Shown: positions 1 through 64,000 of the stretch, piece by piece
How positions within the stretch are numbered: position 1 is the first letter of the stretch
Layout of the letters: every line of letters starts with the position of its first letter
Assembly: GCA_964613815.1 (NCBI GenBank)
Contig: CAZTKG010000002.1
Span: 23,737 to 87,736, forward strand
Direction: 5' to 3'
Length of the DNA: 64,000 nt
DNA from: an uncultured Gammaproteobacteria bacterium
Lineage (GTDB): Bacteria > Patescibacteriota > Patescibacteriia > UBA9934
Position numbers and translations under genes: made by a program
The notes under the pieces: generated by a model
What the model was told of the DNA's origin: nothing
The model's input: the letters and a program-made list of their open reading frames with translations, nothing else
Database searches by the model: none

Positions 1-108
1 ACGAAAGACGGGAGTCAGGCGGCGCATTTTGAAGTGAGTATTGCAATAACAAAAGATGGGCCGGTGTTTTTGACGCCGGAGCCTCGTGTAGATATTGGGT
101 ATGAATAA
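1..108 (+). CDS. C-terminal fragment of a hypothetical protein (5' end outside window)
   Basis: Open frame from position 1 to TAA at 106-108, with G/T-rich codons typical of + strand genes here. No recognisable motif. Confidence 0.3.
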   Translation, partial: TKDGSQAAHFEVSIAITKDGPVFLTPEPRVDIGYE

Positions 109-583
109 TGCGAAAGGACTTGATCAGAATGATAAGATTTTGCTCGGGTTTGTGATTGGGTTTTTGCTATTTTGTGGATGGTATTTCTTTTTTGCGCAGG
201 AGGCGAGCAATGTGAATGGACCGGTTGATGTGGGGGGAGGGTCGATTGTGATTGAGGATCAGTATGACGTAGAGAAGGTGACACTTGATGCGGAGCTTGT
301 GGCGCCGGGGCATATTACGATTCATCGGACGATGAGTGAGGCGCCTGCGGAGATTGTGGGGGTGAGTCGGCTTTTGGATGTTGGCGTGCATGAAGGAGTG
401 ATTATTGGGATGAATGTTCCGCTTGATGTTGGGTATCGGTATGTGGCGATTTTGCATGTGGATGATGGGGATGAGGTTTTTGAGCCTTTGGAGGATATGC
501 CTGTGGAGGTGAATGGGGAGGTTGTGCGGCCGGATTTTGTTGTTTTAGACAATTCTGATAGCGCTGATGAGATTGCTCAATAG
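101..583 (+). CDS. hypothetical membrane-anchored protein
   Basis: ATG at 101 (the track uses TTG at 95). An N-terminal hydrophobic segment (LLGFVIGFLLFCGWYFFF) is followed by an acidic soluble domain. It ends at TAG 581-583, immediately before ruvX. Confidence 0.5.
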   Translation: MNNAKGLDQNDKILLGFVIGFLLFCGWYFFFAQEASNVNGPVDVGGGSIVIEDQYDVEKVTLDAELVAPGHITIHRTMSEAPAEIVGVSRLLDVGVHEGVIIGMNVPLDVGYRYVAILHVDDGDEVFEPLEDMPVEVNGEVVRPDFVVLDNSDSADEIAQ

Positions 584-584
584 T

Positions 585-953
585 ATGAGAGTTCTTGGCG
601 TTGACTATGGGACGAAGAAGACCGGTCTTGCTATTGGGGATGACGAGAGTCGGGTTGCGATGCCTTTTGGGGTTGTGTACGGGCTTGATGAGATTGCGGG
701 GGTTGTGGAGCGAGAGGGGGTTGATAAGGTTGTAGTGGGGATGCCGGTGAGTGATGTTGATACGGCTCAAGCTGATGTTGTGAGGGCGTTTATTGAGGAT
801 TTGAAGGTTGTGGTGAAGGTGGATATTGATACGGTGGATGAGCGGTACACGACGAAGGCGGCGCAGCAGCTTCAGGAGGAGCAGGGGTCTGGTGTGGCTG
901 AGGATGCGCTTGCTGCGATGATTTTACTTCAGGCGTATTTTGATACGGATTGA
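585..953 (+). CDS. ruvX: putative pre-16S rRNA nuclease / Holliday junction resolvase-like YqgF (RuvX)
   Basis: N-terminal MRVLGVDYGTKKTGLAIGD is the typical RuvX/YqgF signature. ~123 aa. A 567 start is also possible. Confidence 0.85.
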   Translation: MRVLGVDYGTKKTGLAIGDDESRVAMPFGVVYGLDEIAGVVEREGVDKVVVGMPVSDVDTAQADVVRAFIEDLKVVVKVDIDTVDERYTTKAAQQLQEEQGSGVAEDALAAMILLQAYFDTD

Positions 954-1726
954 TGGCATGGTCTACATTGAAAGTTCGAGGAGTGATTTTGGCCTCATTC
1001 GCTGTTCGTGAGGCTGATCGGATGTATTATGCATATACGCGTGAGCTGGGAAGGCTGACGTTTTTTGGTCGGAGTGCGCGGAAGGGGTCGGCGAAATTGG
1101 CGCCGCATTTGGAGGGGTTTAGTGAGATTGATCTTGAGGTGGTGCGAGGGAAGAGGAGTTTTACCGTGATTCAGGCGGATCGGGTGCGTCGATTTCGGGG
1201 GATCGAAGGGGATGCGGAGCGTCGGGTATTAGTGGGAAGTTCGTTTTTGATGATGCAGCGGCAGCTTCGGGATATGGATGTGGATGTGGTGATGTATGAG
1301 GGTCTTTTACAATGGATGGGGTTTTTGGATGTAGCGGAAAGGTTTGGGTCGACTCGGAAGATGTTTTTGCTGGGATCGTTTTTGCTTCGGCTTTTGGGGT
1401 GGCTTGGGTATGAGGTGGTGCTTGATGTTTGCGTGGGGTGTCGAGGAGGCGCTCCGCGTGAAGGGGTGCGATGGCATGGGCCGAAAGGGGGACTTGTTTG
1501 TAAGGGGTGTTTTGAGGAGGCGCCTCGGGAGTGGTTTGCGGCGCGGGTGATTGATGGGGATGTGGTGAAATTTTTGCGGTTTGCTCGGGGGGCACAGTGG
1601 GAGGATTTGATGCGTGTGGAGCTTCGGGGGGATGTTGTGCGGGCGTTTTGTGGGGTAGTGCATGATTTGTGTGTGTATCATTTTCCTGTGCGGGTGGATG
1701 TGCCTTTTTGGGAGGGGGTGGTTTGA
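950..1726 (+). CDS. recO: DNA repair protein RecO
   Basis: N-terminal OB-fold-like region plus a C-terminal Cys4 zinc finger (CVGCRGG...CKGC). The size and architecture fit RecO, and the start overlaps the ruvX stop. Confidence 0.8.
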   Translation: MMAWSTLKVRGVILASFAVREADRMYYAYTRELGRLTFFGRSARKGSAKLAPHLEGFSEIDLEVVRGKRSFTVIQADRVRRFRGIEGDAERRVLVGSSFLMMQRQLRDMDVDVVMYEGLLQWMGFLDVAERFGSTRKMFLLGSFLLRLLGWLGYEVVLDVCVGCRGGAPREGVRWHGPKGGLVCKGCFEEAPREWFAARVIDGDVVKFLRFARGAQWEDLMRVELRGDVVRAFCGVVHDLCVYHFPVRVDVPFWEGVV

Positions 1727-1769
1727 GTTTGTTCACGGTGATTGGTTTTTTAGTGTATACTTTTGATGT

Positions 1770-4700
1770 ATGAGTAAGCCTTATGATCGTCAGAAGAGTC
1801 GTTTATTTGCTCGATCGGAGATCGAGAGAGGTATTCTTGATAGGCGAGATGAGCGACATGATGAGTTTTTGGAGGCTAAAGGCATGACGGAGAAGGAGTT
1901 GCAAGATGAGCGGGTTCGACAGGATTGGTATTCTGGGATTGGTATCCATCTTCCTAATATTTCTCGGGATGAGCGATGGGGTCTTTCTGATGAAGTAGAT
2001 CATGTTTTTTCGTTAAGCGGCAATGGAGCGGAAGAGTTTATTCATCAAGCTTTGCGTGATCGTGACCATGAGTTAGCTTCTTGTATCGCTGTCCAGGTTT
2101 CGAATGTACGTATTCCAATGGGTTTGTATCGTCTTGGTTTGAGGTCGACCTTTTCGGATATAAAGGTTTTGGATGGGTACGTCCGGCAAGAGTATTCAAA
2201 GCAAGATTTGAAGGATGGCGCTGAGGGTTTTCAGGATTTGTCATTAAAAGCTCGCGGGGATGAGATGGCTACAATTTTTGCTAAATGGTTTTCTGAACGG
2301 ATGTATTCTGTTGATTTGCATGATAAGGCATTGGCCTACGAAAGGGGTTCACATGTCGTAGATTTGAAGTCCCATAACCGGAATTTTTTGCGTCGTGCAT
2401 TGCGGGATCAGGACGCTTCTTCTTGTGATTTTTTTTGTCAGACTGTTTTGTTTGAGATGCCCGTTCAAGTTCGAGAAGATTTTTTTAAATTTTCCATGGA
2501 TGCGGAGATTGCTTTACGGCTCTTTAGTTCCCCCGCGCTTACTCAGCGATTATTTGATGGGGGAGATGTTCGAAGTGTATTAAAACGTGCTTTTGTTGAG
2601 AGGGTTGAGGATTGGAGATTTGCTGATGAGGAGGGGGGGCAGTTAGGTGATGCGGAAAAAGCTTTTTTGTCTACTTTGGATGAAGATGACTTAATAAACT
2701 CGCCGAGCTTTATTAAAAGCATTTTAGATAGCGGGCTTTTTGCGGGGGAGGAGGAGTTCTTGACATTTTTTGATTTTGATTCATCGTTTTTCCGTCGTGT
2801 TGAAGGGGGTTTGTTTCATGATGATATCTCGGTAATTGATAGGATTCGGCTTGCGCGAATGTTGCCTAGTTTAAATTGGATGGGTATCTCCGCTGTTTTG
2901 GAGGAGGCAGGTATTGCGGTTGCAGATCGGATCCCTGAAGAACAACTTGAATATTTACAACGTGTCGTTTCTTTTGGGCAGAATGTTGATCGAGAGATTT
3001 TTTTGGCGAGAAGTGAGTTTAGCATTAGTCCGTTTCAAGCTGAAGTTTTGAAGAGCGATTTCCCCGCAGCTTTTTTGCGGGATGGTCGTGGGAGACTTGA
3101 TTATGATCTTATCGCGGATCACTTGAGATTTGATGTGAGTCATTATGGTAGGGTTGAGGATTTGTCGATGGAGGATGAAGAGGGGGAGGTTTACGAATCT
3201 GATAATCAAATTTGGTTTGCGCGCATGAGAGAATTGTTTGGTGCTGAGATTGCGATTAAGTATGGTAATCGTCTTGGGCTTTCTGTGCATGATGCTTATT
3301 TTGCCGTTGATTCCATCATTGCTTTACAGGCACTCAGTGGTGAAACTCCAGATCGATTTGGGCAGAATATTTTGTTGCAAGTTGCAAAAGATGGGCAGGT
3401 TTATCGGTCGGGATTTGCACAGCATGAATTAAATGCTATCTCGCAGTTACTTGAGGGGAGGGACTTGAATCAGCTATTGGAGCAGGCCAAGGCTTTTTCT
3501 GCAATTGATGTTTTACAAACATGGGTTCGTGGCGTTGAGCGTGATCCATCGCGTCCGTTTTCTAGTTGGAAGGGGCTCCGGAACTATGCATCCATGGTTC
3601 GTTTGCTTGATCGGTCGGATTTTTTAACCGAGCTGCAGCATGAGACCGATCCTCGAAAACGTGTTTATTTTGAACGATTGATTTTGCATGAAAACGTTGA
3701 TACTGGAAAGGTTTTGATGTTTCGAGAAGATCCGGCTGCATTTTTGGATATTGATGATGGTCATACGGATGCCGAGGTGAATAAGGTTAAAAAGCCGTCA
3801 AATTATCTTTCGTTGCCGTTTTTGGGTCTTGATGGCAAGGATATGCGAGATGCGCTCATTGGGGGTTCTCTTGATAAGATTCAGACGTTACCTCCGATGG
3901 AGAGGGAGTATAGGCTTTATGATTCGCCTGAGAATGATCCGAGCATTCCTCGTGTTTTGCATCGGTTTATACAGGAAGCTGTTGGTAAGCGACGATTTGG
4001 TATACCGGGAAAGGCTAAGCATCCCGGGAAGGTATTTTCTCGTATTCAGCGATGGTGTAAGAGGGAGGGGGTTCGATGGAGGAATGTTTGGCAGGATCCT
4101 GTTGGATTGATGCAGCTTTCTCATGAGCAGCGCGAGGCGCTAGAGGAGATTGTTTTTGATGATGACATTGGCTTGTTGCGGCCAAATGGGGAGGTCTACC
4201 GGATGAAGCTTGGAGCGAAGAGTGATCCTGAAATGGTCATCGCAGGTAACGATACGGCAAGTTGCATGCCTTTTGGGTCAGGTAAGAATAATGTATACAT
4301 GTTTAATCCCAATTGTGCTCAAATCGTGCTTGAGCGAAAGAATGCGGAAGGGGAGTGGCGTACTGTGGCTCAATCTGTTGTCAATATTGATATGGAGACC
4401 GAGATGGATGTTCCTGCGATATTGGGTGCGTATAAACGTCAGGGGCATATTAATGATGTTGTTGCGGCGACGGATTTTGGGAATAGAGAGGTGATTGCAT
4501 GCGACAATATTGAGGTGGCGAAAAATGCGCAAGGGAAGGCTTCGACATTCATTTCTGAAGCCTATCGGCGTTTTATGACGGATTATTTGGATGTGCATGC
4601 GGAGGGTCTTGAGGTTGATGCGACTCGGGTTGTTGTTGGGAAGGGGTATACGCCTGCTGCACTTGGTTTTGATCAGATTGATAATCATTTTATTCCGCAG

Positions 4701-5348
4701 GCCCCAATGGGATATTCGGATAACTCTGGTGAAAAGTGTTTTGTTTTGGAGACTGGATTGGCGGAATGTGAGGCTCCTGTGCGGAAAGGGGTTTCTCGTA
4801 TGACGACGCGTGATGCTATCGCTGTTACCTCTATTGAGGGGAAGGCTTATGCTGACAATGCATCTCTTTTGGAGAATTTGCATGGCATGCAGAATAATAT
4901 TATTGGGATGGAAATTGCGAATGCGTATTTTGAGCGGCCGAATTTGTCGTTCATGTATCGGAATACGCGCGGGATTCCTCAGGGGTATATTCTTGCGTAT
5001 GAGGGGCGTACGAAAGATGGGGTTCGGCAGGTGTATATTTCTGATTTGGCTGCACGGCCGGGTAGCCGTTTAGCTGGAGGGAAGTTGATTCGGGAGTTTT
5101 TTGAGAGTTATTTAGGCGCTTATCAAGAGGGTGATGAAGATATGCTTCCGATTTTTACGAATGCTCGTGGAAAGACGAGTTATCAGATTTTGACTAGGCA
5201 GTTTGAGCGAATGGCAACGAAGGTTGGGCTTGTTGCGGAGATGGATGTTGTTGGCCAGCGGAATGAGGGAGGTGATGAATTTTTTGATGTGCGGGTTTAT
5301 CTTGGGAGGGATGCAGAGGAGGTTGAGAGGCAGAGGGCTAAGTTTTAG
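1770..5348 (+). CDS. large (1192 aa) hypothetical cytoplasmic protein, no recognised domain; possible GNAT-like fold at the C-terminus
   Basis: Uninterrupted 3.6 kb ORF with no TM segments. The C-terminal ~150 aa (VYISDLAARPGSRLAGGKLIREF) weakly resembles an acyl-CoA N-acyltransferase motif A. Confidence 0.8.
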   Translation: MSKPYDRQKSRLFARSEIERGILDRRDERHDEFLEAKGMTEKELQDERVRQDWYSGIGIHLPNISRDERWGLSDEVDHVFSLSGNGAEEFIHQALRDRDHELASCIAVQVSNVRIPMGLYRLGLRSTFSDIKVLDGYVRQEYSKQDLKDGAEGFQDLSLKARGDEMATIFAKWFSERMYSVDLHDKALAYERGSHVVDLKSHNRNFLRRALRDQDASSCDFFCQTVLFEMPVQVREDFFKFSMDAEIALRLFSSPALTQRLFDGGDVRSVLKRAFVERVEDWRFADEEGGQLGDAEKAFLSTLDEDDLINSPSFIKSILDSGLFAGEEEFLTFFDFDSSFFRRVEGGLFHDDISVIDRIRLARMLPSLNWMGISAVLEEAGIAVADRIPEEQLEYLQRVVSFGQNVDREIFLARSEFSISPFQAEVLKSDFPAAFLRDGRGRLDYDLIADHLRFDVSHYGRVEDLSMEDEEGEVYESDNQIWFARMRELFGAEIAIKYGNRLGLSVHDAYFAVDSIIALQALSGETPDRFGQNILLQVAKDGQVYRSGFAQHELNAISQLLEGRDLNQLLEQAKAFSAIDVLQTWVRGVERDPSRPFSSWKGLRNYASMVRLLDRSDFLTELQHETDPRKRVYFERLILHENVDTGKVLMFREDPAAFLDIDDGHTDAEVNKVKKPSNYLSLPFLGLDGKDMRDALIGGSLDKIQTLPPMEREYRLYDSPENDPSIPRVLHRFIQEAVGKRRFGIPGKAKHPGKVFSRIQRWCKREGVRWRNVWQDPVGLMQLSHEQREALEEIVFDDDIGLLRPNGEVYRMKLGAKSDPEMVIAGNDTASCMPFGSGKNNVYMFNPNCAQIVLERKNAEGEWRTVAQSVVNIDMETEMDVPAILGAYKRQGHINDVVAATDFGNREVIACDNIEVAKNAQGKASTFISEAYRRFMTDYLDVHAEGLEVDATRVVVGKGYTPAALGFDQIDNHFIPQAPMGYSDNSGEKCFVLETGLAECEAPVRKGVSRMTTRDAIAVTSIEGKAYADNASLLENLHGMQNNIIGMEIANAYFERPNLSFMYRNTRGIPQGYILAYEGRTKDGVRQVYISDLAARPGSRLAGGKLIREFFESYLGAYQEGDEDMLPIFTNARGKTSYQILTRQFERMATKVGLVAEMDVVGQRNEGGDEFFDVRVYLGRDAEEVERQRAKF

Positions 5349-5359
5349 GTTGGGGTTTT

Positions 5360-5770
5360 ATGAAGCCAAAAATTGGATTAATTACCCTTGGAGTTCGTGA
5401 TGTGAAGAAGGCTCGCGCGTTTTATCTTGGACTTGGGTTTAAGCTTCGTTCGCAGGATGAGGATTCGGAGGATGATATGGTGATGTTTCCTGGCGAGGGT
5501 GGGACTTGGCTTGGGTTGTTTCCTTGGGATGATTTAGCGAAGGATGCGACGGTGAATGCGGCTGGAGAGGGGTTTCGTGGGGTGACGCTTGGGCATTTGG
5601 AGCCGACGAAAGAAGATGTGGATCGGGTGATGGAAGAGGCGCGAGTGCTTGGGGCAGAGATTGTGAAGGAGGCTCAGGAGGTGTTTTGGGGCGGGTATTC
5701 TGGATATTTTAAGGATTTGGATGGGCATCTTTGGGAGGTAGCGATGAATCCGTTTACGGATTTGACGTAG
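5360..5770 (+). CDS. glyoxalase/bleomycin-resistance/VOC family protein
   Basis: 136 aa with the KIGLITLGVRDVKKARAFYLGLGF N-terminal beta-alpha-beta-beta-beta pattern typical of the VOC superfamily. Confidence 0.75.
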   Translation: MKPKIGLITLGVRDVKKARAFYLGLGFKLRSQDEDSEDDMVMFPGEGGTWLGLFPWDDLAKDATVNAAGEGFRGVTLGHLEPTKEDVDRVMEEARVLGAEIVKEAQEVFWGGYSGYFKDLDGHLWEVAMNPFTDLT

Positions 5771-5821
5771 TGGTGATGATGGTCTTGAGTTTCTTTCTTG
5801 ATAGGGCTAATATACGGGCAT

Positions 5822-7216
5822 ATGAAACGACTATTGCATACGAAGACTCTCGAGAAGATCGATGAGCAGGTTCTTATTTCGGGCTGGGTTCATGCTCGGC
5901 GGGATATGGGGAAGGTTTTGTTTTTTGATATGCGGGATCGATCTGGTTTGATGCAGGTTGTTGTGGTTCCGAGTGAGGTTGGTAATGACGCGATGGAGGC
6001 CATTCAGGAGATTCGTGGGGAGTGGGTGCTTGAGATTGAGGGGGTTGTGCAGAAGCGGTCTGAGAAGGCGGTGAATGAGAAGATTGCTACGGGTACGGTG
6101 GAGATTTTGGCGAAGTCGGTGAAGGTGTTGAATAAGGCGAAGACGCCTCCGTTTGAATTGGATCGGGATACATCAAATGTCAATGAAGAAGTTCGGTTGA
6201 AGTACCGGTATTTGGATCTGCGGAGTGAGCGGCTTGCGAAGAATATTCGGCTTCGGAGTAAGTTTGTTCAGGCTGCGAGAGATTATTTTTTCAAGCATGA
6301 TTTTTGTGAGATTGAGACGCCTTACTTTAGTCAGGCGACACCTGAAGGGTCTCGGGACTTTATTGTTCCGAGTCGACTTCAGCCAGGGAAGTTTTTTGCG
6401 CTTCCGCAGAGTCCGCAGCAGTATAAGCAGCTTTTGATGACGGCGGGGTTTGAGCGGTATTTTCAGACGGCGCGGTGTTTTCGGGATGAGGATCCTCGGG
6501 CTGATCGTGCGTTTGAGCATACGCAGATTGATGTGGAGATGAGTTTTGTTGATCGGGAGCGTGTGATGGAGATGCTTGAGGGGATGATGATTCATTCCGC
6601 TGAGGCGCTTGGGTTTACGATTAAGGAAAAGCCGTTTCCTCGGATTACGTATAAGGAAGCAATGGAGAAATATGGGGATGATAAGTTTGATTTGCGGACG
6701 GAGGAGGAGAAGGCTGCGGGTGTGCTTGCGTATGCGTGGGTGATTGATTTTCCGTTTTTTGAGAAGACGGATGATGGTGGGTGGACGTTTACGCATAATC
6801 CGTTTAGTAATCCTTTGCCGGAGTTTAAGGAGGATCATTTGGCGGGGAAAAATATTGAGAATATTTTGACGAGTCAGTATGATTTGGTTTGTAATGGATA
6901 TGAAGTTGGCGGTGGATCGATTCGGGCGCATGAACCGGAGGTTTTGCGAGCGACGTATAAGACGATGGGATATAGTGATGATGAAATTGAGGCATCTGTT
7001 GGACATTTGCTTGAGGCGTTTAGTTATGGTGCGCCGCCGCATGGAGGGATTGCGTTTGGTGTGGAGCGGAATTTGATGACGATGATGGGCGAGGAAGCGA
7101 TTCGGGAGGTTCAGGCGTTTCCGATGACGGGGAGTGGGACGGTTAGTGTGATGACAGCGCCTGGGGAGTTGCCGGCGAAGGTTTTGAAGGAGGCGAATAT
7201 CAACGTGGACATTTAA
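5822..7216 (+). CDS. aspS: aspartyl-tRNA synthetase (class IIb), bacterial type lacking the GAD insertion domain
   Basis: Anticodon-binding OB fold; motif 2 (FRDEDPRADRAFEHTQIDVEMSF); QSPQQYKQLLMTAGFERYFQTARCFRDED; motif 3 (GGIAFGVERNLM). Only ~465 aa, so there is no GAD domain. An alternative start at 5798 is possible. Confidence 0.9.
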   Translation: MKRLLHTKTLEKIDEQVLISGWVHARRDMGKVLFFDMRDRSGLMQVVVVPSEVGNDAMEAIQEIRGEWVLEIEGVVQKRSEKAVNEKIATGTVEILAKSVKVLNKAKTPPFELDRDTSNVNEEVRLKYRYLDLRSERLAKNIRLRSKFVQAARDYFFKHDFCEIETPYFSQATPEGSRDFIVPSRLQPGKFFALPQSPQQYKQLLMTAGFERYFQTARCFRDEDPRADRAFEHTQIDVEMSFVDRERVMEMLEGMMIHSAEALGFTIKEKPFPRITYKEAMEKYGDDKFDLRTEEEKAAGVLAYAWVIDFPFFEKTDDGGWTFTHNPFSNPLPEFKEDHLAGKNIENILTSQYDLVCNGYEVGGGSIRAHEPEVLRATYKTMGYSDDEIEASVGHLLEAFSYGAPPHGGIAFGVERNLMTMMGEEAIREVQAFPMTGSGTVSVMTAPGELPAKVLKEANINVDI

Positions 7217-7229
7217 TGTCCACTTTTGG
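7205..7229 (+). terminator. hairpin after aspS (gtggacat-tta-atgtccac + TTTTGG); the stop codon lies in the loop
   Basis: Perfect 8-bp stem followed by a T run. Confidence 0.5.
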
Positions 7230-7248
7230 TTCGTGATAGAATAATGGC

Positions 7249-7947
7249 ATGGATTTTGTTGTAAAGCAGGATGCTTTTTCTGGTCCGCTTGGACTTTTGT
7301 TGGATTTGTTAAATCAGCGAGAGCTTGAGATTAAGGATGTGGCACTTGCGGAGATTGCAGAGGATTATTTGGGATATCTTGATGCGCACGAGCCGCCGCC
7401 GGATGAGATGGCGGATTTTTTGGTTGTGGCGAGTCGGCTTATTTATTTGAAGAGTCGGGAGTTGATGCCTTATTTGCGGACTGAGGAGGAAGAAGAGGAG
7501 GTGCAGAAGCTTGAGGATCAGTTGCGGTTGTATCGGATGTTTGTGGAGGCGGCAGATAAGCTGGAGGCTCGGTTTGTGAGTGATGCGAGAATTGTTCCTC
7601 GGCCGTTTGTGAAGATTGAGGCAGCGCCTGAGGGGTTTGTGATGTCGGAAAATGTGACGGTTGATTCTTTGCATGGGGCGATGAAGGGGCTTTTGAAGAA
7701 ATTGGAGCCGTTTTTTGCGCTTCGGCAGGTGCATATTGATCGGGTGAAGTCGGTGCAAGAGAGAATCGGGGAATTGAAGGGGGCGATTGCGACGCGGGCG
7801 AAGATGCGGTTCAAGGAGGTGATGCATGGGGCGAAGAATAAGGCGGAGGTTGTGGTGAGTTTTTTGGCGCTTTTGGAGCTTGTGAAGCAGCGGGTTGTGA
7901 CGGCGACGCAGAGTGAGGATCGTGATATTCTTATAGAGCGTGTATGA
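7249..7947 (+). CDS. scpA: segregation and condensation protein A
   Basis: ScpA-like N-terminus (LLLDLLNQRELEIKDVALAEIAEDYL). ~232 aa, directly followed by scpB. Confidence 0.85.
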   Translation: MDFVVKQDAFSGPLGLLLDLLNQRELEIKDVALAEIAEDYLGYLDAHEPPPDEMADFLVVASRLIYLKSRELMPYLRTEEEEEEVQKLEDQLRLYRMFVEAADKLEARFVSDARIVPRPFVKIEAAPEGFVMSENVTVDSLHGAMKGLLKKLEPFFALRQVHIDRVKSVQERIGELKGAIATRAKMRFKEVMHGAKNKAEVVVSFLALLELVKQRVVTATQSEDRDILIERV

Positions 7948-8492
7948 GTGAATTAGCAGCGAAGATTGAGGCGATTTTGTTTTTGTCGACTCGGCCGGTT
8001 TCTTGGAAGAAGCTGGCTGGGCTTTTGGAGGTGAAGGTTGAGGAGGTTGATGGAGCGGTTGAGGAGTTGATGGAGGTTCGCAATGTTGAGGGAAGTGGGA
8101 TTCATGTGGTGAAAGGGGACGGGGCAGTTGAGCTTGGGTCGAATCCGGCGTTTGGGGAGGTGACGAAGAAGTTGGCGAAAAAGGAGTTTGAAGGGGATTT
8201 GACGCGACCTCAGCTTGAGACATTAACGATTATTGCTTATCGCGGGCCGATTACGCAGCCGGAGATTGAGCATATTCGTGGGGTGAATTGTACGATTATT
8301 TTGCGGAATTTATCGATGCGAGGGTTTGTGGTTCAGCGGGAGGATAAGGAGAAGATTTTGCCTGTGTATGTTTTGAGTTCTGAGCTTTTGCGCGGGCTTG
8401 GGGTGCATGAGGTTTCGGATTTGGATGACTATGCGGAGTATCATGATAATGCGCGGATTACGGAGATGCTTTTAAATTTGCAGGAGGAGTAA
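7944..8492 (+). CDS. scpB: segregation and condensation protein B
   Basis: IEAILFLSTRPVS N-terminus and a winged-helix pair typical of ScpB. Overlaps the scpA stop. Confidence 0.85.
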   Translation: MSELAAKIEAILFLSTRPVSWKKLAGLLEVKVEEVDGAVEELMEVRNVEGSGIHVVKGDGAVELGSNPAFGEVTKKLAKKEFEGDLTRPQLETLTIIAYRGPITQPEIEHIRGVNCTIILRNLSMRGFVVQREDKEKILPVYVLSSELLRGLGVHEVSDLDDYAEYHDNARITEMLLNLQEE

Positions 8493-8493
8493 T

Positions 8494-9465
8494 ATGTTTT
8501 TGAAAGTTATTGGACAAATTGTGATGACGGGGGTGTTTGCCTCGGCGTTTCCGATGAATGCTGCGGTGTATGAGCATCAACTTGATGAGACGCTTTTGGA
8601 TCCTGGCGTGGTTTCTGCGGCTGAGCTTGCGAGTTTTGATGTGCAACTTCCTCTTGCTGATGAGCGCGAGATTCCTCGGCCGATGAAGGTGGATTTGGAT
8701 TCGCATGGGATTGTGACGACGGCGAAGAGTGCGCTTGTGCAGGATGTGCGGAGTGGGGCGGTGTTGTTTTCGAAGAATGCGTATGATGTGCGGTCGATTG
8801 GATCTGTAACGAAGTTGATGACGGCGATCGTGCTCTTACGTCAGGAAGTGGATTTGGATGCGTATGTGACGGTTGTTGGGGATGATTTTGTGTATGGGGG
8901 GCGGACGTATGTCGCGTTTGATGATGCGCTCCGGCTTGAGGATGTGTTTGCGGCTTCTGTGGTTGGGTCGGATAATACGGCGACGAGAGCTTTGGCGCGG
9001 CTTAGTGGACTTGAATATGAGGCGTTTATTGCGGAGATGAATGTGGTTGCTCGTGAGCTTGGAATGGATTCTTCCGTTTTTGTCGATCCGACAGGGATTG
9101 ATGCGGGGAATGTTTCTACGGTGTTTGATTTGACGCTTCTTTTGGAGGAAGCGGATGAATATGAGGCTTTGCGTGAATATATGAGGGCGCGAAATGTGAC
9201 GATCGTGCACTCATCTGGAATTTCTAGTTATATTGAGAGTACGAATCAGGTTTTGGAGTCGTTTTTGCATGAGGGGGAGTATGAAATTGTTGCTGGGAAA
9301 ACGGGGTACTTGCCTCAGGCTGGATATGTTTTGGCGACGACGGTTGATCGAGATGGGGATGATGTTCATGTGATCGTGCTTGGTGCGGATTCGAAGGATG
9401 ATCGGATGCATGAGGTGATTGGGCTTGCAGCTTGGGCTTATAAGGTATTTGAATGGCCAAATTAA
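8494..9465 (+). CDS. D-alanyl-D-alanine carboxypeptidase (peptidase S11, PBP5/6-like)
   Basis: SxxK active-site motif (SVTKLMT) and an SGN-like motif (SDNTAT), with an N-terminal signal-like segment. Confidence 0.8.
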   Translation: MFLKVIGQIVMTGVFASAFPMNAAVYEHQLDETLLDPGVVSAAELASFDVQLPLADEREIPRPMKVDLDSHGIVTTAKSALVQDVRSGAVLFSKNAYDVRSIGSVTKLMTAIVLLRQEVDLDAYVTVVGDDFVYGGRTYVAFDDALRLEDVFAASVVGSDNTATRALARLSGLEYEAFIAEMNVVARELGMDSSVFVDPTGIDAGNVSTVFDLTLLLEEADEYEALREYMRARNVTIVHSSGISSYIESTNQVLESFLHEGEYEIVAGKTGYLPQAGYVLATTVDRDGDDVHVIVLGADSKDDRMHEVIGLAAWAYKVFEWPN

Positions 9466-9466
9466 T

Positions 9467-9958
9467 ATGGTGGAGATGATTACGGGTTTTTTGATGGAGT
9501 TTCCGGCTTGGCTTGGGACGATTGTGATGGCGGCGCTTCCGTTGACGGAGCTTCGGCTGGCGATTCCTTGGGCGATTACGGTTTGGGAGGTGCAGCCACT
9601 TGATGCGTTAGGTTTGGCGATTTTGGGAAATCTACTTCCGTTTTTTCCGTTGTATTTTGGGTTGCGAGCGTTTCGAAATTTTGCGGAGAAATGGATGCCT
9701 TGGATGACGAAAGTTATTGATAAGAGTATTGATCGAGCTGAAGGACGTGTGAAAGAAAAGTATGAGAAGTATGGGGCTCTGGCGCTTTTCTTGTTTACGG
9801 CGATTCCGCTTCCAATGACGGGTTTGTATACGGCAACGTTGGCTGCTGTGGCTTTGAAGATTGATTGGCGATATGCGGCGCCTTCGGTGTTTTTTGGGGT
9901 TTTGACGGCAGGTACTATTGTGATGATTTTGACGATGATGGGGGTGGCGGCTTTGTAA
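9467..9958 (+). CDS. small multi-drug-export-like / COG2426-family integral membrane protein
   Basis: Four predicted TM helices. The TELRLAIPWAI and AIPLPMTGLYTATLAA motifs are typical of this family. ATG at 9467, right after the dacA stop. Confidence 0.6.
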   Translation: MVEMITGFLMEFPAWLGTIVMAALPLTELRLAIPWAITVWEVQPLDALGLAILGNLLPFFPLYFGLRAFRNFAEKWMPWMTKVIDKSIDRAEGRVKEKYEKYGALALFLFTAIPLPMTGLYTATLAAVALKIDWRYAAPSVFFGVLTAGTIVMILTMMGVAAL

Positions 9959-9970
9959 GTGATTGAATCA

Positions 9971-9999
9971 AAAAAACTGCCTCGAAGGCAGTTTTTTTG
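9971..9999. terminator. bidirectional intrinsic terminator (A-run, ctgcctcgaaggcag hairpin, T-run)
   Basis: Perfect hairpin between convergent genes, flanked by A7 and T7. Confidence 0.8.
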
Positions 10000-10000
10000 A

Positions 10001-10465
10001 TTAGCTGAGCCAGTGGAATATGAATAGGACGACGATGGCTTGGCCTAGGATGGCGTAACGGAGTTTGAAGTCTCCTGTGTGGTACGAAACCATGTTGTGG
10101 TAGTAGAAGTGGAGGTCGTGGAAACGTTTGAAAAGGCGTTTTTTGGAGAATTCGTAGACGCCGATCATGGCGTCTGGGAGGACGGATCCGACGATGGCTG
10201 CGAATAATGGAAGTGTTTCTACGTCGCCTTTTATGTTGAAGGCGGTGAGCATGACGACGACGGTGAAGAAGAAGTCTAGGGTTCCGTAGGTGATTGGAGC
10301 CTTCATGCTTTTGCGGGTTTTGAAGTCGTCTGCGAGTTTGCTGTCGCCGTGCGGGATCATGTCACAAACAAAATGCACGAGGAAGCCAAGGATGAAGCCG
10401 AGGATGGGGTTTCCGACGTGGAATCCGATAACGGTTCCGATGGCTGCATGGGTTGTGACGGTCAT
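10001..10465 (-). CDS. hypothetical integral membrane protein (possibly DUF457/YdjM-like metal-dependent hydrolase family)
   Basis: 154 aa with multiple TM helices and His/Asp-rich loops; C-ending codons typical of - strand genes here. Confidence 0.55.
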   Translation of the reverse strand: MTVTTHAAIGTVIGFHVGNPILGFILGFLVHFVCDMIPHGDSKLADDFKTRKSMKAPITYGTLDFFFTVVVMLTAFNIKGDVETLPLFAAIVGSVLPDAMIGVYEFSKKRLFKRFHDLHFYYHNMVSYHTGDFKLRYAILGQAIVVLFIFHWLS

Positions 10466-10510
10466 ATGGAGTTAGTATAGCATTCGTTATGAGGTATTTG
10501 GCTTTTGTTG

Positions 10511-10551
10511 GGGAAAAATGAAACCCGGCGCGTCTAGGGTGACGCGCCGGG
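10511..10551 (-). terminator. GC-rich hairpin (cccggcgcgtc-tagggt-gacgcgccggg) with a U-rich tract on the - strand
   Basis: 11-bp perfect stem; the - strand continues UUUCAUUUUUCCCC. Confidence 0.6.
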
Positions 10552-10580
10552 CGATCCGCGGGGGAGGGGCGGCTATTCCA

Positions 10581-11051
10581 TCAGGAATCGAGGCTCGCCA
10601 TCGACGAGGACGACTTTTCCCGGAGACTTTTGTCGAGGGCGTGGTGGGTTGAGGTCCACGGCAGCTGTGAGTCTTCGTTTTGGGTCGTCTTTGATGTTCG
10701 CGGCGAGCCGTGGGACACTGGGAGCCGATTCTGTGGTCGGCTTTGCCTTGTGAGGCGGTTGAATGTTCCCGTTGTTCCGATGAGTGCCCCGAGGATGATG
10801 GCCTCTTCGATGGGGATGACCCAGAGCGGCGGGAAGGCCGCATTCAGGGCGACGTAGAGGGGGATGAAACATGCAATTTCGATCGCGAGAACGATCAAGA
10901 AAATTGCCGTTGCGATCGGTGAGGAGTTGGCACGAATGTGCCAAGCTGCCTCGCTTATCTCCTCTGCGGCGCGATCCCATCCCGCGCGGGTGAGTGCCCA
11001 GGCGCTTTTTAGGAGCTTGAACCTTCCTGGGCGGAGTTTTGTTGTCATGGA
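10581..11051 (-). CDS. hypothetical small membrane protein (C-terminal half low-complexity; possible frameshift)
   Basis: ATG at 11049 preceded by GGAGAAAT. The first ~100 aa are hydrophobic (FLIVLAIEIACFIPLYVALNAAFPP...). The C-terminal part looks like out-of-frame sequence, and three overlapping frames are open here. Confidence 0.35.
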   Translation of the reverse strand, partial: SMTTKLRPGRFKLLKSAWALTRAGWDRAAEEISEAAWHIRANSSPIATAIFLIVLAIEIACFIPLYVALNAAFPPLWVIPIEEAIILGALIGTTGTFNRLTRQSRPQNRLPVSHGSPRTSKTTQNEDSQLPWTSTHHALDKSLREKSSSSMASLDS

Positions 11052-11152
11052 TTTCTCCTTTGTATGACGTTGAAATATAGCATAAAAATGAGGTTTTGTC
11101 AAGTGAAAAATGGCTAAAGTTAACAAAATTTTACGAATATTGGGTATTTTTT

Positions 11153-11196
11153 CCTTGATACAAAAGTGGTCCGTACGGACCACTTTTGTATCAAGG
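11153..11196. repeat. 44-bp perfect palindrome, copy 1 (ccttgatacaaaagtggtccgtacggaccacttttgtatcaagg)
   Basis: Exact self-complementarity over 44 bp; a second copy lies at 11767-11810. Confidence 0.9.
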
Positions 11197-11275
11197 AGAA
11201 GGTTGTTTGAAATGATGTTTTTTGTGGCCTACGGTTGGTTTTATAACAAAAACACATCGTTACACGATGCGCTTT

Positions 11276-11352
11276 TGGTGGCTGGAGTGGGGCTCGAACC
11301 CACGACCTAAGGCTTATGAGTCCTTCGCTCTAACCAACTGAGCTACCCAGCC
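11276..11352 (-). tRNA. tRNA-Met (anticodon CAU; could alternatively be tRNA-Ile2/lysidine type)
   Basis: Cloverleaf GGCTGGG-TA-GCTC..GAGC-..CTCATAA..-GTGGGTTCGAGCCCCAC-TCCAGCC-A-CCA, with CCA encoded. Confidence 0.85.
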
Positions 11353-11468
11353 AGGTTTGATTTCTGCTCGATCGTATCAGTATTTTTGTGTGTCGACAAG
11401 ATGTCTAGGTTGTTGCCCGTTCTTTGCTCTATAGGATCGAGCTACGAAGGGCACTCCTCTTCGAGGAG

Positions 11469-11606
11469 TGGTGGCCAGAGAGGGGAGTGTTTGCTGCGCA
11501 AACGGAGTATCTGCGTCGTTCGGGTGTATTCAAGCGAGCTTGAATACACCGCTCTCTATCCTCGATACAGCGAACCCGGGTGAGGGTTCTCACCCCTCTC
11601 TGGCCA
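11469..11606 (-). ncRNA. tRNA-Leu 3'-end-derived inverted-repeat element (structured RNA or MITE-like)
   Basis: 18 nt identical to the tRNA-Leu 3' end (..CCCCTCTCTGGCCACCA on the - strand), with a 14-bp inverted copy 106 nt away. The interior holds three near-perfect hairpins. It lies between tRNA-Leu and tRNA-Met on the same strand. Confidence 0.4.
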
Positions 11607-11625
11607 TCAAATAAAAACATTCTTG

Positions 11626-11712
11626 TGGTGGCCAGAGAGGGGATCGAACCCTCACGGTATTGCTACCACGGGATTTTGAGTCCCGCGCGTCTACCAGTTC
11701 CGCCATCTGGCC
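11626..11712 (-). tRNA. tRNA-Leu (anticodon CAA), type II with a long variable arm
   Basis: GGCCAGATGGCGGAACTGGTAGACGCG..CTCAAAA..TGGTAGCAATACCGT..GGGTTCGATCCCCTCTCTGGCCACCA. 87 nt, with CCA encoded. Confidence 0.9.
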
Positions 11713-11766
11713 GTGCGCAGAGTGTATGAAAAAATGGTCGGTTTGTCAATGGATATTTGTTACTCT

Positions 11767-11810
11767 GCTTGATACAAAAGTGGTCCGTACGGACCACTTT
11801 TGTATCAAGG
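11767..11810. repeat. 44-bp palindrome, copy 2 (43/44 identical to copy 1)
   Basis: tgcttgatacaaaagtggtccgtacggaccacttttgtatcaagg. Followed by AGG, giving AAGGAG. Confidence 0.9.
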
Positions 11811-11838
11811 AGGCGGGGGGAAGGTTTTGTGAGGGGTG

Positions 11839-13020
11839 ATGGCTGCTGGTTGGGAATTTATGATAAGATCTTGGCATATGGATTACAATCAATTGGCTTT
11901 GGAAAAGCATGCAGAATTAAAGGGAAAGATTGGGCTTGAAGTGAAAAGTTCTTTGGCGACTCGAGAGGATCTTTCTTGGGCTTATACGCCTGGAGTTGCA
12001 GAGCCTTGTCGGCGGATTGCGGAGAATAAAGAGGATGTTTGGAAGTATACGGCTCGCGGGAATTGGGTGGCGGTTGTGAGTGATGGGTCAGCGGTGCTTG
12101 GACTTGGGGATATTGGGCCTGAGGCTGCGCTTCCTGTTATGGAAGGGAAGGCTGCACTTTTTAAAGAATTTGGAGGGGTTGATGCGTTTCCGTTGGTTTT
12201 GGATACGCAGGATGTTGATGAAATCGTCGCTATTGTGAAGGCGATGGCGCCTAGTTTTGGGGGGATAAATTTGGAAGATATTTCTGCGCCTCGGTGTTTT
12301 GAAATTGAGAAGCGATTGACGGAAGAGTTGGATATTCCGGTGTTTCATGATGATCAGCATGGGACGGCGGTAGTAACGCTTGCGGCGGTTTTGAATGCGC
12401 TTAAGGTTGTGGGGAAGAAGATTGAAGATGTGACTGTGGCGATGAGTGGGGCTGGGGCAGCTGGGATTGCTTGTGCGAAGATTTTGATTGATCAGGGGGT
12501 TGGGAATGTGATTATGGCTGATAGTCGTGGGATTTTGAGTTCTGATCGGGACAATTTGAATGATGCGAAGAAGGCGATGCTTGCGGTGACGAATCGGAAT
12601 GATCTATCTGGGAGTTTGACTGATGCGATGAGAGGAGTTGATGTGTTCATTGGGGTGAGTGCGCCTGGAGTGGTGAATACAGAAATGGTTCAGTCGATGA
12701 ATGAGGGGGCGGTGGTGATCGCGATGGCGAATCCTGTGCCGGAAATTATGCCAGATGAGGCGAAAGCTGGTGGGGCTGTGGTGGTTGCGACTGGGCGGAG
12801 TGATTTCGCGAATCAGGTGAACAATGTTTTGGCGTTTCCTGGGATTTTTCGAGGGGCGCTTGATGTGCGGGCTAAGGCGATTACGAGTGAGATGAAGCTT
12901 GCGGCGGCGAAGGCACTTGCGGATAGTGTTGAGGTGCCGACTGCGGAGAATATTATGCCGGATGTGCTTGATAAGCGTGTGAGTGAGCGGGTCGCGGAAG
13001 CGGTTCGTGAAGTAGCTTGA
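11839..13020 (+). CDS. NAD(P)-dependent malic enzyme (malate dehydrogenase, oxaloacetate-decarboxylating), short form
   Basis: YTPGVAEPC, VVSDGSAVLGLGDIGP, PVMEGKAALFKEFGG and a GAGAAGIA Rossmann motif. RBS GAGGGG sits before ATG 11839; ATG 11878 is an alternative start. Confidence 0.85.
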   Translation: MAAGWEFMIRSWHMDYNQLALEKHAELKGKIGLEVKSSLATREDLSWAYTPGVAEPCRRIAENKEDVWKYTARGNWVAVVSDGSAVLGLGDIGPEAALPVMEGKAALFKEFGGVDAFPLVLDTQDVDEIVAIVKAMAPSFGGINLEDISAPRCFEIEKRLTEELDIPVFHDDQHGTAVVTLAAVLNALKVVGKKIEDVTVAMSGAGAAGIACAKILIDQGVGNVIMADSRGILSSDRDNLNDAKKAMLAVTNRNDLSGSLTDAMRGVDVFIGVSAPGVVNTEMVQSMNEGAVVIAMANPVPEIMPDEAKAGGAVVVATGRSDFANQVNNVLAFPGIFRGALDVRAKAITSEMKLAAAKALADSVEVPTAENIMPDVLDKRVSERVAEAVREVA

Positions 13021-13093
13021 ATTTGTTGACAAAAATGGGGTGAAAATGTATATTGCGCCTGCGGGGTAGAGCAGTCTGGTAGCTCGTTGGGCT

Positions 13094-13733
13094 CGACCCG
13101 AAATTAGTTTGAACTTTTCATGACAAAGTTAAAAGGTGATATTGCGGAGCAAGCGGCGATCCTTCATGCTTTGAAACGAGGTTGGGAAGTGTTGATTCCA
13201 AACGGTGATCGACTTTCGTATGATCTTGTTTTCGATGTTCATGGTTCGCTTGTCAAAATTCAGGTCAAGTCTTCTTGGTTTGACCAGAACCGGAAAAATC
13301 ATGTTGTTGATTCTCGTAGAACTAAGACGAATCGTCGTATTATGAAGCGGGAATTGTATCAATTTGGTGATTTCGATTTTGCTCTCGTATATGTCGATTC
13401 TCTCGATATTTTTTATGTATTTCCTTTTGAAGAATTTGTCAGCTACAAAAGCGAGATTCACTTGGTAGAATCTGATAAACGTCAGAGAAAGCCGCGTTCT
13501 GCAGCGTTTCGTGATTCTTGGAACTTAATTTCATTATGGGCTGCGTAGTGCGAAAGCGTTACGTGACTCCTGTCAAATTCGGGGAAGCCTTTTGCAATGG
13601 TAATCCCGAGCCAAGCCCGCAAGGGAAGGTGTAGAGACTTGATGGCAGGCACCCTAACGTTTAGTCGAGGGTGAAGGTAAAGTCCAGACCACAAATTCAC
13701 ATTTGTGAAGCAGTTAAAGCTGTAGTTGGTATG
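13094..13733 (+). other. group I intron (self-splicing type) inside tRNA-fMet
   Basis: Core-like R and S elements (GUAGAGACUUGAUGG and AAGGUAAAGUCCAGACC, matching the P7 strands), a terminal G, a U at the exon -1 position, and an ORF in a 5' peripheral loop. Confidence 0.65.
13120..13548 (+). CDS. intron-encoded putative homing endonuclease, PD-(D/E)xK / Hjc-like fold (I-Ssp6803I-type)
   Basis: 142 aa. KGDIAEQAAILHALKRGWEV...YDLVFDVHGSLVKIQVKSS parallels the Hjc/Vsr-type E...D...(E/Q)VK motif. It lies wholly inside the tRNA-fMet intron. Confidence 0.55.
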   Translation: MTKLKGDIAEQAAILHALKRGWEVLIPNGDRLSYDLVFDVHGSLVKIQVKSSWFDQNRKNHVVDSRRTKTNRRIMKRELYQFGDFDFALVYVDSLDIFYVFPFEEFVSYKSEIHLVESDKRQRKPRSAAFRDSWNLISLWAA

Positions 13734-13805
13734 CATAACCCAAAGGTCACTGGTTCAAATCCAGTCCCCGCAACCAAAAGATCTTCTGCATGGCAGGGGA
13801 TTTTT

Positions 13806-13840
13806 TGTTTAAAAAAATAAGCCCGAGAATGGGCTTAGCG
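13806..13840 (-). terminator. intrinsic terminator for the - strand gene (taagccc-gagaat-gggctta, then U7 on the - strand); a T-run also precedes it on the + strand
   Basis: 7-bp stem flanked by A7/T6. The stop codon of the 13835-14431 gene sits inside the stem. Confidence 0.65.
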
Positions 13841-14431
13841 TGGCATGAGGGTGCTGGCGATGATTGTGGCCGCGTGACCTCCGATGTGGAGGGTTTTTGG
13901 TCTTGCCTTTCGTGGGAGGCGGGAATGTTCGATGGAAGTGATGGTGGTTTCGGCTTCGTCTGCGAGTGATTCGTGGAGGCGTGTGCGTAGGATGCGTTTT
14001 GCCTCTTTACGTGTGTAGCAGATGTAGACGACGGGATGGCCATCTGGGGTGAGGAAGGCGATGGTGAAGATTGCGGGAGGCTGTTGGCTTTCGGGGTTGA
14101 TGGTTACATCTGCGTAGAGGATGCATGGGGAGGTTCTTGGAAGGGGGCGCTGGATGGCCGTTCCTTCAATCATTGAGGCGAGCCAGAAGGCGGTGAAGCC
14201 TTGGATGTTGAGTTTGGTGGATGAGGCGTTTTCCGGGAGGCTTGAGTTGTCTACTTGGTTGAGACACTGTTTGATTCTTTTGGAATCGACGTGCCTTTCG
14301 ATGAAGTCTCGTGTTTGTCGTTTTGAATGACAGACGGTGATGCAGGGGGTTCTTCCGATGGCGCCGATGATGAGGACGTTGGGGGTTGTGGGGGACGGTG
14401 CTGTTGGGAGGGAGATGTAGGAGATTCTCAC
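13835..14431 (-). CDS. hypothetical protein (198 aa)
   Basis: GTG start at 14431 preceded by AAGGA, with a -35/-10 promoter upstream (TTGACA..AATATA). No recognisable family. Confidence 0.55.
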   Translation of the reverse strand: MRISYISLPTAPSPTTPNVLIIGAIGRTPCITVCHSKRQTRDFIERHVDSKRIKQCLNQVDNSSLPENASSTKLNIQGFTAFWLASMIEGTAIQRPLPRTSPCILYADVTINPESQQPPAIFTIAFLTPDGHPVVYICYTRKEAKRILRTRLHESLADEAETTITSIEHSRLPRKARPKTLHIGGHAATIIASTLMPR

Positions 14432-14461
14432 GATTGTCCTTTTGTGAATGAGCGAAGGGGT

Positions 14462-14491
14462 TATATTGTGTTATTTTTTTGGTTTTGTCAA
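14462..14491 (-). promoter_or_regulatory. sigma-70-like promoter on the - strand (TTGACA-N18-AATATA) upstream of the 198-aa gene
   Basis: Hexamers read on the - strand; ~30 nt upstream of the GTG start. Confidence 0.4.
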
Positions 14492-14927
14492 CTTCTGAAC
14501 AGCAAAACGCGGCCTAGGTGGGCCGCGGAGAGGGGAGAGGGAGAGAGGTCAGGGTCATGCCGATGGCGATGATGGTGAGACCGATGAGGATGGCTCCGTC
14601 GGGGATAATGAGTCCGCCGGCGGAGGTGGTGTAGAGCATTGTTTTGAGCACTTTTGGACCTTGAGGGTTTGGGTTGTGGTTTGAGTTTAGCAGGAATTAT
14701 AGAAATGGGAAGACGGTCCTGTGGGGGTCGTCAGTTGGTGGGGGTGGGGAAGATGAGGAGGCTGATCGCTGGCGTTGCGATGAATGCCGCGATCAGGTCC
14801 AGAAGTAATTCTGGGGTGATGAGTTCTATGGTTGCTCCCGGGAGCTGTTCGAGGAGGCGAAGGGGCTCGTCTCGTCGATGGGCTGCCGAAGGGGCTGGGG
14901 TTGGACCAGGCCCTTCGGTGAGGTGAG

Positions 14928-15407
14928 CTAGAATGCTCTGTCCCTCGGGGGGATGTTTCCGAGGTAGAGCTGTGTGTTCCGGGGGGTGAGTCCGGGGTTT
15001 TTCGTGGCGAGTTCTGCGCGGTGGGAGCGCAGAGAATCAGTTTCGAAGAACTCGACGTCGGCACCGGGGTTGGTGGTTTCGATGTCGATCTTGATGATCT
15101 CGATGCTGGCATCGAGATCGATCAGGCTGGTGCCGGTGATGGTGTGATAGGTCACATCATCGCCGTCAGTAGCGATCACCTGCATGGCCAGGGGGTCCCA
15201 GCCAAGGGTGATGTTGAGAGAGGGGATGAAGGGGAACAAAGAACCTTCTTTTGGGCTCTTGAGGAAGCGAAGGGATTTCGCTGCCTCGTTGAGCCATCGA
15301 GTTATGGCTCGATGGGGAAGCGTTTGGGGATGAAGGGGAGGTAGATCAGCGCGGTCCAGAGCACGAGGTCGATTGGTGATACCGAGGAGTTCGAGAAGGA
15401 TGTTCAT
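14928..15407 (-). CDS. hypothetical protein (159 aa)
   Basis: ATG preceded by AGAGG. Protein-like composition (…TDGDDVTYHTITGTSLIDLDASIEIIKIDIETTNPGADVEF…). The overlapping + ORF is low-complexity. Confidence 0.45.
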   Translation of the reverse strand: MNILLELLGITNRPRALDRADLPPLHPQTLPHRAITRWLNEAAKSLRFLKSPKEGSLFPFIPSLNITLGWDPLAMQVIATDGDDVTYHTITGTSLIDLDASIEIIKIDIETTNPGADVEFFETDSLRSHRAELATKNPGLTPRNTQLYLGNIPPRDRAF

Positions 15408-15462
15408 GTGAGCCTCTGAAAAGGCGAGGGGGTGAATCGTCTGTTCAGTAGGCTGCCGGAAG

Positions 15463-15684
15463 CTAGGTGTTCCGGCGTTTGAGTTTGGCGATGGTTTCCT
15501 GGAGGTTGACGATGAGGGTTTGAGTTCCCCATGTGGTCTCGATCCAGGCTAGGAGTTTGATTATTCCTTTGGAGGGGTGGTGTGGGTGGAAGGTTTCTGC
15601 GGCGAAGTCGATGACCTCGCCGTTTCGGATGATGTTGGCGGTGACGGTGTTGGGGTCAGGTGCGGCGATGGTGGCGAAGAGCAT
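15463..15684 (-). CDS. hypothetical small protein (73 aa)
   Basis: ATG preceded by GGAGAAAAC. Confidence 0.4.
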   Translation of the reverse strand: MLFATIAAPDPNTVTANIIRNGEVIDFAAETFHPHHPSKGIIKLLAWIETTWGTQTLIVNLQETIAKLKRRNT

Positions 15685-15772
15685 TTTGTTTTCTCCGAAG
15701 GGTTCAGCGGATGAGGAGCTAAGCGGTGCATTTTGCTTTGCTGTCTCAATGGGCTGCCGGAGCGTGACGAGG

Positions 15773-16033
15773 TCACGGTCCGGCGAGTCTCAGGCCGTTG
15801 CCTGGGAGAGGAAGGCGTGGATTTCCTTTCTTTCGTTGAGTTTGAGGTGTGGGAGGGGGTAGTAGTGTCCCCAGCCTTCGAATTCGATGAGCATGGCGGT
15901 GAAGAACGCGAAAGGGGGCGATCGGGGCGACGACGAGAGCGATGCCGGCAGCACCGAGAAGGGCGCCGGTTAGGGCGATTGCCATCAGGGATGAGGCGAA
16001 GAGGGCGAGGAGGGCGATGGCGATGGTGGTCAT
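15773..16033 (-). CDS. hypothetical small membrane protein (86 aa)
   Basis: N-terminal 40 aa strongly hydrophobic. No clear RBS. Confidence 0.25.
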   Translation of the reverse strand: MTTIAIALLALFASSLMAIALTGALLGAAGIALVVAPIAPFRVLHRHAHRIRRLGTLLPPPTPQTQRKKGNPRLPLPGNGLRLAGP

Positions 16034-16466
16034 GCGATATTCCGGTTCTGATGTGAGGGGGCTTGATCAAGATGTTTCTCATCTTTTCACGTCTATATAA
16101 TAGCACATTTTTGTGTTTTTGTCAAGGTGTTTTGGACAGTATTTATGTGTGTAAAATGGCTAATTTTGGCGTAGTTTTGGTTGTTTTTGTGGTTTTTTGT
16201 TAGGGTATTTTTGTGTGGAATTTGCGGAGGGGAGGATCTCTCCGCAAGGTCGAGATGGGGGGAGGGGTGATTTTGATTTCGAATGGATCCTTCGTTCCTC
16301 AGGATGATGTGGGGGAGGGGGGTCCCTGCCTGTGGCAGATCTGGCTTTGCCAGATTTCGACTCCGCGTTGCTTCGCTCAGGATGACATGGAAAGAGAGGG
16401 GGGATTTTGAAGGTGTTCACATGTTTTTTGGTTGGGAGGTTTGAGCTTGATATACTAGAGATCCAT

Positions 16467-17243
16467 ATGGCACATATTGTTTCTGTTGTGAATCAAAAGG
16501 GTGGAGTTGGAAAATCGACCACGTCGGTTAACTTGGCCTCTTTTTTGGCTCATTTGGGGAAGTATGTGCTTCTCGTGGATTTGGATCCTCAGGGAAATGC
16601 TTCTAGTGGGCTTGGGCATGATATTTCGGATACGCTTGGGACGTATCATGCGATAACGCAGGCGCATCCGGTCGATAAATTGATTGTTCGGACGAATCAG
16701 GATGGATTGATGCTTTTGCCAACAGGGCCGGATCTTGCGGGGGCTAGTGTGGAGCTTGTGAGTCAGTTCAATCGGGAGAAGAAGCTTTATGATGCGTTGA
16801 TGGGGATTCGGAATGATTATGATTATGTGCTTATTGATAATCCTCCCAGCTTAGGAATGTTGACGATTAATGGGATGGTTGCGGCGGATAGTGTGCTTAT
16901 TCCTGTGCAGGCGGAGTATTATGCGCTTGAGGGGCTTGGGCAGCTCATGCATACGATTGGGATGATTCGTTCTAGTGTGAAGCCGGATTTGCAAATTTTG
17001 GGTGCGGTGATTACGATGTTTGATAGTAGAACGAAACTTTCGAATCAGGTTTTGGAGGAGTTGTACCAGCATTTTCCAGAGAAGATTTTCCGTAGTGTGA
17101 TTCCTCGGAGTGTACGACTTGCGGAGGCTCCTAGTTTCGGGCAGTCGATTTTGCATTATGACTCTTCGAGTAAGGGGTGTAAGGCGTATGAGCGACTAGC
17201 GCGTGAATTTTTGATTCGTGAAGGACAGCTTTCAATTTCTTAA
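16467..17243 (+). CDS. parA: chromosome partitioning ATPase ParA/Soj
   Basis: Deviant Walker A (VNQKGGVGKSTTSVNLA), DLDPQGN, and ParA-type Walker B. Confidence 0.9.
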   Translation: MAHIVSVVNQKGGVGKSTTSVNLASFLAHLGKYVLLVDLDPQGNASSGLGHDISDTLGTYHAITQAHPVDKLIVRTNQDGLMLLPTGPDLAGASVELVSQFNREKKLYDALMGIRNDYDYVLIDNPPSLGMLTINGMVAADSVLIPVQAEYYALEGLGQLMHTIGMIRSSVKPDLQILGAVITMFDSRTKLSNQVLEELYQHFPEKIFRSVIPRSVRLAEAPSFGQSILHYDSSSKGCKAYERLAREFLIREGQLSIS

Positions 17244-17251
17244 ACTATTGT

Positions 17252-18106
17252 ATGGCAAAGGTTCAAGGTGGGCTCGGAAGGGGGCTGTCGGCACTTATTC
17301 CGCAGACAATTACGGAAACTCCAGAGGCTCAAGTGATGGAGGCGATGGTTGGGGTTTTGCGGGAGGTTGCTCCTGCTTCGATTGTTCCCAATCCGCAACA
17401 GCCACGGAAGTATTTTTCTGCTGAAGAATTGCAGGAGCTTGTTGCATCTATTAAGCTGCATGGAATTTTGCAGCCTTTGGTGGTTACGGAGGTTGATGGG
17501 GGGAATTATGAATTGATTGCTGGTGAGCGGCGGCTTCGAGCGAGTCAGGCTGCGGGGCTTTCTGTTGTGCCGGTGATTGTGCGAAGCGCGAATGCACAGG
17601 AGAAGTTGGAGCTTGCGCTTGTAGAGAATGTGCAGCGACATGATTTGAATGCGATTGAAGAAGCGTATGCGTATCAGGCTTTGATGGATCAGTTTTCTAT
17701 GACGCATTCACAGATTGCGGAGCGCGTGGGGAAGAGCCGGCCGGTGATTGCGAATACGATTCGGCTTTTGGGGCTTGATGAGTATATTTTGGAGGCAATT
17801 ATGGATGGGCGGATTTCGCGTACGCATGGACGTGCGCTTTTGACAGAGAGTGATCCGGCACGACGGAAGTCGATGTTTGAGCAGATTTTGCAAGGAGGGG
17901 TGCCGACACGAGAGATTGAGATTCGGGCGAACTCTCCTCGGAAGCGGGCGACAGATCCGAATGTGGCGGCGCTTGAGGCGGAATTGAGAGAAGTGTTTGG
18001 GACAAAGGTGCAGGTGCATCATAAGATGGGGAGGGGGAAGGTGACACTTCATTTTTATACGAAGGAGGATATGCGGGGGCTTTTGACGAGATTGAAAGGG
18101 TGTTAG
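17252..18106 (+). CDS. parB: chromosome partitioning protein ParB/Spo0J
   Basis: KGGLGRGLSALIP N-terminal box, GERRLRAS ParB box, and an HTH region. Confidence 0.9.
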   Translation: MAKVQGGLGRGLSALIPQTITETPEAQVMEAMVGVLREVAPASIVPNPQQPRKYFSAEELQELVASIKLHGILQPLVVTEVDGGNYELIAGERRLRASQAAGLSVVPVIVRSANAQEKLELALVENVQRHDLNAIEEAYAYQALMDQFSMTHSQIAERVGKSRPVIANTIRLLGLDEYILEAIMDGRISRTHGRALLTESDPARRKSMFEQILQGGVPTREIEIRANSPRKRATDPNVAALEAELREVFGTKVQVHHKMGRGKVTLHFYTKEDMRGLLTRLKGC

Positions 18107-18133
18107 AAAAAAATGGGCAATTGCCCATTTTTT
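18107..18133. terminator. bidirectional terminator (A7-tgggcaa/ttgccca-T6) between parB and rel
   Basis: Perfect 7-bp stem flanked by A and T runs. Confidence 0.75.
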
Positions 18134-19613
18134 ATCTGCTCATGAATCCTAGAAGGGTTCGTTTGTTTCTTTTTAGTGATTCTTTGATTTTGGTTCTGGC
18201 GTGATGTGTTTTGACGAATTTGAGCCAGTCTTGGCTTGGACCTTTTCTGTTTCGGTCGATGACTATTTCGCACATGTCTCCGGATTTTAGGGGGGTGTCT
18301 AGGCCGGCGATTTGGCGGTTGATTTTGGCGTTTGTGGCTTTGTTGCCGATGTCGGTGTGGATGCGGTAGGCGAAATCGATGGGAGTGGATTCTTCTGGGA
18401 GGTCGAAGACGTCGCCGTTTGGGCTAAAGACGAAGATGCGTCCGTGGAACATGTCTAGTTTGAGTTCGTCTAGGCGTTCCAGGAAGTCCTCTTCTTTGAG
18501 GCCTTTTTGGATTTTGACGAGTTCATCCATCCAGATGACTTGTTTTGATCTTGCTCCGCCATCTTTGTAGCGCCAGTGAGCCGCGATACCGAATTCGGAT
18601 TCTTCGTGCATGTCTTTTGTGCGGATTTGGAATTCTAAGATGGCTCCATCTTCCGAGATGATGGAGGTGTGTAGGGATTGGTATTTATTCGGTTTGGGTT
18701 GGGAGATGTAGTCTTTGATTCTGCCGGCGAGCGGGGTGTACATGCCGTGGATGATGCCGAGAACGGCGTAACATTCGCTGATAGAGTTGACGACAACGCG
18801 CATAGCGACGATGTCGTAGACTTTGTTGATGTCGTTGTCGTGGCGCTGGAGCTTTTGGTAGAGGCTGTAGCAGTATTTGATTCTGCCATGGATGTCTACT
18901 GGGGAGATGCTGTTTGTTTTGAGTTCGTTTATGAGTTCTTTTTTGGATTTTTCGTAGGCTGGGTTAAAGCGTTTTACGCGTTGTTCGAGGAGGTGCTTCG
19001 TCCAGTTGTATTCTTTTGGTTGGAGGTATTTGAAGGCGTAATCTTCGAATAGGCCTCGGTATTCTCCCATGCCGAGCCTGTGAGCGATGGGGGCGTAGAT
19101 ATCTAGAACTTCTTTTGCGATGCGAGCGCGTTTGTGTTCTGGGAGGACGTAAAGGGTTTCAAGGTTGTGCATTCTGTCCGCGAATTTGATGAAGATGACG
19201 CGGACGTCGTTTGCCATGGCGAGGAACATTTTTCGGAGGTTTTCTACGTAGCGCTCGAGGCCTCGGTATTGGACGTTTCCGAGTTTGGTGACGCTTTCTA
19301 CCATGTTTGCGACGTCTTCGCCGAAGAGGACGACGATATCGTCAAGGTCTACGCCGGCGTCTTCTACGACGTCGTGGAGGAGACCGGCGATGATGACTTC
19401 TGTGGGGAGTTGGAGATCGGCGAGTTTGCAGGCGGTTGCAACAGGATGTTGGAAATATGGTTGGCCGGTGAGACGCATTTGGCCTTCATGGGCTTTTTGT
19501 GAGAAATCGTAAGCTTCCCGAATGAGAGCTATGTCTTTTTCGGGGTATCTTGATGGGCTCAGTTTATTGCCGAGAACATTGAAGTTTGTATTGGCATCTA
19601 TATTGGCGGCCAT
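18132..19613 (-). CDS. rel: bifunctional (p)ppGpp synthetase/hydrolase Rel (HD + synthetase + TGS; no ACT domain)
   Basis: HD motif (LHDVVEDAGV), synthetase motif (RIKDYISQPKPNKYQSLHT), and TGS (IFVFSPNGDVFDLPEESTPIDFAYRIHTDIG). Ends at 493 aa. Confidence 0.9.
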   Translation of the reverse strand: MAANIDANTNFNVLGNKLSPSRYPEKDIALIREAYDFSQKAHEGQMRLTGQPYFQHPVATACKLADLQLPTEVIIAGLLHDVVEDAGVDLDDIVVLFGEDVANMVESVTKLGNVQYRGLERYVENLRKMFLAMANDVRVIFIKFADRMHNLETLYVLPEHKRARIAKEVLDIYAPIAHRLGMGEYRGLFEDYAFKYLQPKEYNWTKHLLEQRVKRFNPAYEKSKKELINELKTNSISPVDIHGRIKYCYSLYQKLQRHDNDINKVYDIVAMRVVVNSISECYAVLGIIHGMYTPLAGRIKDYISQPKPNKYQSLHTSIISEDGAILEFQIRTKDMHEESEFGIAAHWRYKDGGARSKQVIWMDELVKIQKGLKEEDFLERLDELKLDMFHGRIFVFSPNGDVFDLPEESTPIDFAYRIHTDIGNKATNAKINRQIAGLDTPLKSGDMCEIVIDRNRKGPSQDWLKFVKTHHARTKIKESLKRNKRTLLGFMSR

Positions 19614-19687
19614 ATAGATACGATAGCGGAGATAGGCGGATTCGGCTAGATGTTGCGGGTTTTGGTGAAAAAAATAGCGCTTGTGCG

Positions 19688-21940
19688 CTATTTTTTCTTT
19701 TTGGCTCGTTTTTTCTCGAGGATTTCGAGGGCGAGTTTTCTATCGACGGTCGTTGGGTCGATTTTCTTTGGGATGGAGGCGTTTAGCTTGCCGTTTGTGA
19801 CGTATGGACCGAATCTTCCGTTTTTGACGAGAAGGGGTTCTTTGGAGTTGGGGTCTTCGCCGAGTTCGGCGATTGGTTTTGCGGCTTCTTTCTTTTGTTT
19901 GTCTGCTTCTTTGATGAGTTTGATGGCTTCTGGTTCGTTTACGGTGAATACGGTGAGTTCTTCTGGGATGGAGGCGTTGATTTTGCCGGCTTTAATGTAT
20001 GGACCGTATGGGCCTAGTTGCGCGGTGATAACAGTGCCGTCTGGCATTTTGCCGACTTCTCTTGGGAGTTCGAAGAGAGGGAGGACTTCTTCTAGGGTGC
20101 ATGTTTCGAAGTGCATGCCGTCTAGAAGGGAGACGGATTTTGGCTTGTTGATCTTTTCTTTGCGATCTTCTTCGCTCCAGTGGCCGAGTTGTGCGTATGG
20201 GCCAAAGCGACCGACACGGACGACGATAGGAAGTTTTGTGATGGGATCTTTGCCTAGTTCGCGGTCTTTTAAGACGTCTTCTCTTGAGATGTCTTTTGTT
20301 TTTTTCTCGAGATTTTTGTGGAAGGGTTTGTAGAAATCGTTGAGTGCTGGAACCCAGTCTGTTTTGCCGTGAGCGACGTGGTCCAGGGTTTGTTCCATGT
20401 TTGCGGTGAATTCGTAGTTTACGATGTTTGGAAAATGTTCTACGAGAAGGTCGCTTACAATGCAGGCGATGTCTGTTGGTTCGAGTTTTTTGTTGTCATC
20501 TCGTTCGACGTAGCCGCGGTTGATGATGGTGTGAATGGTTGGGGCATAGGTTGATGGGCGGCCGATACCGTGTTCTTCCATGACTTTGACGAGGGTTGCG
20601 TCGGAGTAGCGTGCTGGAGGTTCTGTGAAGTGCTGTTTTGCTTCGACGGTTTTGTCTTTTACTTTGTCACCTTCTTTACATTCTGGGAGGATTTTTTCTT
20701 TGGTGGATCGGTAGACTTTCATGTATCCATCAAAAACGATCGTACTGCCGTTTGCGCGGAAGGTGTAGTCTTTTGCGTTGAGGTTGATGCCGGTTCGTTC
20801 GAGTTTGGCTGGAGGCATTTGAGTTGCGACGGTTCGGCTCCAAATGAGTTTGTAGAGTTTTTTCATGCCGGCGTCGGCGGTTTTGAGATCGTCTGGCGTG
20901 ACGGTGACATCGGTTGGGCGAATGGCTTCGTGGGCTTCTTGTGCGCCCTTACTTTTGGTTGTGTAGGTTTGGATGCCTTTTGCGTAGTCTGCGCCGAATG
21001 TTGTGCTGATGTAGGCTTGTGTGTCTTTGAGGAATGAATCGGCGAGATTCATTGAGTCGGTACGCATGTAGGTGATTTTTCCGGTTTCGTAGAGTTTTTG
21101 CGCGACGGTCATGGTTCGTTTGGCGCCGAAACCGAGTTTGTTGTTTGCTTCTTGTTGAAGCAGGGAGGTGGTGAGGGGCTTTGGTGGGGATTTTTTGGCG
21201 TGTTTTTGATCTACGGATTCCACGGTAAATTCGACACCTTTAAGTGCTTTTGTGATTTTTTTTGCTTCTTCTTCTGTTTGGATTTGGAGTTTTTGGACTT
21301 TTTTCCCTTTGATTTTGGTGAGTTTTCCTGGGAATTCTTGTTTGTCTTTTTCGAAAAGGCCTTCGATGGTCCAGTATTCTTCGATGTTGAAAGCTTGCCG
21401 TTCTCGTTCACGTTCTACGATGAGACGGGTCGCGACGGACTGGACGCGGCCAGCTGATAGTCCTCTACGAACTTTTTTCCAGAGAAATGGGGAGAGTTCG
21501 TATCCGACGAGACGGTCAAGGATTCTTCGGGCTTGTTGCGCCTCGACGAGATCCATTTTGAGATGGTCTGGTTTTTCGAGGGCTTTTTCGATGGCGGATT
21601 TGGTGATTTCGTGGAAGACGATGCGTTTTGCCTTTTTTGGATCTTGCTTAAGAACATGGGCGATATGCCATGCGATTGCTTCTCCTTCGCGGTCTCCGTC
21701 CGTTGCGAGGTAAATTTCTGTGGCGTCTTTTGCGGCTTTTTTGAGGGCGGTTACTTTTGGCTTTTTATCTTCTGGGACAACGTAGGTTGGTTCGAAGCTG
21801 TGTTCGATATCTACGCCCATGTCTTTTTTGGGGAGGTCGCGGATGTGGCCAAAAGAAGAAATGACTGTGTAGCCTTTTCCGAGGATTTTTTTGATGGTCT
21901 TTGCCTTTGTGGGAGACTCTACGATGAGGAGTTTGGACAT
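19688..21940 (-). CDS. topA: DNA topoisomerase I
   Basis: Toprim N-terminus (LLIVESPTKAKTIKKILG), active-site region, and C-terminal GRFGPY repeats. Confidence 0.9.
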   Translation of the reverse strand: MSKLLIVESPTKAKTIKKILGKGYTVISSFGHIRDLPKKDMGVDIEHSFEPTYVVPEDKKPKVTALKKAAKDATEIYLATDGDREGEAIAWHIAHVLKQDPKKAKRIVFHEITKSAIEKALEKPDHLKMDLVEAQQARRILDRLVGYELSPFLWKKVRRGLSAGRVQSVATRLIVERERERQAFNIEEYWTIEGLFEKDKQEFPGKLTKIKGKKVQKLQIQTEEEAKKITKALKGVEFTVESVDQKHAKKSPPKPLTTSLLQQEANNKLGFGAKRTMTVAQKLYETGKITYMRTDSMNLADSFLKDTQAYISTTFGADYAKGIQTYTTKSKGAQEAHEAIRPTDVTVTPDDLKTADAGMKKLYKLIWSRTVATQMPPAKLERTGINLNAKDYTFRANGSTIVFDGYMKVYRSTKEKILPECKEGDKVKDKTVEAKQHFTEPPARYSDATLVKVMEEHGIGRPSTYAPTIHTIINRGYVERDDNKKLEPTDIACIVSDLLVEHFPNIVNYEFTANMEQTLDHVAHGKTDWVPALNDFYKPFHKNLEKKTKDISREDVLKDRELGKDPITKLPIVVRVGRFGPYAQLGHWSEEDRKEKINKPKSVSLLDGMHFETCTLEEVLPLFELPREVGKMPDGTVITAQLGPYGPYIKAGKINASIPEELTVFTVNEPEAIKLIKEADKQKKEAAKPIAELGEDPNSKEPLLVKNGRFGPYVTNGKLNASIPKKIDPTTVDRKLALEILEKKRAKKKK

Positions 21941-21976
21941 AATGCGGTCGATAATGCAGCAATCTGTTTATGGTTG

Positions 21977-23233
21977 TCAAATCGGGAAGCTGGAATTGGT
22001 TGTTACTATATCATGTTCGGTGATCCAATTTGATCGGAGCTCTCCTGCGAGATAGAGGGATCCTGTAATGACGATAGGTTCGTCTTTTTTTGTTGTTTTG
22101 ATGAGGGTTTTTAGGGCGAGGTGAGGATCGAGTTGTGGGGGTTTGCGGAGGCGGTGAGGGATGTGTTTGTGGAGTTCTGTAGGAGATGCGGCTTTTTTGA
22201 AGGTTGTGGTGAATCTTGTTGGGGTGATAGAGGCAGCGACGGAGGAAAGGGTTTTGATCATGTCTGAGGCGTTTTTTGTTTGAGTGCAGGCGAATAGCAC
22301 GTGAGGCTTTTTTGGCAGTGAAGCGATTTGATTGCAGGTGCTTATTATTTTTGCTGGGGAGTGGGCGCCGTCTAGGATGATGAGCGGTTTTTGACTGATG
22401 TATTCGAATCGGCAAGGGAGGGGGGTGTAGGAGGCGAGAGCTGTTGTGATTTGGTCTGTTTGGATGCCGAGAAGGGAGGTTGCCATGTGTGCGAGTGTGG
22501 CGTTTGCGGTGAGGTGGTTTGGGGCTTTTGGGGCGTAGTGAACGGTTGCGTTTTTGTGTGCAGCTATTTGGTTGAAAATGGATTTTAGGGACGGGCGGGT
22601 TTCGCCGATGACGATTTGACCCCGGGATTTGATGATGCCGGCTTTTGTGCGAGCGATGGCTGCGAGAGAGTTTCCAAGAAGGGCGGTGTGGTCTTTATCG
22701 ATGTTTGTGAGAACGGCGACGCGGGGGGTTGGGATGAGGTTTGTGGCGTCGTATTCTCCTCCGCAGCCGACTTCGAGTACGATCCAGTTTGCGCCGGCAT
22801 TGTGGAAGGTTGCGATAGCGAGGGCGGTGGAGAGCTCGAAAAATGAGAGGGGGGTGTTTCCTTTGGTGAGATAGGTTGTGTATTTGTCGTGGAGGGTTTG
22901 AATGTTTTTTGTGAGCGTCTTTGCGGGGATGAGATTTTCGTTGAATTGGAAGCGTTCTAGGTAGGTTGTGGTGTGAGGCGAGAGGTATGATCCTACCGTG
23001 TGTCCGGTTTGATGGAGGATGTGGTGAATTATGGTTGTGGTGGAGCCTTTTCCGCTTGTGCCGCCGACGTGGATGAAATTTGCTTGGAGTGCTCTTGGAG
23101 CGAGCATGCGGAGGAAGGTTTTGGTATTTGAAAGAGAGGCGGAGAGTTGTCGCGGATTGGGGTTTTGGATGGGGGTGTGGAGATTTGTGAGGGAGAGGAG
23201 GGATTGGTAGGCGGATTGGTAGTCGGTGATCAT
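21977..23233 (-). CDS. folC: folylpolyglutamate synthase / dihydrofolate synthase
   Basis: Mur-ligase P-loop (HVGGTSGKGST) and FolC-like length. Confidence 0.8.
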   Translation of the reverse strand: MITDYQSAYQSLLSLTNLHTPIQNPNPRQLSASLSNTKTFLRMLAPRALQANFIHVGGTSGKGSTTTIIHHILHQTGHTVGSYLSPHTTTYLERFQFNENLIPAKTLTKNIQTLHDKYTTYLTKGNTPLSFFELSTALAIATFHNAGANWIVLEVGCGGEYDATNLIPTPRVAVLTNIDKDHTALLGNSLAAIARTKAGIIKSRGQIVIGETRPSLKSIFNQIAAHKNATVHYAPKAPNHLTANATLAHMATSLLGIQTDQITTALASYTPLPCRFEYISQKPLIILDGAHSPAKIISTCNQIASLPKKPHVLFACTQTKNASDMIKTLSSVAASITPTRFTTTFKKAASPTELHKHIPHRLRKPPQLDPHLALKTLIKTTKKDEPIVITGSLYLAGELRSNWITEHDIVTTNSSFPI

Positions 23234-23243
23234 ACGTGTTTGT

Positions 23244-24320
23244 TTACGTAAGTATATAGTACATGCCGCCGATGTGTTTGGTGCGTCCCTTCATTTCCAT
23301 GAGGGATAGGGAGCCGGCGATTTTGGCGGGGGTGAGCGTTGTTTGGCGGATGAGTTCGTCGATGTGAACGGGGGTTTTGGAGAGGATTTCTAGGATGAGA
23401 TGTTCTTCTTTTGATGCGGGGGTGTAAATTTTGGGTTCGAGGATTTTGTCGATGCCGAGTGTTTGTAATATATCATCTGCGGATGTGGTGGGGGTGGCAC
23501 CCATTTTGAGGAGATTGTTTGTGCCGATGGAATTTTTGGAGGTAATTGGGCCTGGAATGGCGAAAACGTCTCGATTTTGGTCGAGGGCGCAGCGGGCGGT
23601 GATGAGAGTGCCGGAGGATTCTGTCGCTTCGACGACAAGAAGGCCTTTTGCGAGGCCGGAGATGATGCGGTTGCGGTATGGAAAGAAGTGTTTTAGGGAT
23701 GCGGTTTTGTAGGGGAATTCTGTGATGACGGCGCCGCCTGATTCGGTGATTTTTTTGGCGAGGTGGCGGCCTCTTGTGGTGAGGGAAGAGTGGCCGCCGG
23801 CGAGGATGGCACAGGTGATTCCGCCTGCTTTGACGGTGGCGGTATGTGCGGCTTCGTCAATGCCGTAGGCGAGGCCGGAGGTGATGATGAGGTCGGTTTT
23901 TGCGAGCGGGGGGATGAGTTCTTCCGTGACTTGTTTGCCGTATGCGGTGCATTTTCGAGATCCTACGACGCTGATGTGGATGGCGTCTGGGTCGGGGAGG
24001 GTTCCCGTGTAGTAGAGGACTGGGGGTGGGTCGTGGATCTGGCGAAGAAGGGTCGGATATTCGGGGTCGGTGATTTTGATGGTGCTAATTTGTCGTTTGT
24101 TGAGTGTTGGGAGAATTGTATCTGGATTGATGTTTTGGCGGAGGTGGATGAAGTTTGTGGTAATGGATGGAGGGATGCCGGCTTTTGTAAGTTTTTCTGC
24201 TGGAGCATAAAAGGCTTGCTGCATTGTGGGAAAATATGCAGCAAGCCTTGCAAATGCTTGGGGGCCGAATTTATGGAATTCGTTTAGTGCGAGCCAGTAT
24301 TTGTGATCAGGGTCATGCAT
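23244..24320 (-). CDS. dprA: DNA processing protein DprA (Smf)
   Basis: Rossmann-like DprA core (ISVVGSRKCTAYG, SGLAYGIDEAAH). Classic dprA-topA synteny. Confidence 0.85.
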   Translation of the reverse strand: MHDPDHKYWLALNEFHKFGPQAFARLAAYFPTMQQAFYAPAEKLTKAGIPPSITTNFIHLRQNINPDTILPTLNKRQISTIKITDPEYPTLLRQIHDPPPVLYYTGTLPDPDAIHISVVGSRKCTAYGKQVTEELIPPLAKTDLIITSGLAYGIDEAAHTATVKAGGITCAILAGGHSSLTTRGRHLAKKITESGGAVITEFPYKTASLKHFFPYRNRIISGLAKGLLVVEATESSGTLITARCALDQNRDVFAIPGPITSKNSIGTNNLLKMGATPTTSADDILQTLGIDKILEPKIYTPASKEEHLILEILSKTPVHIDELIRQTTLTPAKIAGSLSLMEMKGRTKHIGGMYYILT

Positions 24321-24873
24321 TTTGGATGGTTTCTGGTTCGATGTTGGATTCTAGAGCGGTGAGGATGTGGGACGCGGTGTTTTTGACGAGGGAGGGAAGT
24401 TCCGTTTGTTCGTTTTTTGAGAATTTTTGGAGCACGTAGGCTTCGAGAGGGGTTTTTTCTGGGGGTTCGCTGATGCCTATGCGGATGCGGATGAAGTCGT
24501 CAGTTTTGATGATGTTTAAGATGGATTTGATACCGTTGTGGCCTCCTGCAGAGCCTCTTGTTCGAATTCTTGTGGTTCCGAAGTCGAGGTTAATGTCGTC
24601 GTAGATAATCCAGGTGTCGTGTGACGGAACGTTGAAATGGTTCATGAGGTTTGTCACCGCGTCACCTGATTTGTTCATGAATGTGGTTGGTTTTGCGAGG
24701 ATGACTTTTTCTCCTTTGATGTTGATTTCTGCGACCTTTGCGTGGAGAGGTTTGTTTGTTTTGAATTTGATGTCCTGTATTTTAGCTAGTTCGTCGACGA
24801 TCATGAATCCAAGGTTATGCCTTGTTTTTGTGTATGCTCTTCCTGGATTGCCGAGGCCGACGATGAGTTTCAT
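24313..24873 (-). CDS. pth: peptidyl-tRNA hydrolase
   Basis: MKLIVGLGNPG...TRHNLGF...GGHNGIKS signature. The track ORF extends to 24945, but the ATG at 24873 matches the family N-terminus. Confidence 0.85.
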   Translation of the reverse strand: MKLIVGLGNPGRAYTKTRHNLGFMIVDELAKIQDIKFKTNKPLHAKVAEINIKGEKVILAKPTTFMNKSGDAVTNLMNHFNVPSHDTWIIYDDINLDFGTTRIRTRGSAGGHNGIKSILNIIKTDDFIRIRIGISEPPEKTPLEAYVLQKFSKNEQTELPSLVKNTASHILTALESNIEPETIQNA

Positions 24874-24951
24874 AGATGGGGATTTTTGAACGATAGAGCC
24901 GCGGCGGAGCCGGGCGATAGGGCTATGCGATGGGGTGCGTTGCACCGATAG

Positions 24952-26328
24952 TTACGTTATAGTTGTATGTTTTTTGGTTCTTGTGCGGACTTTGATGCTG
25001 ATTGGGACGCCGGCGAAGTCGAAGCGTTTTCGGAGGAGATTTTCGATGTAGCGGAGGTAGGATTCGGCGATTGCTTCTTTGCGGTATTGTTTGATGAAGA
25101 TATGGAAGGTCGGGGGGTTTACATGTGTTTGGATGAAGCGGCGCACGTTTGGTCGTGCCTGACCCTTTCCTTTGGTTGGTTTGTGTTTGGTGACGGCTTG
25201 TTTGATGAATCTTGTTGCTTCTGCGGATGAAAGTTGCCTGAAGCGATTTTGATAGACGTGATCGATGGCATCGAATAATGCGTTTACACGTTGTCCTGTG
25301 ACAGCGGTGGTGAAGACGATTGGTGCGTATTTAAGCATTGGGAAGTGATAGCGGATGTAGTCTTCGTATTCGTCGATGGTGTTTGGTTCTTTGTTTGGGA
25401 TGAGGTCCCATTTGTTTGCGACGATGATGGCGCAAGATTGTGAGTTTGCGATGCGGCCGGCGAGGTGTTTGTCTTGGTGGGTGACTTTTTTTGTTACATC
25501 GAGAACCAAAAGAGAGACGTCGGATTTTTTCATGGCACGAATGGTGCGTTCGACGCCGGATTGTTCGAGTTTTGATTTTCCTGCGTTGACGCGAGCGAGT
25601 TTGCGGACACCTGCAGTGTCGACGAGTGTGTAGTTTTGTCCGTCGATCGTTAGGCGCGTGTCGTTTGGCTCTCGCGTTGTATGTTCTTTGTCTTGGGCGA
25701 TAAAACGGTGTTCTTTGAGCGCAGCGTTTAAGAGAGATGATTTTCCGACATTTGGACGGCCAATGACGGAAACGCGAATGGAAGTGAAGTCTTTGATGTC
25801 GATGGCTGGGGTGCCGGATTCTTCTAGTTTTGTAAATACTTGATCCAGAATGTCACCTGTTCCTGTTCCTTTGATGGCGGAGATGGGTTCTGGGGTGCCG
25901 AGCGGCCATTTATTCCAGTTTTCTCCATGCATTGCTTGGCGAATGAATTCGTTGTCTGCCTTGTTCGCGGTGACGATGACGGGGGTTTTTGATTTGAGTA
26001 GTTGTTTTGCGAGTGCTCGATCTTCTGTTTGTACGCCGCTTTGTGCATCGACGACAAATAAAACAAGATCCGCGTCTTTGATGGCGGTTTGTGTTTGCTT
26101 GGCGGTTTCTTTTTCGATTTGGGAAGCGTTTTTTTCTTCAATTCCGCCTGTGTCGATGAGACGGATGAGTTTTCCGCGCCAAATACAGTCTGCTTCGAAC
26201 CTATCTCTTGTTGTTCCCGCGATTGGGGAGACGAGAGATTTTTGGGATTCGATGAGGCGGTTGAAGAGGGTAGATTTGCCCACGTTTGTTCTTCCGGCGA
26301 TGACCACGCTTGGTGGTTTTTGTTCCAT
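24952..26328 (-). CDS. der: ribosome-biogenesis GTPase Der (EngA), tandem GTPase domains + KH-like
   Basis: Two G1 motifs (GRTNVGKSTLFN and GRPNVGKSSLLN) and a DTGG motif. Confidence 0.9.
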   Translation of the reverse strand: MEQKPPSVVIAGRTNVGKSTLFNRLIESQKSLVSPIAGTTRDRFEADCIWRGKLIRLIDTGGIEEKNASQIEKETAKQTQTAIKDADLVLFVVDAQSGVQTEDRALAKQLLKSKTPVIVTANKADNEFIRQAMHGENWNKWPLGTPEPISAIKGTGTGDILDQVFTKLEESGTPAIDIKDFTSIRVSVIGRPNVGKSSLLNAALKEHRFIAQDKEHTTREPNDTRLTIDGQNYTLVDTAGVRKLARVNAGKSKLEQSGVERTIRAMKKSDVSLLVLDVTKKVTHQDKHLAGRIANSQSCAIIVANKWDLIPNKEPNTIDEYEDYIRYHFPMLKYAPIVFTTAVTGQRVNALFDAIDHVYQNRFRQLSSAEATRFIKQAVTKHKPTKGKGQARPNVRRFIQTHVNPPTFHIFIKQYRKEAIAESYLRYIENLLRKRFDFAGVPISIKVRTRTKKHTTIT

Positions 26329-26340
26329 ATTGTTGACGAT

Positions 26341-27822
26341 TTATCGCATAACGACGCGCGCGGTATCTTCGCCTAAAATGACTAAAAAGTCAATGCCTTC
26401 TGCGTCGGTGGCGAGTTCTTCGCCTAATGTGTCAACGGTGAGTTCGCGTGGAACGACTTCATCTGAGAAGATCCATCCAGATGTTGTCATGCTGACGTCT
26501 GCTTCTAAGAAGTCTTGTAGAACTGATAGTTCTGAGGCTAATTCGCCTTCTGAGAGGTCGTAAATGATTGTTTTAGTGTAGTTTTTGGAATCCGCATTGC
26601 CGATTTTGGTGACATCGAATCCTGAGCCCGCGAGGAGTTGATAGGTTTCGAAGGCGAGTCCGCTGACGCTTGTGCCGTTTTGGATTTCTATTTTGGCTCG
26701 GTTTTCAACGTTTTCTGTTTGGTACGCAAGAGATGTTTCTGTTTCTGGATCGGCGATGTATTCGGCGAGGCGATGAACGTCTGACCAATCGTCGTTTTTG
26801 GGAAGAAGCACGTATGCACCATTGATGGAGGTTGAATAAAGTGGACTTGTGTTTGATGAGTCTAGGACGACATGATTGATTGTGGTTGGGTCGATGTCTG
26901 GTGCATATTTGGCGAGTTTTATAATTTCCCAGAATGTCATGTTTGTTTGAACGTATGCTTGCAGGGTGCTAATAACGTTGTCTAGTTTTGCTGGGTTTAA
27001 GAATACGGAAGGGGAGAGGACTTCGTCTTTGATGGCAAGGATGATTTTTTGTTGGCGTTCTGCGCGGGCGAAGTCTGAGCCTTCGCCGTTTGTTCCATGT
27101 CTTGAGCGTGCGAATTGAAGCGCGACCTCTCCGTTCATATGTTGCCATCCTTCTTCAAATTCGATTGTTTGTATAAGGTCGTCTTCTGTTGGGTATTGAT
27201 TGTCGGTAAAACTGCGGTCCACGTAAACATTGATTCCACCGATGGCGTCTATGAGGTCTTCAAAGCCGTTGAAATCGATTTTGACGGTATGATCGATGTG
27301 TTGGCTTAGTGTCTCGCCGATGACTTCGGCTGCGAATTCAGGTCCTCCGCCTGACGTTTCTTGTTCACCGTAGGCGTTGGCGTGATTTACTTTGCGATAT
27401 CCGTAGCCTGGGATTGCGACTGCGAGGTCTCGCGGAATTGAAAGCATGCCGACGTTGTTTGTTTCGAGGTCAAGGCTAGAGAAGATGATCGTATCTGATA
27501 GTTCTGGCCCAGCGTGTCCTGTTCCGCCTACGCCAAGGAGAAGTACGTTGATGCGGCCGTCGCTTTCGGCGGAGGATTCTTTGTCGCCGGAGAGTACGAG
27601 GCGCTTGAATGAATTGAATAGAGAAGGTTGGTCGTCTTCAACGTAGTATTCTGTTCTGTCTTTTTGGAGGTTAAATGAAAAAACTGTTCCTGCAACGCTT
27701 AGCATGGCGATACTTAGGCAGGCCACTTTGAGGAATTTGAAGTGATGTTTTTTTTGTTTTTTGGGTTCTGGGGCTTGGTATTTCTCTCGTAGGAAGTCGA
27801 TGGATGGTTCTTGCATATTCAA
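26341..27822 (-). CDS. LytR-CpsA-Psr (LCP) family cell-envelope-associated protein
   Basis: N-terminal TM, then NVLLLGVGG...SDTIIFSSLD...SIPRD, the characteristic LCP core. Confidence 0.8.
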   Translation of the reverse strand: MNMQEPSIDFLREKYQAPEPKKQKKHHFKFLKVACLSIAMLSVAGTVFSFNLQKDRTEYYVEDDQPSLFNSFKRLVLSGDKESSAESDGRINVLLLGVGGTGHAGPELSDTIIFSSLDLETNNVGMLSIPRDLAVAIPGYGYRKVNHANAYGEQETSGGGPEFAAEVIGETLSQHIDHTVKIDFNGFEDLIDAIGGINVYVDRSFTDNQYPTEDDLIQTIEFEEGWQHMNGEVALQFARSRHGTNGEGSDFARAERQQKIILAIKDEVLSPSVFLNPAKLDNVISTLQAYVQTNMTFWEIIKLAKYAPDIDPTTINHVVLDSSNTSPLYSTSINGAYVLLPKNDDWSDVHRLAEYIADPETETSLAYQTENVENRAKIEIQNGTSVSGLAFETYQLLAGSGFDVTKIGNADSKNYTKTIIYDLSEGELASELSVLQDFLEADVSMTTSGWIFSDEVVPRELTVDTLGEELATDAEGIDFLVILGEDTARVVMR

Positions 27823-27953
27823 AATAGAATTCTTGCTGAATTCTTTGTTTCATTTCCAAATATATCAAATATTGGTTGCTCTGCAAAGTTGTTTATCCTC
27901 TTGTATTTTTGCCTTTTTTTGTGGTATTGTGGTGTTTACTTAGCTGTTTGGAC

Positions 27954-28560
27954 CATGTTTAAACGACGCGATAAGGAATCATCAGTCATTTTTCGTTTGT
28001 TTGGAGCTGCTCTTGGCTCTTTTGTTTTGTTTTTTCTTGAGGTCTTGCAGGTGGTCATCATTGCTGCGGCGATTATTATTCCCGTTCGTTATTTTTTGAT
28101 TCAACCGTTTATTGTTAAGGGGGCTAGCATGGAGCCAAATTTTCAAAATAATGATTATCTTATTATCAATGAGGTGAGTTTGTTTTTTCGTGATTTGGAG
28201 CGAGGTGAGGTGGTTGTGTTTCAGCCTCCGAGCAATGATGAGCAGTTTTATATTAAGCGAGTGATCGGGCTCCCAGGGGAAACGATTGAAATTGACAATG
28301 GTGAAGTGACGATTAAAAATGTTGCGTATCCGAATGGCACTTTGCTTCATGAGATTTATCTTGAAGAGTATACTCAAGGCCGTCATTCGGTTACTCTTGG
28401 ACTTGACGAGTACTATCTTTTGGGCGATAATCGTGACTCGAGTTTGGATTCTCGGGTTATCGGCGCAATTCCAATTGATAATATTGTTGGTCGGGTTTGG
28501 ATTCGGGGTTTACCTATTTCTGAAATTGGAACGTTTGAGATTCCGGAGTATTCCATTTAA
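27954..28560 (+). CDS. lepB: signal peptidase I
   Basis: N-terminal TM. Box B (GASMEP), box D (YIKRVIGLPGE), and box E (GDNRDSSLDSR). Confidence 0.85.
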
Positions 28561-28569
28561 TTTTGCAAA

Positions 28570-29913
28570 TTGAATCATATTGCTATGCCAAAGAAAGCTG
28601 CTTCAAAGAAAGATCCTGAGGTGCCGGTAAAGAAAATCAAGACGCCTGAATTATTGAGAGGATTTCGTGATGTACTTCCTGAAGAGCAGGTTTATTGGGA
28701 TGCGATTGAAGATGCGGCAAAGCGTTTGACGAGAGATTATAGTTTTGAGCGGATTCGATTGCCTTATTTGGAGAAGTCTTCGCTTTTTGAGCGAACGATT
28801 GGAAAAGCTACCGATATTATTGACAAGGAGATGTTTCGATTTGAGGATCAAGGAGAGCAGAAAGTTGCGATGCGTCCTGAGGCTACGGCTCAAATTGCCC
28901 GTGCATATATTGAGCACGGCATGTTGAATTTGCCTCAGCCGGTGAAGCTTTGGTATTTGGGGCCGATGTTTCGTTATGATCGACCGCAGGCTGGGCGGTA
29001 CAGACAATTTTGGCAGTGGGGGCTTGAAGTTGTGGGGTCTGATGATCCTGTTGTGGATGCACAGGTGATTATTATGGTGAATCGGTTCATGAAGGAGCTT
29101 GGTCTTGAAACGGTTGTGCAGGTTAATTCGATTGGAACGCCTGATTCTCGACGGGAGTATGTTATGGAGCTTGCGAGCTATTTTAAGCAGTTCAGAAAGC
29201 AGCTTAGTGACGTGGATAAACGTCGGTTACAGAAAAATCCTTTGCGACTTTTGGATTCCAAGGAGCCTGGTATGGAGGAGCTGAAGGCTGATGCGCCTCA
29301 GATTTTGGATTGGCTTAATGAGGATTCGAAAAAGCATTTTATGCAAGTGCTTGAGTATTTGGATGAAGTAGATGTCGCGTATGAATTGAATCCGTTTTTG
29401 GTTCGTGGGCTCGATTATTATAGTCGCACGGTGTTTGAAGTAAAACTTGCGAATCCACCTGAAGGAAAGCCTGATTTGGCGCTTGGTGGAGGCGGACGAT
29501 ATGATGGGCTTTTGCCAATTCTTGGAGCTCGTGAAGAGGTGAAGGGTGCAAGTGGCGTCGCAATTGGGGTGGAGCGTGTGATTAATGCTATGCGAGATTT
29601 GAAAGTTTCGCTTCCGGAAGGTGAAAAGGCACAGGTTTTCTTTTGTCAGCTTGGCGATGCTGCGCGACGAAAGGGGCTTGCTGTTTTTGAGGAGTTCCGA
29701 GAGGCGGGAGTTCTTATTGCTGAGGCATTTGGAAAAGGGGCTTTGAAGGCGCAGTTGGAAATAGCTGATAAAAAAGAGGTGAAAATTGCTCTTATTCTTG
29801 GTCAAAAAGAGGTTTTGGACGGAACGATTATTATTCGAGATATGGAATCTGGTGCACAGGAAATCGTTGATGTGACAAAGGTTGTTGATATTGTGAAGAA
29901 GCGATTGAAGTAA
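28570..29913 (+). CDS. hisS: histidyl-tRNA synthetase
   Basis: Motif 1/2 region (MRPEATAQIARAY, FRYDRPQAGRYRQF), GGGRYDGL, and a C-terminal anticodon-binding domain. Confidence 0.9.
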   Translation: MNHIAMPKKAASKKDPEVPVKKIKTPELLRGFRDVLPEEQVYWDAIEDAAKRLTRDYSFERIRLPYLEKSSLFERTIGKATDIIDKEMFRFEDQGEQKVAMRPEATAQIARAYIEHGMLNLPQPVKLWYLGPMFRYDRPQAGRYRQFWQWGLEVVGSDDPVVDAQVIIMVNRFMKELGLETVVQVNSIGTPDSRREYVMELASYFKQFRKQLSDVDKRRLQKNPLRLLDSKEPGMEELKADAPQILDWLNEDSKKHFMQVLEYLDEVDVAYELNPFLVRGLDYYSRTVFEVKLANPPEGKPDLALGGGGRYDGLLPILGAREEVKGASGVAIGVERVINAMRDLKVSLPEGEKAQVFFCQLGDAARRKGLAVFEEFREAGVLIAEAFGKGALKAQLEIADKKEVKIALILGQKEVLDGTIIIRDMESGAQEIVDVTKVVDIVKKRLK

Positions 29914-29968
29914 TGCTTGACTCAGAGCGATGATTCTGATATATTTTGCATCATATTGACCCAACTAC

Positions 29969-30226
29969 ATGTCTGTTATTGAGATTAAACGAAAGAGAGG
30001 AGAGAGTTTTGAGGCGATGTTTCGTCGCTATTCGAATCGCGTGAAGCAAAGCGGGAAGCATTTAGATGCTCGATTCAATCAGTTTTTTAGTAAAAATCCC
30101 GAACGAAATAAGCGACGTACGAGTAAACTTCGAGGTTTGAAAATTGCTGAGAAGCGAACGTACTTGCTTCGTAGTGGTCGGATTACTGAAGAGTCCCTTC
30201 GATCACGTCGTGGACGGCGACGATAA
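29969..30226 (+). CDS. rpsU: 30S ribosomal protein S21
   Basis: 85 aa, basic, with an S21-like IEIKRKRGESFEAMFRRY start. Confidence 0.75.
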   Translation: MSVIEIKRKRGESFEAMFRRYSNRVKQSGKHLDARFNQFFSKNPERNKRRTSKLRGLKIAEKRTYLLRSGRITEESLRSRRGRRR

Positions 30227-30231
30227 ATTTA

Positions 30232-30684
30232 TTGATCTATATGACATTGCTTGAACTTATTCGACAAGATTTGGTGCAGGCGATGAAGGCGAAGGACGCA
30301 GCGACTTTGAGTACGTTGCGTCTTTTGTCTGCATCGTTGAAGAATAAAGCTATTGAGATGAAAGGTGAGCTTGAAGATGTTGATGTGTTGCGGGTTGTTC
30401 GAGGCGATGTGAAGAAGCTTGAGGATGCGTTGAATGATTTTGTGGGGGCAGCTCGGGAGGATCTTGCAGAGAAGACGCGTGTAGAGATTGCTGTTTTGAA
30501 GAAATATTTGCCTGCTGAGATGACGGCGGAGGCTTTGGAAGAAAAAGTTCGGGAGATATTGGCACGTGTTGGGATTCACGACGCTGGAGATATGGGAAAG
30601 GCGATGGGGGCTGTGATGAAGGAGTTGAAAGATCAGGTTAATGGGAATCGAGTTCGGGAGATGGTGAAGAAGATTTTGCGTTAA
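30232..30684 (+). CDS. yqeY: GatB/YqeY domain protein
   Basis: YqeY-like helical domain (LTEDMKAAMKAKD, then RLSTLRLL...). rpsU-yqeY synteny. Confidence 0.75.
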   Translation: MIYMTLLELIRQDLVQAMKAKDAATLSTLRLLSASLKNKAIEMKGELEDVDVLRVVRGDVKKLEDALNDFVGAAREDLAEKTRVEIAVLKKYLPAEMTAEALEEKVREILARVGIHDAGDMGKAMGAVMKELKDQVNGNRVREMVKKILR

Positions 30685-30744
30685 GGTTTTAGAAAAGATT
30701 CTGAAAGAGAGGGTCTTTTTTTCTTTATGCGTGAATTGTGACCT

Positions 30745-30770
30745 GTCACGTCGCTCGCGAGCGACGTGAC
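30745..30770. promoter_or_regulatory. 26-bp perfect GC-rich palindrome (gtcacgtcgctcgcgagcgacgtgac) upstream of the giant-protein locus
   Basis: Perfect dyad symmetry ~65 nt upstream of ATG 30835. Could be an operator or an RNA hairpin; no T-run. Confidence 0.4.
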
Positions 30771-30802
30771 GTGGATATCTTGTCGGACACATTGTTTGTT
30801 CG

Positions 30803-30811
30803 TGATAAAAT
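30803..30811 (+). promoter_or_regulatory. candidate extended -10 element (TGaTAAAAT) for the giant-protein operon
   Basis: TGn + TAAAAT, 24 nt upstream of ATG 30835. RBS AGGGA at 30825-30829. Confidence 0.25.
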
Positions 30812-30834
30812 GGATGTAATCAACTAGGGATTAC

Positions 30835-32631
30835 ATGCTATTACAACGATTGAATCTAGCGATTCAGGTGACTGCGACGATTGTGGTTGTTTTTGCGTTT
30901 TTGTTTGGGTTTGGCGATGTTGTGTTGGCGCAGGATTTGGATGCTGTTGGAGATGCTGCAGGGCTTTCTGATGCGGGGCTTGAAGTCATCATTGGACGGA
31001 TTATCGCTGTCTTCTTAGGACTCTTGGGGATCATTCTTCTTGTGATTATCATGTATGCCGGGTATTTGTGGATGACGGCAGGAGGAAATACGGATCAAGT
31101 AGTGAAGGCGAAGAAATGGATTATTAATGGGGTGGTTGGACTTGTGATTACGTTGAGTGCGTATGTGATCGCTTCATTCATTATGAATCTTTTCTACGAT
31201 GCAGGCCTTTGGGGAGGTGGTGGCGACGGGCCGGATTCGAATCCTCCCGTTTTGGAGCCGGGATCCAACTCTCTTGGGAGTGGAGGTATTCAATCGCATT
31301 ATCCGGATCGGTATGCGACGGATATTGCTCGAAATGCGAAGGTGATGGTGACGTTTGGTACTAAGATGGCAATTGGTTCGTTTGCGAAGGGATACGATGA
31401 TAATGGGACACCTACAGATGTTAGCGACGATGTTGTTGCGACAGCGCTCAATACAGAAAATATTTTGATTTATGTTACAAGTGAAGGGGAGGAGTATGCT
31501 TTGGGTGAGGGTGATGTAGAGGTATCGTTTACGGAAGATCTGAGGACGTTTGTCTTTGACCCTTCTGCGTATTTAGGAAGTGCTACGGAGGATGTTGGGT
31601 ATACGGTGTATCTTTCTGATGATATTGAGAATTCGGATGGGGATACGGGGGATGTTGATGATGGTGGGTATTGGTGGACGTTTACGGTGGGGACTGAGAT
31701 TGATTTGACGCCTCCGCAGATTAAAAGTATTTCGCCTGCAGAGGGGCTTTCGTATGCTCGGAATATTGTTGTTGAGGTAACGTTTGATGAGGCGATTGAT
31801 CCAACAAGTGCGACGGGGACGTATGCTGCTGATGGATCTGGGAGTTTTGAAAATATTCAGATTGAAGCGGATTCTAGTGGGCTTGTGGAAGGGACGTATG
31901 TGATGAGTAATGCGTACAAAACGGTTACTTTTGTGAGTTCGGAGGCTTGTGGAACAAATAGTTGCGGGCAGACGATTTATTGTTTACCTGGTGGGGAGGA
32001 TCAGACGGTTACGGTGTTTGGTGCCACGCCTGGAACGGATAACCCTCAGATTGATGTATATCCATACGATGGAATTGGAGATGTTTCTGGCAATGCGCTT
32101 GATGCGGATGGGGACGACGCGGTTGATAGCGCTGGAGAACAATATGCTTGGGCGTTTACGACGACGAATGATTATAATGATGATGCTCCATACATCACGG
32201 CGGTTACCCCGGATGTTGCTGAGGAGGATTTGGCATTAGATGCAGATATTCTTGTGACGTTTGACTCTGTCATGATGAGTTCTACGCTTTCGAGTGAGAA
32301 CGTGGAGGTTGATAATAGTCCTGATCACGAGCTTTGGTTTTCGATTGAAAGTGAAGGGTTGGCGAGTGATGGAAGTGTTGTAGAGGATTCGAGTACGACG
32401 ATTACGAATACGCAGATGGAAGTTAACCATGGGGTGTTCTATGAGTCTGGAGATGATTTTACCTATCTGTATTCGGTTGATGTGGGTGACGGAGTTTTGA
32501 ATCAGTATCAGAATTGTTTTGTTCCTGGGGAGGGGCCTGGAGTTGGAAGTACTGAATGTGGCACAAATAATACGTATCCTTACTGCTGCCAGGGGGTTCC
32601 AAGCGCTGAGGAATGTTCGTTTTTTGAGTAA
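30835..32631 (+). CDS. secreted/surface protein (598 aa) with pilin-like N-terminal module, Ig-like beta-rich middle and Cys-rich C-terminus
   Basis: Signal peptide (cleavage VLA|QDLDAV). The mature N-terminus has two hydrophobic helices separated by MTAGGNTDQVVKAKKW. The rest is acidic and G/T/S/D-rich, ending in a Cys cluster (CGTNNTYPYCCQG...EEC). Confidence 0.85.
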   Translation: MLLQRLNLAIQVTATIVVVFAFLFGFGDVVLAQDLDAVGDAAGLSDAGLEVIIGRIIAVFLGLLGIILLVIIMYAGYLWMTAGGNTDQVVKAKKWIINGVVGLVITLSAYVIASFIMNLFYDAGLWGGGGDGPDSNPPVLEPGSNSLGSGGIQSHYPDRYATDIARNAKVMVTFGTKMAIGSFAKGYDDNGTPTDVSDDVVATALNTENILIYVTSEGEEYALGEGDVEVSFTEDLRTFVFDPSAYLGSATEDVGYTVYLSDDIENSDGDTGDVDDGGYWWTFTVGTEIDLTPPQIKSISPAEGLSYARNIVVEVTFDEAIDPTSATGTYAADGSGSFENIQIEADSSGLVEGTYVMSNAYKTVTFVSSEACGTNSCGQTIYCLPGGEDQTVTVFGATPGTDNPQIDVYPYDGIGDVSGNALDADGDDAVDSAGEQYAWAFTTTNDYNDDAPYITAVTPDVAEEDLALDADILVTFDSVMMSSTLSSENVEVDNSPDHELWFSIESEGLASDGSVVEDSSTTITNTQMEVNHGVFYESGDDFTYLYSVDVGDGVLNQYQNCFVPGEGPGVGSTECGTNNTYPYCCQGVPSAEECSFFE

Positions 32632-32633
32632 TT

Positions 32634-35600
32634 ATGAGATTTAAGGAGTGGTTACAATTTGGATTTCGATGGTTACCGATGGTTGCTGTTTTTGGCTTTT
32701 TGTTGTGTGGCGAGGTGGCATTTGCACAGGATCTTGATGCGGTTGCGACTGAGTCTGGGCTTGGACAGGCGGATTTGTATGCGACGCTTGCTCGGATTGT
32801 TAATGTCTTTTTAGGATTCCTGGGAATCATTTTGGTTTGTATTGTTGTTTATGCGGGATTTTTGTGGATGACGGCAGGGGGGAACACCGAGCAAATCACG
32901 AAGGCAAAAAAATGGGTTATCAATGCTTCAGTTGGATTATTGATTATTTTATCTTCTTGGGGTATTACGACATTTATTTTGAATAAATTGATGGGTGCGG
33001 CGGGATATACGAGTGATGGTTCCGGAGATGATGGAGGGGGGGGATCTGGTGGAGGAATTCCTGGAGGTGATGTTGCGACATTTAGGGTGAATGATTTTAG
33101 TCCTGAAGGGGAGGTTTCTATTCGTAATATTGAAGTTACCATTACATTTAATGACAAGCTTGATCCTGATTCGATTGATGGGAATGTCGTTGTGACGGAT
33201 TTGGATTCTGGAGATACGGTGGATGGGACGTTAGAAGTGAGTGCGAATAAGGTGACTTTTACGCCTTTGGCCACTTGTGATGAGCCGAATGAAGATTATA
33301 ATTGTTTTGATGAATTTACGAATTACAGCGTTGCGGTTTCGACGAGTGTTTTGGATGATGATGGAACGAGTTTGAGTTGTTCAATTTATCCTTGTACGGC
33401 TGAATTTACAAGTGGGGATGTTGTTGATACGGACGGACCTGAGGTTGAGTTTGTTTATCCTGAGAGCGGGGAGCGAATTGAGCCTTACACATCTGTGTTT
33501 GAACAGGTGTATGCCGAGGATGACTATGCGCTTTCTGGTGCAGAATTTGCGATTGATGATGAGACTGATGTGTTAGAAGCTGTGAGCGTGGATGATAATG
33601 CATCGAGTGCGTATATAGAGACGTATTGGGATACGACGGATTACGATACGGAGAGTTACTATCGGTTATATGCGACGGTGACGGATTTGGCCGGGAATGA
33701 GAATACGGATTCTGTACGTGTGTATATTGATCCTGCACATTGCTATAATGACGTGATGGATGAGGATGAGGAAGATGTTGATTGTGGAGGGAGTTGTGGG
33801 GCCTGTGATGGAGATGAGTGTTCAGAAGATGGAGACTGTGCGAGCGGGTCATGCGTTGATAATGTTTGTGTTGCTGAGCCGATGATTTCGTCGATTAGTC
33901 CTGAGGATGGGGCCGTGGGCACGCTCGTGACAATTAATGGAGAGAATTTTGGATCGCGAACTGGGACGGTTTATTTTGAGGACGGTGATGGTGCGTTGTT
34001 GGAGGCTGGGACTTCTGCGATTTGCGGGGATAGTTGGGATGATGATGAGATTGTGATTGAGGTTCCGGAGGGGGCTGCGGATGGGGCGATTACGGTTGTT
34101 GCGACGAATGGATATGATGACGCAACGAATGATGATAGGGGTCCTGTGATTGATGATTTTGAGGTAAATAGTGTTGAGCGGCCTGGTATTTGTCGGATTT
34201 ATCCGGATGATGGGGAGAGTGGAGATGAAGCGACGGTGTATGGGGTGAATTTTACGAGTGAAGCAGACATGAGTGTTTACTTTGGCACTGATGAGGTGCG
34301 TACGTTTGGAGATTGGGATTCTGACTCCGTTGTTGTGACAGTGCCTTCGCTTGAAGATGGGGATTATGATGTGATGGTTGATGTTGATGGGGTTGAGTCT
34401 AATACGGTTGAGTATGTGGTTGAGGCATCTGTGGAAGATGGGCCTATTTTAAGCGGACTTTCTCCTTCGAATGGAGGAATTGGTCAATATGTGACGTTGC
34501 AGGGGTCTGATTTTGGAAGTACTCAGGGGCTCGTATGGATTGTGAGTCAGAGTACTGGAAATGCTGCGTATGCTTCGGTTGCGTTTCCGGATGAGTGTGG
34601 GGTGGATTTTTGGTCTGACGATGAGGTTATTGTGAAGATTCCTTCTGAATATACGAATGGGCAAGCAATTGAGTATACGACGCATGATGTGTATGTAGAT
34701 GCGGCGTATTTGGATGAGGATTCGAATGCTCTTGATTTTACGATTACGACAAGTGATCCGAGTCCAGGGCTTTGTGCGCTCAGTCCGGATGAGGGAGATG
34801 TTGCGGCTGACAGTGGGCTTCAAGTGACGCTTTATGGTGAGAATTTTGGGTCTGATGTTGGGTCTGTTCGGTTTTACAATGAGGTTGAGGCTGCGGTGGA
34901 CTCATGGAGTGAGGGAGAGGTGGTAGTGACTGCTCCTAGTTCTGCTTTGACAGGGCCCGTGACACTGTATTCTGCGGATGATGATGAAAGTAATACCGTG
35001 AATTTTGAGGTTGGTGAAGGAGATTCTGATGATGAAGAAGAGGCGACTGAGGGGGGATATGCTTGGTATTTTTCGACTGGAGATATTCCAGATTCTCCTA
35101 GTGTGCTTGTGGAATGTACGGACACTTCTGTAAGTGGCGTGCCGAATAGTCGATTTTTGAGTGATGAGGGCGCTTGTTTGAATGCGGATGTGTTTGTGCG
35201 TTTTGCGAGTAGTGTGTACGAGTCGACTGTTCAGGATGGAGAGGGAATTCTTGTGGAAGAATGTAGCGATTCTAGCTGCGATGATGTTGTCGCGACCGTT
35301 CCTGGATCGGTGACTTTGGCTTGGGGCCGTGCGTTGACGTGGTCCGTGGATGGGGGTTATGAATCTGGACTGTTCAAGGCTGATACGTCGTATCAGGTAA
35401 CGATTTTGAGTACGGTTGTTTCCACGGATGGTGTTGAGCTTGGGAGTGATGTGTCTTGGAAATTTAGCACAGGGGCTGCGGATATGGATTGCGCGATTGA
35501 GAAGATTTATGTCACGCCTGAAACGGCAGATGCAGATTCGTATGGACAGGACCAGGAATTTTTGTCAAGCGCTGGAACGTTTGACTGTCAGGTGCTCAGT

Positions 35601-38600
35601 TCTGATTCGTTTGATTGGGATTGGCAGATTGATGAGTCTTATGCCTCTATATCTGCTGGAGGGTGCGATACGATGAGTGGTCAGGAGTGTGCGCTCGCGA
35701 CAGCACTTGCGGAAGGCGAGGCTGATGTCCTTGTGACAGAAAGTGATAGCGGTCTTTCTGAAGGCGCTTTGTATCGGATTGATTTTAGTGATCCTGCAGT
35801 GAGTGATTGGTGGCCGAGTTGTGATGAGGCTTGTACGAATGCGGATGTCGGCGCTTCGTTTGATACATCGATTAACATGGACAGTAGTCGAGGTATGACC
35901 GCAGAAGATGCTGGTGCGTTCATGGTGTATGCGTGTGATAATGAGCTGTGCAGTTCTTATTCAGATTTGTTTGCTTCTAGTGCGACGTGTACGGATTATG
36001 CGGATGATGGAGGGTGTGTTGAGTTGTCTGCGAATTTTCTTGATCGAATGGACAGCGCGACGTTTTATCGTGCAACGATTTCAGGGAATTTGATTTCGAC
36101 GAGCGGGGTTGCGATTATTGGGACGAATTACGGCGACGATTTTAGCTGGACGTTTGGTGTGCGGGATGATGCGAGTGAATGTAGTGTTGATTCGATTGAC
36201 TTGTCTCCAGGAGATTCAAAGCATACGTATATTGGTAGCCGGGAGGTGTTTAGTGTGAATGCGTATGGTCCACGAGATGGATGTAGCACGACTGGACAGA
36301 AGCTTGTTTCTAGTGATTATGATTGGGACTGGGATGATCCGATTGAGAATGATGCCGATGTTTCTGAATGGGTGAAAGTGAATAGTAGCTTGATTGATGC
36401 GGATGCAGATGGGCCTGTTGAAGGCTGTACGTCTTCGTGTTTGCCTCAGGGGACGTCTACGTATGATGCAATTTGTGGAGATGGTGTCATTGGAGTTGCT
36501 GAAGATTGTGATGACGGAAATGCAAGTGATGGGGATGGATGCAGTTCGATTTGTTTGCGTGAAGGAGGGGATGTTGTTGGAACTTGTGGAGATGGAAGTT
36601 TGGATCGTGTTGCAGCGGATGGGGTTTATGATCAAGGGGGTGGAGAGGATTGTGATGATGGTGGCAATTCTGATGGAGATGGATGTAGCTCTGCTTGTTT
36701 GAACGAGGGCTCTTCTGGTACGACTCAATGTGGTAATGATGACATTGCTTATGATTGGCAGATTGGAGGGGAGGAGTGTGAGGATGCTGATGGAAATGCG
36801 AGTGGGGGTGATGGGTGTAGTGCGAATTGTTTGAATGAGGGTTCTGTTGCGATTACGGATGTTTATGGGGAGTGTGGAGATGGTGTGCTTGATACGCCGT
36901 ATGAGAGTTGTGATGATGGAAATACATCGGACGGGGATGGATGCGGCTCTACGTGTGTTCGAGAGGGAGGTGATGTTGTTGGGATTTGTGGGGATGGAAA
37001 CGTGGACCGCATTGCTGATGATGGGACGTATGCGCAAGGGGGAGGTGAAGACTGTGATGATGACGAGGGATGTAGTGATGATTGTTTGTGGCTTGGCTCT
37101 TCTTACAACTATGACGACGTTTCTGTTTGTGGCGATGGGGTGACGGGGGCTGGAGAGTATGACATGTGTGAATCTGGTGTACTTGGTGATCTTTCTGTTG
37201 ATAGTCTGCAGGTGGCGGAAATTTCGGATTTGGCGCCAACTCAGGTCGATAGCGCGACAAATATTTCAACATCAACTGTTCGAGTTGAGCTTGATGCGTA
37301 TGGGCTCTGGGATGAGACAGAGATGATTTTGTATTGCGGTGCAGAGACGGGGGCTGATTGTGAGGATACGACGTATGGCGTTGGTGAAAGTGGGTGTTGT
37401 AGTGCTCGTCCGACCGTGTCTTTGTATCCGTCTGGATCTGCCGTTTGTACGAATACGGCGTTTAGCGCTACGTTTAGTGAGAAGATTGATGTAGATACGC
37501 TTGAGGATCATGTGTTTGTGCGGCTTGATATTTCTAGTGCTTCTGATGGTGCGTGTCCGAGCAGTCATGATGTGTATGGGGATTCTGCGAGTGATGGATC
37601 TGTCGCGACTGGTTGGGATCGTTTTTGGGCATTTTTGATGCCTTGGACGAATGCGGCGAGTGATGGGGATTGTTTGATGGAGGTGACTGGATTTGATCAA
37701 ACGGCAGTTAGTGATACGGAGTATAAGGTCTCCATTACAACGGCATCTATATTGGAGGCTGAAGCGGATTATGAGCTTGTGGTGGTTGGTGATTCTGATG
37801 TTTTGGATGGAGATAAAGAGGGGGTTTTGAGTGCGCTTGGAGTGAGTATTGATGGGACAGCTTCTGGCACCGGAGAGATTGCGCAGGCGTTTACAACTGG
37901 GGAAGGAATTTGTTTGTTTGATATGGCGGTTGCGGAAGATACGGATGAAGATAGTCCTGGGTATTATCGAACGCAAAAAGAGTCGCATGGATTTTTGGCG
38001 ACGGCTTATTCTGTTGATGGAGGGGTTCAACAGGAGATTCAGTCCATGACTGGGGTGTATGAATGGTCATGGAGCGATTGGACTGTTGACGATGAAGATG
38101 TTTTTGAGATCGCGAGTACTGATGATGAGGCGGATGTTTCCGCGCTTGATGAGGATGGTGAGGCTAATGTGGTCGCGAGTGCCGTCATTACGGTGGATGC
38201 GACGGATGTTGATGAGGTTGGGCGTGTCGTTTCTGGAACAGAGGATGTCACCGCGGTGCTTTGTAATAACATTTGGCCTGTTATTGATGATTTCCCGTTT
38301 GTTGATGATTCTACATCTGCGATTAGTGGGGTTTCTGAAGGGTATGGCTGGATGAATTTTTCTACCTATTATTGTCGAGATGCGGGAAGTTCAGACAGTC
38401 GAGATGATGATTTGCCTGAACTTGAGGTTCTTGTAACGCCTTCTGTTGAATCTGAGACGGTCATGAAGGAATACTTTTTCCAGGTTCAGGATGGTTCTGG
38501 AGATGCAATTGGTGTTCGTATTGCCTCGAATGAGGAATATTTGACTCCGTTGGCTTGGTATGAGGATCGTGGATTTAGCGGATCGCCTTCTGAGCTTCAG

Positions 38601-46161: not shown

Positions 46162-47415
46162 ATGGCAGACGAGATAATCACAGGTTTAGACATAGGTTCG
46201 TCGAATATTTGTGTTGTTGTGGGTCAACCGGTTCCTGGTGAGGACGGTCGACCTTCTCTTCATATTACGGGCGCGATTAGTGTGCCGTCCGTTGGTATTC
46301 ATAAAGGCAGCATTTCCAGCATGGAAGATGCGGTTTCTTCGATTTCGAAGGCGCTTGAAAGTGCTGAACGCATGACGGGGACACCAGTGAATCGTTCTTG
46401 GGTATCGATTGCCGGGCATCACATTTTGGTTCAGGAAAGCAAAGGAGTCATTGGTGTTTCTCGTTCAGATGGAGAGATTCGAGAGGAGGATGTTGAACGG
46501 GCCATTGAAGCGGCTCGGACGGTGGCGACGCCTTCAAATTATGAAATATTACATGTTATTCCAAAAAGTTTTACGGTTGATGGGCAGCAGGGAGTGAAGG
46601 ATCCCGTGGGAATGAACGGGATTCGTCTTGAGGTTGATGCGGTGATTATTCAAACGCTCAGTAGCCACATTAAGAATGTGACGAAAAGTGTGTACAGAAC
46701 CGGGCTTGATATTGAGGATTTGGTTTTTTCCCCACTTGCTGTTGCGGAAGCTTATTTGACGACTCGGCAGCGAGAGCTTGGCGTCTGTTTGGTTGATATT
46801 GGGGCAAGTACGACGACGATCGCGGTGTTTGAGGAGGGGGATATGCTTCATACAGCTGTTTTACCGATTGGAGGTGATCACATTACGAATGACGTTGCGA
46901 TCGGGTTAAGAACGTCTCTTGACGTGGCTGAGAATGTAAAAATTGCAAAGGGGCATAGCGTTCCAGATGAGGTTGATAAAAAAGAGGTGTTTTCGATAAA
47001 GGATTTTGGATCTTCTGAGGATGAAGAGGTGAAAGCAAGATTTGTTGCTGAAGTGATTGAAGCACGAGTTGAAGAGCTTTTTGAGGCGATTGATGATCAG
47101 CTTCGCAGGATTGATCGAAGTGGGATGTTACCAGTAGGCATTGTTTTGACTGGCGGTAGCACAAAGCTTGAAGGTCTTGTGGATGTAGCAAAACGTGTAT
47201 TGCGGTTACCGGCATCTATTGGCGTTCCAGTTGGGATTAGTAGTGTCATTGACGAAGTTCAAGATCCTTCGTTTGCAACTGCGGTTGGTCTTTCTGCGTG
47301 GGGTTTTACCATTCATCAATCGGCGGGTGGCAAAGGGAGGTTTAATTTTTCTGTAAAAGGTTTTGATGACGCTACTGGTAAGTTAAAGAAATGGTTTAAA
47401 ACATTGATACCTTAG
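46162..47415 (+). CDS. ftsA: cell division protein FtsA
   Basis: Actin-like ATPase fold (ITGLDIGSSNICVVVGQ, VDIGASTTTIAVFEEG). Confidence 0.9.
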   Translation: MADEIITGLDIGSSNICVVVGQPVPGEDGRPSLHITGAISVPSVGIHKGSISSMEDAVSSISKALESAERMTGTPVNRSWVSIAGHHILVQESKGVIGVSRSDGEIREEDVERAIEAARTVATPSNYEILHVIPKSFTVDGQQGVKDPVGMNGIRLEVDAVIIQTLSSHIKNVTKSVYRTGLDIEDLVFSPLAVAEAYLTTRQRELGVCLVDIGASTTTIAVFEEGDMLHTAVLPIGGDHITNDVAIGLRTSLDVAENVKIAKGHSVPDEVDKKEVFSIKDFGSSEDEEVKARFVAEVIEARVEELFEAIDDQLRRIDRSGMLPVGIVLTGGSTKLEGLVDVAKRVLRLPASIGVPVGISSVIDEVQDPSFATAVGLSAWGFTIHQSAGGKGRFNFSVKGFDDATGKLKKWFKTLIP

Positions 47416-47524
47416 CAAATAAATCAAGATGCTTTTTTGGTGTCTTTTTTTGTTGCTTTTTTTGTAACTATTTTATTTGACAGGGGGTACAGCTATGATA
47501 CCTTGTGAGTACTTAAATTATTTC

Positions 47525-47553
47525 TTGACTTCATCCTTGAATACATAAATGAT
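47525..47553 (+). promoter_or_regulatory. weak candidate promoter upstream of ftsZ (TTGACT-N17-AATGAT)
   Basis: Hexamer match only. Confidence 0.2.
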
Positions 47554-47591
47554 TCATTAGAATCAGTTTGTAATATTTATTGTGAACACCT

Positions 47592-48860
47592 ATGGCAGAG
47601 ATCAAGCCTGAAATTGAAACGTTTGCGAAAATCAAGGTTCTTGGTGTTGGTGGTGGTGGTGGATCGGCTTTGAATCGAATGATCGAAGAGCGATTACAGG
47701 GTGTTGACTTTGTTGCTATAAATACAGATGTTCAGGCGCTTCATACGAACAAGGCGAAGCATAAAGTTTCGATTGGAAATACGGTTACGCGCGGGCTTGG
47801 GGCGGGGATGAATCCAGAGATGGGGCGGCGCGCGGCGGAAGAAAATGCGAATGAGATTCGCAATATGGTTTCCGGTTCTGATATGGTTTTTTTGACTTCT
47901 GGACTTGGTGGAGGAACTGGGAGTGGAGCACTTCCAGAAATTGCAAAGGTTGCTCGTGAGGCAGGAGCTTTGACGGTTGCTGTTGTTACGAAGCCCTTTA
48001 GTTTTGAGGGAGCTCAACGAAGACGGATCGCGGATGATGCATATGCAGAATTAGCTGAACATGTTGATACGGTTATTACTATTCCGAATGATCGCGTGCT
48101 TCAAATTATTGATAAAAAGACGTCTCTTGTGGAGGCGTTTCAGATTGTTGACGATGTGCTTCGACAGGGGGTGCAGGGGATTTCAGATATTATTACGTTA
48201 CCTGGCTTGATTAACGTTGACTTTGCTGATGTGAAGGCAATTATGGAAAATGCAGGGTCGGCATTGATGGGAATTGGTTCAAGTAGCGGTGAGAGTCGTG
48301 CCGTGGAGGCTGCTAAGATGGCGATTGCGAGTCCGCTTTTGGAGCTTTCCATTGATGGAGCTAAGGGAATTTTGTTCACGGTTACTGGTTCGCCAGATCT
48401 TGCTATGTACGAGGTCGCTGAAGCTGCGAAGGTGATTACAGGATCTGCGGACGATGATGCGAAAGTTATTTTTGGTGCTCACATTGATGAATCGCTTGAT
48501 GATGAAGTTCGCATTACCGTTGTTGCGACTGGATTTGATGCACGCGAGCGTCGTTCCACAGCGAGTCTTGCTGGAGATGTGGAGGTCACGCCGCATGGAA
48601 GTTGGCGTCCGAGTGCGATGCAGCACGATGAGATGCCTATGAAAAAAATTGATTCGCCGTTTGGTCAGCGAAGGGTTTCTGCATCGAAGGATCCAGAGCC
48701 AATGTCGAAGCCTGTGGTACAGCCTATTGTGAAGCCTGTTGTGGAGGCTCCGAAGCCAGCTGTAAAGCCAGCCGCTGCGTCTTTAAAGGTTGAGCCTGGA
48801 GATACGATTGAGGAAGATGAGCTCGGAATTCCGGCATTTATTCGAAGAAAGATGATGTAA
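47592..48860 (+). CDS. ftsZ: cell division protein FtsZ
   Basis: Tubulin signature (GVGGGGGSALNRM, GGGTGSGA) and a long, low-complexity C-terminal linker. Confidence 0.95.
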   Translation: MAEIKPEIETFAKIKVLGVGGGGGSALNRMIEERLQGVDFVAINTDVQALHTNKAKHKVSIGNTVTRGLGAGMNPEMGRRAAEENANEIRNMVSGSDMVFLTSGLGGGTGSGALPEIAKVAREAGALTVAVVTKPFSFEGAQRRRIADDAYAELAEHVDTVITIPNDRVLQIIDKKTSLVEAFQIVDDVLRQGVQGISDIITLPGLINVDFADVKAIMENAGSALMGIGSSSGESRAVEAAKMAIASPLLELSIDGAKGILFTVTGSPDLAMYEVAEAAKVITGSADDDAKVIFGAHIDESLDDEVRITVVATGFDARERRSTASLAGDVEVTPHGSWRPSAMQHDEMPMKKIDSPFGQRRVSASKDPEPMSKPVVQPIVKPVVEAPKPAVKPAAASLKVEPGDTIEEDELGIPAFIRRKMM

Positions 48861-48866
48861 GTAGAG

Positions 48867-48896
48867 AGCGCGGCAATGATTTTGCTGCGTTTTTTG
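48867..48896 (+). terminator. intrinsic terminator after ftsZ (gcgcggcaa-tgatt-ttgctgcgt + T5)
   Basis: Near-perfect 9-bp stem followed by TTTTT. Confidence 0.55.
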
Positions 48897-48915
48897 ATGG
48901 TATACTTATTTTGAT

Positions 48916-49386
48916 ATGCATTGTCCAGTTTGTAACAATAAATCTACGCGCGTTGTTGATAGTCGGATTGGAGCTAATGCGATGAGTGTTCGTCGGCGGC
49001 GTGAGTGTGAAAAGGTGCGATGCGGTTATCGGTTTTCGACTGTTGAGGAGGCAGAGCTTTTGGATGTTTCGATTGTGAAGCGTGATGGGCGGCGAGAGCC
49101 TTATTTGCAAGAGAAGTTGATCGGAGGCATGAGTCAGTCACTTCAGAAGCGACCTTGTACGGATGTGCAGATGAAGAATTTGGTGCGTAAAATTGAGAAA
49201 GATATTCAGAAGCGGCGAAGTGGTGAAATTACGACGGTGGATTTAGGGGAAATTGTGATGAAGCATTTGCGAAAATTTGATAAAGTTGCGTATATTCGGT
49301 TCGCTTCTATTTATTATTCGTTTGAGGACTTGGAGCGGTTTGAGAAGGAGCTTCGGAAGGTGGGTCGAAGGAGAGTGAAGAGTTGA
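48916..49386 (+). CDS. nrdR: transcriptional repressor NrdR (Zn-ribbon + ATP-cone)
   Basis: MHCPVCNNKSTRVVDSR...RRRECEKVRCGYRFSTVE zinc ribbon, then an ATP-cone. Confidence 0.85.
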   Translation: MHCPVCNNKSTRVVDSRIGANAMSVRRRRECEKVRCGYRFSTVEEAELLDVSIVKRDGRREPYLQEKLIGGMSQSLQKRPCTDVQMKNLVRKIEKDIQKRRSGEITTVDLGEIVMKHLRKFDKVAYIRFASIYYSFEDLERFEKELRKVGRRRVKS

Positions 49387-49495
49387 TGTGGGTAACTCAA
49401 TTTTTCGTGTGCTATACTTGCGATGCAACCTAACGATGAACTCCGTGCCTTTCAGCCGGGGTTTTTCATTTTGTTGGAGACTTGCCGTGTGCTCG

Positions 49496-49504
49496 TGATA
49501 TTAT
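49496..49504 (+). promoter_or_regulatory. candidate extended -10 promoter element (TGaTATTAT) upstream of pyk
   Basis: TGn + TATTAT, 11 nt before ATG 49515. Confidence 0.25.
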
Positions 49505-49514
49505 GTAGTCAACT

Positions 49515-50915
49515 ATGAAAAAGCGAACAAGGATTGTGTGTACTATTGGACCTTCTTCTAGCTCAGTTTCAATGCTGACGAAGATGATGAAGGCGGGGAT
49601 GAATGTGGCTCGACTAAATTTTTCGCATGGGACGCATCCGGATCATAAGCGATTGATTCGGCATGTGCGAAGTGCGAGCAAGAAGGCTGGGCAGACGGTG
49701 GCGGTGCTTCAGGATTTGCAGGGGCCAAAGATTCGGACGGGAAAGCTGCCGAATGAGGGAGTGAATATTCATGCTCGAGAGAGGATTTCTTTTAAAACGG
49801 GAATTGCGGATTATGAGAGTAGCGGACCGTTTCCGGTGACGTATGATTTACTCCATAAGGATTTGAAGGCTGGGCATCGAATTTTGATGGATGATGGGAA
49901 GATGGAGGCGGTGGTTAAGGGGGTTCGAGGACGTGTGATTTCTGCGGTGGTGGTAACTGGAGGCGTCTTGAAGTCTCATAAGGGGATGAATTTGCCTGAT
50001 TCGACGGTGTCGGCGAGCTCATTTACGGAAAAGGATCGGGCCGATTTATTGTTTGGACTTGAGCAAGGGGTTGATTGGGTAGCTCTTTCGTTTGTGACGG
50101 GCCCTGACGTTGTTCGTCGTGTGCGTAAGTTAATGCAGACACGATGTAGAAAGTTGAAGAAAGCTGTGCCGAAGATCATTGTAAAGATTGAGCGGCCAGA
50201 GGCTGTGAGTGGGTTTTTGGCGATTTTGAATGTTGCGGATGGAGTCATGGTTGCCAGAGGTGATCTTGGCATTGAGATTCCTTTTGCAGAGGTTCCTATT
50301 TTTCAGAAAGAATGTGTTGAATTATGTCGTCGAGCAGGAAAGCCGGTTATTGTGGCGACGCAAATGCTTGAGTCGATGACGAGTAATCCTCGAAGTACGC
50401 GAGCGGAGACGAGTGATGTAGCGAATGCGGTGATTGATCATGCGGATGGGGTGATGCTTAGTGGGGAGACGGCGACGGGAGATTATCCTTTAGAAACGGT
50501 TAAGGCGATGGCTGAGGTGATCCGTGTAACGGAAGAAGCTCGACTTGATGATGTTGGGTTTTATGATTTGCATGGAGCAACGGATGCGATGAGTGTGATT
50601 GCGCAGTCTTTGTATATTCTTGGGCACAACAAGCATGTGGATTTGATTGTGACGGCGGCTGGGTATGATGTCGCGAAGTATGTTGGTGTGTTTCGGCCGG
50701 ATGTGCCTGTTGTGATTGCATGTGCTGATGCTGGTGTTGCGCGGAAGATGATGTTTCGGCGAGGAGTGATGCCGGTGGTTTTGGCGGATGATGTTGGGAC
50801 GTTTGTGCAGCGGGCGGAGCGATATTTGCGGAAAAAGAAGATGATTTCGTCGAAGTCTTCGGTGGCGTATGTGCTTGGAGGGAAGGGGCGAGAGATTCAA
50901 TTGGTTGTGAGATAA
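49515..50915 (+). CDS. pyk: pyruvate kinase
   Basis: TKIVCTIGP-like start (TRIVCTIGPSS), MVARGDLGIEIP, and a C-terminal allosteric domain. Confidence 0.9.
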   Translation: MKKRTRIVCTIGPSSSSVSMLTKMMKAGMNVARLNFSHGTHPDHKRLIRHVRSASKKAGQTVAVLQDLQGPKIRTGKLPNEGVNIHARERISFKTGIADYESSGPFPVTYDLLHKDLKAGHRILMDDGKMEAVVKGVRGRVISAVVVTGGVLKSHKGMNLPDSTVSASSFTEKDRADLLFGLEQGVDWVALSFVTGPDVVRRVRKLMQTRCRKLKKAVPKIIVKIERPEAVSGFLAILNVADGVMVARGDLGIEIPFAEVPIFQKECVELCRRAGKPVIVATQMLESMTSNPRSTRAETSDVANAVIDHADGVMLSGETATGDYPLETVKAMAEVIRVTEEARLDDVGFYDLHGATDAMSVIAQSLYILGHNKHVDLIVTAAGYDVAKYVGVFRPDVPVVIACADAGVARKMMFRRGVMPVVLADDVGTFVQRAERYLRKKKMISSKSSVAYVLGGKGREIQLVVR

Positions 50916-50918
50916 GGA

Positions 50919-50945
50919 AATACCGAGCTAAGCTCGGTATTTATT
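50919..50945. terminator. bidirectional terminator (ataccgagc-taa-gctcggtat + T-rich)
   Basis: Perfect 9-bp stem between convergent genes. Confidence 0.75.
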
Positions 50946-51252
50946 CTGTTTGTTCGATGACTGCTTCGTTGAGGAGATTTGTGAGTTCTGCTTCTATGTT
51001 GAGGCTAGCGAGGAAGTTTTGGACCGCGAGGAGGAGGATTCCGGCGACGATTGTGGCTCCTATGACCATGCCGAGGCCTCTGAGAATTCCGACTCCTATG
51101 TGTTCGGATGCGGTGTAGTACCATTTTTTCTTTTCCTCTTCTTGATCTTCTTTTTGTTCTTCTTCGAGAATGGATCTAAGGAGGAACTTAATTTCTTGCA
51201 GTTCTTTTACTGCGAGTTCTGAGTGTGGTTTTGTTGTCCTCCTGGTTGGCAT
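50941..51252 (-). CDS. hypothetical small protein with C-terminal TM helix (103 aa)
   Basis: An acidic coiled-coil-like N-terminus, then GVGILRGLGMVIGATIVAGILLLAV. Confidence 0.45.
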   Translation of the reverse strand: MPTRRTTKPHSELAVKELQEIKFLLRSILEEEQKEDQEEEKKKWYYTASEHIGVGILRGLGMVIGATIVAGILLLAVQNFLASLNIEAELTNLLNEAVIEQTE

Positions 51253-51289
51253 GGGGGAATTATATCATATGGTTTGATATACTAGGTTT

Positions 51290-53092
51290 GTGTATTGGCA
51301 TCGATTTCTCTATCTTTGTGTATTTGTCAGTATAATGATGGCGCTTTTTGCGCTTGTTTTGGGTTTTGTGATGCCGGAGGAGGAGTATCAGGTGTTTGTG
51401 GATCGGTTATTTGAGGAAGAGGTGGATGAGCGGCAGCGGTTTTGGACGGGGTACTATGGGTTGGATTTTTATGATACGGCTTATGATCGAGTTGGAGATG
51501 TTGACGAGGTGAAGTCTTCGAGTGCGATTGTGGCGCATCATTTAGTGGTGGCTGATGAGATTGCGCGGGTGTTTGAGCAGATTGGGGGGCGGTATGATGA
51601 GACGGTGGTTTTGATGAGTCCGAATCATTTTTCGGTGGGGGTTGGGCCTATTGTGACGACTCCGGGGATTTGGGAGACGGTTTATGGGGATGTTGAGAGT
51701 GATGATGAGATGGTTGAGAAATTGATTGATGCCGGGATTGGGGTTGAAGAAGATGCTGTTCCGTTTGAGACAGAGCATGGAATTTATGGATTGATGCCGT
51801 TTGTGAAGCGGTCGATGCCGAATGCGAAGGTTGTGCCTTTGATGCTTGATGAGAGTTTGACTCGGGAAGAGGCGACGGCTGTTGGGGTGGCGATTTCACG
51901 AGCGTTGCCAGGCGCTACGGTGGTTGCGAGTGTGGATATGTCTCATAATCTTCCTGAGCATGTACGAGTGTTTCATGATGATATGACGTCGGCGGTGATT
52001 GCGGCTGGGTATGAGCAGGATGGATTTGATGTGGAGATTGATGCGGTTCGGGTGTTTGATGCGCTTTTTGCCTTTAATTCGTTTGAGCGGACGGAGGAGT
52101 GGCATGAGACGTATCGCGGGTCCTCTATGGAGCATGGGCTTGCGCCTGATTGGCGGGAGAATACGTCTCATGTTTTAGGATATTTTACGAGCGGGAAGGG
52201 GAGTGATGATGCGCCGTTTGGGATGCATGTTGTGGGGGATATTATGCTTGATCGTGGGGTGCGGAAGCAGATTGATGCTGCAGGTGATGTCGGGTATCCG
52301 TGGGATGAGGTTGGGCGGTTTTTGCGTGGGGTTCATGTGCGGGTTGGGAATTTGGAAGGGACGGTGAATGAGCAGGAGAGTACGTATACGTATGATCCGC
52401 CGTTTCGGTTTGTGTTTGACCCTGCATATATTGAGGAGATGTCGGCGTTTATTGATGTGGTGAGTTTGGCGAATAATCATACGTCGGATGTTGGGTCGAT
52501 TGGGGAGGAGGAAACGCAGTTGTGGCTTGATGATATTGGGGTGAATTGGTTTGGTGGGTATACGGAATCGGTTCCGGCGCATTATGAGGAAGTGAATGGG
52601 CATGCGGTGGCGTTTGTGGGGTATCATGCGTTTCAGCCGGATGAGGATTTGCTGGTTGCGACGATTGAAGAGGCGGATGCTGCGGGGGCGTACGTGATCG
52701 TGATGCCGCATTGGGGGATTGAGTATGATTTTTTGCCTAGTGCTGGCCAAAGACGTATTGCGGAGGTTATGATTGGGGCAGGAGCGGATTTGATTATTGG
52801 TGGGCATCCGCATGTGCCGCAGGGGATTGAGCGAATTGATGGTGTAACGGTTGTGTATTCTTTGGGTAATTTTGTTTTCGATCAGGAGATTCCAGAAACT
52901 TGGGAGGCTATGACCGTGGGATTAATGTTCGCGGGAGATTATAAAGGGTTGTATTTGATGCCTGTGGGGACGCGATATGGTCAGCCGGTTCCGCTTGGGG
53001 ATGAGGAAGCTCGGGATTTGTTTGATCGTTTGAGTGAATATTCAAGTAGTGATGTTGCGGACATGGTTCGTGATGGGCTGATTTATTTATAG
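51290..53092 (+). CDS. fusion protein: MEMO1/AmmeMemoRadiSam-system-B-like domain + CapA/PGA_cap metallophosphatase domain
   Basis: N-terminal TM. AIVAHHLVVADEI...LMSPNHF...HGIYGLMPFVKR is MEMO-like. LANNHTSDVG...VMPHWGIEYDFLPS...GADLIIGGHPHVPQG...YSLGNFVFD is CapA-like. Confidence 0.75.
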   Translation: MYWHRFLYLCVFVSIMMALFALVLGFVMPEEEYQVFVDRLFEEEVDERQRFWTGYYGLDFYDTAYDRVGDVDEVKSSSAIVAHHLVVADEIARVFEQIGGRYDETVVLMSPNHFSVGVGPIVTTPGIWETVYGDVESDDEMVEKLIDAGIGVEEDAVPFETEHGIYGLMPFVKRSMPNAKVVPLMLDESLTREEATAVGVAISRALPGATVVASVDMSHNLPEHVRVFHDDMTSAVIAAGYEQDGFDVEIDAVRVFDALFAFNSFERTEEWHETYRGSSMEHGLAPDWRENTSHVLGYFTSGKGSDDAPFGMHVVGDIMLDRGVRKQIDAAGDVGYPWDEVGRFLRGVHVRVGNLEGTVNEQESTYTYDPPFRFVFDPAYIEEMSAFIDVVSLANNHTSDVGSIGEEETQLWLDDIGVNWFGGYTESVPAHYEEVNGHAVAFVGYHAFQPDEDLLVATIEEADAAGAYVIVMPHWGIEYDFLPSAGQRRIAEVMIGAGADLIIGGHPHVPQGIERIDGVTVVYSLGNFVFDQEIPETWEAMTVGLMFAGDYKGLYLMPVGTRYGQPVPLGDEEARDLFDRLSEYSSSDVADMVRDGLIYL

Positions 53093-53096
53093 TTTT

Positions 53097-54914
53097 ATGT
53101 CTGATGAGAAATTTTTGCCGAGTTTTGATCATTGTGGTGGGAGGTTTCACAAGGCGGTGATTTTGATCGCGGCGGCTGTTTCGTTGGCGGCGATGATTGC
53201 GCTTTTGGCGGTTTTGATTTTTGATGAAGGTGATGATTATGAGGAGGTCGTGATTGAGGATGGGGGGATGAGTGAGGAGGTCGTTGTTGATGAGGGTGAT
53301 GGCGCTTACGTCACGGTTATGGATGATGAGATTGAGATTGTTGTCGATTGGATTCCTTTGGATGAGCAGCGGGAAGTGACGATGAATCAGGTATTTTTGG
53401 AAATGGTTTATGCGAAGGATTTGGAGAATATAGAAGCGGGGCGAGGAGATACGTTTTCGGCTTCAACGTTTCATCTTGGGAGTGTCGCAGGAGGCGATTA
53501 TGATGGGTGGTCGTTCCAATTTATCGAAACGGCTTCATTGGGTATGGGCACGTATTATGGAGCGCATTATATTTTGGCGGATCCTACAAGCGGGGCCTTG
53601 GTTTGGCTTGGGAATTATGATCGAAGTATGGTTTCGATGTTTACTTCGCCTCTTTCGACTTATACCGAGCGAGATGCAACGTATTATGAAGATTTTGTTT
53701 CTGATTGGGCGGTCGTGTTTTCGAATGCCGTTGTTGATGAGTTGGAATTTGAGGATTTGATTTTTGAGGATGGTACTCCTCTTGTTGTTCGTGGTGGGTC
53801 TCATCATGTGCTTTATGAGCAGAGTTTTCTTCCGGCTGATGGGGAGGTGATGTATCTTGAGGATGGTTCTGAGATTATGTATAACCCGCAAACGGAAGGG
53901 GATGATAAGACGTCCGAAGATTTTTATTTCTATCGTGTTCGAGAGGATGGGATTGTTGTTTGGTATGACATGGAGGTGCCGTTTTGGGATTATGAAGCGA
54001 GATATGAGGCGGGGAGGGTTCCGGCTGTTACGTGGGGGGATGGGTCTGTGAATACCGCGTCTTATTTACGGGGGGTTCCGGGAGGTTGTGGAACGAGGAG
54101 CGATATTCATTTGATTGATGATGAGGACATTCCTGAGCTTGTTGCCGCTGGAACATTTGTTGATTTTGATGGTTCTGAAGGGGTGGTGTATGAGCACGCG
54201 GCGTATGACGAAGAAAATCAGTCGTATAATTTCCGTATGTGGCAAATTGTTTATCCTGATGCGAGTTGGGAGGAGTTTGTCGTTTCTCATCCGTCGTTTT
54301 ACTATGAAGATTCTCTTGGTCGCTGGAATCTGTTTACAAGTGTGAATATTGCTCCTGCGGCCGAATGTGGGAAGCCCGTGATTTATTTGTATCCTGAAGA
54401 GCCGACGGAGATGTTGGTTGAGGTTTTCCCGAAGGGTGGGTTTACGTTTACGGAGCCAGATTATGGAGATGGGTGGAATGTCATGGCTTATCCTGATGGG
54501 ACGGTTGTTGATTTGCGGGATGGAGAGGAGTATCCGTATCTTTTTTGGGAAGGGCGTGGGGGGATGTATGCGGAGCCTGAGCATTATTGGGCTGTGCCGC
54601 AGCAGCGTGTTGGATCGTTTTTGTGGTATTCGTTGCATCATTTAGGACTTAATGATCAAGAGTCGCTTGATTTTATGGAATTTTGGTTGCCTCGCATGGA
54701 GGATGCGGAGTGGTATAAGATTGGATTCCATGGGACGGAGGTGATGGATGTGCTTGCGCCGCTGAACATCAGTGAGGAGCCGGATATGGTTTGGCGGATT
54801 TTGATGGATTTTGAGGAGCTTGATGAGGAGATTCCGAGTAATCCGATGGAATGGCCGGATGTTCCGGAGCGAGAAGGGTTTACTGTGATTGAGTGGGGAG
54901 GGGTGATTCAGTAA
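53097..54914 (+). CDS. hypothetical membrane-anchored protein (605 aa)
   Basis: N-terminal TM (AVILIAAAVSLAAMIALLAVLIF), then a large acidic extracytoplasmic domain. No recognised family. Confidence 0.7.
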   Translation: MSDEKFLPSFDHCGGRFHKAVILIAAAVSLAAMIALLAVLIFDEGDDYEEVVIEDGGMSEEVVVDEGDGAYVTVMDDEIEIVVDWIPLDEQREVTMNQVFLEMVYAKDLENIEAGRGDTFSASTFHLGSVAGGDYDGWSFQFIETASLGMGTYYGAHYILADPTSGALVWLGNYDRSMVSMFTSPLSTYTERDATYYEDFVSDWAVVFSNAVVDELEFEDLIFEDGTPLVVRGGSHHVLYEQSFLPADGEVMYLEDGSEIMYNPQTEGDDKTSEDFYFYRVREDGIVVWYDMEVPFWDYEARYEAGRVPAVTWGDGSVNTASYLRGVPGGCGTRSDIHLIDDEDIPELVAAGTFVDFDGSEGVVYEHAAYDEENQSYNFRMWQIVYPDASWEEFVVSHPSFYYEDSLGRWNLFTSVNIAPAAECGKPVIYLYPEEPTEMLVEVFPKGGFTFTEPDYGDGWNVMAYPDGTVVDLRDGEEYPYLFWEGRGGMYAEPEHYWAVPQQRVGSFLWYSLHHLGLNDQESLDFMEFWLPRMEDAEWYKIGFHGTEVMDVLAPLNISEEPDMVWRILMDFEELDEEIPSNPMEWPDVPEREGFTVIEWGGVIQ

Positions 54915-54929
54915 GAAGAAGCGGGCCTG

Positions 54930-55298
54930 TTGGCCTGCTTTTGTTTTGAGGGGCTGACAGGATGTGGTGTGCGTGATATGTTTGCGGCACGTTCTTTGGA
55001 GGGGTTTGTGCCTGATTATTGTTGCGGACGATGTGAGTGTCCTGAGGATTCGCTTCTTGATCCTGAAGGGCGGCCTGTGGGTTGGTGTTTTGAGCATTTT
55101 CGTGAGGAGGTGATTTATCGCGAAGGGATTGATATTGCTGATGTACACGGGCCGACGTTTGCGGAGTTGCGGCGGTGGTATGCGGGAGATGCGGCCGCTG
55201 ATGAAGTGACGGAGATTGCCGTGATGCAGGTTCCGTATGATTATTTAGTGCCGCCGAATCCGCCGCCTGGCATGCGTCGAGTTTTTGTCGGGCCGTGA
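54930..55298 (+). CDS. hypothetical Cys-rich small protein
   Basis: ORF only; CxCxxxxxC and CCGRCEC motifs. Confidence 0.3.
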   Translation: MACFCFEGLTGCGVRDMFAARSLEGFVPDYCCGRCECPEDSLLDPEGRPVGWCFEHFREEVIYREGIDIADVHGPTFAELRRWYAGDAAADEVTEIAVMQVPYDYLVPPNPPPGMRRVFVGP

Positions 55299-55361
55299 GT
55301 TTTCGTGATCACTCGTTTGTCGAGTGGTTTTTTGTTTGTGAAAAAATAACCGAGCATGTGC

Positions 55362-55640
55362 TCAGTTTGGGGAGGGGGTTCCTGCGGAGATGAGGAGTGC
55401 AGGGACCTGTGCGAGGGCGAAGGTGAAAAGTCCGAAGTAGACGATTTGGTGACTTCGTGCTCTTGGACGGAGTTTTGTTTCACCTTTGTCGACGTAGAGT
55501 GTTGCGCCGTAGGCGATGAGGAGGATTCCGACGATGTAGATGAGGGCCCGGAGGAGGCCTATGTCGGGTTTTCCAGGGCGGAAGGAGAAGAGGAAGACGA
55601 AGGACATCCCGATGAAGGTTGGGATGATGAAGGAATGCAC
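55362..55640 (-). CDS. hypothetical small membrane protein (GTG start)
   Basis: Three hydrophobic segments; C-ending codons typical of - strand genes. Confidence 0.35.
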   Translation of the reverse strand: MHSFIIPTFIGMSFVFLFSFRPGKPDIGLLRALIYIVGILLIAYGATLYVDKGETKLRPRARSHQIVYFGLFTFALAQVPALLISAGTPSPN

Positions 55641-56076
55641 GAGTGGACTCCTGGTGGGACGATGTGAGGATAGGTTGTTTAGTTGAAGTTGTCAAGGATG
55701 TTTGGTATGGTTTTGATGTTCTTTTGGAGGCTGAATGGCGATATGGGGGTGGGATCTGGATCGGCTTCGTCGTGGCTTGATTGCTGATCGTGGAGGTTCT
55801 GGTGCTGTGAGGGGGAGTACGTCTGATTATGCGCGAGACTCGGGTGATCCGTTGTCGATTGGGCGACTTGGAAAGTGTGGTTACAGGACACGTGCTGGCG
55901 ATTGTCTGCTCGGTTCATCATGCGCGTGTCGTGGGTCATTGAACGTTCCGCTTGAGTAGGTTGCTCGGCGGTTTTTTTGATACCAAAATCCCCGTGTGAG
56001 GAGGAGTTGGGTTTGTTTGGGGGGTGTTTTTTTGTTAAGTGTGTTTGAACTGTTGTGATATTATTGAGGCGGTCAA

Positions 56077-56430
56077 TTGGAGGGAGTGTTGTTTCCTATT
56101 TCTGATGGATGTCTCATGGAACTTGCTGGGCGGATTCATCCTTTGGTTCGTGATGGGGATGGTTGTTTGCGGGCGATTCAGCCGGTGGAGCTTCGGGCTT
56201 CGGGATTTCATCGAGGGGCTCGTATGATGGAGCGGGTGGTTGGGCTCGATGTGGTTGCGGAGGTGCGGACTTCGCATGCTGGGGAGCCTTCTGTGGCTGA
56301 AGTGCTGGCTCAGATTCCGGTGGGTCATCTTGGTTCGGTTACACACTTTGAGAGTGTGATTGAGGTGCTGGCTGGTGAGGCTAGCAACTGCGTTGCTAAG
56401 ACTGTTCTTTATTCTTTGCCCTCTGCGTAA
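56077..56430 (+). CDS. hypothetical protein (117 aa)
   Basis: ORF only. Confidence 0.25.
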   Translation: MEGVLFPISDGCLMELAGRIHPLVRDGDGCLRAIQPVELRASGFHRGARMMERVVGLDVVAEVRTSHAGEPSVAEVLAQIPVGHLGSVTHFESVIEVLAGEASNCVAKTVLYSLPSA

Positions 56431-56438
56431 ACTCCGTT

Positions 56439-64000: not shown

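Follow-up and report, generated by a model that had tools for sequence, protein, structure and literature searches.

Known systems

A REP is an imperfect palindrome that has a conserved 5' head. Sequences of the REP, REPIN and BIME type are short extragenic palindromes present in many copies, intact as well as decayed, which cluster and are typically found near the 3' ends of genes (Bertels & Rainey 2011, PMC3116915). Bidirectional intrinsic terminators consist of a GC-rich stem-loop between an A-tract and a T-tract, and they sit after gene 3' ends, often between convergent genes (TransTermHP paper, PMC1852404). The USS and DUS sequences of Pasteurellaceae and Neisseria also form terminator stems; they are 9-12 nt long, reach about 1000 copies and are also found singly and inside genes (PMC1852404). 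Finally, TerR of pLS20 is a long-stem terminator that resists processive antitermination, with a 15-bp stem above its U-tract (PMC10325885).

How Patescibacteria delimit their transcription units is poorly known, and a non-systematic look at the literature found no published description of repeat families in their genomes. Here, a palindrome that occurs twice in a 64,000-nt stretch of DNA (the window) is analyzed. It probably belongs to a lineage-specific, multi-copy family of perfectly palindromic, bidirectional Rho-independent terminators from an uncultured marine Candidatus Uhrbacteria (Patescibacteria/CPR).

Results and discussion

Structure of the palindrome

The first copy, W1, is CCTTGATACAAAAGTGGTCCGTACGGACCACTTTTGTATCAAGG. 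It occupies positions 11153-11196 and is exactly self-complementary over 44 bp, with no mismatches. The second copy, W2, lies at 11767-11810, 614 bp away from start to start, and is identical to W1 in 43/44 positions, the sole mismatch being the outermost left base (G for C). Both copies and their spacing had been reported by the initial annotation and were found exactly as described. None of 100 shuffles of the window gave any match to the 44-mer. Neither copy has a strand, and the 22-nt half-site is not self-complementary; the repeat unit is one perfect palindrome.

The core reads AAAA-GTGGTCC-GTAC-GGACCAC-TTTTGTAT: a stem of 7 bp, five of them G-C, is capped by a 4-nt loop and flanked by an A-tract and a T-tract. 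Its build is the same when read on either strand. In W1, the A-tract is at 11162-11165, the two stem arms are at 11166-11172 and 11177-11183 on both sides of the GTAC loop (11173-11176), and the T-tract is at 11184-11187, followed by GTAT (11184-11191 for the whole of TTTTGTAT). The corresponding positions in W2 are 11776-11779 for the A-tract, 11780-11797 for the stem-loop-stem and 11798-11801 for the T-tract. The symmetry is perfect and reaches 9-11 bp past the A and T tracts, giving a full RNA stem of 20-24 bp. The calculated free energy of the W1 RNA hairpin is -36.6 kcal/mol for the minus strand and -41.4 kcal/mol for the plus strand (z about -10), and that of W2 is -33.6 and -37.0 kcal/mol.

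The absence of a U-run after the copies, as first described, is literally true of the sequence 3' of the 44-mer but misleading, since the T-run and its mirror A-run are inside the palindrome. The conclusion that these are not canonical intrinsic terminators is not supported, because the A-tract, the 7-bp GC stem, the 4-nt loop and the T-tract are all contained within the 44 bp and the same build is found at gene ends of this genome and of its relatives. A promoter within the palindrome, suggested by its TTGATA hexamers, was rejected by inspection, as no -10 element is suitably spaced from them.

The tRNA locus

W1 and W2 bracket three elements, as the initial annotation had stated, all of them on the minus strand. 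tRNA-Leu(CAA) (11626-11712; ARAGORN and Rfam tRNA, 58.1 bits) is the first gene of the unit, and tRNA-Met(CAU) (11276-11352; ARAGORN and Rfam, 66.5 bits) is the last. Between them there is an odd structured element derived from tRNA-Leu (11468-11612), whose minus strand is deduced from its place inside the tRNA unit. A promoter-like site, TTGACA-17-TACACT (11721-11749, minus strand; 10/12 consensus matches, by sequence match only), ends about 8 nt before the 5' end of tRNA-Leu, and its -35 hexamer is 18 nt from W2. A weaker site upstream of tRNA-Met, TAGACA-17-AATACT (11379-11407, minus strand), has 9/12 matches, which is within the chance range, and is a possible internal promoter of the unit.

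On the minus strand, W1 follows the tRNA-Met 3' end at a distance of 79 nt. It is followed by a putative promoter, TTGACA-17-TATATT (11074-11102, minus strand; 11/12 matches, with a TG before the -10 hexamer), whose -35 hexamer is 51 nt from W1, and by the gene of a lineage-specific, 155-aa predicted membrane protein (10581-11048, minus strand). No homologue of this gene was found next to tRNAs in relatives. W2 is between the divergent promoter of the tRNA operon and the malic enzyme gene (11878-13020, plus strand), 67 nt upstream of the latter, and there is no gene 3' end on either side of it. The nearest relatives of the malic enzyme in the genome collection are from Bacillota, with at most 64% identity; only such Bacillota-like homologues were returned and the gene was useless as a synteny handle for relatives. 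Both copies are therefore placed at junctions of conserved tRNAs with lineage-specific genes (the 155-aa gene and the malic enzyme gene, respectively).

A stretch of 910 bp (10991-11900) is identical in four independent assemblies from different samples (L084, L085, L086 and L087), so an assembly artefact does not explain the arrangement of the locus. Only the Logan contigs, built with k=31, break, exactly at the centre of the palindrome. This is expected in a de Bruijn graph, since the perfect palindrome exceeds k, and it is a warning to assemblers that short-k assemblies break at such a centre.

In the odd element, the 3' end of tRNA-Leu, with its CCA, is repeated without mismatch over 19 nt at the left end (11468-11486), in minus sense, and the right end (11580-11609) is a 30-nt copy (26/30) of the T-arm, acceptor and discriminator region of tRNA-Leu in the opposite sense. 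The two copies pair over 13 bp to close the element, and the sequence enclosed by this stem forms several hairpins and holds a 28-bp near-palindrome (11523-11550). The element folds strongly (z -6.5; other strand z -6.3). No significant Rfam family was found for it (the best was RtT, with 17.1 bits and E = 1.8), nor any further copy in the sampled DNA. It may be the scar of a tRNA-Leu inversion or a processed tRNA-like RNA. In the tyrT operon of E. coli, the last ~19 nt of the tRNA, including CCA, are repeated downstream within the operon (tRNA-linked repeats, RtT). The likeness is one of principle only: both cases have copies of a tRNA 3' end with CCA, whereas the two copies of the odd element are inverted and close a 145-nt structured element.

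Terminator-type hairpins of the genome and its relatives

A hairpin census of the window revealed the same terminator build at gene ends across the genome. A hairpin AATCAAAAAAACTGCCT...AGGCAGTTTTTTTGATT (9966-10002) is located between convergent genes, and a 26-bp perfect palindrome, AAAAAATGGGCAATTGCCCATTTTTT (18108-18133), occupies the convergent junction between parB and relA. Other terminator-type hairpins are found at gene ends (19669-19696 and 50918-50942) and adjoining the 3' end of tRNA-Asp (63080-63115). The 44-mer is the longest, with arms of 22-26 nt, and the most stable (-34 to -41 kcal/mol versus -16 to -28 kcal/mol for the others). The window also contains a separate 82-nt repeat that includes a terminator (57605-57686 and 58429-58510), with a single RibD_C gene between its two copies.

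Homologues of the S11 peptidase encoded at this locus are annotated as Candidatus Uhrbacteria or Patescibacteria, the nearest being about 55% identical. In two Uhrbacteria (L093 and L095), the synteny of S11 peptidase, Sm_multidrug_ex, a 153-aa gene ... parAB is conserved, and the locus also has tRNA-Met, tRNA-Leu(CAA) and tRNA-fMet. Right after each of these tRNAs there is a hairpin of the form ACAAAAA-stem-loop-stem-TTTTTGT. In L095, one such hairpin is at the exact position of W1, downstream of tRNA-Met (minus strand) and before the conserved 153/154-aa gene (44% identity). The 44-mer itself is absent from these relatives. tRNA-Leu(CAA) is in plus orientation in L095 and in minus orientation in L093 and in the window; therefore, tRNA modules have been inverted here in the course of evolution, and this palindrome was not involved. 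The relatives are distant (about 55-61% protein identity), too much so for an insertion of segments to be distinguished from a loss.

A family of dispersed copies

Further copies were searched for by translating the palindrome in three frames and looking in protein databases for spurious ORFs that span copies. As this search sees only copies spanned by a called gene, the number obtained is a lower bound. A word-index search found scaffold_248 of ERZ23498677 (L097), with two perfect copies at 8778-8821 and 10087-10130, 1309 bp apart. A profile search found scaffold_644 (L106) of ENA ERZ23498905, the assembly whose scaffold_2 (579 kb) contains the window, with two intact copies at 10354-10397 and 14197-14240, 3843 bp apart, and a decayed copy at 14097-14127, 70 nt from an intact one. 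The earlier suspicion that the palindrome is a member of a repeat family was thus correct, and the motif is not restricted to the tRNA locus. In total, six intact copies and one decayed copy are present in the ~120 kb sampled, on three scaffolds of equal composition. The GC skew of the window is extreme (+0.35 on average), and since L097 and L106 share with it both this unusual skew and the GC content, the three scaffolds are very probably from one genome. The six intact copies are grouped in three local pairs, with spacings of 614, 1309 and 3843 bp. In the 80 kb of contiguous DNA around the window, an unbiased sample, W1 and W2 are the only copies, which suggests at most some tens of copies per genome.

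The alignment of the six intact copies showed that the inner 42 bp are identical in five of them, and the family consensus is a 48-bp palindrome, CTCCTTGATAC...GTATCAAGGAG. The mirror arrangement of A-tract and T-tract is present in all six. The sixth copy, the second one of L106, keeps a perfect 48-bp palindrome through two compensatory changes in its arms. With only these two compensatory pairs, both in a single copy, a covariation test on the six copies did not exceed shuffles (136/500). A variant of the outer arm is found in one arm only in W2 and in the first copy of L106, and in both arms in the second copy of L106. Furthermore, the flanking sequences of the copies are unrelated; W1 and W2 show no significant similarity beyond their ends (p ~0.14-0.2), so the repeat comes down to little more than the palindrome alone.

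The variable outer arm also accounts for the AAGGAG motif to which the initial annotation drew attention. Both window copies do end in CAAGG followed by AG, but this is the outer arm of the repeat and not a meaningful ribosome-binding site: no copy has a start codon at a usable distance from it, and the motif is altered to AAGCAA and AGGCAG in the L106 copies.

The half-site (20-22 nt) was not found in the 64-kb window other than in W1 and W2, and no sub-word of at least 11 nt was found outside palindromes in 92 kb, where 8-mers were at background frequency. An exact scan with the 20-mer core gave no match in the collection of species-representative genomes, none in viral contigs and, in JGI metagenome contigs, one unrelated chance match of high GC content (L003); BLAST against phages also gave no match. 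Target-site duplications were not found flanking the copies. Among the Pfam-annotated genes in the ~120 kb sampled, there was no transposase, Y1/RAYT, integrase or other recombinase. Rfam gave only sub-threshold matches to microRNA-type hairpins in the region between the L097 palindromes.

Position relative to genes

Except for W2, the intact copies (five of six) come 18-79 nt after the stop codon of a gene or the 3' end of a tRNA. Apart from W1 and tRNA-Met, the L097 copies follow the stop codons of an MBL-fold/beta-CASP (RNase J-like) gene, at 23 nt (8778-8821), and of a 202-aa gene, at 22 nt (10087-10130), and the L106 copies those of an 893-aa gene, at 18 nt (10354-10397), and of a 310-aa gene, at 39 nt (14197-14240). 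In these five cases the upstream 3' end is nearer than the next start codon, and most of the copies precede a recognizable promoter. A role as operator sites, which had been proposed, is unlikely, since these five copies are placed just past gene 3' ends and not at promoters.

The three pairs bracket different contents. The L106 pair encloses ordinary co-directional genes, and the L097 pair encloses about 1.35 kb including a weak Fic-like gene. The latter segment is missing from a relative (L105), in which the MBL-fold/beta-CASP (RNase J-like) gene and a 188-aa gene, homologous to the 202-aa gene of L097 (E = 2e-20), end 4 nt apart.

A probable bidirectional terminator

Regarding these data, it seems that each copy could end transcription in both directions. 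The transcript of either strand would form the hairpin GUGGUCC-GUAC-GGACCAC, followed by UUUUGUAU, and RNA polymerase would be released; in the opposite direction, the U-tract would be encoded by the mirror A-tract. Pairing could then extend through the A and U tracts and the 9-11 nt outside them, to a stem of 20-24 bp. In the window, the promoter TTGACA-17-TACACT would drive tRNA-Leu, the odd element and tRNA-Met, and W1 would end this unit and at the same time shield the promoter of the next gene, TTGACA-17-TATATT. W2 could act as an insulator against stray or antisense transcription, or it could be a left-over or duplicated copy.

The GC stem and loop, whose lengths fall within the usual 5-12 bp or so and 3-8 nt, and a U-tract on both strands, together with the location after 3' ends in five of six copies, are what would be expected of such terminators. 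On the other hand, W2 does not have a gene 3' end on either side, and the U-tract is short, with four U followed by GUAU, compared with 5-7 U in the other terminators of the genome; both features speak against termination. Moreover, termination needs neither 42 identical bp nor symmetry past the tracts, so something else must keep the copies alike; they may have spread recently, undergo gene conversion or be recognized by a sequence-specific partner. The pairing, the near-identity and the placement at junctions of conserved and variable genes are not explained by termination.

Alternative explanations

One answer could be that the palindrome is primarily a selfish or recombinogenic repeat, either REP/MITE-like or a portable stretch of homology, which is copied locally and marks insertions or rearrangements. 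Terminator activity would then be a by-product or a later co-option, and the pairs would be footprints of duplication or integration. This is possible, although we consider it doubtful. It would account for inner arms that stay identical in five copies despite unrelated flanks, for the decayed copy and the absence of the family from relatives, and for the grouping of all six intact copies in local pairs. The L097 pair around a segment missing in L105 and the position of W1 and W2 where conserved tRNAs meet lineage-specific genes point in the same direction, as do the outer-arm variants of W2 and the two L106 copies, which look as if arms had been exchanged. The 82-nt repeat on both sides of the RibD_C gene is a similar case. 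However, no gene for a transposase, Y1/RAYT protein or integrase was annotated by Pfam in the ~120 kb sampled, the copies lack target-site duplications, and seven assemblies gave no structural isomers. In addition, the half-site is not a hairpin by itself, unlike the REPs of REPINs, the distance of the relatives leaves insertion inseparable from loss, and the tRNAs bracketed in the window are an ancestral part of the locus and not an insert.

The copies could also be chiefly hairpins for RNase III processing or for stabilizing transcripts, for example in the maturation of the 3' trailer of the tRNA precursor. A duplex of 20-24 bp, about two helical turns, has the size of an RNase III substrate; the genome encodes RNase III (59623-60345, minus strand), and W1 follows a tRNA operon. 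As a main role this is unlikely: the other copies stand behind ordinary protein-coding genes, W2 probably lies outside any transcript from a recognizable promoter, and A and T tracts exactly at the base of the GC stem are a signature of termination and not of processing. Both roles are compatible, and given the size of the duplex and the presence of the enzyme, processing or stabilization may accompany termination.

A further idea, which we regard as quite unlikely, is that the copies are portable sites of recombination or insertion, forming an integron-like hairpin cassette system in CPR without a known integrase, in which a segment taken up at a resident copy would afterwards have a copy on each side. 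Such a system would account for copies that are identical and strictly paired, for their chimeric outer arms, for the ~1.35-kb insert of L097 and for the junctions at which W1 and W2 are placed. If this minority reading were true and the pairing did reflect insertion at hairpins, it would represent a simple route of gene acquisition for streamlined genomes.

It is very unlikely that the palindrome serves a dimeric DNA-binding protein as its target (as an operator, an insulator, a parS-like site or the site of a nucleoid-associated protein), with the pairs allowing looping. Its perfect two-fold symmetry, its identical sequence at unrelated loci and its paired copies could be read in this way, and a search of the 64-kb window gave no canonical parS, even with parAB 5 kb away. 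Nevertheless, 44-48 bp far exceed the usual operators, the positions track gene 3' ends at a variable distance (18-84 nt) to the next promoter, and there are no isolated half-sites. The diverged copy, which changed both arms and kept their pairing, is easier to reconcile with a hairpin than with a protein of fixed specificity. The 44-mer is unlike the 16-bp parS, TGTTNCACGTGNAACA, and the missing parS is not specific to this genome, since the 21-kb loci around parAB in the relatives also lack a canonical one.

Last, the inversion or excision of the tRNA segment by recombination between the two orientation-less copies, as first imagined, is highly improbable: it is formally possible in either sense between symmetric copies that are 43/44 identical, and the tRNA-Leu(CAA) orientation that varies among relatives and the plus-sense fragment of the tRNA-Leu 3' end persisting at 11580-11609 could be taken as its traces, but a single arrangement with 100% identity over 910 bp was found in four assemblies and the scaffold_248 locus is invariant in three, no invertase or integrase gene was annotated nearby, the relatives with other tRNA orientations do not have the palindrome, and the L106 pair brackets ordinary co-directional genes.

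Comparison with known systems

A bidirectional Rho-independent terminator is the preferred explanation, and the 44-mer resembles the described ones in its tract-flanked stem-loop and in its location after 3' ends. It differs from ordinary ones in that its symmetry stays perfect 9-11 bp past the tracts, several unrelated loci have these 42-48 bp in common, and one copy, W2, is between divergent promoters. The 44-mer is reminiscent of TerR in that its potential stem is unusually long for a terminator of otherwise canonical build, and one of its copies lies at the end of a tRNA operon; the extra length of the 44-mer, however, comes from the pairing of its A/U tracts and outer arms. tRNA operons are often subject to antitermination, and we know of no antitermination system in this organism.

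As regards recombination systems, integron attC sites are similar in that palindromic sites bracket small and often accessory gene units, like the weak Fic-like gene of L097. Unlike them, the 44-mer has no R/L boxes, no GTTRRRY (the RYYYAAC / GTTRRRY core) and no extrahelical bases. Its flanks do not encode an integrase, the copies form only pairs and not a cassette array, and the window pair brackets ancestral tRNAs. The hix and gix inversion systems differ by having a recombinase, and the loci studied here are found in one orientation in four and three assemblies, respectively.

The recurrence of one sequence in terminator stems is shared with USS and DUS. Since neither half-sites nor sub-words are enriched outside the palindromes in the 92 kb searched, which is a difference from those sequences, the 44-mer is not a DNA uptake sequence. 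With REPs it shares multiple extragenic palindromic copies, six intact and one decayed in ~120 kb, mostly near gene 3' ends and grouped locally. REPINs are built of paired REPs and are linked to a RAYT transposase, whereas the 44-mer is one perfect palindrome whose halves are not hairpins. The copy number of the family also appears low for a REP, probably tens, and RAYT was not seen among the Pfam-annotated genes of the sampled loci.

For this lineage, a terminator-type palindrome of 44-48 bp represents a ready-made terminator module that can be tested, and it can serve as a marker of rearrangements between strains. The element is a combination of known kinds, a bidirectional intrinsic terminator and a REP-like dispersed palindrome, in a poorly studied lineage.

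A decayed palindrome copy and assembly breaks

Scaffold_644 of the window's assembly (L106) carries a decayed copy of the 44-bp palindrome at 14097-14127, in which 20 of 22 positions of the left half match and the right outer arm is gone. An intact variant copy, with two compensatory substitutions in its arms, lies 70 nt away at 14197-14240. A number of contigs (L088-L092, L099-L101), those of the k=31 Logan assemblies among them, stop at the centre of a copy or no more than a few bases from it; the palindrome is a systematic cause of breaks in short-k assemblies.

Other structured elements and repeats

The tRNA unit between the two window copies includes a 145-nt structured element (11468-11612, probably minus strand). 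The 3' end of tRNA-Leu recurs in it twice in opposite orientations, as a 19-nt copy that includes CCA and as a 30-nt copy matching at 26 of 30 positions, and these two copies close the structure. The element holds a 28-bp near-palindrome at 11523-11550 and its folding z is about -6.4 on either strand; it has no significant Rfam match, and the sampled DNA contains no further copy of it. The window also has a second terminator-containing pair of direct repeats, unrelated to the palindrome, whose 82-nt members (57605-57686 and 58429-58510) are about 89-95% identical and flank a single RibD_C gene (57694-58419, minus strand).

On ERZ23498677 scaffold_248 (L097), which has two palindrome copies of its own, a pair of related hairpins on the minus strand, built as ACCACGT...ACGTGGT with a T-run after the stem, was observed at 9020-9180, downstream of a Fic-like gene; the two are about 120 nt apart. 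A TTGACA hexamer comes after one of them, and the pair may mark the boundaries of a small RNA.

Split initiator-type tRNA

In the segment 13026-13776, a group I intron (Rfam match of 81 bits at 13521-13707) interrupts the anticodon loop of the initiator-type tRNA-Met(CAU). A consensus promoter occupies 13026-13054, the two exons map to about 13062-13096 and 13728-13776, and a PD-(D/E)XK (PDDEXK_5) endonuclease ORF (13120-13548) is located within the intron.

Genes and regions of unusual character

The malic enzyme (11878-13020) has its closest homologues, at no more than 64% identity, in Bacillota and not in Patescibacteria among the genomes of a species-representative collection, which suggests that the gene was horizontally acquired. 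The 13800-16200 region shows a raised GC content (0.55-0.58), many GC-rich hairpins, gene calls that conflict between assemblies and no Pfam families, and may be foreign or non-coding DNA. Further on, a giant ORF of 3328 aa (32634-42620) contains repeated Cys-rich CGDG-type motifs and is followed at 43305-44835 by genes with DxDxDG repeats (calcium-binding, thrombospondin-type-3-like).

Partition genes and strand composition

Both parA and parB are present (16467-18106), and a search for the canonical parS (TGTTTCACGTGAAACA) that allowed up to 3 mismatches found no site in the 64-kb window or in the 21-kb loci sampled from two relatives.

The window presents an extreme strand asymmetry, shared with both scaffolds, L097 and L106: its GC skew averages +0.35, reaches +0.51 per 2 kb and remains positive even at 18-27 kb, where the genes form a minus-strand block. 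The Uhrbacteria relatives with conserved synteny at the tRNA locus (L093 and L095) show a skew of just +0.12.

Follow-up and report, generated by a model that had tools for sequence, protein, structure and literature searches.

The spacer element that follows a tRNA-Leu gene in an uncultured marine bacterium of the CPR/Patescibacteria is most likely, as judged from its sequence, a single 'RtT-type' tRNA-operon spacer unit, built on the same modular plan as the tyrT-operon repeats of E. coli. It was found in a stretch of 64,000 nt, called the window below, where it starts 16 nt past tRNA-Leu, on the same strand and downstream of the tRNA promoter. Our preferred reading, to which a probability of about 0.5 was assigned, is that the element yields a by-product RNA, which is co-transcribed with the tRNA and released by tRNA-processing enzymes. 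In E. coli, the 178-bp repeats of the tyrT(-tyrV) operon yield the rtT/RttR RNA (Rfam RF00391; processed RNA 171 nt), which has been described as arising from processing of the tyrT operon, its mode of action being unknown (bioRxiv 10.1101/2024.07.17.603846).

The features of the locus were collected in Table 1. The last 30 nt of tRNA-Leu(CAA), designated X, are the source sequence, and 3' of this gene the modules come in the order linker, inverted copy, GGGUUCG fragment, core and direct copy. The first-pass annotation had reported an 18-nt end of tRNA-Leu duplicated 157 bp away. This repeat, GTGGTGGCCAGAGAGGGGA, proved to be one base longer, with 19/19 identical positions at 11468-11486 and 11625-11643, 157 bp from start to start and 138 bp between the two copies. 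The distal copy is the 3' arm of the terminal stem and carries the ACCA end at 11469-11472. The inverted copy, reported as 14 bp, was confirmed and extended: the terminal arms (11469-11485 and 11593-11609) are 17 nt long, 16/17 (94%) complementary and 107 nt apart, and the full inverted copy X' spans 30 nt (26/30) and takes in the complete T arm together with the acceptor 3' strand and CCA. Positions 11593-11609 of X' form the 5' arm of the terminal stem, and its former T loop reads UGAGAA. The alignment score of the inverted copy was 22, compared with 6.9 ± 1.3 in shuffles. The 13-mer GGCCAGAGAGGGG occurs exactly three times in the 64 kb, always at element or tRNA sites.

Table 1 Features of the tRNA-Leu/tRNA-Met locus, in the direction of tRNA transcription (positions are those of the window)
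Feature	Position	Strand	Basis or remark
Sigma-70-like promoter (TTGACA, 17 nt, TACACT)	11721..11749	-	10/12 consensus matches; 9 nt 5' of the tRNA-Leu 5' end
tRNA-Leu(CAA) gene, CCA encoded	11626..11712	-	ARAGORN and Rfam, 58.1 bits
Direct-repeat copy 1 (tRNA-Leu end)	11625-11643	-	19/19
Linker CAAGAAUGUUUUUAUU, AU-rich, 16 nt, single-stranded	11610..11625	-	Unpaired in fold
X', inverted copy of the 30-nt tRNA-Leu 3' end	11580..11609	-	26/30
Hairpin H1 GAACCC-UCACCC-GGGUUC	11572..11589	-	Inner end of inverted copy plus direct T-stem/T-loop fragment GGGUUCG
Core, non-tRNA-derived, ~85 nt, hairpin-rich	11487..11571	-	Folds; unalignable to other cores
Core: small hairpin UAUC-GAG-GAUA	11554-11570	-	Fold
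Core: 12-bp hairpin GGUGUAUUCAAG/CUUGAAUACACC	11523-11550	-	Inverted-repeat scan and fold
Core: CGAACGACGCAGAUACUCC	Within 11487..11571, listed between the 12-bp and GUUUGC hairpins	-	Sequence
Core: hairpin GUUUGC-GCA-GCAAAC	11489-11503	-	Fold
Direct-repeat copy 2: 18-nt tRNA-Leu 3' end (T loop to CCA) and one further base	11468..11486	-	100%
7-bp hairpin ACUCCUC-GAA-GAGGAGU, begins at last A of CCA copy	11453..11469	-	Sequence and folds
Remainder of tRNA-Leu/tRNA-Met spacer	11353..11452	-	12-bp inverted repeat 11366-11377 / 11431-11442; weak promoter-like site 11379-11407
tRNA-Met(CAU, elongator type), downstream operon gene	11276..11352	-	ARAGORN and Rfam
Terminator-like hairpin after tRNA-Met	11255-11269	-	Sequence scan

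The minus strand folds at -69.5 kcal/mol (z = -7.9), and none of 200 shuffles was as good. The fold bore out the proposed pairing of the two ends on the tRNA strand in a 13-bp stem with a terminal ACCA: the terminal helix has 13 perfect base pairs (17 bp with flanks) and leaves ACCA free. Internal hairpins, of which three had been described earlier, were also recovered, namely GGUGUAUUCAAG/CUUGAAUACACC (12 bp), GUUUGC-GCA-GCAAAC, GAACCC/GGGUUC and the small UAUC-GAG-GAUA hairpin; the perfect stems of the element measure 13 bp, 12 bp and, in two cases, 6 bp. Where the inverted copy departs from the tRNA, at four positions, the element's own fold leaves the base unpaired in every case. When the whole precursor was folded, the inverted arm was base-paired to the 3' half of tRNA-Leu in the minimum-energy structure, and the distal copy to the 5' acceptor strand of the tRNA. 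The first-pass annotation had missed this pairing of the inverted arm with the tRNA itself, the resemblance to RtT, and how far the inverted T arm extends.

Neither ARAGORN nor Rfam called a tRNA, tmRNA or YrlA spanning the whole element. A weak tmRNA_permuted match of 15.7 bits, below its gathering score of 47, runs from the tRNA 3' end through the linker and the 5' arm; this match aside, Rfam gave no 5S rRNA, SRP RNA, 6S RNA, tmRNA, Y RNA or ribozyme match. A tRNA-like gene on the plus strand (ending in ...GAGGGTTCTCACCCCTCTCTGGCCATCA) was rejected, as ARAGORN and Rfam were silent and that strand is antisense to the tRNA operon. A 63-aa Arg-rich ORF at 11620..11429(-) was also rejected as a gene, its matches being only spurious ones to repetitive proteins. 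The frame and start position of this ORF are the same as those of E. coli tpr.

The element and E. coli RtT share a series of features. Both lie downstream of a tRNA on the same strand, and in both the final segment perfectly repeats the 3'-terminal ~19 nt of the upstream tRNA, CCA included (AATCCTTCCCCCACCACCA in E. coli), with the 5' arm complementary to this segment. The inverted T arm has a UGAGAA loop in both and is adjoined by a direct GGUUCG(A); the parts of the E. coli locus are GGGGAAGG(A/G)UGAGAA, AAGGUUCGA, a hairpin-rich core and the 19-nt tRNA-Tyr end. Both have a multi-hairpin core, and the overall fold topology was the same when the two were folded independently for minimum free energy. 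However, the element adjoins tRNA-Leu in a CPR/Patescibacteria host, whereas RtT adjoins tRNA-Tyr in an enterobacterium; one unit is present here, compared with 3.14 tandem copies in E. coli; the terminal stem has 13-17 bp instead of 8-10 bp; and the two cores cannot be aligned.

In the Rfam search, the RtT model (model positions 1-130) aligned over its full length to 11469-11614(-) and was the best match covering the element on that strand, although its 17.1 bits fall below the gathering score of 45 (E 2.7 in a 1.2-kb search and 0.43 in a 191-nt search). When a covariance model was derived solely from the four E. coli RtT copies, it matched 11469-11606(-) over its full length with 22.7 bits (E 0.0017 in a 98-kb search and 0.012 in a 697-kb search, rough values from a short calibration). 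With this model the element was the top match of 1.27 Mb containing ~85 tRNA genes, where the best noise reached 17.0 bits and tRNA genes stayed below 9. Most of the score came from the tRNA-derived modules, and the core searched alone gave at most 4.4 bits. Global alignments against dinucleotide shuffles likewise gave no significant homology between the core and those of E. coli or Bacteroidetes, the best alignment having z = 1.86 (51/1000 shuffles). Matches of the core motifs AGAGAGCG, GCGCAGC and CGAAC were eye-catching and were discarded as not significant against shuffles. Because the cores do not align, the likeness sits in the tRNA-derived modules, and common descent with RtT is unproven.

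The same build was found beside other tRNAs. A significant inverted copy of the unit's own tRNA 3' region was present in 8/8 repeat-bearing units (beating 498 to 500 of 500 shuffles), drawn from E. coli tRNA-Tyr, Bacteroidetes tRNA-Phe and tRNA-Arg, tRNA-Met of the related CPR genome L343, and the present window; none of five control tRNAs showed such a build. The version 3' of tRNA-Met in L343 was weaker, and L343 was also the exception to the rule that a direct T-stem fragment lies within a few nt of the inverted copy. In every unit the arms match the local tRNA, and the cores differ among lineages. A UC-to-GA change of the inverted T loop is common to the present window, E. coli and L041. 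The Bacteroidetes units sit behind intrinsic terminators; therefore the design needs no co-transcription and may be purely a DNA-level product. No integrases were found near the Bacteroidetes arrays, whose neighbours are FtsK and ankyrin-repeat proteins. When metagenomes were scanned for CCCCTCTCTGGCCACCA, the matches listed were mainly tRNA-Phe genes of gut Bacteroidetes, which share this 3' end, together with chance matches; L041, L069, L073 and L092 were among the matches listed. L041 and L069 give a hint that one core family may stand beside different tRNAs within a genome. A scan of viral contigs for TGAGAACC-N(3-15)-GGTTCG gave 120 chance matches, of which none adjoined a tRNA.

The element region was 100% identical in independent ENA, JGI and Logan assemblies from other samples (L001, L002, L203 and L204), and the L207 assembly showed one SNP in the region (11542 G>T), which disrupts one pair of the 12-bp hairpin. 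Since the element was recovered in five independent assemblies (in L207 with that SNP), it is not an assembly artefact. A homologue was found in none of the nearest relatives compared (L211, L343, L208, L217, L345 and L344), so that presence or absence among relatives, raised by the first-pass annotation as a check, came down to absence, with short junctions in two genomes and other spacers elsewhere. The gap between tRNA-Leu and tRNA-Met is just 11-16 nt in L211 and L343, L344 has a plain terminator, and long-stem spacers unrelated to the element stand at the same place in L208, L217 and L345. A shared family of 'long-stem spacer elements' among these three was rejected, as they have position and hairpin character in common but no sequence. 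The R2 model had no match on the three loci, and Rfam reports no RtT there. In a scan of a genome collection with the neighbouring malic enzyme, the best match had 64% identity and no close relative was found. In the search for further copies, which the first-pass annotation had suggested as a check, the element was present once in the 64-kb window, which is the scope of this count within a scaffold of 579 kb.

For the origin of the element, a local re-copying of the tRNA 3' end in a direct-inverted-direct pattern may be proposed, probably by template switching at the T-arm quasi-palindrome and with no import by an integrase or transposase. The element would be transcribed from the tRNA-Leu promoter within a tRNA-Leu/spacer/tRNA-Met precursor; no terminator-like site was found on the minus strand between the two tRNA genes. 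In this precursor the arms are predicted to close into the 13-bp helix, which reaches 17 bp when the flanks are counted and leaves ACCA free. This helix would mimic the 12-bp acceptor/T-arm stack of a tRNA, and through this mimicry the enzymes that finish tRNA-Leu could also release the spacer. The AU-rich linker CAAGAAUGUUUUUAUU is the likely entry site of an endonuclease; cleavage there and/or by RNase P 5' of G11605 at the helix base, followed by 3' trimming to CCA, would release a stable RNA of ~137-157 nt. The inverted arm may alternatively pair with the 3' half of tRNA-Leu, and for this reason the second direct copy may be a decoy that keeps the tRNA free to fold.

In mascRNA/MALAT1 and in the minihelix substrates of RNase P, a helix of ~12-13 bp with NCCA serves as the handle for tRNA-end enzymes; the element would offer a comparable helix and NCCA but lacks a cloverleaf. 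The 3'ETS-leuZ of E. coli is a functional tRNA-operon spacer that acts as an sRNA sponge, a processing by-product that can persist as RNA. Spacers of this type serve as a working analogy only, and no seed-like conserved single strand was identified in the element. A trans-acting function of the element is possible, and nothing here supports one. Among the three origins offered by the first-pass annotation, a small tRNA-like RNA co-transcribed with the tRNA operon fits best, given the promoter, the lack of an intervening terminator and the RtT build. Its interpretation as a whole was partly supported, the insertion and transposition readings having gained little from the data discussed below.

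Several other explanations were weighed against release as a processing by-product. The element could be a neutral accident at the DNA level, in which a replication template switch at the quasi-palindrome of the T arm copied the tRNA end again, in direct-inverted-direct order; the RNA would then arise only through the position of the element within the operon and be degraded without a role even in processing. This is rather unlikely: the element has perfect stems of 13 bp, 12 bp and twice 6 bp, the inverted copy differs from the tRNA only at unpaired positions, the same UC-to-GA change of the T loop recurs in the window, E. coli and L041, and RtT accumulates as RNA in E. coli and in Klebsiella, where RtT RNAs are expressed (PMC4147364). 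It would nevertheless agree with the species-specific occurrence of the element, which is missing from all sampled relatives, with a pair-breaking SNP in the population, with the Bacteroidetes equivalents lying behind terminators and with cores that differ between lineages. Alternatively, the 19-nt repeats could be attL and attR of an integrase acting on the tRNA-Leu 3' end, with the island almost wholly deleted since. A direct repeat of the tRNA 3' end beginning in the T loop is indeed the classical att signature of tyrosine integrases, and the 11-16 nt tRNA-Leu/tRNA-Met junctions of L211 and L343 look 'empty'. However, just 138 bp separate the repeats, no integrase or cargo was detected by Pfam within +/-6 kb, the 18-mer had 0 matches in 2.9 million viral contigs, and the element had no match in phage or plasmid records. 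Furthermore, att duplication makes neither a 30-nt inverted T-arm copy nor a T-stem fragment split from the 3' half by a core, and no integrases lie near the units of this build at E. coli tyrT or in Bacteroidetes. The scar was thus considered improbable; if it were true, an attP on a phage, ICE or island would hold TCCCCTCTCTGGCCACCA. A MITE or foldback element, which either landed by chance beside tRNA-Leu or targets tRNA ends, would share with the element its 17-nt terminal inverted repeats, its small size (~140 nt), its non-coding nature and its strong hairpin, and different long-stem elements do occupy the same place in L208, L217 and L345. These spacer elements of the relatives have no sequence in common with the element, though, and it has no target-site duplication (the flanks are GAGGAG and AATAAA) and one copy in 64 kb, and its 'TIRs' are the adjoining tRNA's own end, reaching into the T arm. 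A mobile element of this kind is therefore highly improbable.

The pairing between the spacer and the tRNA may also be read as regulation. In such a folding switch, the inverted arm would pair either with the 3' half of tRNA-Leu, blocking its maturation, or with the distal copy as a decoy; as a tRNA mimic, the ACCA-ended RNA would titrate a tRNA-binding factor. The minimum-energy fold of the precursor does contain this pairing, and work cited in bioRxiv 10.1101/2024.07.17.603846 is said there to link rtT to the stringent response. The Xanthomonas sRNA sX4 offers a further parallel: its Rfam consensus (RF02223) draws a like pairing, in which the T stem and acceptor 3' strand of a class-II-tRNA-like sequence pair with a downstream G-run that is followed by UGAGA. 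The sX4 model aligned to 11588-11717(-) with 31 bits (E 2e-4) against a gathering score of 70, with most of the score coming from the tRNA itself. sX4 is itself uncharacterised, and the likeness is taken as a lead only. A regulatory role of this kind is very unlikely: the case for it is purely thermodynamic, the tRNA would have the advantage when folding proceeds during transcription, and the element is not conserved. It is also improbable that RtT-type units form a class of tRNA-templated cassettes that crosses phyla and owes its origin to a single unrecognised mechanism, for example insertion or recombination specific to the T loop, or synthesis for which a tRNA 3' end is primer or template. 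This idea was motivated by unrelated cores that each stand between an inverted and a direct copy of the adjoining tRNA, by the direct copy always being split in the T loop after UUCG(A), and by the terminal copy always beginning at T-loop position 58/59. The 18-nt boundary at 58/59 is also that of retroviral primer-binding sites and of tRF-3a fragments. If units were made in this way, the mechanism would have left its signature in the UGAGAA/UCUCA edit that their inverted T loops share.

Taking the element as an RtT-type spacer unit has consequences for annotation as well as for rtT itself. Duplicated tRNA 3' ends are routinely taken for att sites of genomic islands, and RtT-type units are a source of false positives for such att-site inference. 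rtT/RttR has been an orphan since its description, with annotation found in enterobacteria only, as far as could be found. The occurrence of the same design beside tRNA-Leu in CPR and beside tRNA-Phe and tRNA-Arg in Bacteroidetes provides a first comparative handle on it, and the design is carried even by a streamlined CPR genome. Because the units are each matched to their own tRNA and have differing cores, the comparison of these sequences suggests that the conserved feature is the tRNA-derived frame and not the core. This frame might be kept as a processing handle, or it might be made by a common DNA-level mechanism.

On the minus strand, the ~140-nt element in the tRNA-Leu(CAA)/tRNA-Met spacer is genuine and strongly structured: it is a single unit of the RtT type, attached to tRNA-Leu of a CPR bacterium. 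The tRNA-Leu 3′ end was perfectly duplicated, as the first-pass annotation had claimed: the 19-mer GTGGTGGCCAGAGAGGGGA, which is the gene end plus one base, recurs beyond the gene. Between the two direct copies lie, in reverse complement and with four mismatches, the 3′-terminal 30 nt of tRNA-Leu. This inverted copy, which takes in the complete T arm together with the 3′ strand of the acceptor stem and CCA, had also been noticed, but as 14 nt only. The fold of 11609 to 11469 on the tRNA strand (-69.5 kcal/mol, z = -7.9) bore out the proposed 13-bp terminal stem (perfect, 17 bp with flanks) with a free ACCA end, and it gave four internal hairpins rather than the three described. The 13-mer arm sequence has three sites in 64 kb, all in the direct or inverted copies, and the element region was identical across independent ENA, JGI and Logan assemblies from other samples. 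Thus chance and artefact are both excluded.

Positions of the features in the window and of tRNA-adjacent structures in relatives and Bacteroidetes contigs
Locus	Feature	Position	Strand	Details
Window	tRNA-Leu(CAA)	11626-11712	minus	ARAGORN and Rfam
Window	tRNA-Met(CAU)	11276-11352	minus	ARAGORN and Rfam
Window	19-mer at tRNA-Leu end	11625-11643		
Window	second 19-mer copy	11468-11486		
Window	inverted copy	11580-11609		
Window	core	11487-11571		
Window	45-nt palindromes	11154-11198, 11768-11812		
Window	initiator tRNA-Met	13060-13776	plus	missed by ARAGORN
L211, L343 (relatives)	tRNA-Leu spacer			11-16 nt, then tRNA-Met
L344 (relative)	tRNA-Leu spacer			plain terminator
L213 (relative)	tRNA-Leu spacer			20-bp hairpin overlapping CCA end
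L208 (relative)	long-stem structures, 110-140 nt	3021-3292		immediately 3′ of tRNA-Leu(CAA) CCA
L217 (relative)	long-stem structure, 110-140 nt	2560-2685		immediately 3′ of tRNA-Leu(CAA) CCA
L345 (relative)	long-stem structure, 110-140 nt	9106-9222		immediately 3′ of tRNA-Leu(CAA) CCA
L069 (Bacteroidetes)	two different units in tandem	1660-2060		tRNA-Phe upstream
L073 (Bacteroidetes)	second core type	3590-3807		tRNA-Phe upstream
L092 (Bacteroidetes)	second core type	2920-3184		tRNA-Phe upstream
L041 (Bacteroidetes)	core nearly the same as in L069 unit 1	887-1062		tRNA-Arg upstream; arms match tRNA-Arg
L343 (CPR relative, GCA_964569575.1)	weaker case	14022-14200		elongator tRNA-Met

The window belongs to a 579-kb metagenomic scaffold (ENA ERZ23498905, SUTE22-1_SAMN10231923 scaffold_2). 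Since the named proteins most similar to its AspRS, at 66-70% identity, come from Candidatus Uhrbacteria, the Parcubacteria group and the Patescibacteria group, the host was taken to be an uncultured CPR/Patescibacteria bacterium; the GTDB representative set contained no close genome (best malic enzyme match 64% identity). On the plus strand the GC skew stays at about +0.3 to +0.5, a very strong and uniform bias, through almost the entire 64 kb; it falls only around the tRNA operon of the minus strand and at 58-62 kb. In the window's initiator tRNA-Met gene, a group I intron of ~640 nt (Rfam RF00028, 81 bits at 13521-13707) separates anticodon positions 34 and 35. The intron ORF (13120-13548) encodes a PD-(D/E)XK homing endonuclease (Pfam PF11645, E 1e-46), of the family to which the cyanobacterial tRNA-fMet intron endonuclease belongs; the tRNA gene is uninterrupted in L208, L213, L217, L343 and L345.

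A promoter-like TTGACA-17-TACACT ends 9 nt 5′ of tRNA-Leu, no terminator-like site was found on the minus strand from tRNA-Leu to tRNA-Met, and downstream of tRNA-Met there is a hairpin plus T-run. The element was therefore placed within the tRNA-Leu/tRNA-Met transcription unit, in which a weak promoter-like site (11379-11407) could additionally serve tRNA-Met. The operon is flanked by identical perfect 45-nt palindromes CTTGATACAAAAGTGGTCCGTACGGACCACTTTTGTATCAAGGAG, which occur only twice in 64 kb and look like bidirectional terminators or insulators; one copy is the break point of two Logan contigs. A 63-aa Arg-rich ORF through the element (11429-11620, minus) was rejected as a small protein after no genuine homologues were found. 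In position, and in its frame with respect to the (A/G)UGAGAA loop, it corresponds to tpr, a hypothetical "protamine-like" ORF within E. coli rttR.

The best Rfam match covering the element on the tRNA strand was RtT (RF00391), the rtT/rttR repeat RNA of the E. coli tyrT operon, whose whole model aligns exactly to 11469-11614, although its score, 17.1 bits, is well short of the gathering score of 45. Each E. coli tyrT-tyrV unit begins with GGGGAAGG(A/G)UGAGAA(C/G)CUUC, which is the inverted tRNA-Tyr T arm plus part of the acceptor strand, with the T loop AUUCGAA changed to AUGAGAA or GUGAGAA; a direct AAGGUUCGA, a hairpin core of ~67 nt and the last 19 nt of tRNA-Tyr follow. The element repeats this arrangement part by part, with GGCCAGAGAGGGG-UGAGAA-CCCUCAC, GGGUUCG, a core of ~85 nt and, as its end, the 3′-terminal 18-19 nt of tRNA-Leu. 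Independent MFE folds gave a topology common to the E. coli units, the element and one Bacteroidetes unit. Furthermore, a covariance model (R1) built solely from four E. coli RtT copies matched the element over its full length (22.7 bits, E 0.0017 in 98 kb) as its top match in 1.27 Mb of assorted bacterial DNA with ~85 tRNA genes, where the best noise reached 17.0 bits and tRNA genes stayed below 9 bits. Core-only alignments among window, E. coli and Bacteroidetes were no better than dinucleotide shuffles (best z = 1.86), the core as sole query scored at most 4.4 bits, and the Rfam RtT model did not detect the Bacteroidetes units. Judged from these alignments, the shared feature is the tRNA-derived frame of arms and fragments, and the core is not demonstrably homologous; the element was therefore called RtT-like in design and not a member of RF00391. 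Units of the RtT type have been described before but are poorly understood. The Rfam model of the Xanthomonas sRNA sX4 also matched tRNA-Leu and the element start (31 bits, 11588-11717, minus). In the sX4 consensus a tRNA-like 3′ strand pairs with a G-run located downstream, after which comes UGAGA; this is a hint that sX4 may itself be a tRNA with an RtT-like trailer.

Further cases were obtained among the listed matches of a metagenome scan, which led to Bacteroidetes contigs, and from the relatives, which led to L343. For each of the eight repeat-bearing units, the 3′ region of its own tRNA, taken as reverse complement, aligned better than 498-500 of 500 shuffles, and the unit ended in the last 16-19 nt of that tRNA. 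In every unit except L343 the inverted copy was followed, after a few nt at most, by a direct T-stem/T-loop fragment. L343 has a second copy of the 19-nt tRNA-Met end and of the 32-nt terminator ~160 nt downstream, with a 10-nt inverted T-loop fragment GGAGTTGAAC between the tRNA end copies. None of these features was found at five control tRNAs lacking a downstream repeat. The UC-to-GA change of the inverted T loop is common to the window, E. coli and L041, and the second Bacteroidetes core type has the mirror change, GA to UC. On the Bacteroidetes contigs, which are from rumen and gut, one to three units stand in tandem 3′ of tRNA-Phe or tRNA-Arg, and two copies of the end of that tRNA, one inverted and one direct, frame each unit. 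There are two unrelated core types, and duplicated intrinsic terminators separate the units; one core type stands beside both tRNA-Arg (L041) and tRNA-Phe (L069).

Syntenic loci of relatives were retrieved via the malic enzyme, the neighbouring 154-aa protein and AspRS. None of the seven had a direct or inverted copy of its own tRNA-Leu end. The long-stem structures of L208, L217 and L345 have perfect or near-perfect arms of 13-18 bp, which are not tRNA-derived, and share no sequence with one another or with the window; a second one in L208 adjoins tRNA-Met. In these CPR spacers position and hairpin character are conserved, and sequence is not.

The first-pass annotation had proposed an att scar, a MITE or a small tRNA-like RNA. 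Integrase-mediated insertion at the tRNA-Leu 3′ end would fit a direct repeat beginning in the T loop and the "empty" tRNA-Leu/tRNA-Met junctions of some relatives, but it is unlikely: no integrase or cargo was found within 6 kb on either side, a matching attP was absent from the viral contigs and the phage and plasmid records searched, and the inverted copy is left unexplained. Nor was an integrase found in the neighbourhood of the Bacteroidetes arrays. The inverted repeats recall a miniature inverted-repeat element beside tRNA-Leu, which is very improbable given that the arms are the neighbouring gene's own sequence, that no target duplication exists, and that the suggested copy search found the arm sequence confined to this locus, a single copy, within the 64-kb window.

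A neutral relic is a somewhat more serious, still doubtful, alternative. At the available sampling (relatives at 70-75% protein identity) the element is species-specific. Two populations of the host differ by three SNPs over 3.4 kb, and the one inside the element (11542, G>T, variant contig L207) turns a G-C pair of a 12-bp hairpin into a mismatch; the Bacteroidetes units, moreover, are located behind terminators.

The likely working of the element starts from established features: its location within the operon, its fold, an ACCA end like that of a tRNA, and a helix as long as an acceptor stem and T stem together. The further steps are drawn by analogy with rttR, which is annotated as an ncRNA of 171 nt starting 8 nt after tyrV and ending at the CCA copy. 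On this model the precursor would be cleaved within the AU-rich linker, by RNase P at the base of the helix, or at both sites, and the element would be trimmed to CCA as the tRNA is, because both end in the same 19 nt; this would release a stable RNA of ~137-157 nt and free both flanking tRNAs. In the minimum-energy fold of the whole precursor, the tRNA-Leu 3′ half pairs with the inverted arm and the tRNA 5′ strand with the distal copy; on thermodynamics, therefore, the second direct copy may be a decoy for the inverted arm. In the light of what is generally known of tandem-inversion duplications, the direct-inverted-direct order suggests that the unit arose when replication switched template at the T-arm quasi-palindrome. 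The interest of the element rests mainly on the recurrence, across phyla, of a frame tailored to the local tRNA.

Follow-up and report, generated by a model that had tools for sequence, protein, structure and literature searches.

A probable mobile group I intron with an I-Ssp6803I-family endonuclease gene in the initiator tRNA gene of an Uhrbacteria-like member of the Patescibacteria

The tRNA-fMet gene of Synechocystis sp. PCC 6803 is reportedly interrupted by a group I intron that encodes the homing endonuclease I-Ssp6803I, a system said to have been described by Biniszkiewicz et al. in 1994 and by Bonocora and Shub in 2001. This intron and its endonuclease are the prototype of their kind (see PMC3984707), and PMC3384342 cites Zhao et al. 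(2007) for the structure of I-Ssp6803I, PDB entry 2OST. A recent survey by Nakagawa et al. (2026, mSystems, PMC13011429), which covered 4,934 complete genomes, lists position 33/34 as a well-characterised insertion site in tRNA-fMet and records ORF-less fMet introns of subgroup IC3 in other phyla, for example of ~303 nt in Bacteroidota (Table S5 therein), while fMet introns encoding a PF11645 endonuclease were found in two Cyanobacteriota only. For the Patescibacteria the same survey describes group I introns of subgroup IA at position 35/36 of tRNA-Asn/Asp genes, some of them with HNH endonucleases, and no tRNA introns of IC type; its authors warn that draft genomes may reveal more. A further arrangement, in which a free-standing homing endonuclease lies beside an intron and which is termed collaborative homing, is known in phages (PMC2790892, PMC3984707).

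Here we describe, in a 64-kb stretch of metagenomic DNA (the window), what is very probably a mobile group I intron at position 33/34 of the tRNA-fMet gene of an Uhrbacteria-like member of the Patescibacteria, carrying a gene for an endonuclease of the I-Ssp6803I family in the loop of its helix P1. The element shares with the Synechocystis PCC 6803 system the interrupted gene and the site 33/34, with I-Ssp6803I the endonuclease family (136 residues aligned, with the same E, D and QVK residues), and with two cyanobacterial tRNA-fMet introns, at loci L017 and L024, the same type of core sequence. It differs from the Synechocystis system in its Patescibacteria host, in the length of its ORF (142 aa against the 151-residue chain of 2OST, because the ORF stops inside helix P2), in the U1:A72 pair of its tRNA where C1xA72 is usual, and in the UAAA loop of its helix P9a. 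The ORF-less IC3 introns of fMet genes (PMC13011429) have the site 33/34 and the conserved core in common with the window and lack an endonuclease gene. The tRNA-Asn/Asp introns of Patescibacteria resemble the window element in phylum, in being group I introns of the anticodon loop and in escaping default tRNA finders, but the latter differs from them in its site (33/34), its IC3-type core and its PD-(D/E)XK enzyme. The window is a metagenomic counter-example to the complete-genome survey (PMC13011429) and, as such, a modest extension of it, and the element is mechanistically unsurprising, self-splicing and homing being well established.

The split gene occupies positions 13060-13776 on the plus strand of the window. 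Its 5' exon (34 nt, 13060-13093, TGCGGGGTAGAGCAGTCTGGTAGCTCGTTGGGCT) comprises tRNA positions 1-33, that is, the acceptor strand, the D arm, the 5' strand of the anticodon stem, C32 and U33, and ends in GGGCU; its 3' exon (43 nt, 13734-13776, CATAACCCAAAGGTCACTGGTTCAAATCCAGTCCCCGCAACCA) begins with CAUAACCC and extends from C34, A35 and U36 to an encoded CCA, both exons being delimited by sequence and by the cloverleaf fold. The 640 nt between them (13094-13733) are inserted after U33, at tRNA position 33/34, and terminate in G13733, the omega-G. With introns allowed, ARAGORN placed a tRNA-Met(cat) at 13060-13776, interrupted at position 35 by a 640-nt intron; under default settings the program returned three tRNAs in the window, none of them this one, and the split gene was likewise missed by the Rfam tRNA model. 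Upstream on the plus strand, a sigma-70-like promoter (TTGACA-17-TATATT, 13026-13054) is predicted from an 11/12 match to the consensus; it ends 5 nt before tRNA position 1 and, to judge from that match, may serve the gene.

Joining of the exons yields a clean 77-nt cloverleaf of a tRNA-Met(CAU), in which three consecutive G-C pairs (GGG/CCC, 29-31:39-41) lie directly above the anticodon loop and the D stem GAGC/GCUC implies an A11:U24 pair, a hallmark of bacterial initiator tRNA. Bacterial initiator tRNAs usually carry C1xA72, with no Watson-Crick pair at 1:72. The joined tRNA has the weak Watson-Crick pair U1:A72 at this place, as do the Nitrospirota loci L014 and L033. E. coli mutants with weak 1:72 pairs are reportedly still formylated. 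The 64-kb window holds one more CAU tRNA (11276-11352, minus strand); its 1:72 pair is G1-C72 and it lacks the G-C triplet, which marks it as a non-initiator of the elongator Met or Ile2 type. On the strength of this 64-kb window, splicing is likely to be required for making initiator tRNA in this Patescibacteria host.

The initial annotation of this DNA had placed the gene at exactly these coordinates (34 nt, 640 nt and 43 nt), had called it an initiator tRNA gene broken after U33, and had taken the insert, with its final G and its P7-like elements, for a group I intron, and each of these readings is borne out by the sequence, the tRNA fold or the covariance model. The Rfam model Intron_gpI (RF00028) matches 13521-13707 over its full length (1-253) with 81 bits (E 5.3e-19; gathering score 50 bits), a score that exceeds those of all 14 related loci above threshold (51-74 bits) among the 20 loci scanned. 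The core helices were traced through 33 related introns aligned with MAFFT, and P1 and its extension were derived by cofolding. The internal guide sequence UUAUGGGCU (13534-13542, from sequence and cofold) is located 440 nt downstream of the 5' splice site, which lies directly 3' of U13093. Its bases 13537-13542 pair with 13090-13095 (exon GGCU plus intron CG) in a 6-bp P1, with U13093.G13539 as the U.G wobble, and its bases UUAUG (13534-13538) pair with CAUAA at the start of the 3' exon (13734-13738) in a P10 of 5 bp. The loop containing the ORF is closed by an extension of P1, P1a, whose 5' strand (13100-13110) pairs with 13521-13532. The same P1 and P1a were returned by the cofold in 32 of 34 introns (the window and 33 relatives); P1a is kept and its sequence varies by lineage (GCAGGAUUA/UAAUCCUGC or GUGAAGUGAG/CUCAUUUCAC, and GAAAUUAGUUU/GAACUUAAUUUC in the window), and the guide motif AAUGGGCU is conserved in position in every related intron.

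The core of the ribozyme follows on the plus strand. An 8-bp P2 hairpin with a GAAA loop (13544-13563) holds the stop codon of the ORF (UAG, 13546-13548), and P3 (13569-13575/13643-13649) encloses P4 (13579-13584/13604-13609), P5, P6 (13610-13611/13629-13630), P6a (13616-13618/13623-13625, with a GCAA loop) and the 5' strand of P7 (13634-13639), these assignments within 13569-13649 being drawn from Intron_gpI and the alignment together. The P8 hairpin (13651-13672), P9 (13696-13700/13705-13709) and P9a (13711-13714/13719-13722), the last two spanning 13696-13722, were placed, as was P2, by the alignment. Between P8 and P9, the 3' strand of P7 (AGUCC, 13681-13685) completes with 13634-13639 the guanosine-binding helix; the two P7 strands, GUAGAGACU and AAGGUAAAGUCC, are those already singled out in the initial annotation as P7-like, and they are invariant in the 33 related introns.

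Across the alignment, 96.2% of the cells form standard pairs, versus 25-45% in controls with the 3' strands shifted by 1-3 columns; compensatory (double) changes are found in 24 of the 46 pairs, and none of 500 shuffles reached any observed measure. Such changes affect all eight pairs of P2 (97% of cells paired), three pairs of P3, five of the seven pairs of P8, all five of P9 and three of the four of P9a, and P4, P6 and P7 are near-invariant, with only G-U/G-C or C-G/U-G changes, and always paired. For P9 a register CACAAAU/AUUUGUG was dropped in favor of the family register UUCAC/GUGAA, which abuts P9a and covaries, and a tiny P1 formed by exon GGGCU and the adjacent intron GACCC was rejected because its loop would be 1 nt. 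An alternative 5-bp hairpin of exon UUGGG with intron CCCGA (13087-13101) could compete with P1. The P9a loop of the window, UAAA, is GAAA in most relatives and recurs in the Saccharibacteria locus L015; it could make for a weaker tertiary contact. The intron is putatively assigned to subgroup IC3, the class given in Table S5 of PMC13011429 to fMet introns at 33/34 that share its core motifs (CAAAUUCGGGGAAGCC, GGUAAUCCCGAGCCAAGC and GGUGUAGAGACU).

The ORF (13120-13548, plus strand) encodes 142 aa without frameshift or internal stop and lies in the loop of P1. Its product matches 2OST over residues 2-137 (E 1.5e-57) and Pfam PF11645 (PDDEXK_5) over profile positions 3-137 of 138 (E 1.4e-46, 158.4 bits, curated cutoff 26.1 bits); none of the NCBIfam models match it. 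Of the 55 columns without variation among 24 relatives, it keeps every one. Residues E10, D35 and Q48-V49-K50 do not vary among the 25 family members aligned and correspond to the same residues in 2OST, and the E, D and QxK residues are what we take to be the catalytic active site of the I-Ssp6803I family. Homology of the ORF to I-Ssp6803I and the PD-(D/E)XK enzymes, together with its E...D...QVK and GWEV motifs, had been proposed at the outset and is confirmed by the alignment; the accompanying suggestion that Q in place of a catalytic E signals an attenuated nuclease is not upheld, as 2OST itself reads KVQVKSSW at this position and QVK is present in 25 of 25 members.

The last nine codons of the ORF and its stop overlap the 3' strand of P1a (13521-13532), the guide sequence and the first strand of the P2 hairpin, such that the end of the reading frame (…S L W A A stop) doubles as RNA-helix sequence. 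In relatives, a conserved C-terminal 'QWAA..GET.V' is likewise what the guide sequence and the P2 hairpin encode, so that RNA structure, and not the protein, has probably shaped this tail. By the same overlap, reading by a ribosome and folding of the ribozyme would be mutually exclusive for any one RNA molecule. No Shine-Dalgarno-like sequence is present upstream of the ATG, which leaves expression of the endonuclease uncertain.

From homology and structure we infer guanosine-dependent self-splicing and DNA cleavage by the window element, and a working mechanism can be proposed. Transcription would start from the promoter directly upstream of the gene, whereupon the guide UUAUGGGCU would pair with the end of the 5' exon, GGCU, through U13093.G13539 to form P1. 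As expected of a member of group I, an external guanosine held in P7 would attack after U33, the guide would then switch to CAUAA of the 3' exon (P10), with G13733 entering the G site, and ligation of the exons would give the 77-nt initiator tRNA. The same transcript would be the mRNA of the 142-aa endonuclease, which, by analogy with its homologues, would cut intron-less tRNA-fMet genes at the anticodon arm, with repair copying the intron in; the predicted intron-less site is GCTCGTTGGGCTCATAACCCAAAGGTC.

Judging from the topoisomerase I encoded in the window, which is 60-69% identical to proteins of Ca. Uhrbacteria and of bacteria labelled 'Patescibacteria group', the host is a member of the Patescibacteria with Ca. 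Uhrbacteria as its nearest named relatives. Also encoded in the window are a protein with a T4SS_pilin domain and an ORF of 3,328 aa. ENA, JGI and Logan assemblies from several samples contain the endonuclease ORF, on contigs as long as 579 kb, and six of six fetched contigs are 100% identical to the window over the tRNA gene and both flanks, for up to 6.4 kb.

A protein search returned 1,892 relatives of the endonuclease, some of which (in Patescibacteria, Nitrospiraceae and cyanobacteria) bear the NCBI name 'group I intron-associated PD-(D/E)XK endonuclease'. With each GTDB species represented by one genome, 347 such genomes encode a relative, and the best 80 of these 347 loci fall into at least 12 phyla, with four loci in Patescibacteria; the closest relative among the GTDB representatives, which do not include the species of the window among those encoding the enzyme, is 77% identical. 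In the best 80, all 38 non-cyanobacterial loci that could be judged have the ORF inside a tRNA-fMet gene split at 33/34 by an intron of ~600-715 nt, and three further non-cyanobacterial loci run off the end of their contig beyond the 5' half. The split loci belong to Nitrospirota, Methylomirabilota, Chloroflexota, Acidobacteriota, Bacteroidota, Pseudomonadota, Desulfobacterota, Omnitrophota, Armatimonadota and Patescibacteria, the last represented by Uhrbacteria, Saccharibacteria and Sungiibacteria. The cyanobacterial loci L017 and L024 show the same ORF-in-intron layout as the window. Two labels look like mis-binning: L008, named 'Patescibacteria', has exons identical to those of Methylomirabilota loci, and L074, named 'Acetobacteraceae', nests inside Nostoc. 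The initial annotation had spoken of a very different genomic background from that of the cyanobacterial system; the host is indeed not cyanobacterial, its topoisomerase I homologues being those of Patescibacteria, but with relatives in 347 genomes, and at least 12 phyla among the best 80 loci, that background is less exceptional than it then appeared.

Third-position composition bears on whether the gene was acquired by this host, whose strand bias is extreme: genes on the plus strand have GC3 skews of +0.47 to +0.96, and most minus-strand genes, each read in its coding direction, have skews of -0.71 to -0.84. The endonuclease ORF (GC3 skew +0.31, AT3 skew -0.42) lies beyond all 80 relatives in both measures (GC3 skew -0.04 ± 0.10, maximum 0.23; AT3 skew -0.13 ± 0.10, minimum -0.35). 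Its third-position G/(G+C) of 0.65 is between the 0.857 of pooled same-strand host genes (binomial P = 3e-4) and the ~0.48 that corresponds to the mean GC3 skew of the relatives (P = 0.011). This position between host bias and family baseline makes the horizontal acquisition suggested in the initial annotation plausible and fits a horizontally acquired gene that has been in the host lineage for long enough to be partly ameliorated, for which the evidence is moderate because the ORF does not differ significantly in third-position composition from the least-skewed host gene (P = 0.13). That all 55 invariant columns were kept despite synonymous drift toward the host bias indicates purifying selection on the protein. 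A neighbor-joining tree of the endonucleases is mostly grouped by phylum, with several exceptions, and places the window loosely with Uhrbacteria and Saccharibacteria copies; being crude, with long terminal branches and no support values, this tree is a hint only, and the grouping of the window with two other Patescibacteria would be as compatible with descent inside the phylum as with recent transfer.

Three other readings of the locus were weighed against the preferred one, a mobile intron. That an intron-bearing tRNA gene of another organism, such as a cyanobacterium or a Nitrospira, had been joined to a Patescibacteria contig in assembly or binning is exceedingly improbable. Some database loci do look mis-binned (L008 and L074), but the six contigs from ENA, JGI and Logan stem from different samples and agree completely over the tRNA and both flanks, and identity among six independent assemblies excludes a chimeric assembly; moreover, the ORF shares part of the unusual G/T strand bias of the host, beyond all 80 relatives, and the nearest endonuclease relative is just 77% identical. 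A greater, though still small, probability attaches to the split copy being a pseudogene, with a second, uninterrupted tRNA-fMet gene elsewhere supplying the initiator and the ribozyme dispensable. The 64 kb examined come from a contig at least 579 kb long, which leaves room for such a gene; against this stand a ribozyme that outscores the related loci scanned and has every helix intact, a near-consensus predicted promoter, joined exons that fold into a flawless cloverleaf, and the non-initiator character of the one further CAU tRNA present in these 64 kb (11276-11352). Patescibacteria have small genomes and usually single copies of tRNA genes, which we also count against a second copy.

The remaining reading, in which the ribozyme still splices and the endonuclease is inactive or attenuated, so that the intron is a fixed and immobile relic, we consider unlikely, if the most serious of the three. 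It draws on the apparent absence of targets: the intron is present in six of six contigs, so that no current homing targets are seen, and an intron-less allele with the exons and flanks of the host was not encountered in a metagenome scan. In that scan, which was also aimed at a second copy of the gene, a query of the exact exon junction and T arm against JGI metagenome contigs gave 16 hits, all from other organisms, none combining U1 with A72 and none with flanks like those of the window by blastn or tblastx; it is a weak negative, as there was no positive control for the presence of relevant samples in the collection. The lack of an obvious ribosome-binding site before the ORF points the same way. 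On the other side, QVK is the norm of the family and present in the I-Ssp6803I sequence itself, the ORF is free of frameshifts and internal stops, and retention of 55 of 55 invariant columns under synonymous drift speaks for purifying selection.

A broader proposition, that the split gene is the sole initiator tRNA gene of its host and that the intron has spread across at least 12 phyla by homing into tRNA-fMet genes, reaching the CPR, is one toward which we lean only slightly. If the gene is the sole one, all translation initiation in this organism would depend on a ribozyme that doubles as the mRNA of a selfish nuclease. On the wider part of the proposition, the I-Ssp6803I-type intron would be no cyanobacterial curiosity, its target being the near-universal anticodon arm of tRNA-fMet. 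The window, together with the 347 genomes with relatives, indicates a horizontal spread of the intron much wider than the literature states, and adds an endonuclease-bearing IC3-type tRNA-fMet intron to the Patescibacteria, for which the survey saw tRNA introns of IA type only (PMC13011429). Because default tRNA finders miss the split gene, the present genome would be scored as lacking an initiator tRNA, which matters for judging completeness and gene loss in CPR genomes.

Lastly, the relatives in filamentous cyanobacteria show another layout, in which the endonuclease gene lies just downstream of a tRNA-fMet gene with an ORF-less intron (37 of 38 loci). This resembles collaborative homing and differs from the window, where the ORF is inside the intron, and it may be relevant only to how the element formed.

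Among the best 80 of the 347 loci from species-representative genomes that encode relatives of the intron endonuclease (handles L001-L080), inspection of the filamentous cyanobacteria revealed that the PF11645 endonuclease gene is free-standing in 37 of 38 loci (L013, L023, L025-L027, L031, L034-L036, L038, L040, L042-L046, L048, L049, L051, L054, L055, L058, L060-L062, L064, L066, L068, L070-L076, L079 and L080), following the tRNA-fMet gene at a distance of 61-1158 nt, in most cases 75-115 nt. The same tRNA-fMet genes harbor an intron of ~244 nt at position 33/34 that lacks an ORF. This combination of an ORF-less intron with an adjacent endonuclease gene is similar in layout to the "collaborative homing" described in phages (PMC2790892, PMC3984707), and may reveal the route by which the ORF moved into or out of the intron.

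A different arrangement is found in introns of the Nitrospirota/Methylomirabilota type (L007-L011, L014, L019, L020, L022 and others), in which the endonuclease frame extends into the ribozyme core, running through the guide sequence and then P2 and P3-P6 with no stop codon before a UAG within the invariant GGUGUAGAGACU of J6/7-P7. The resulting products are 177-192 aa in length, and their tails are the ribozyme core in translation. Two of the sampled loci carry taxonomic labels that probably reflect mis-binning of contigs in public metagenome-assembled genomes. The tRNA exons and endonuclease of L008, labeled "Patescibacteria", are near-identical to those of Methylomirabilota and Nitrospirota loci, and L074, labeled "Acetobacteraceae", is positioned within Nostoc in a neighbor-joining tree of the endonucleases constructed without support values.

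The host DNA is extremely asymmetric in strand composition, with an overall GC skew of +0.35 and AT skew of -0.19 on the plus strand (window positions 1-64000). Third-position GC skew reaches +0.96 in plus-strand genes (132 G vs 3 C at 7249-7947), while minus-strand genes at 18-28 kb show values of -0.71 to -0.84 on their own coding strand. Since plus- and minus-strand genes are oppositely skewed on the coding strand, the bias tracks the DNA strand and not transcription. A skew of comparable size has been described in the Microgenomates genome Ch65 and its relatives (29.8% C vs 15.0% G), where it was termed unusual for CPR (PMC7143001); in the window it is found in an Uhrbacteria-like lineage, together with a strong AT skew. 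Toward the end of the window (56000-64000) the GC skew falls to 0.13-0.20, third positions being nearly unbiased in the genes at 58616-61547 (GC3 skew -0.05 to -0.35) and skewed by just +0.31 at 61664-62941. This fall could indicate proximity to a replication origin or terminus, where the skew switches, or DNA acquired more recently.

Bacterial initiator tRNAs usually carry a C1xA72 mismatch. The initiator tRNA of the window has a weak Watson-Crick U1:A72 pair (13060/13772), also present in the Nitrospirota loci L014 and L033. Both the C1 to U change and the replacement of the anticodon-stem pair C28:G42 by U28:A42 go in the direction in which the host has lost C from this strand. A 5-bp hairpin (13087-13101, UUGGG-CUCGA-CCCGA) can form by pairing of the anticodon stem's 5' strand with the start of the intron; it mimics the anticodon stem and would compete with P1, and it was flagged as "terminator-like" in a scan. 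A second tRNA with a CAU anticodon (11276-11352, minus strand) has a non-standard 31:39 pair (A-G) according to the covariance model, and is of either the elongator Met or the Ile2 (lysidine) type.

Elsewhere in the window, the region 30835-42620 encodes a T4SS_pilin/Big_5 protein (598 aa) and, after it, an ORF of 3,328 aa, and a Pfam search of the 1,192-aa ORF at 1770-5348 returned no match; these are probably large surface proteins of the kind typical of CPR. Directly 3' of the tRNA, a stretch of ~2.6 kb (13835-16400) with locally higher GC content (0.54-0.60) contains three minus-strand ORFs without Pfam matches (13835-14431, 14928-15407 and 15561-16106). Annotation of this stretch differs by gene caller from assembly to assembly.

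Follow-up and report, generated by a model that had tools for sequence, protein, structure and literature searches.

Two adjacent genes in the 64,000-nucleotide stretch of DNA analyzed here (the window), which comes from an uncultured, ultra-small Patescibacteria bacterium, encode proteins, ORF A and ORF B, that begin with the same two-helix membrane hairpin. By its sequence, the hairpin shares true homology with the VirB2-like pilins that Patescibacteria also make as stand-alone proteins. The two proteins are the core of a conserved surface cassette of ABY1 Patescibacteria, in which A is followed by B and then by small single-pass proteins with TSP3 repeats; no earlier description of the gene pair was found in the literature searched. 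In the reading that we put forward, with a confidence just short of even, a VirB2-like pilin domain has been reused as the membrane-embedded mount of a pair of acidic, Ig-like, Cys-rich, cell-bound adhesins.

The Locus and Its Shared N-Terminal Module

ORF A, a 'medium' module protein of 598 aa in which PF18895 and Big_5 are recognized, occupies positions 30835..32631 of the + strand. ORF B, a 'giant' of 3328 aa, starts 2 nt past the ORF A stop and extends over 32634..42620 (+); an earlier note on this DNA had called both proteins giant, a word that suits ORF B and not ORF A. The gene calls of ENA and JGI place the ORF B start 15 codons later, at M16. The 150-nt spacer 5' of ORF A holds a perfect palindrome of 26 nt, GTCACGTCGCTCGCGAGCGACGTGAC (30745..30770, no strand assigned), which occurs once in the window, where 0 occurrences are expected by chance, and is seen in same-species loci only; it may serve as an operator or fold into an RNA hairpin, and its membership in the cassette is uncertain. 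A promoter-like site, CGGACA-16-TAAAAT with TG (30784..30811, +), lies 24 nt 5' of the ORF A start as a consensus match only, such sites being as numerous in this region as chance predicts.

The N-termini of the two proteins share 60 of 103 residues (58% identity over residues 16-118; BLASTP E 3e-34), while outside the module ORF A and ORF B can scarcely be aligned, the second-best BLASTP segment being an Ig-like domain at 23% identity. The order of elements is the same in both: a hydrophobic leader, a short amphipathic helix, transmembrane (TM) helix 1 (...FLGxLGIIL...YAGxLWM), a loop (TAGGNTxQxxKAKKW), TM helix 2 (INxxVGLxIxLS...) and a Gly-rich linker. Hydropathy analysis finds three hydrophobic segments only in each protein, which match the leader and the two helices. 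The predicted signal peptides cover residues 1-32 of ORF A (30835..30930, +), where sequence, hydropathy and the aligned leaders of the stand-alone pilins agree, and residues 1-31 of ORF B (32634..32726, +), on sequence and hydropathy and subject to the alternative start at M16. Cleavage before QDLDAV is predicted in both from the motif and the pilin alignment, after VLA in ORF A and after AFA in ORF B, so the AxA motif that had been ascribed to both proteins is found in ORF B (A/A at -3/-1) and is replaced by V/A in ORF A.

The pilin core extends over residues 48-116 of ORF A (30976..31182, +), with the loop TAGGNTDQVVKAKKW, and over residues 48-115 of ORF B (32775..32978, +). AlphaFold2 predicts a hairpin in both proteins, with helices 46-80 and 85-122 at a pLDDT of about 88, and in the full-length ORF A model the helices span 49-80 and 86-122 at a pLDDT of 82-93. 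The basic KAKKW cluster sits between the helices of proteins in which K+R make up only 2-3% of all residues. In ORF A the Gly-rich linker that follows (residues 123-136; 31201..31242, +) is disordered, with a pLDDT below 50, and no block of the family is less conserved; in ORF B it is rich in Gly and Asp (about residues 122-147; 32997..33074, +; pLDDT 55-66), and the end coordinate of the earlier note, 33060, falls at residue 142 of this protein. The leader, hairpin, basic loop and Gly-rich linker described in that note are thus all present, as judged from sequence, hydropathy and AlphaFold2. As for further proteins with this module, which the note had proposed to count across the genome, a two-module profile run against the six-frame translation of the window finds two copies only and no third, the next match having an E-value of about 1.

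Relation to T4SS Pilins

The earlier assignment of the module to the VirB2/TrbC type of pilin is borne out by several comparisons. Both proteins exceed the curated gathering cut-off of PF18895 (T4SS_pilin; 26.6 bits), ORF A with 34.1 and ORF B with 35.9 bits, and the isolated modules reach 37.8 and 39.4 bits, respectively. Every one of the 40 database relatives found with the isolated module is a stand-alone member of PF18895 (117-154 aa, 37-54% identity), and PF18895 is matched by all 42 members of the module alignment (A1). Similarity to the TrbC/VirB2 family PF04956 is weaker: 12 of these 42 members match it at E<=0.01 (best 2.9e-6), and the A and B modules match its full length with 15.4-19.7 bits, under the gathering score of 27.9 (sub-threshold E 0.001 for ORF B). 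The profile-profile check suggested earlier leans the same way, in that hhalign brings the leader end, helix 1, the W-M turn, the basic loop and helix 2 into register over 55 columns, with P 2.6e-4 and a probability of 42% against a small and not diverse set of five annotated VirB2/TrbC proteins. A PDB sequence search with the module gave no match, and fold searches, unable to discriminate a simple helical hairpin, spoke neither specifically for the assignment nor against it.

The signature YAGFLWMTAGG...AK...NA.IGL.I is common to A-type, B-type and stand-alone forms, and the residues G, G, M-T, G-G, A and G-L are invariant or nearly so both in 118 ORF A orthologues and in stand-alone pilins. 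A specific role of the hairpin is suggested by this invariance, which upholds the earlier argument that a loop almost identical in the two paralogs marks a functional domain. The likeness to stand-alone Patescibacteria pilins includes the leader, the amphipathic helix, TM1, the WMTAGG turn, the basic loop, TM2 and the occurrence as tandem paralogues. Known members of that group, however, measure about 110-150 aa and end 5-20 residues past helix 2, whereas helix 2 of A and B runs on into an ectodomain, of 460 residues in A and of 3200 in B; given their lengths of 598 and 3328 aa against 117-154 aa, A and B are better called domain members than typical members of the PF18895 family. No mention of pilin-ectodomain fusions of this kind was found in the literature searched.

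More distant systems share less. The TrbC/VirB2/TraA pilins of diderm T4SS (PF04956; T-pilus PDB 8cue, 8exh) also have a hairpin, a basic loop and a leader cut before Gln, as is the case for A. tumefaciens VirB2 and is predicted here, but the loop of A and B is 8 residues longer and their host is monoderm. T-pilin and RP4 TrbC are cyclized head to tail, which would be impossible for A and B since their C-terminus is not free. The Mbov_0395 family of Mycoplasma ICE conjugal transfer (NF045849) likewise consists of small, pilin-like proteins with two helices, from a monoderm T4SS; the modules align to its positions 12-78 or 16-78 of 80 but are not members, their 25.8 and 28.2 bits falling short of the cut-off of 40.

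Conservation of the Gene Pair

In 74 of 78 loci, taken from species-representative genomes, a module protein of 500-970 aa is encoded directly 5' of a second module protein that is either giant or cut by the contig end, and 63 loci fall cleanly into the A+B class. Named carriers of the pair are Uhrbacteria, Magasanikbacteria and Falkowbacteria (class ABY1). Homologues of ORF A number at least 358; they measure about 600 aa, are about 50% identical to it, and nearly all combine PF18895 with Big_5. A-type proteins are about 50-60% identical from end to end, and B-type orthologues are collinear over about 3000 aa at 36-47% identity.

The hairpin might be a passive, pilin-derived tether that only holds the ectodomains at the membrane, with a conservation that reflects insertion and intramolecular helix packing and calls for no partner. 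Such a tether would agree with the lack of T4SS machinery nearby, with the flexible linker that uncouples hairpin from ectodomain, with G/A small-residue motifs typical of any tight TM hairpin, and with the ordinary single TM anchors of the downstream cassette proteins. Yet it leads one to expect conserved hydrophobicity rather than an identical 15-residue loop and turn in stand-alone, A-type and B-type forms, and the module is conserved as much as the ectodomain (in blocks of 20 residues, identity to the reference is about 0.6 in the module and about 0.5-0.6 in the ectodomain). The A and B modules also co-vary: they are 60.0% identical within one genome and 52.5% between genomes, and the orthologous comparisons (A-A 53.9%, B-B 56.4%) both lie under the within-genome value. 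This likeness within genomes is a further argument for a specific role of the hairpin, although the excess is modest and might have come about by gene conversion, or by an amino-acid usage peculiar to each genome, instead of contact. On balance, we regard a purely passive anchor as improbable.

Ectodomains and Downstream Genes

The ORF A ectodomain (residues 137-598; 31243..32628, +) comprises three tandem Ig-like (Big_5) beta domains (Big_5 48.3 bits), modeled mostly at a pLDDT above 95 in a full-length model with a pTM of 0.76. Its 8 Cys, invariant in the orthologue alignment, are consistent with an extracytoplasmic location. The ORF B ectodomain (33075..42617, +) is very acidic and Cys-rich (20% D+E, 3% K+R, 152 Cys). 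It contains a Big_5 domain at residues 156-247 (42.4 bits) and a sub-threshold Big_5-like domain at about 848-946, four TIG/IPT stretches at about 417-800 (94.1 bits), Cys-rich DUF4215/myxo_disulf repeats at about 1275-1400, 2285 and 2560, and a weak VWA-like region at about 2881-2996 (19.5 bits against a cut-off of 23.8).

Three genes follow on the + strand. The first (42625..43506; 293 aa) lies 4 nt after ORF B, is also found 3' of the giant gene in other genomes, and encodes a single TM segment (residues 28-46) and an acidic ectodomain with a TSP3 Ca-binding repeat (TSP3_bac 29.7 bits). The second (43542..44294; 250 aa) is single-pass with TSP3 repeats (TSP3_bac 55.2 bits; TM residues 111-129), and the third (44300..45334; 344 aa) is single-pass with a weak TSP3-type repeat (TSP_3 E 0.0012, sub-threshold; TM residues 78-96).

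Giant adhesins with Big_5, TIG, VWA and DUF4215 domains have the same types of ectodomain domain, are acidic and Cys-rich, and are associated with Ca-binding repeats. They are usually anchored via sortase/LPXTG, a T1SS retention module, a lipobox or a single TM segment, and we know of no giant adhesin with a VirB2-like hairpin anchor. The case for an adhesive role of A and B is made by these domain types (Ig-like, TIG, TSP3, a weak VWA), which suggest it; an ectodomain as strongly conserved as that of ORF A is, however, uncommon among host-binding adhesins, and its ligand may be a component of the cell itself. A and B might instead be structural parts of the envelope, for example of an S-layer-like or wall-spanning lattice built with the Ca-binding TSP3 proteins. 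That ORF A is conserved over the full ectodomain, that synteny links the locus to housekeeping and envelope genes (LytR-CpsA-Psr, signal peptidase, hisS, ftsA/ftsZ), and that extreme acidity is combined with Ca-binding repeats all speak for such a scaffold, as does the Foldseek search with ORF A, in which the S-layer protein SbsC is the best match and the S-layer protein EA1 is listed next to Ldt BIg domains and cadherins. These matches are, however, to Ig-like chains of a generic kind, at TM-scores of 0.10-0.18, and a single fibrous protein of 3328 aa resembles an adhesin more than a lattice subunit; we therefore think a scaffold very improbable.

A Proposed Membrane-Mounted Adhesin Pair

In the arrangement that we favor, Sec would export A and B, and signal peptidase would cut the leader after VLA or AFA. 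The two-TM hairpin would keep the mature proteins in the cytoplasmic membrane, with the KAKKW loop on the cytoplasmic side and helix 2 leading outward, through the flexible Gly-rich linker, to the ectodomain. The A ectodomain would be a rigid stalk, built from three Ig-like domains, and the B ectodomain a fibril of about 3200 residues in which Ig-like, TIG and Cys-rich domains are joined, possibly, by VWA domains. Instead of anchoring passively, the hairpin would be a module for pilin-type packing, lying side by side with the partner hairpin and possibly with free pilins, and this packing would mount stalk and fibril jointly as a Ca2+-dependent adhesin that contacts other cells. Cleavage, orientation, hairpin-hairpin association and adhesion are all steps that we infer. 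Lateral packing in the membrane is plausible for this pilin family, since single chains with 2-17 tandem hairpins exist in it.

T4SS Machinery and the Pilus Alternative

The pilin signature would fit a filament built by a T4SS equally well, which weighs against packing within the membrane. The hairpins could then be minor or tip pilins that a T4SS encoded elsewhere builds into a VirB2-like pilus, with A and B either entering first, which would place them at the tip, or scattered sparsely over the shaft, so that stalk and fibril are displayed far from the cell. VirB2-type pilins (T- and F-pilins) have both termini on the same, outer side, and a fusion at the C-terminus is thus topologically permitted. 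The modules retain the complete signature of stand-alone pilins, and the T4SS clusters of Patescibacteria, unlike other monoderm systems, carry essential VirB2-like pilins: Southlakia epibionticum has an essential pilin array inside its T4SS cluster, and a 2025 survey of Patescibacteria reports arrays of 2-11 VirB2-like pilin genes.

The genomic setting is less favorable to a pilus. The pair is beside T4SS genes in 0 of 5 genomes inspected: no T4SS Pfam families, including VirB4, VirB6 and VirD4, occur in the 64-kb window, and the 10-kb flanks of the pair are free of T4SS genes in four further genomes. The A-B pair, itself the sole tandem 'array' of module genes at the locus, differs from stand-alone pilins in standing outside T4SS clusters and pilin arrays, and even its closest stand-alone relatives lie, in 7/7 loci, in arrays beside NTP_transferase and SBP_bac_1 genes and not beside virB4. 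The absence of T4SS genes from the five loci argues that A and B are independent of a local T4SS, and it makes the module a putative pilus subunit at most. The partners sought by the earlier note are accordingly missing from the window and the 10-kb flanks, while VirB4 is recorded elsewhere in two pair-carrying genomes, GW2011_GWC2_42_12 (L033) and SG8_24 (L069) (Table S1, PMC12102498); as VirB4 is found in most Patescibacteria (PMC12102498), this co-occurrence is hardly informative. Moreover, a filament of tightly packed subunits could not bear an appendage of 3200 residues on each of them, no imaged pilus of the PF18895 family was found in the literature searched, and one paper on Patescibacteria T4SS speaks of the 'potential to elaborate conjugative pili'. 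We consider incorporation into a pilus unlikely, though a serious alternative to the membrane-mounted pair.

On a pilus, A and B might stand in for the VirB5-type tip adhesin, an idea prompted by the near absence of reported VirB5 homologues from these monoderm systems: the T4SS survey names VirB5 for one genome only, with a diderm-type MPF-T system, and detected no PrgB-like adhesin in Patescibacteria. By functional analogy, a pilin-type module or tip subunit that bears an adhesive or initiating domain would liken A and B to VirB5 and to TcpB and CofB, to which they bear no relation in sequence or fold. TcpB and CofB are minor or initiator type IVb pilins with extra C-terminal domains; in type IV pilins there is one N-terminal helix, together with a prepilin-peptidase site, and VirB5 has no TM hairpin. 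In its most specific form, which we judge rather unlikely, the idea is that A and B, as pilins covalently fused to adhesins, nucleate or cap the VirB2-like T4SS pilus of monoderm Patescibacteria in a VirB5-like role, with A as the adaptor between pilus and fibril. Were this true, the host recognition of these ultra-small epibionts would be built straight into their pilus subunits.

A Conserved Gene Pair with a Shared N-Terminal Module

The genes of the window are those of a Patescibacteria-type chromosome, and nearly all of the scanned open reading frames (ORFs) encode housekeeping functions, namely recO, an asnS/aspS-type tRNA ligase, scpA/B, parA/parB, relA/spoT, topA, a Mur ligase, dprA, pth, der, a LytR-CpsA-Psr protein, signal peptidase I, hisS, yqeY, ybeY, dagK, ftsA, ftsZ, nrdR, pyruvate kinase, RNase III and a sigma-70 factor. 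Between yqeY and ybeY lie two co-oriented genes, ORF A (30835–32631, 598 aa) and ORF B (32634–42620, 3328 aa), separated by a gap of 2 nt. Each begins with a hydrophobic leader for which cleavage is predicted directly ahead of QDLDAV, after VLA in ORF A and after AFA in ORF B. This is followed in both proteins by a short amphipathic helix, a strongly hydrophobic first transmembrane (TM) helix with the motif ...FLGxLGIIL...YAGxLWM, the loop TAGGNTxQxxKAKKW, a second hydrophobic helix and a Gly-rich linker. BLASTP aligns the two proteins over residues 16–118 at 58% identity (E 3e-34) and finds only weak Ig-domain similarity outside this module, and a profile of both modules detected only these two copies when the window was translated in all six frames. 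The shared N-terminal module described in the earlier note is thus present on both proteins; of the two, which it had called giant, ORF A is not.

Several other features of this setting were recorded. The spacer between yqeY and ORF A holds a 26-nt perfect palindrome (GTCACGTCGCTCGCGAGCGACGTGAC, 30745–30770), which is unique in the window and was not found outside loci of the same species. About 7–10 kb upstream of ORF A lies a strain-variable segment: L001 (1–3453) and L004 (1–4222), loci from a scan of species-representative genomes, carry small ORFs (37–237 aa) lacking a Pfam match upstream of the conserved pth/lepB region, in the place where L002 and L003, from the same species in other samples, have topA, the Mur ligase and dprA. 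The small-ORF run of L004 also replaces the pth, der and LytR genes of other strains. Further ORFs of the window are one of 1192 aa (1770–5348) with no Pfam or NCBIfam match and no predicted TM segment, and three unannotated ones at 53097–54914 (605 aa, one TM segment, 20% acidic residues), 60480–61547 on the reverse strand (17 Cys) and 61664–62941. The GC skew of the forward strand is very strongly positive over positions 1–58000 (about +0.2 to +0.5), persists at 18–28 kb despite genes on the reverse strand, and is about 0 only at 58–62 kb; an unusual strand composition disparity has been reported for a Microgenomates genome (PMC7143001).

Relationship of the Module to Pilin Families

Both modules match the Pfam family PF18895 (T4SS_pilin), with 34.1 bits for ORF A and 35.9 bits for ORF B against a curated threshold of 26.6, and the next-best Pfam family is TrbC/VirB2 (PF04956), sub-threshold and aligned end to end. 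When the isolated ORF B module was used as a database query, all 40 proteins retrieved were stand-alone PF18895 pilins of 117–154 aa with 37–54% identity. In an alignment of 42 module sequences, the invariant positions G64, G75, M79, T80, G83, A91, G101 and L102 (ORF B numbering) are common to fusion modules and small pilins; the small pilins end 5–20 residues past helix 2, exactly where the linker of ORF A and ORF B begins. Every aligned sequence matches PF18895, 12 of the 42 also match TrbC/VirB2 at E≤0.01 (best 2.9e-6), and the remaining Pfam matches are scattered among generic membrane families. Against NCBIfam, the modules score below threshold for a Mycoplasma ICE family named 'pilin-like conjugal transfer protein'. 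Profile-profile comparison (hhalign) of the alignment with five annotated VirB2/TrbC proteins, themselves similar in sequence, gave a probability of 42% and P 2.6e-4, with the sequences in register from the N-terminus of the mature protein across helix 1 and the W-M turn to a basic residue and helix 2; the Patescibacteria loop is 8 residues longer than that of VirB2/TrbC. The five include the T-pilin of PDB 8cue, and a tblastn search of a plasmid collection for a more diverse set yielded only Rhizobiales and Acetobacteraceae VirB2. A sequence-profile search of the PDB with the 42-sequence alignment returned zero matches even at E≤10. AlphaFold2 models the hairpin as helices 46–80 and 85–122 with a pLDDT of about 88. 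Taken together, the Pfam, database, alignment, NCBIfam, hhalign and AlphaFold2 results make the homology of the module to the VirB2-like pilin family of Patescibacteria secure. The VirB2/TrbC-type pilin reading proposed earlier is upheld in this form, as PF18895 is above threshold in both proteins; distant kinship with classical VirB2/TrbC is plausible and only moderately supported.

The whole pilin family comprises 73,343 representatives at 50% identity (E≤1e-3). It had been considered that the module might prove to be a common signal-anchor of many unrelated secreted proteins; the best 150 of the 73,343 representatives comprise only stand-alone pilins, tandem multi-hairpin proteins, orthologues of ORF A (A-type, including fragments) and orthologues of ORF B (B-type), and for these forms a generic signal-anchor was rejected. 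Single polypeptides with 2–17 tandem hairpins exist in the family, such as P0168 (552 aa, 6 modules) and P0209 (1775 aa, 17 modules) among many more, and P0168, the one analysed at full length, has a signal peptide on its first unit only. Such 'poly-pilins' would either span the membrane many times or be pilus subunits joined covalently.

Conservation of the Pair across Genomes

The family of ORF A contains at least 358 proteins at 90% clustering. The best 120 of these are 555–650 aa long and 45–63% identical over their full length, all but one being annotated with PF18895 and Big_5; where they are named, the relatives are called 'Ig-like domain-containing protein', 'pilin' or 'hypothetical' and are assigned to Uhrbacteria, Parcubacteria or Patescibacteria. 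In three other genomes the A-type gene is directly followed by a gene for a protein of 3103–3465 aa with the same module, and lepB-hisS-yqeY synteny is kept in two of the three. A scan of species-representative genomes with the motif GFLWMT[AS][GTQ]G yielded 585 stretches encoding relatives, of which the best 78 loci were analysed. In 74 of these 78, a module protein of 500–970 aa is directly followed by another of 1200–3480 aa or cut by the contig end; 63 form a clean A+B class, and four are arrays of 4–12 short pilin genes. As orthologues of ORF B, the giants align with it collinearly, with 36–47% identity over about 3000 residues.

Two sub-architectures can be distinguished. The first, to which the present pair belongs, combines proteins of about 600 and about 3000 aa and continues with small proteins carrying TSP3 repeats. 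The second combines an A-type protein of about 890 aa with a B-type protein of about 1900 aa, followed, directly adjoining in most loci, by a third large ORF (600–1230 aa) with a hydrophobic segment and no detectable pilin module (L024–L026, L036, L037, L040, L041, L045, L047, L050, L055–L057, L059, L061, L070, L080, L086). The organisms of L037, L057 and L080 are named Falkowbacteria or Paceibacterota. Named carriers of the pair are Uhrbacteria, Magasanikbacteria, Falkowbacteria, GW2011_GWC2_42_12 and SG8_24, all belonging to GTDB class ABY1 (Table S1 of PMC12102498). These named relatives suggest ABY1 as the class of the present genome too. Many pair-carrying MAGs are labelled 'uncultured Gammaproteobacteria bacterium' (L011–L013, L022, L024, L026, L028, L030 and others), and some Kapaibacterium (L010) or Binatia (L027). 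Since their locus content matches that of MAGs labelled Patescibacteria, mislabelling or contamination of these bins is probable.

The pair is therefore strongly conserved. Conservation is even along the A-type proteins, with little difference between module and ectodomain; stand-alone, A-type and B-type forms all carry one identical turn and loop signature; and within a single genome, A and B modules resemble each other more closely (60.0%) than they resemble modules of other genomes (52.5–56.4%). These findings favour a specific role of the hairpin in packing or recognition. The same three observations speak against a purely passive anchor, which we consider improbable.

Ectodomains and Downstream Genes

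The full AlphaFold2 model of ORF A (mean pLDDT 89.6, pTM 0.76) consists of the hairpin, a disordered linker (123–136) and three tandem Ig-like beta domains, and its ectodomain contains eight invariant Cys. A fold search with the whole protein gave no functional clue, as it matched only generic Ig-like chains, including the S-layer protein SbsC, BIg domains of L,D-transpeptidases, cadherins and titin. An envelope-scaffold role of A and B is given only a slim chance. The Pam pili of CPR bacteria were rejected as relatives, since their Ig-like subunits, which are Sec-secreted, assemble by donor-strand exchange, and the paper describing them draws no relation to VirB2 or T4SS (bioRxiv 10.64898/2026.03.03.709456).

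ORF B comprises, in order, a Big_5 domain, four TIG/IPT domains, a sub-threshold Big_5-like domain, Cys-rich DUF4215/myxo_disulf repeats and, close to its C-terminal end, a weak VWA-like region. Asp+Glu make up 20% of its residues and Lys+Arg 3%, and it contains 152 Cys. Tightly spaced behind it are three genes (42625–45334), each for a single-pass membrane protein whose very acidic ectodomain bears TSP3-type Ca-binding repeats. The first of them is kept after the giant in other genomes, and in the three genomes with a directly adjacent giant a TSP3 protein comes next wherever the contig continues. Both products of this operonic pair have a leader, a TM hairpin of the pilin family and a flexible linker, ahead of large acidic C-terminal regions rich in beta structure and Cys.

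T4SS Machinery and Stand-Alone Pilins

VirB2-like pilins are a recently recognised peculiarity of Patescibacteria T4SS; published work describes tandem arrays of them and reports them as essential in Southlakia epibionticum, and the one organism tested requires the T4SS for its epibiotic lifestyle. The earlier note had suggested seeking VirB4-, VirB6- or VirD4-like partners, and no T4SS protein family was detectable in the window or within 10 kb of the pair in four other genomes inspected. T4SS loci of ABY1 usually lie near comF, recG and radA (PMC12102498), none of which is in the window. VirB4 is listed for two pair-carrying genomes, L033 and L069 (PMC12102498), and this co-occurrence of pair and machinery is weak evidence, because most genomes of that dataset have VirB4. 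The main rival explanation, which we regard as somewhat unlikely, is that a T4SS pulls the hairpins out and incorporates them as tip or minor pilins; A and B would then take the place of a VirB5-like adhesin, which seems to be missing from these monoderm systems.

The closest stand-alone PF18895 pilins form tandem arrays of 4–12 genes directly downstream of a solute-binding protein gene (SBP_bac_1) in all seven such loci (L017, L079, L081, L083, L091, L092, L093; for example, L091:6494–11395), and no VirB4 was found within 10 kb of these arrays. In L091–L093, the loci with full neighbour annotation, a sugar-nucleotidyl-transferase gene (NTP_transferase) precedes the SBP gene. SBP_bac_1 and the pilin array are a conserved cassette. 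Neither the pair nor the closest of the stand-alone arrays neighbours T4SS genes, so caution is needed in taking every PF18895 match as a T4SS component.

Possible Function and Significance

A and B would be exported by Sec and then cleaved by signal peptidase. The hairpin would be oriented with its basic loop in the cytoplasm, following the positive-inside rule, and with the C-terminal region outside, in agreement with the conserved Cys and the domain types. The explanation we prefer, tentatively and at a little short of even chances, is a membrane-resident, pilin-type lateral assembly which may mount the conserved Ig-like stalk of A and the long fibril of B jointly as a Ca-dependent surface adhesin.

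Public annotation of A-type proteins reads 'Ig-like domain-containing' or 'hypothetical', and the literature searched held no mention of PF18895 fused to large ectodomains or of a conserved A–B pair. To our knowledge, a VirB2-type hairpin anchoring or assembling large ectodomains would be the first known case. The architecture is widespread and is not a categorically new system. With its pilin domain joined to a rigid stalk of Ig-like domains in one protein and to an adhesin-like fibril of 3000 residues in the other, the conserved operon offers a concrete and testable connection of the pilin family with contact at the cell surface in the large uncultured class ABY1, and is relevant to host contact in Patescibacteria and to the biology of T4SS pili.
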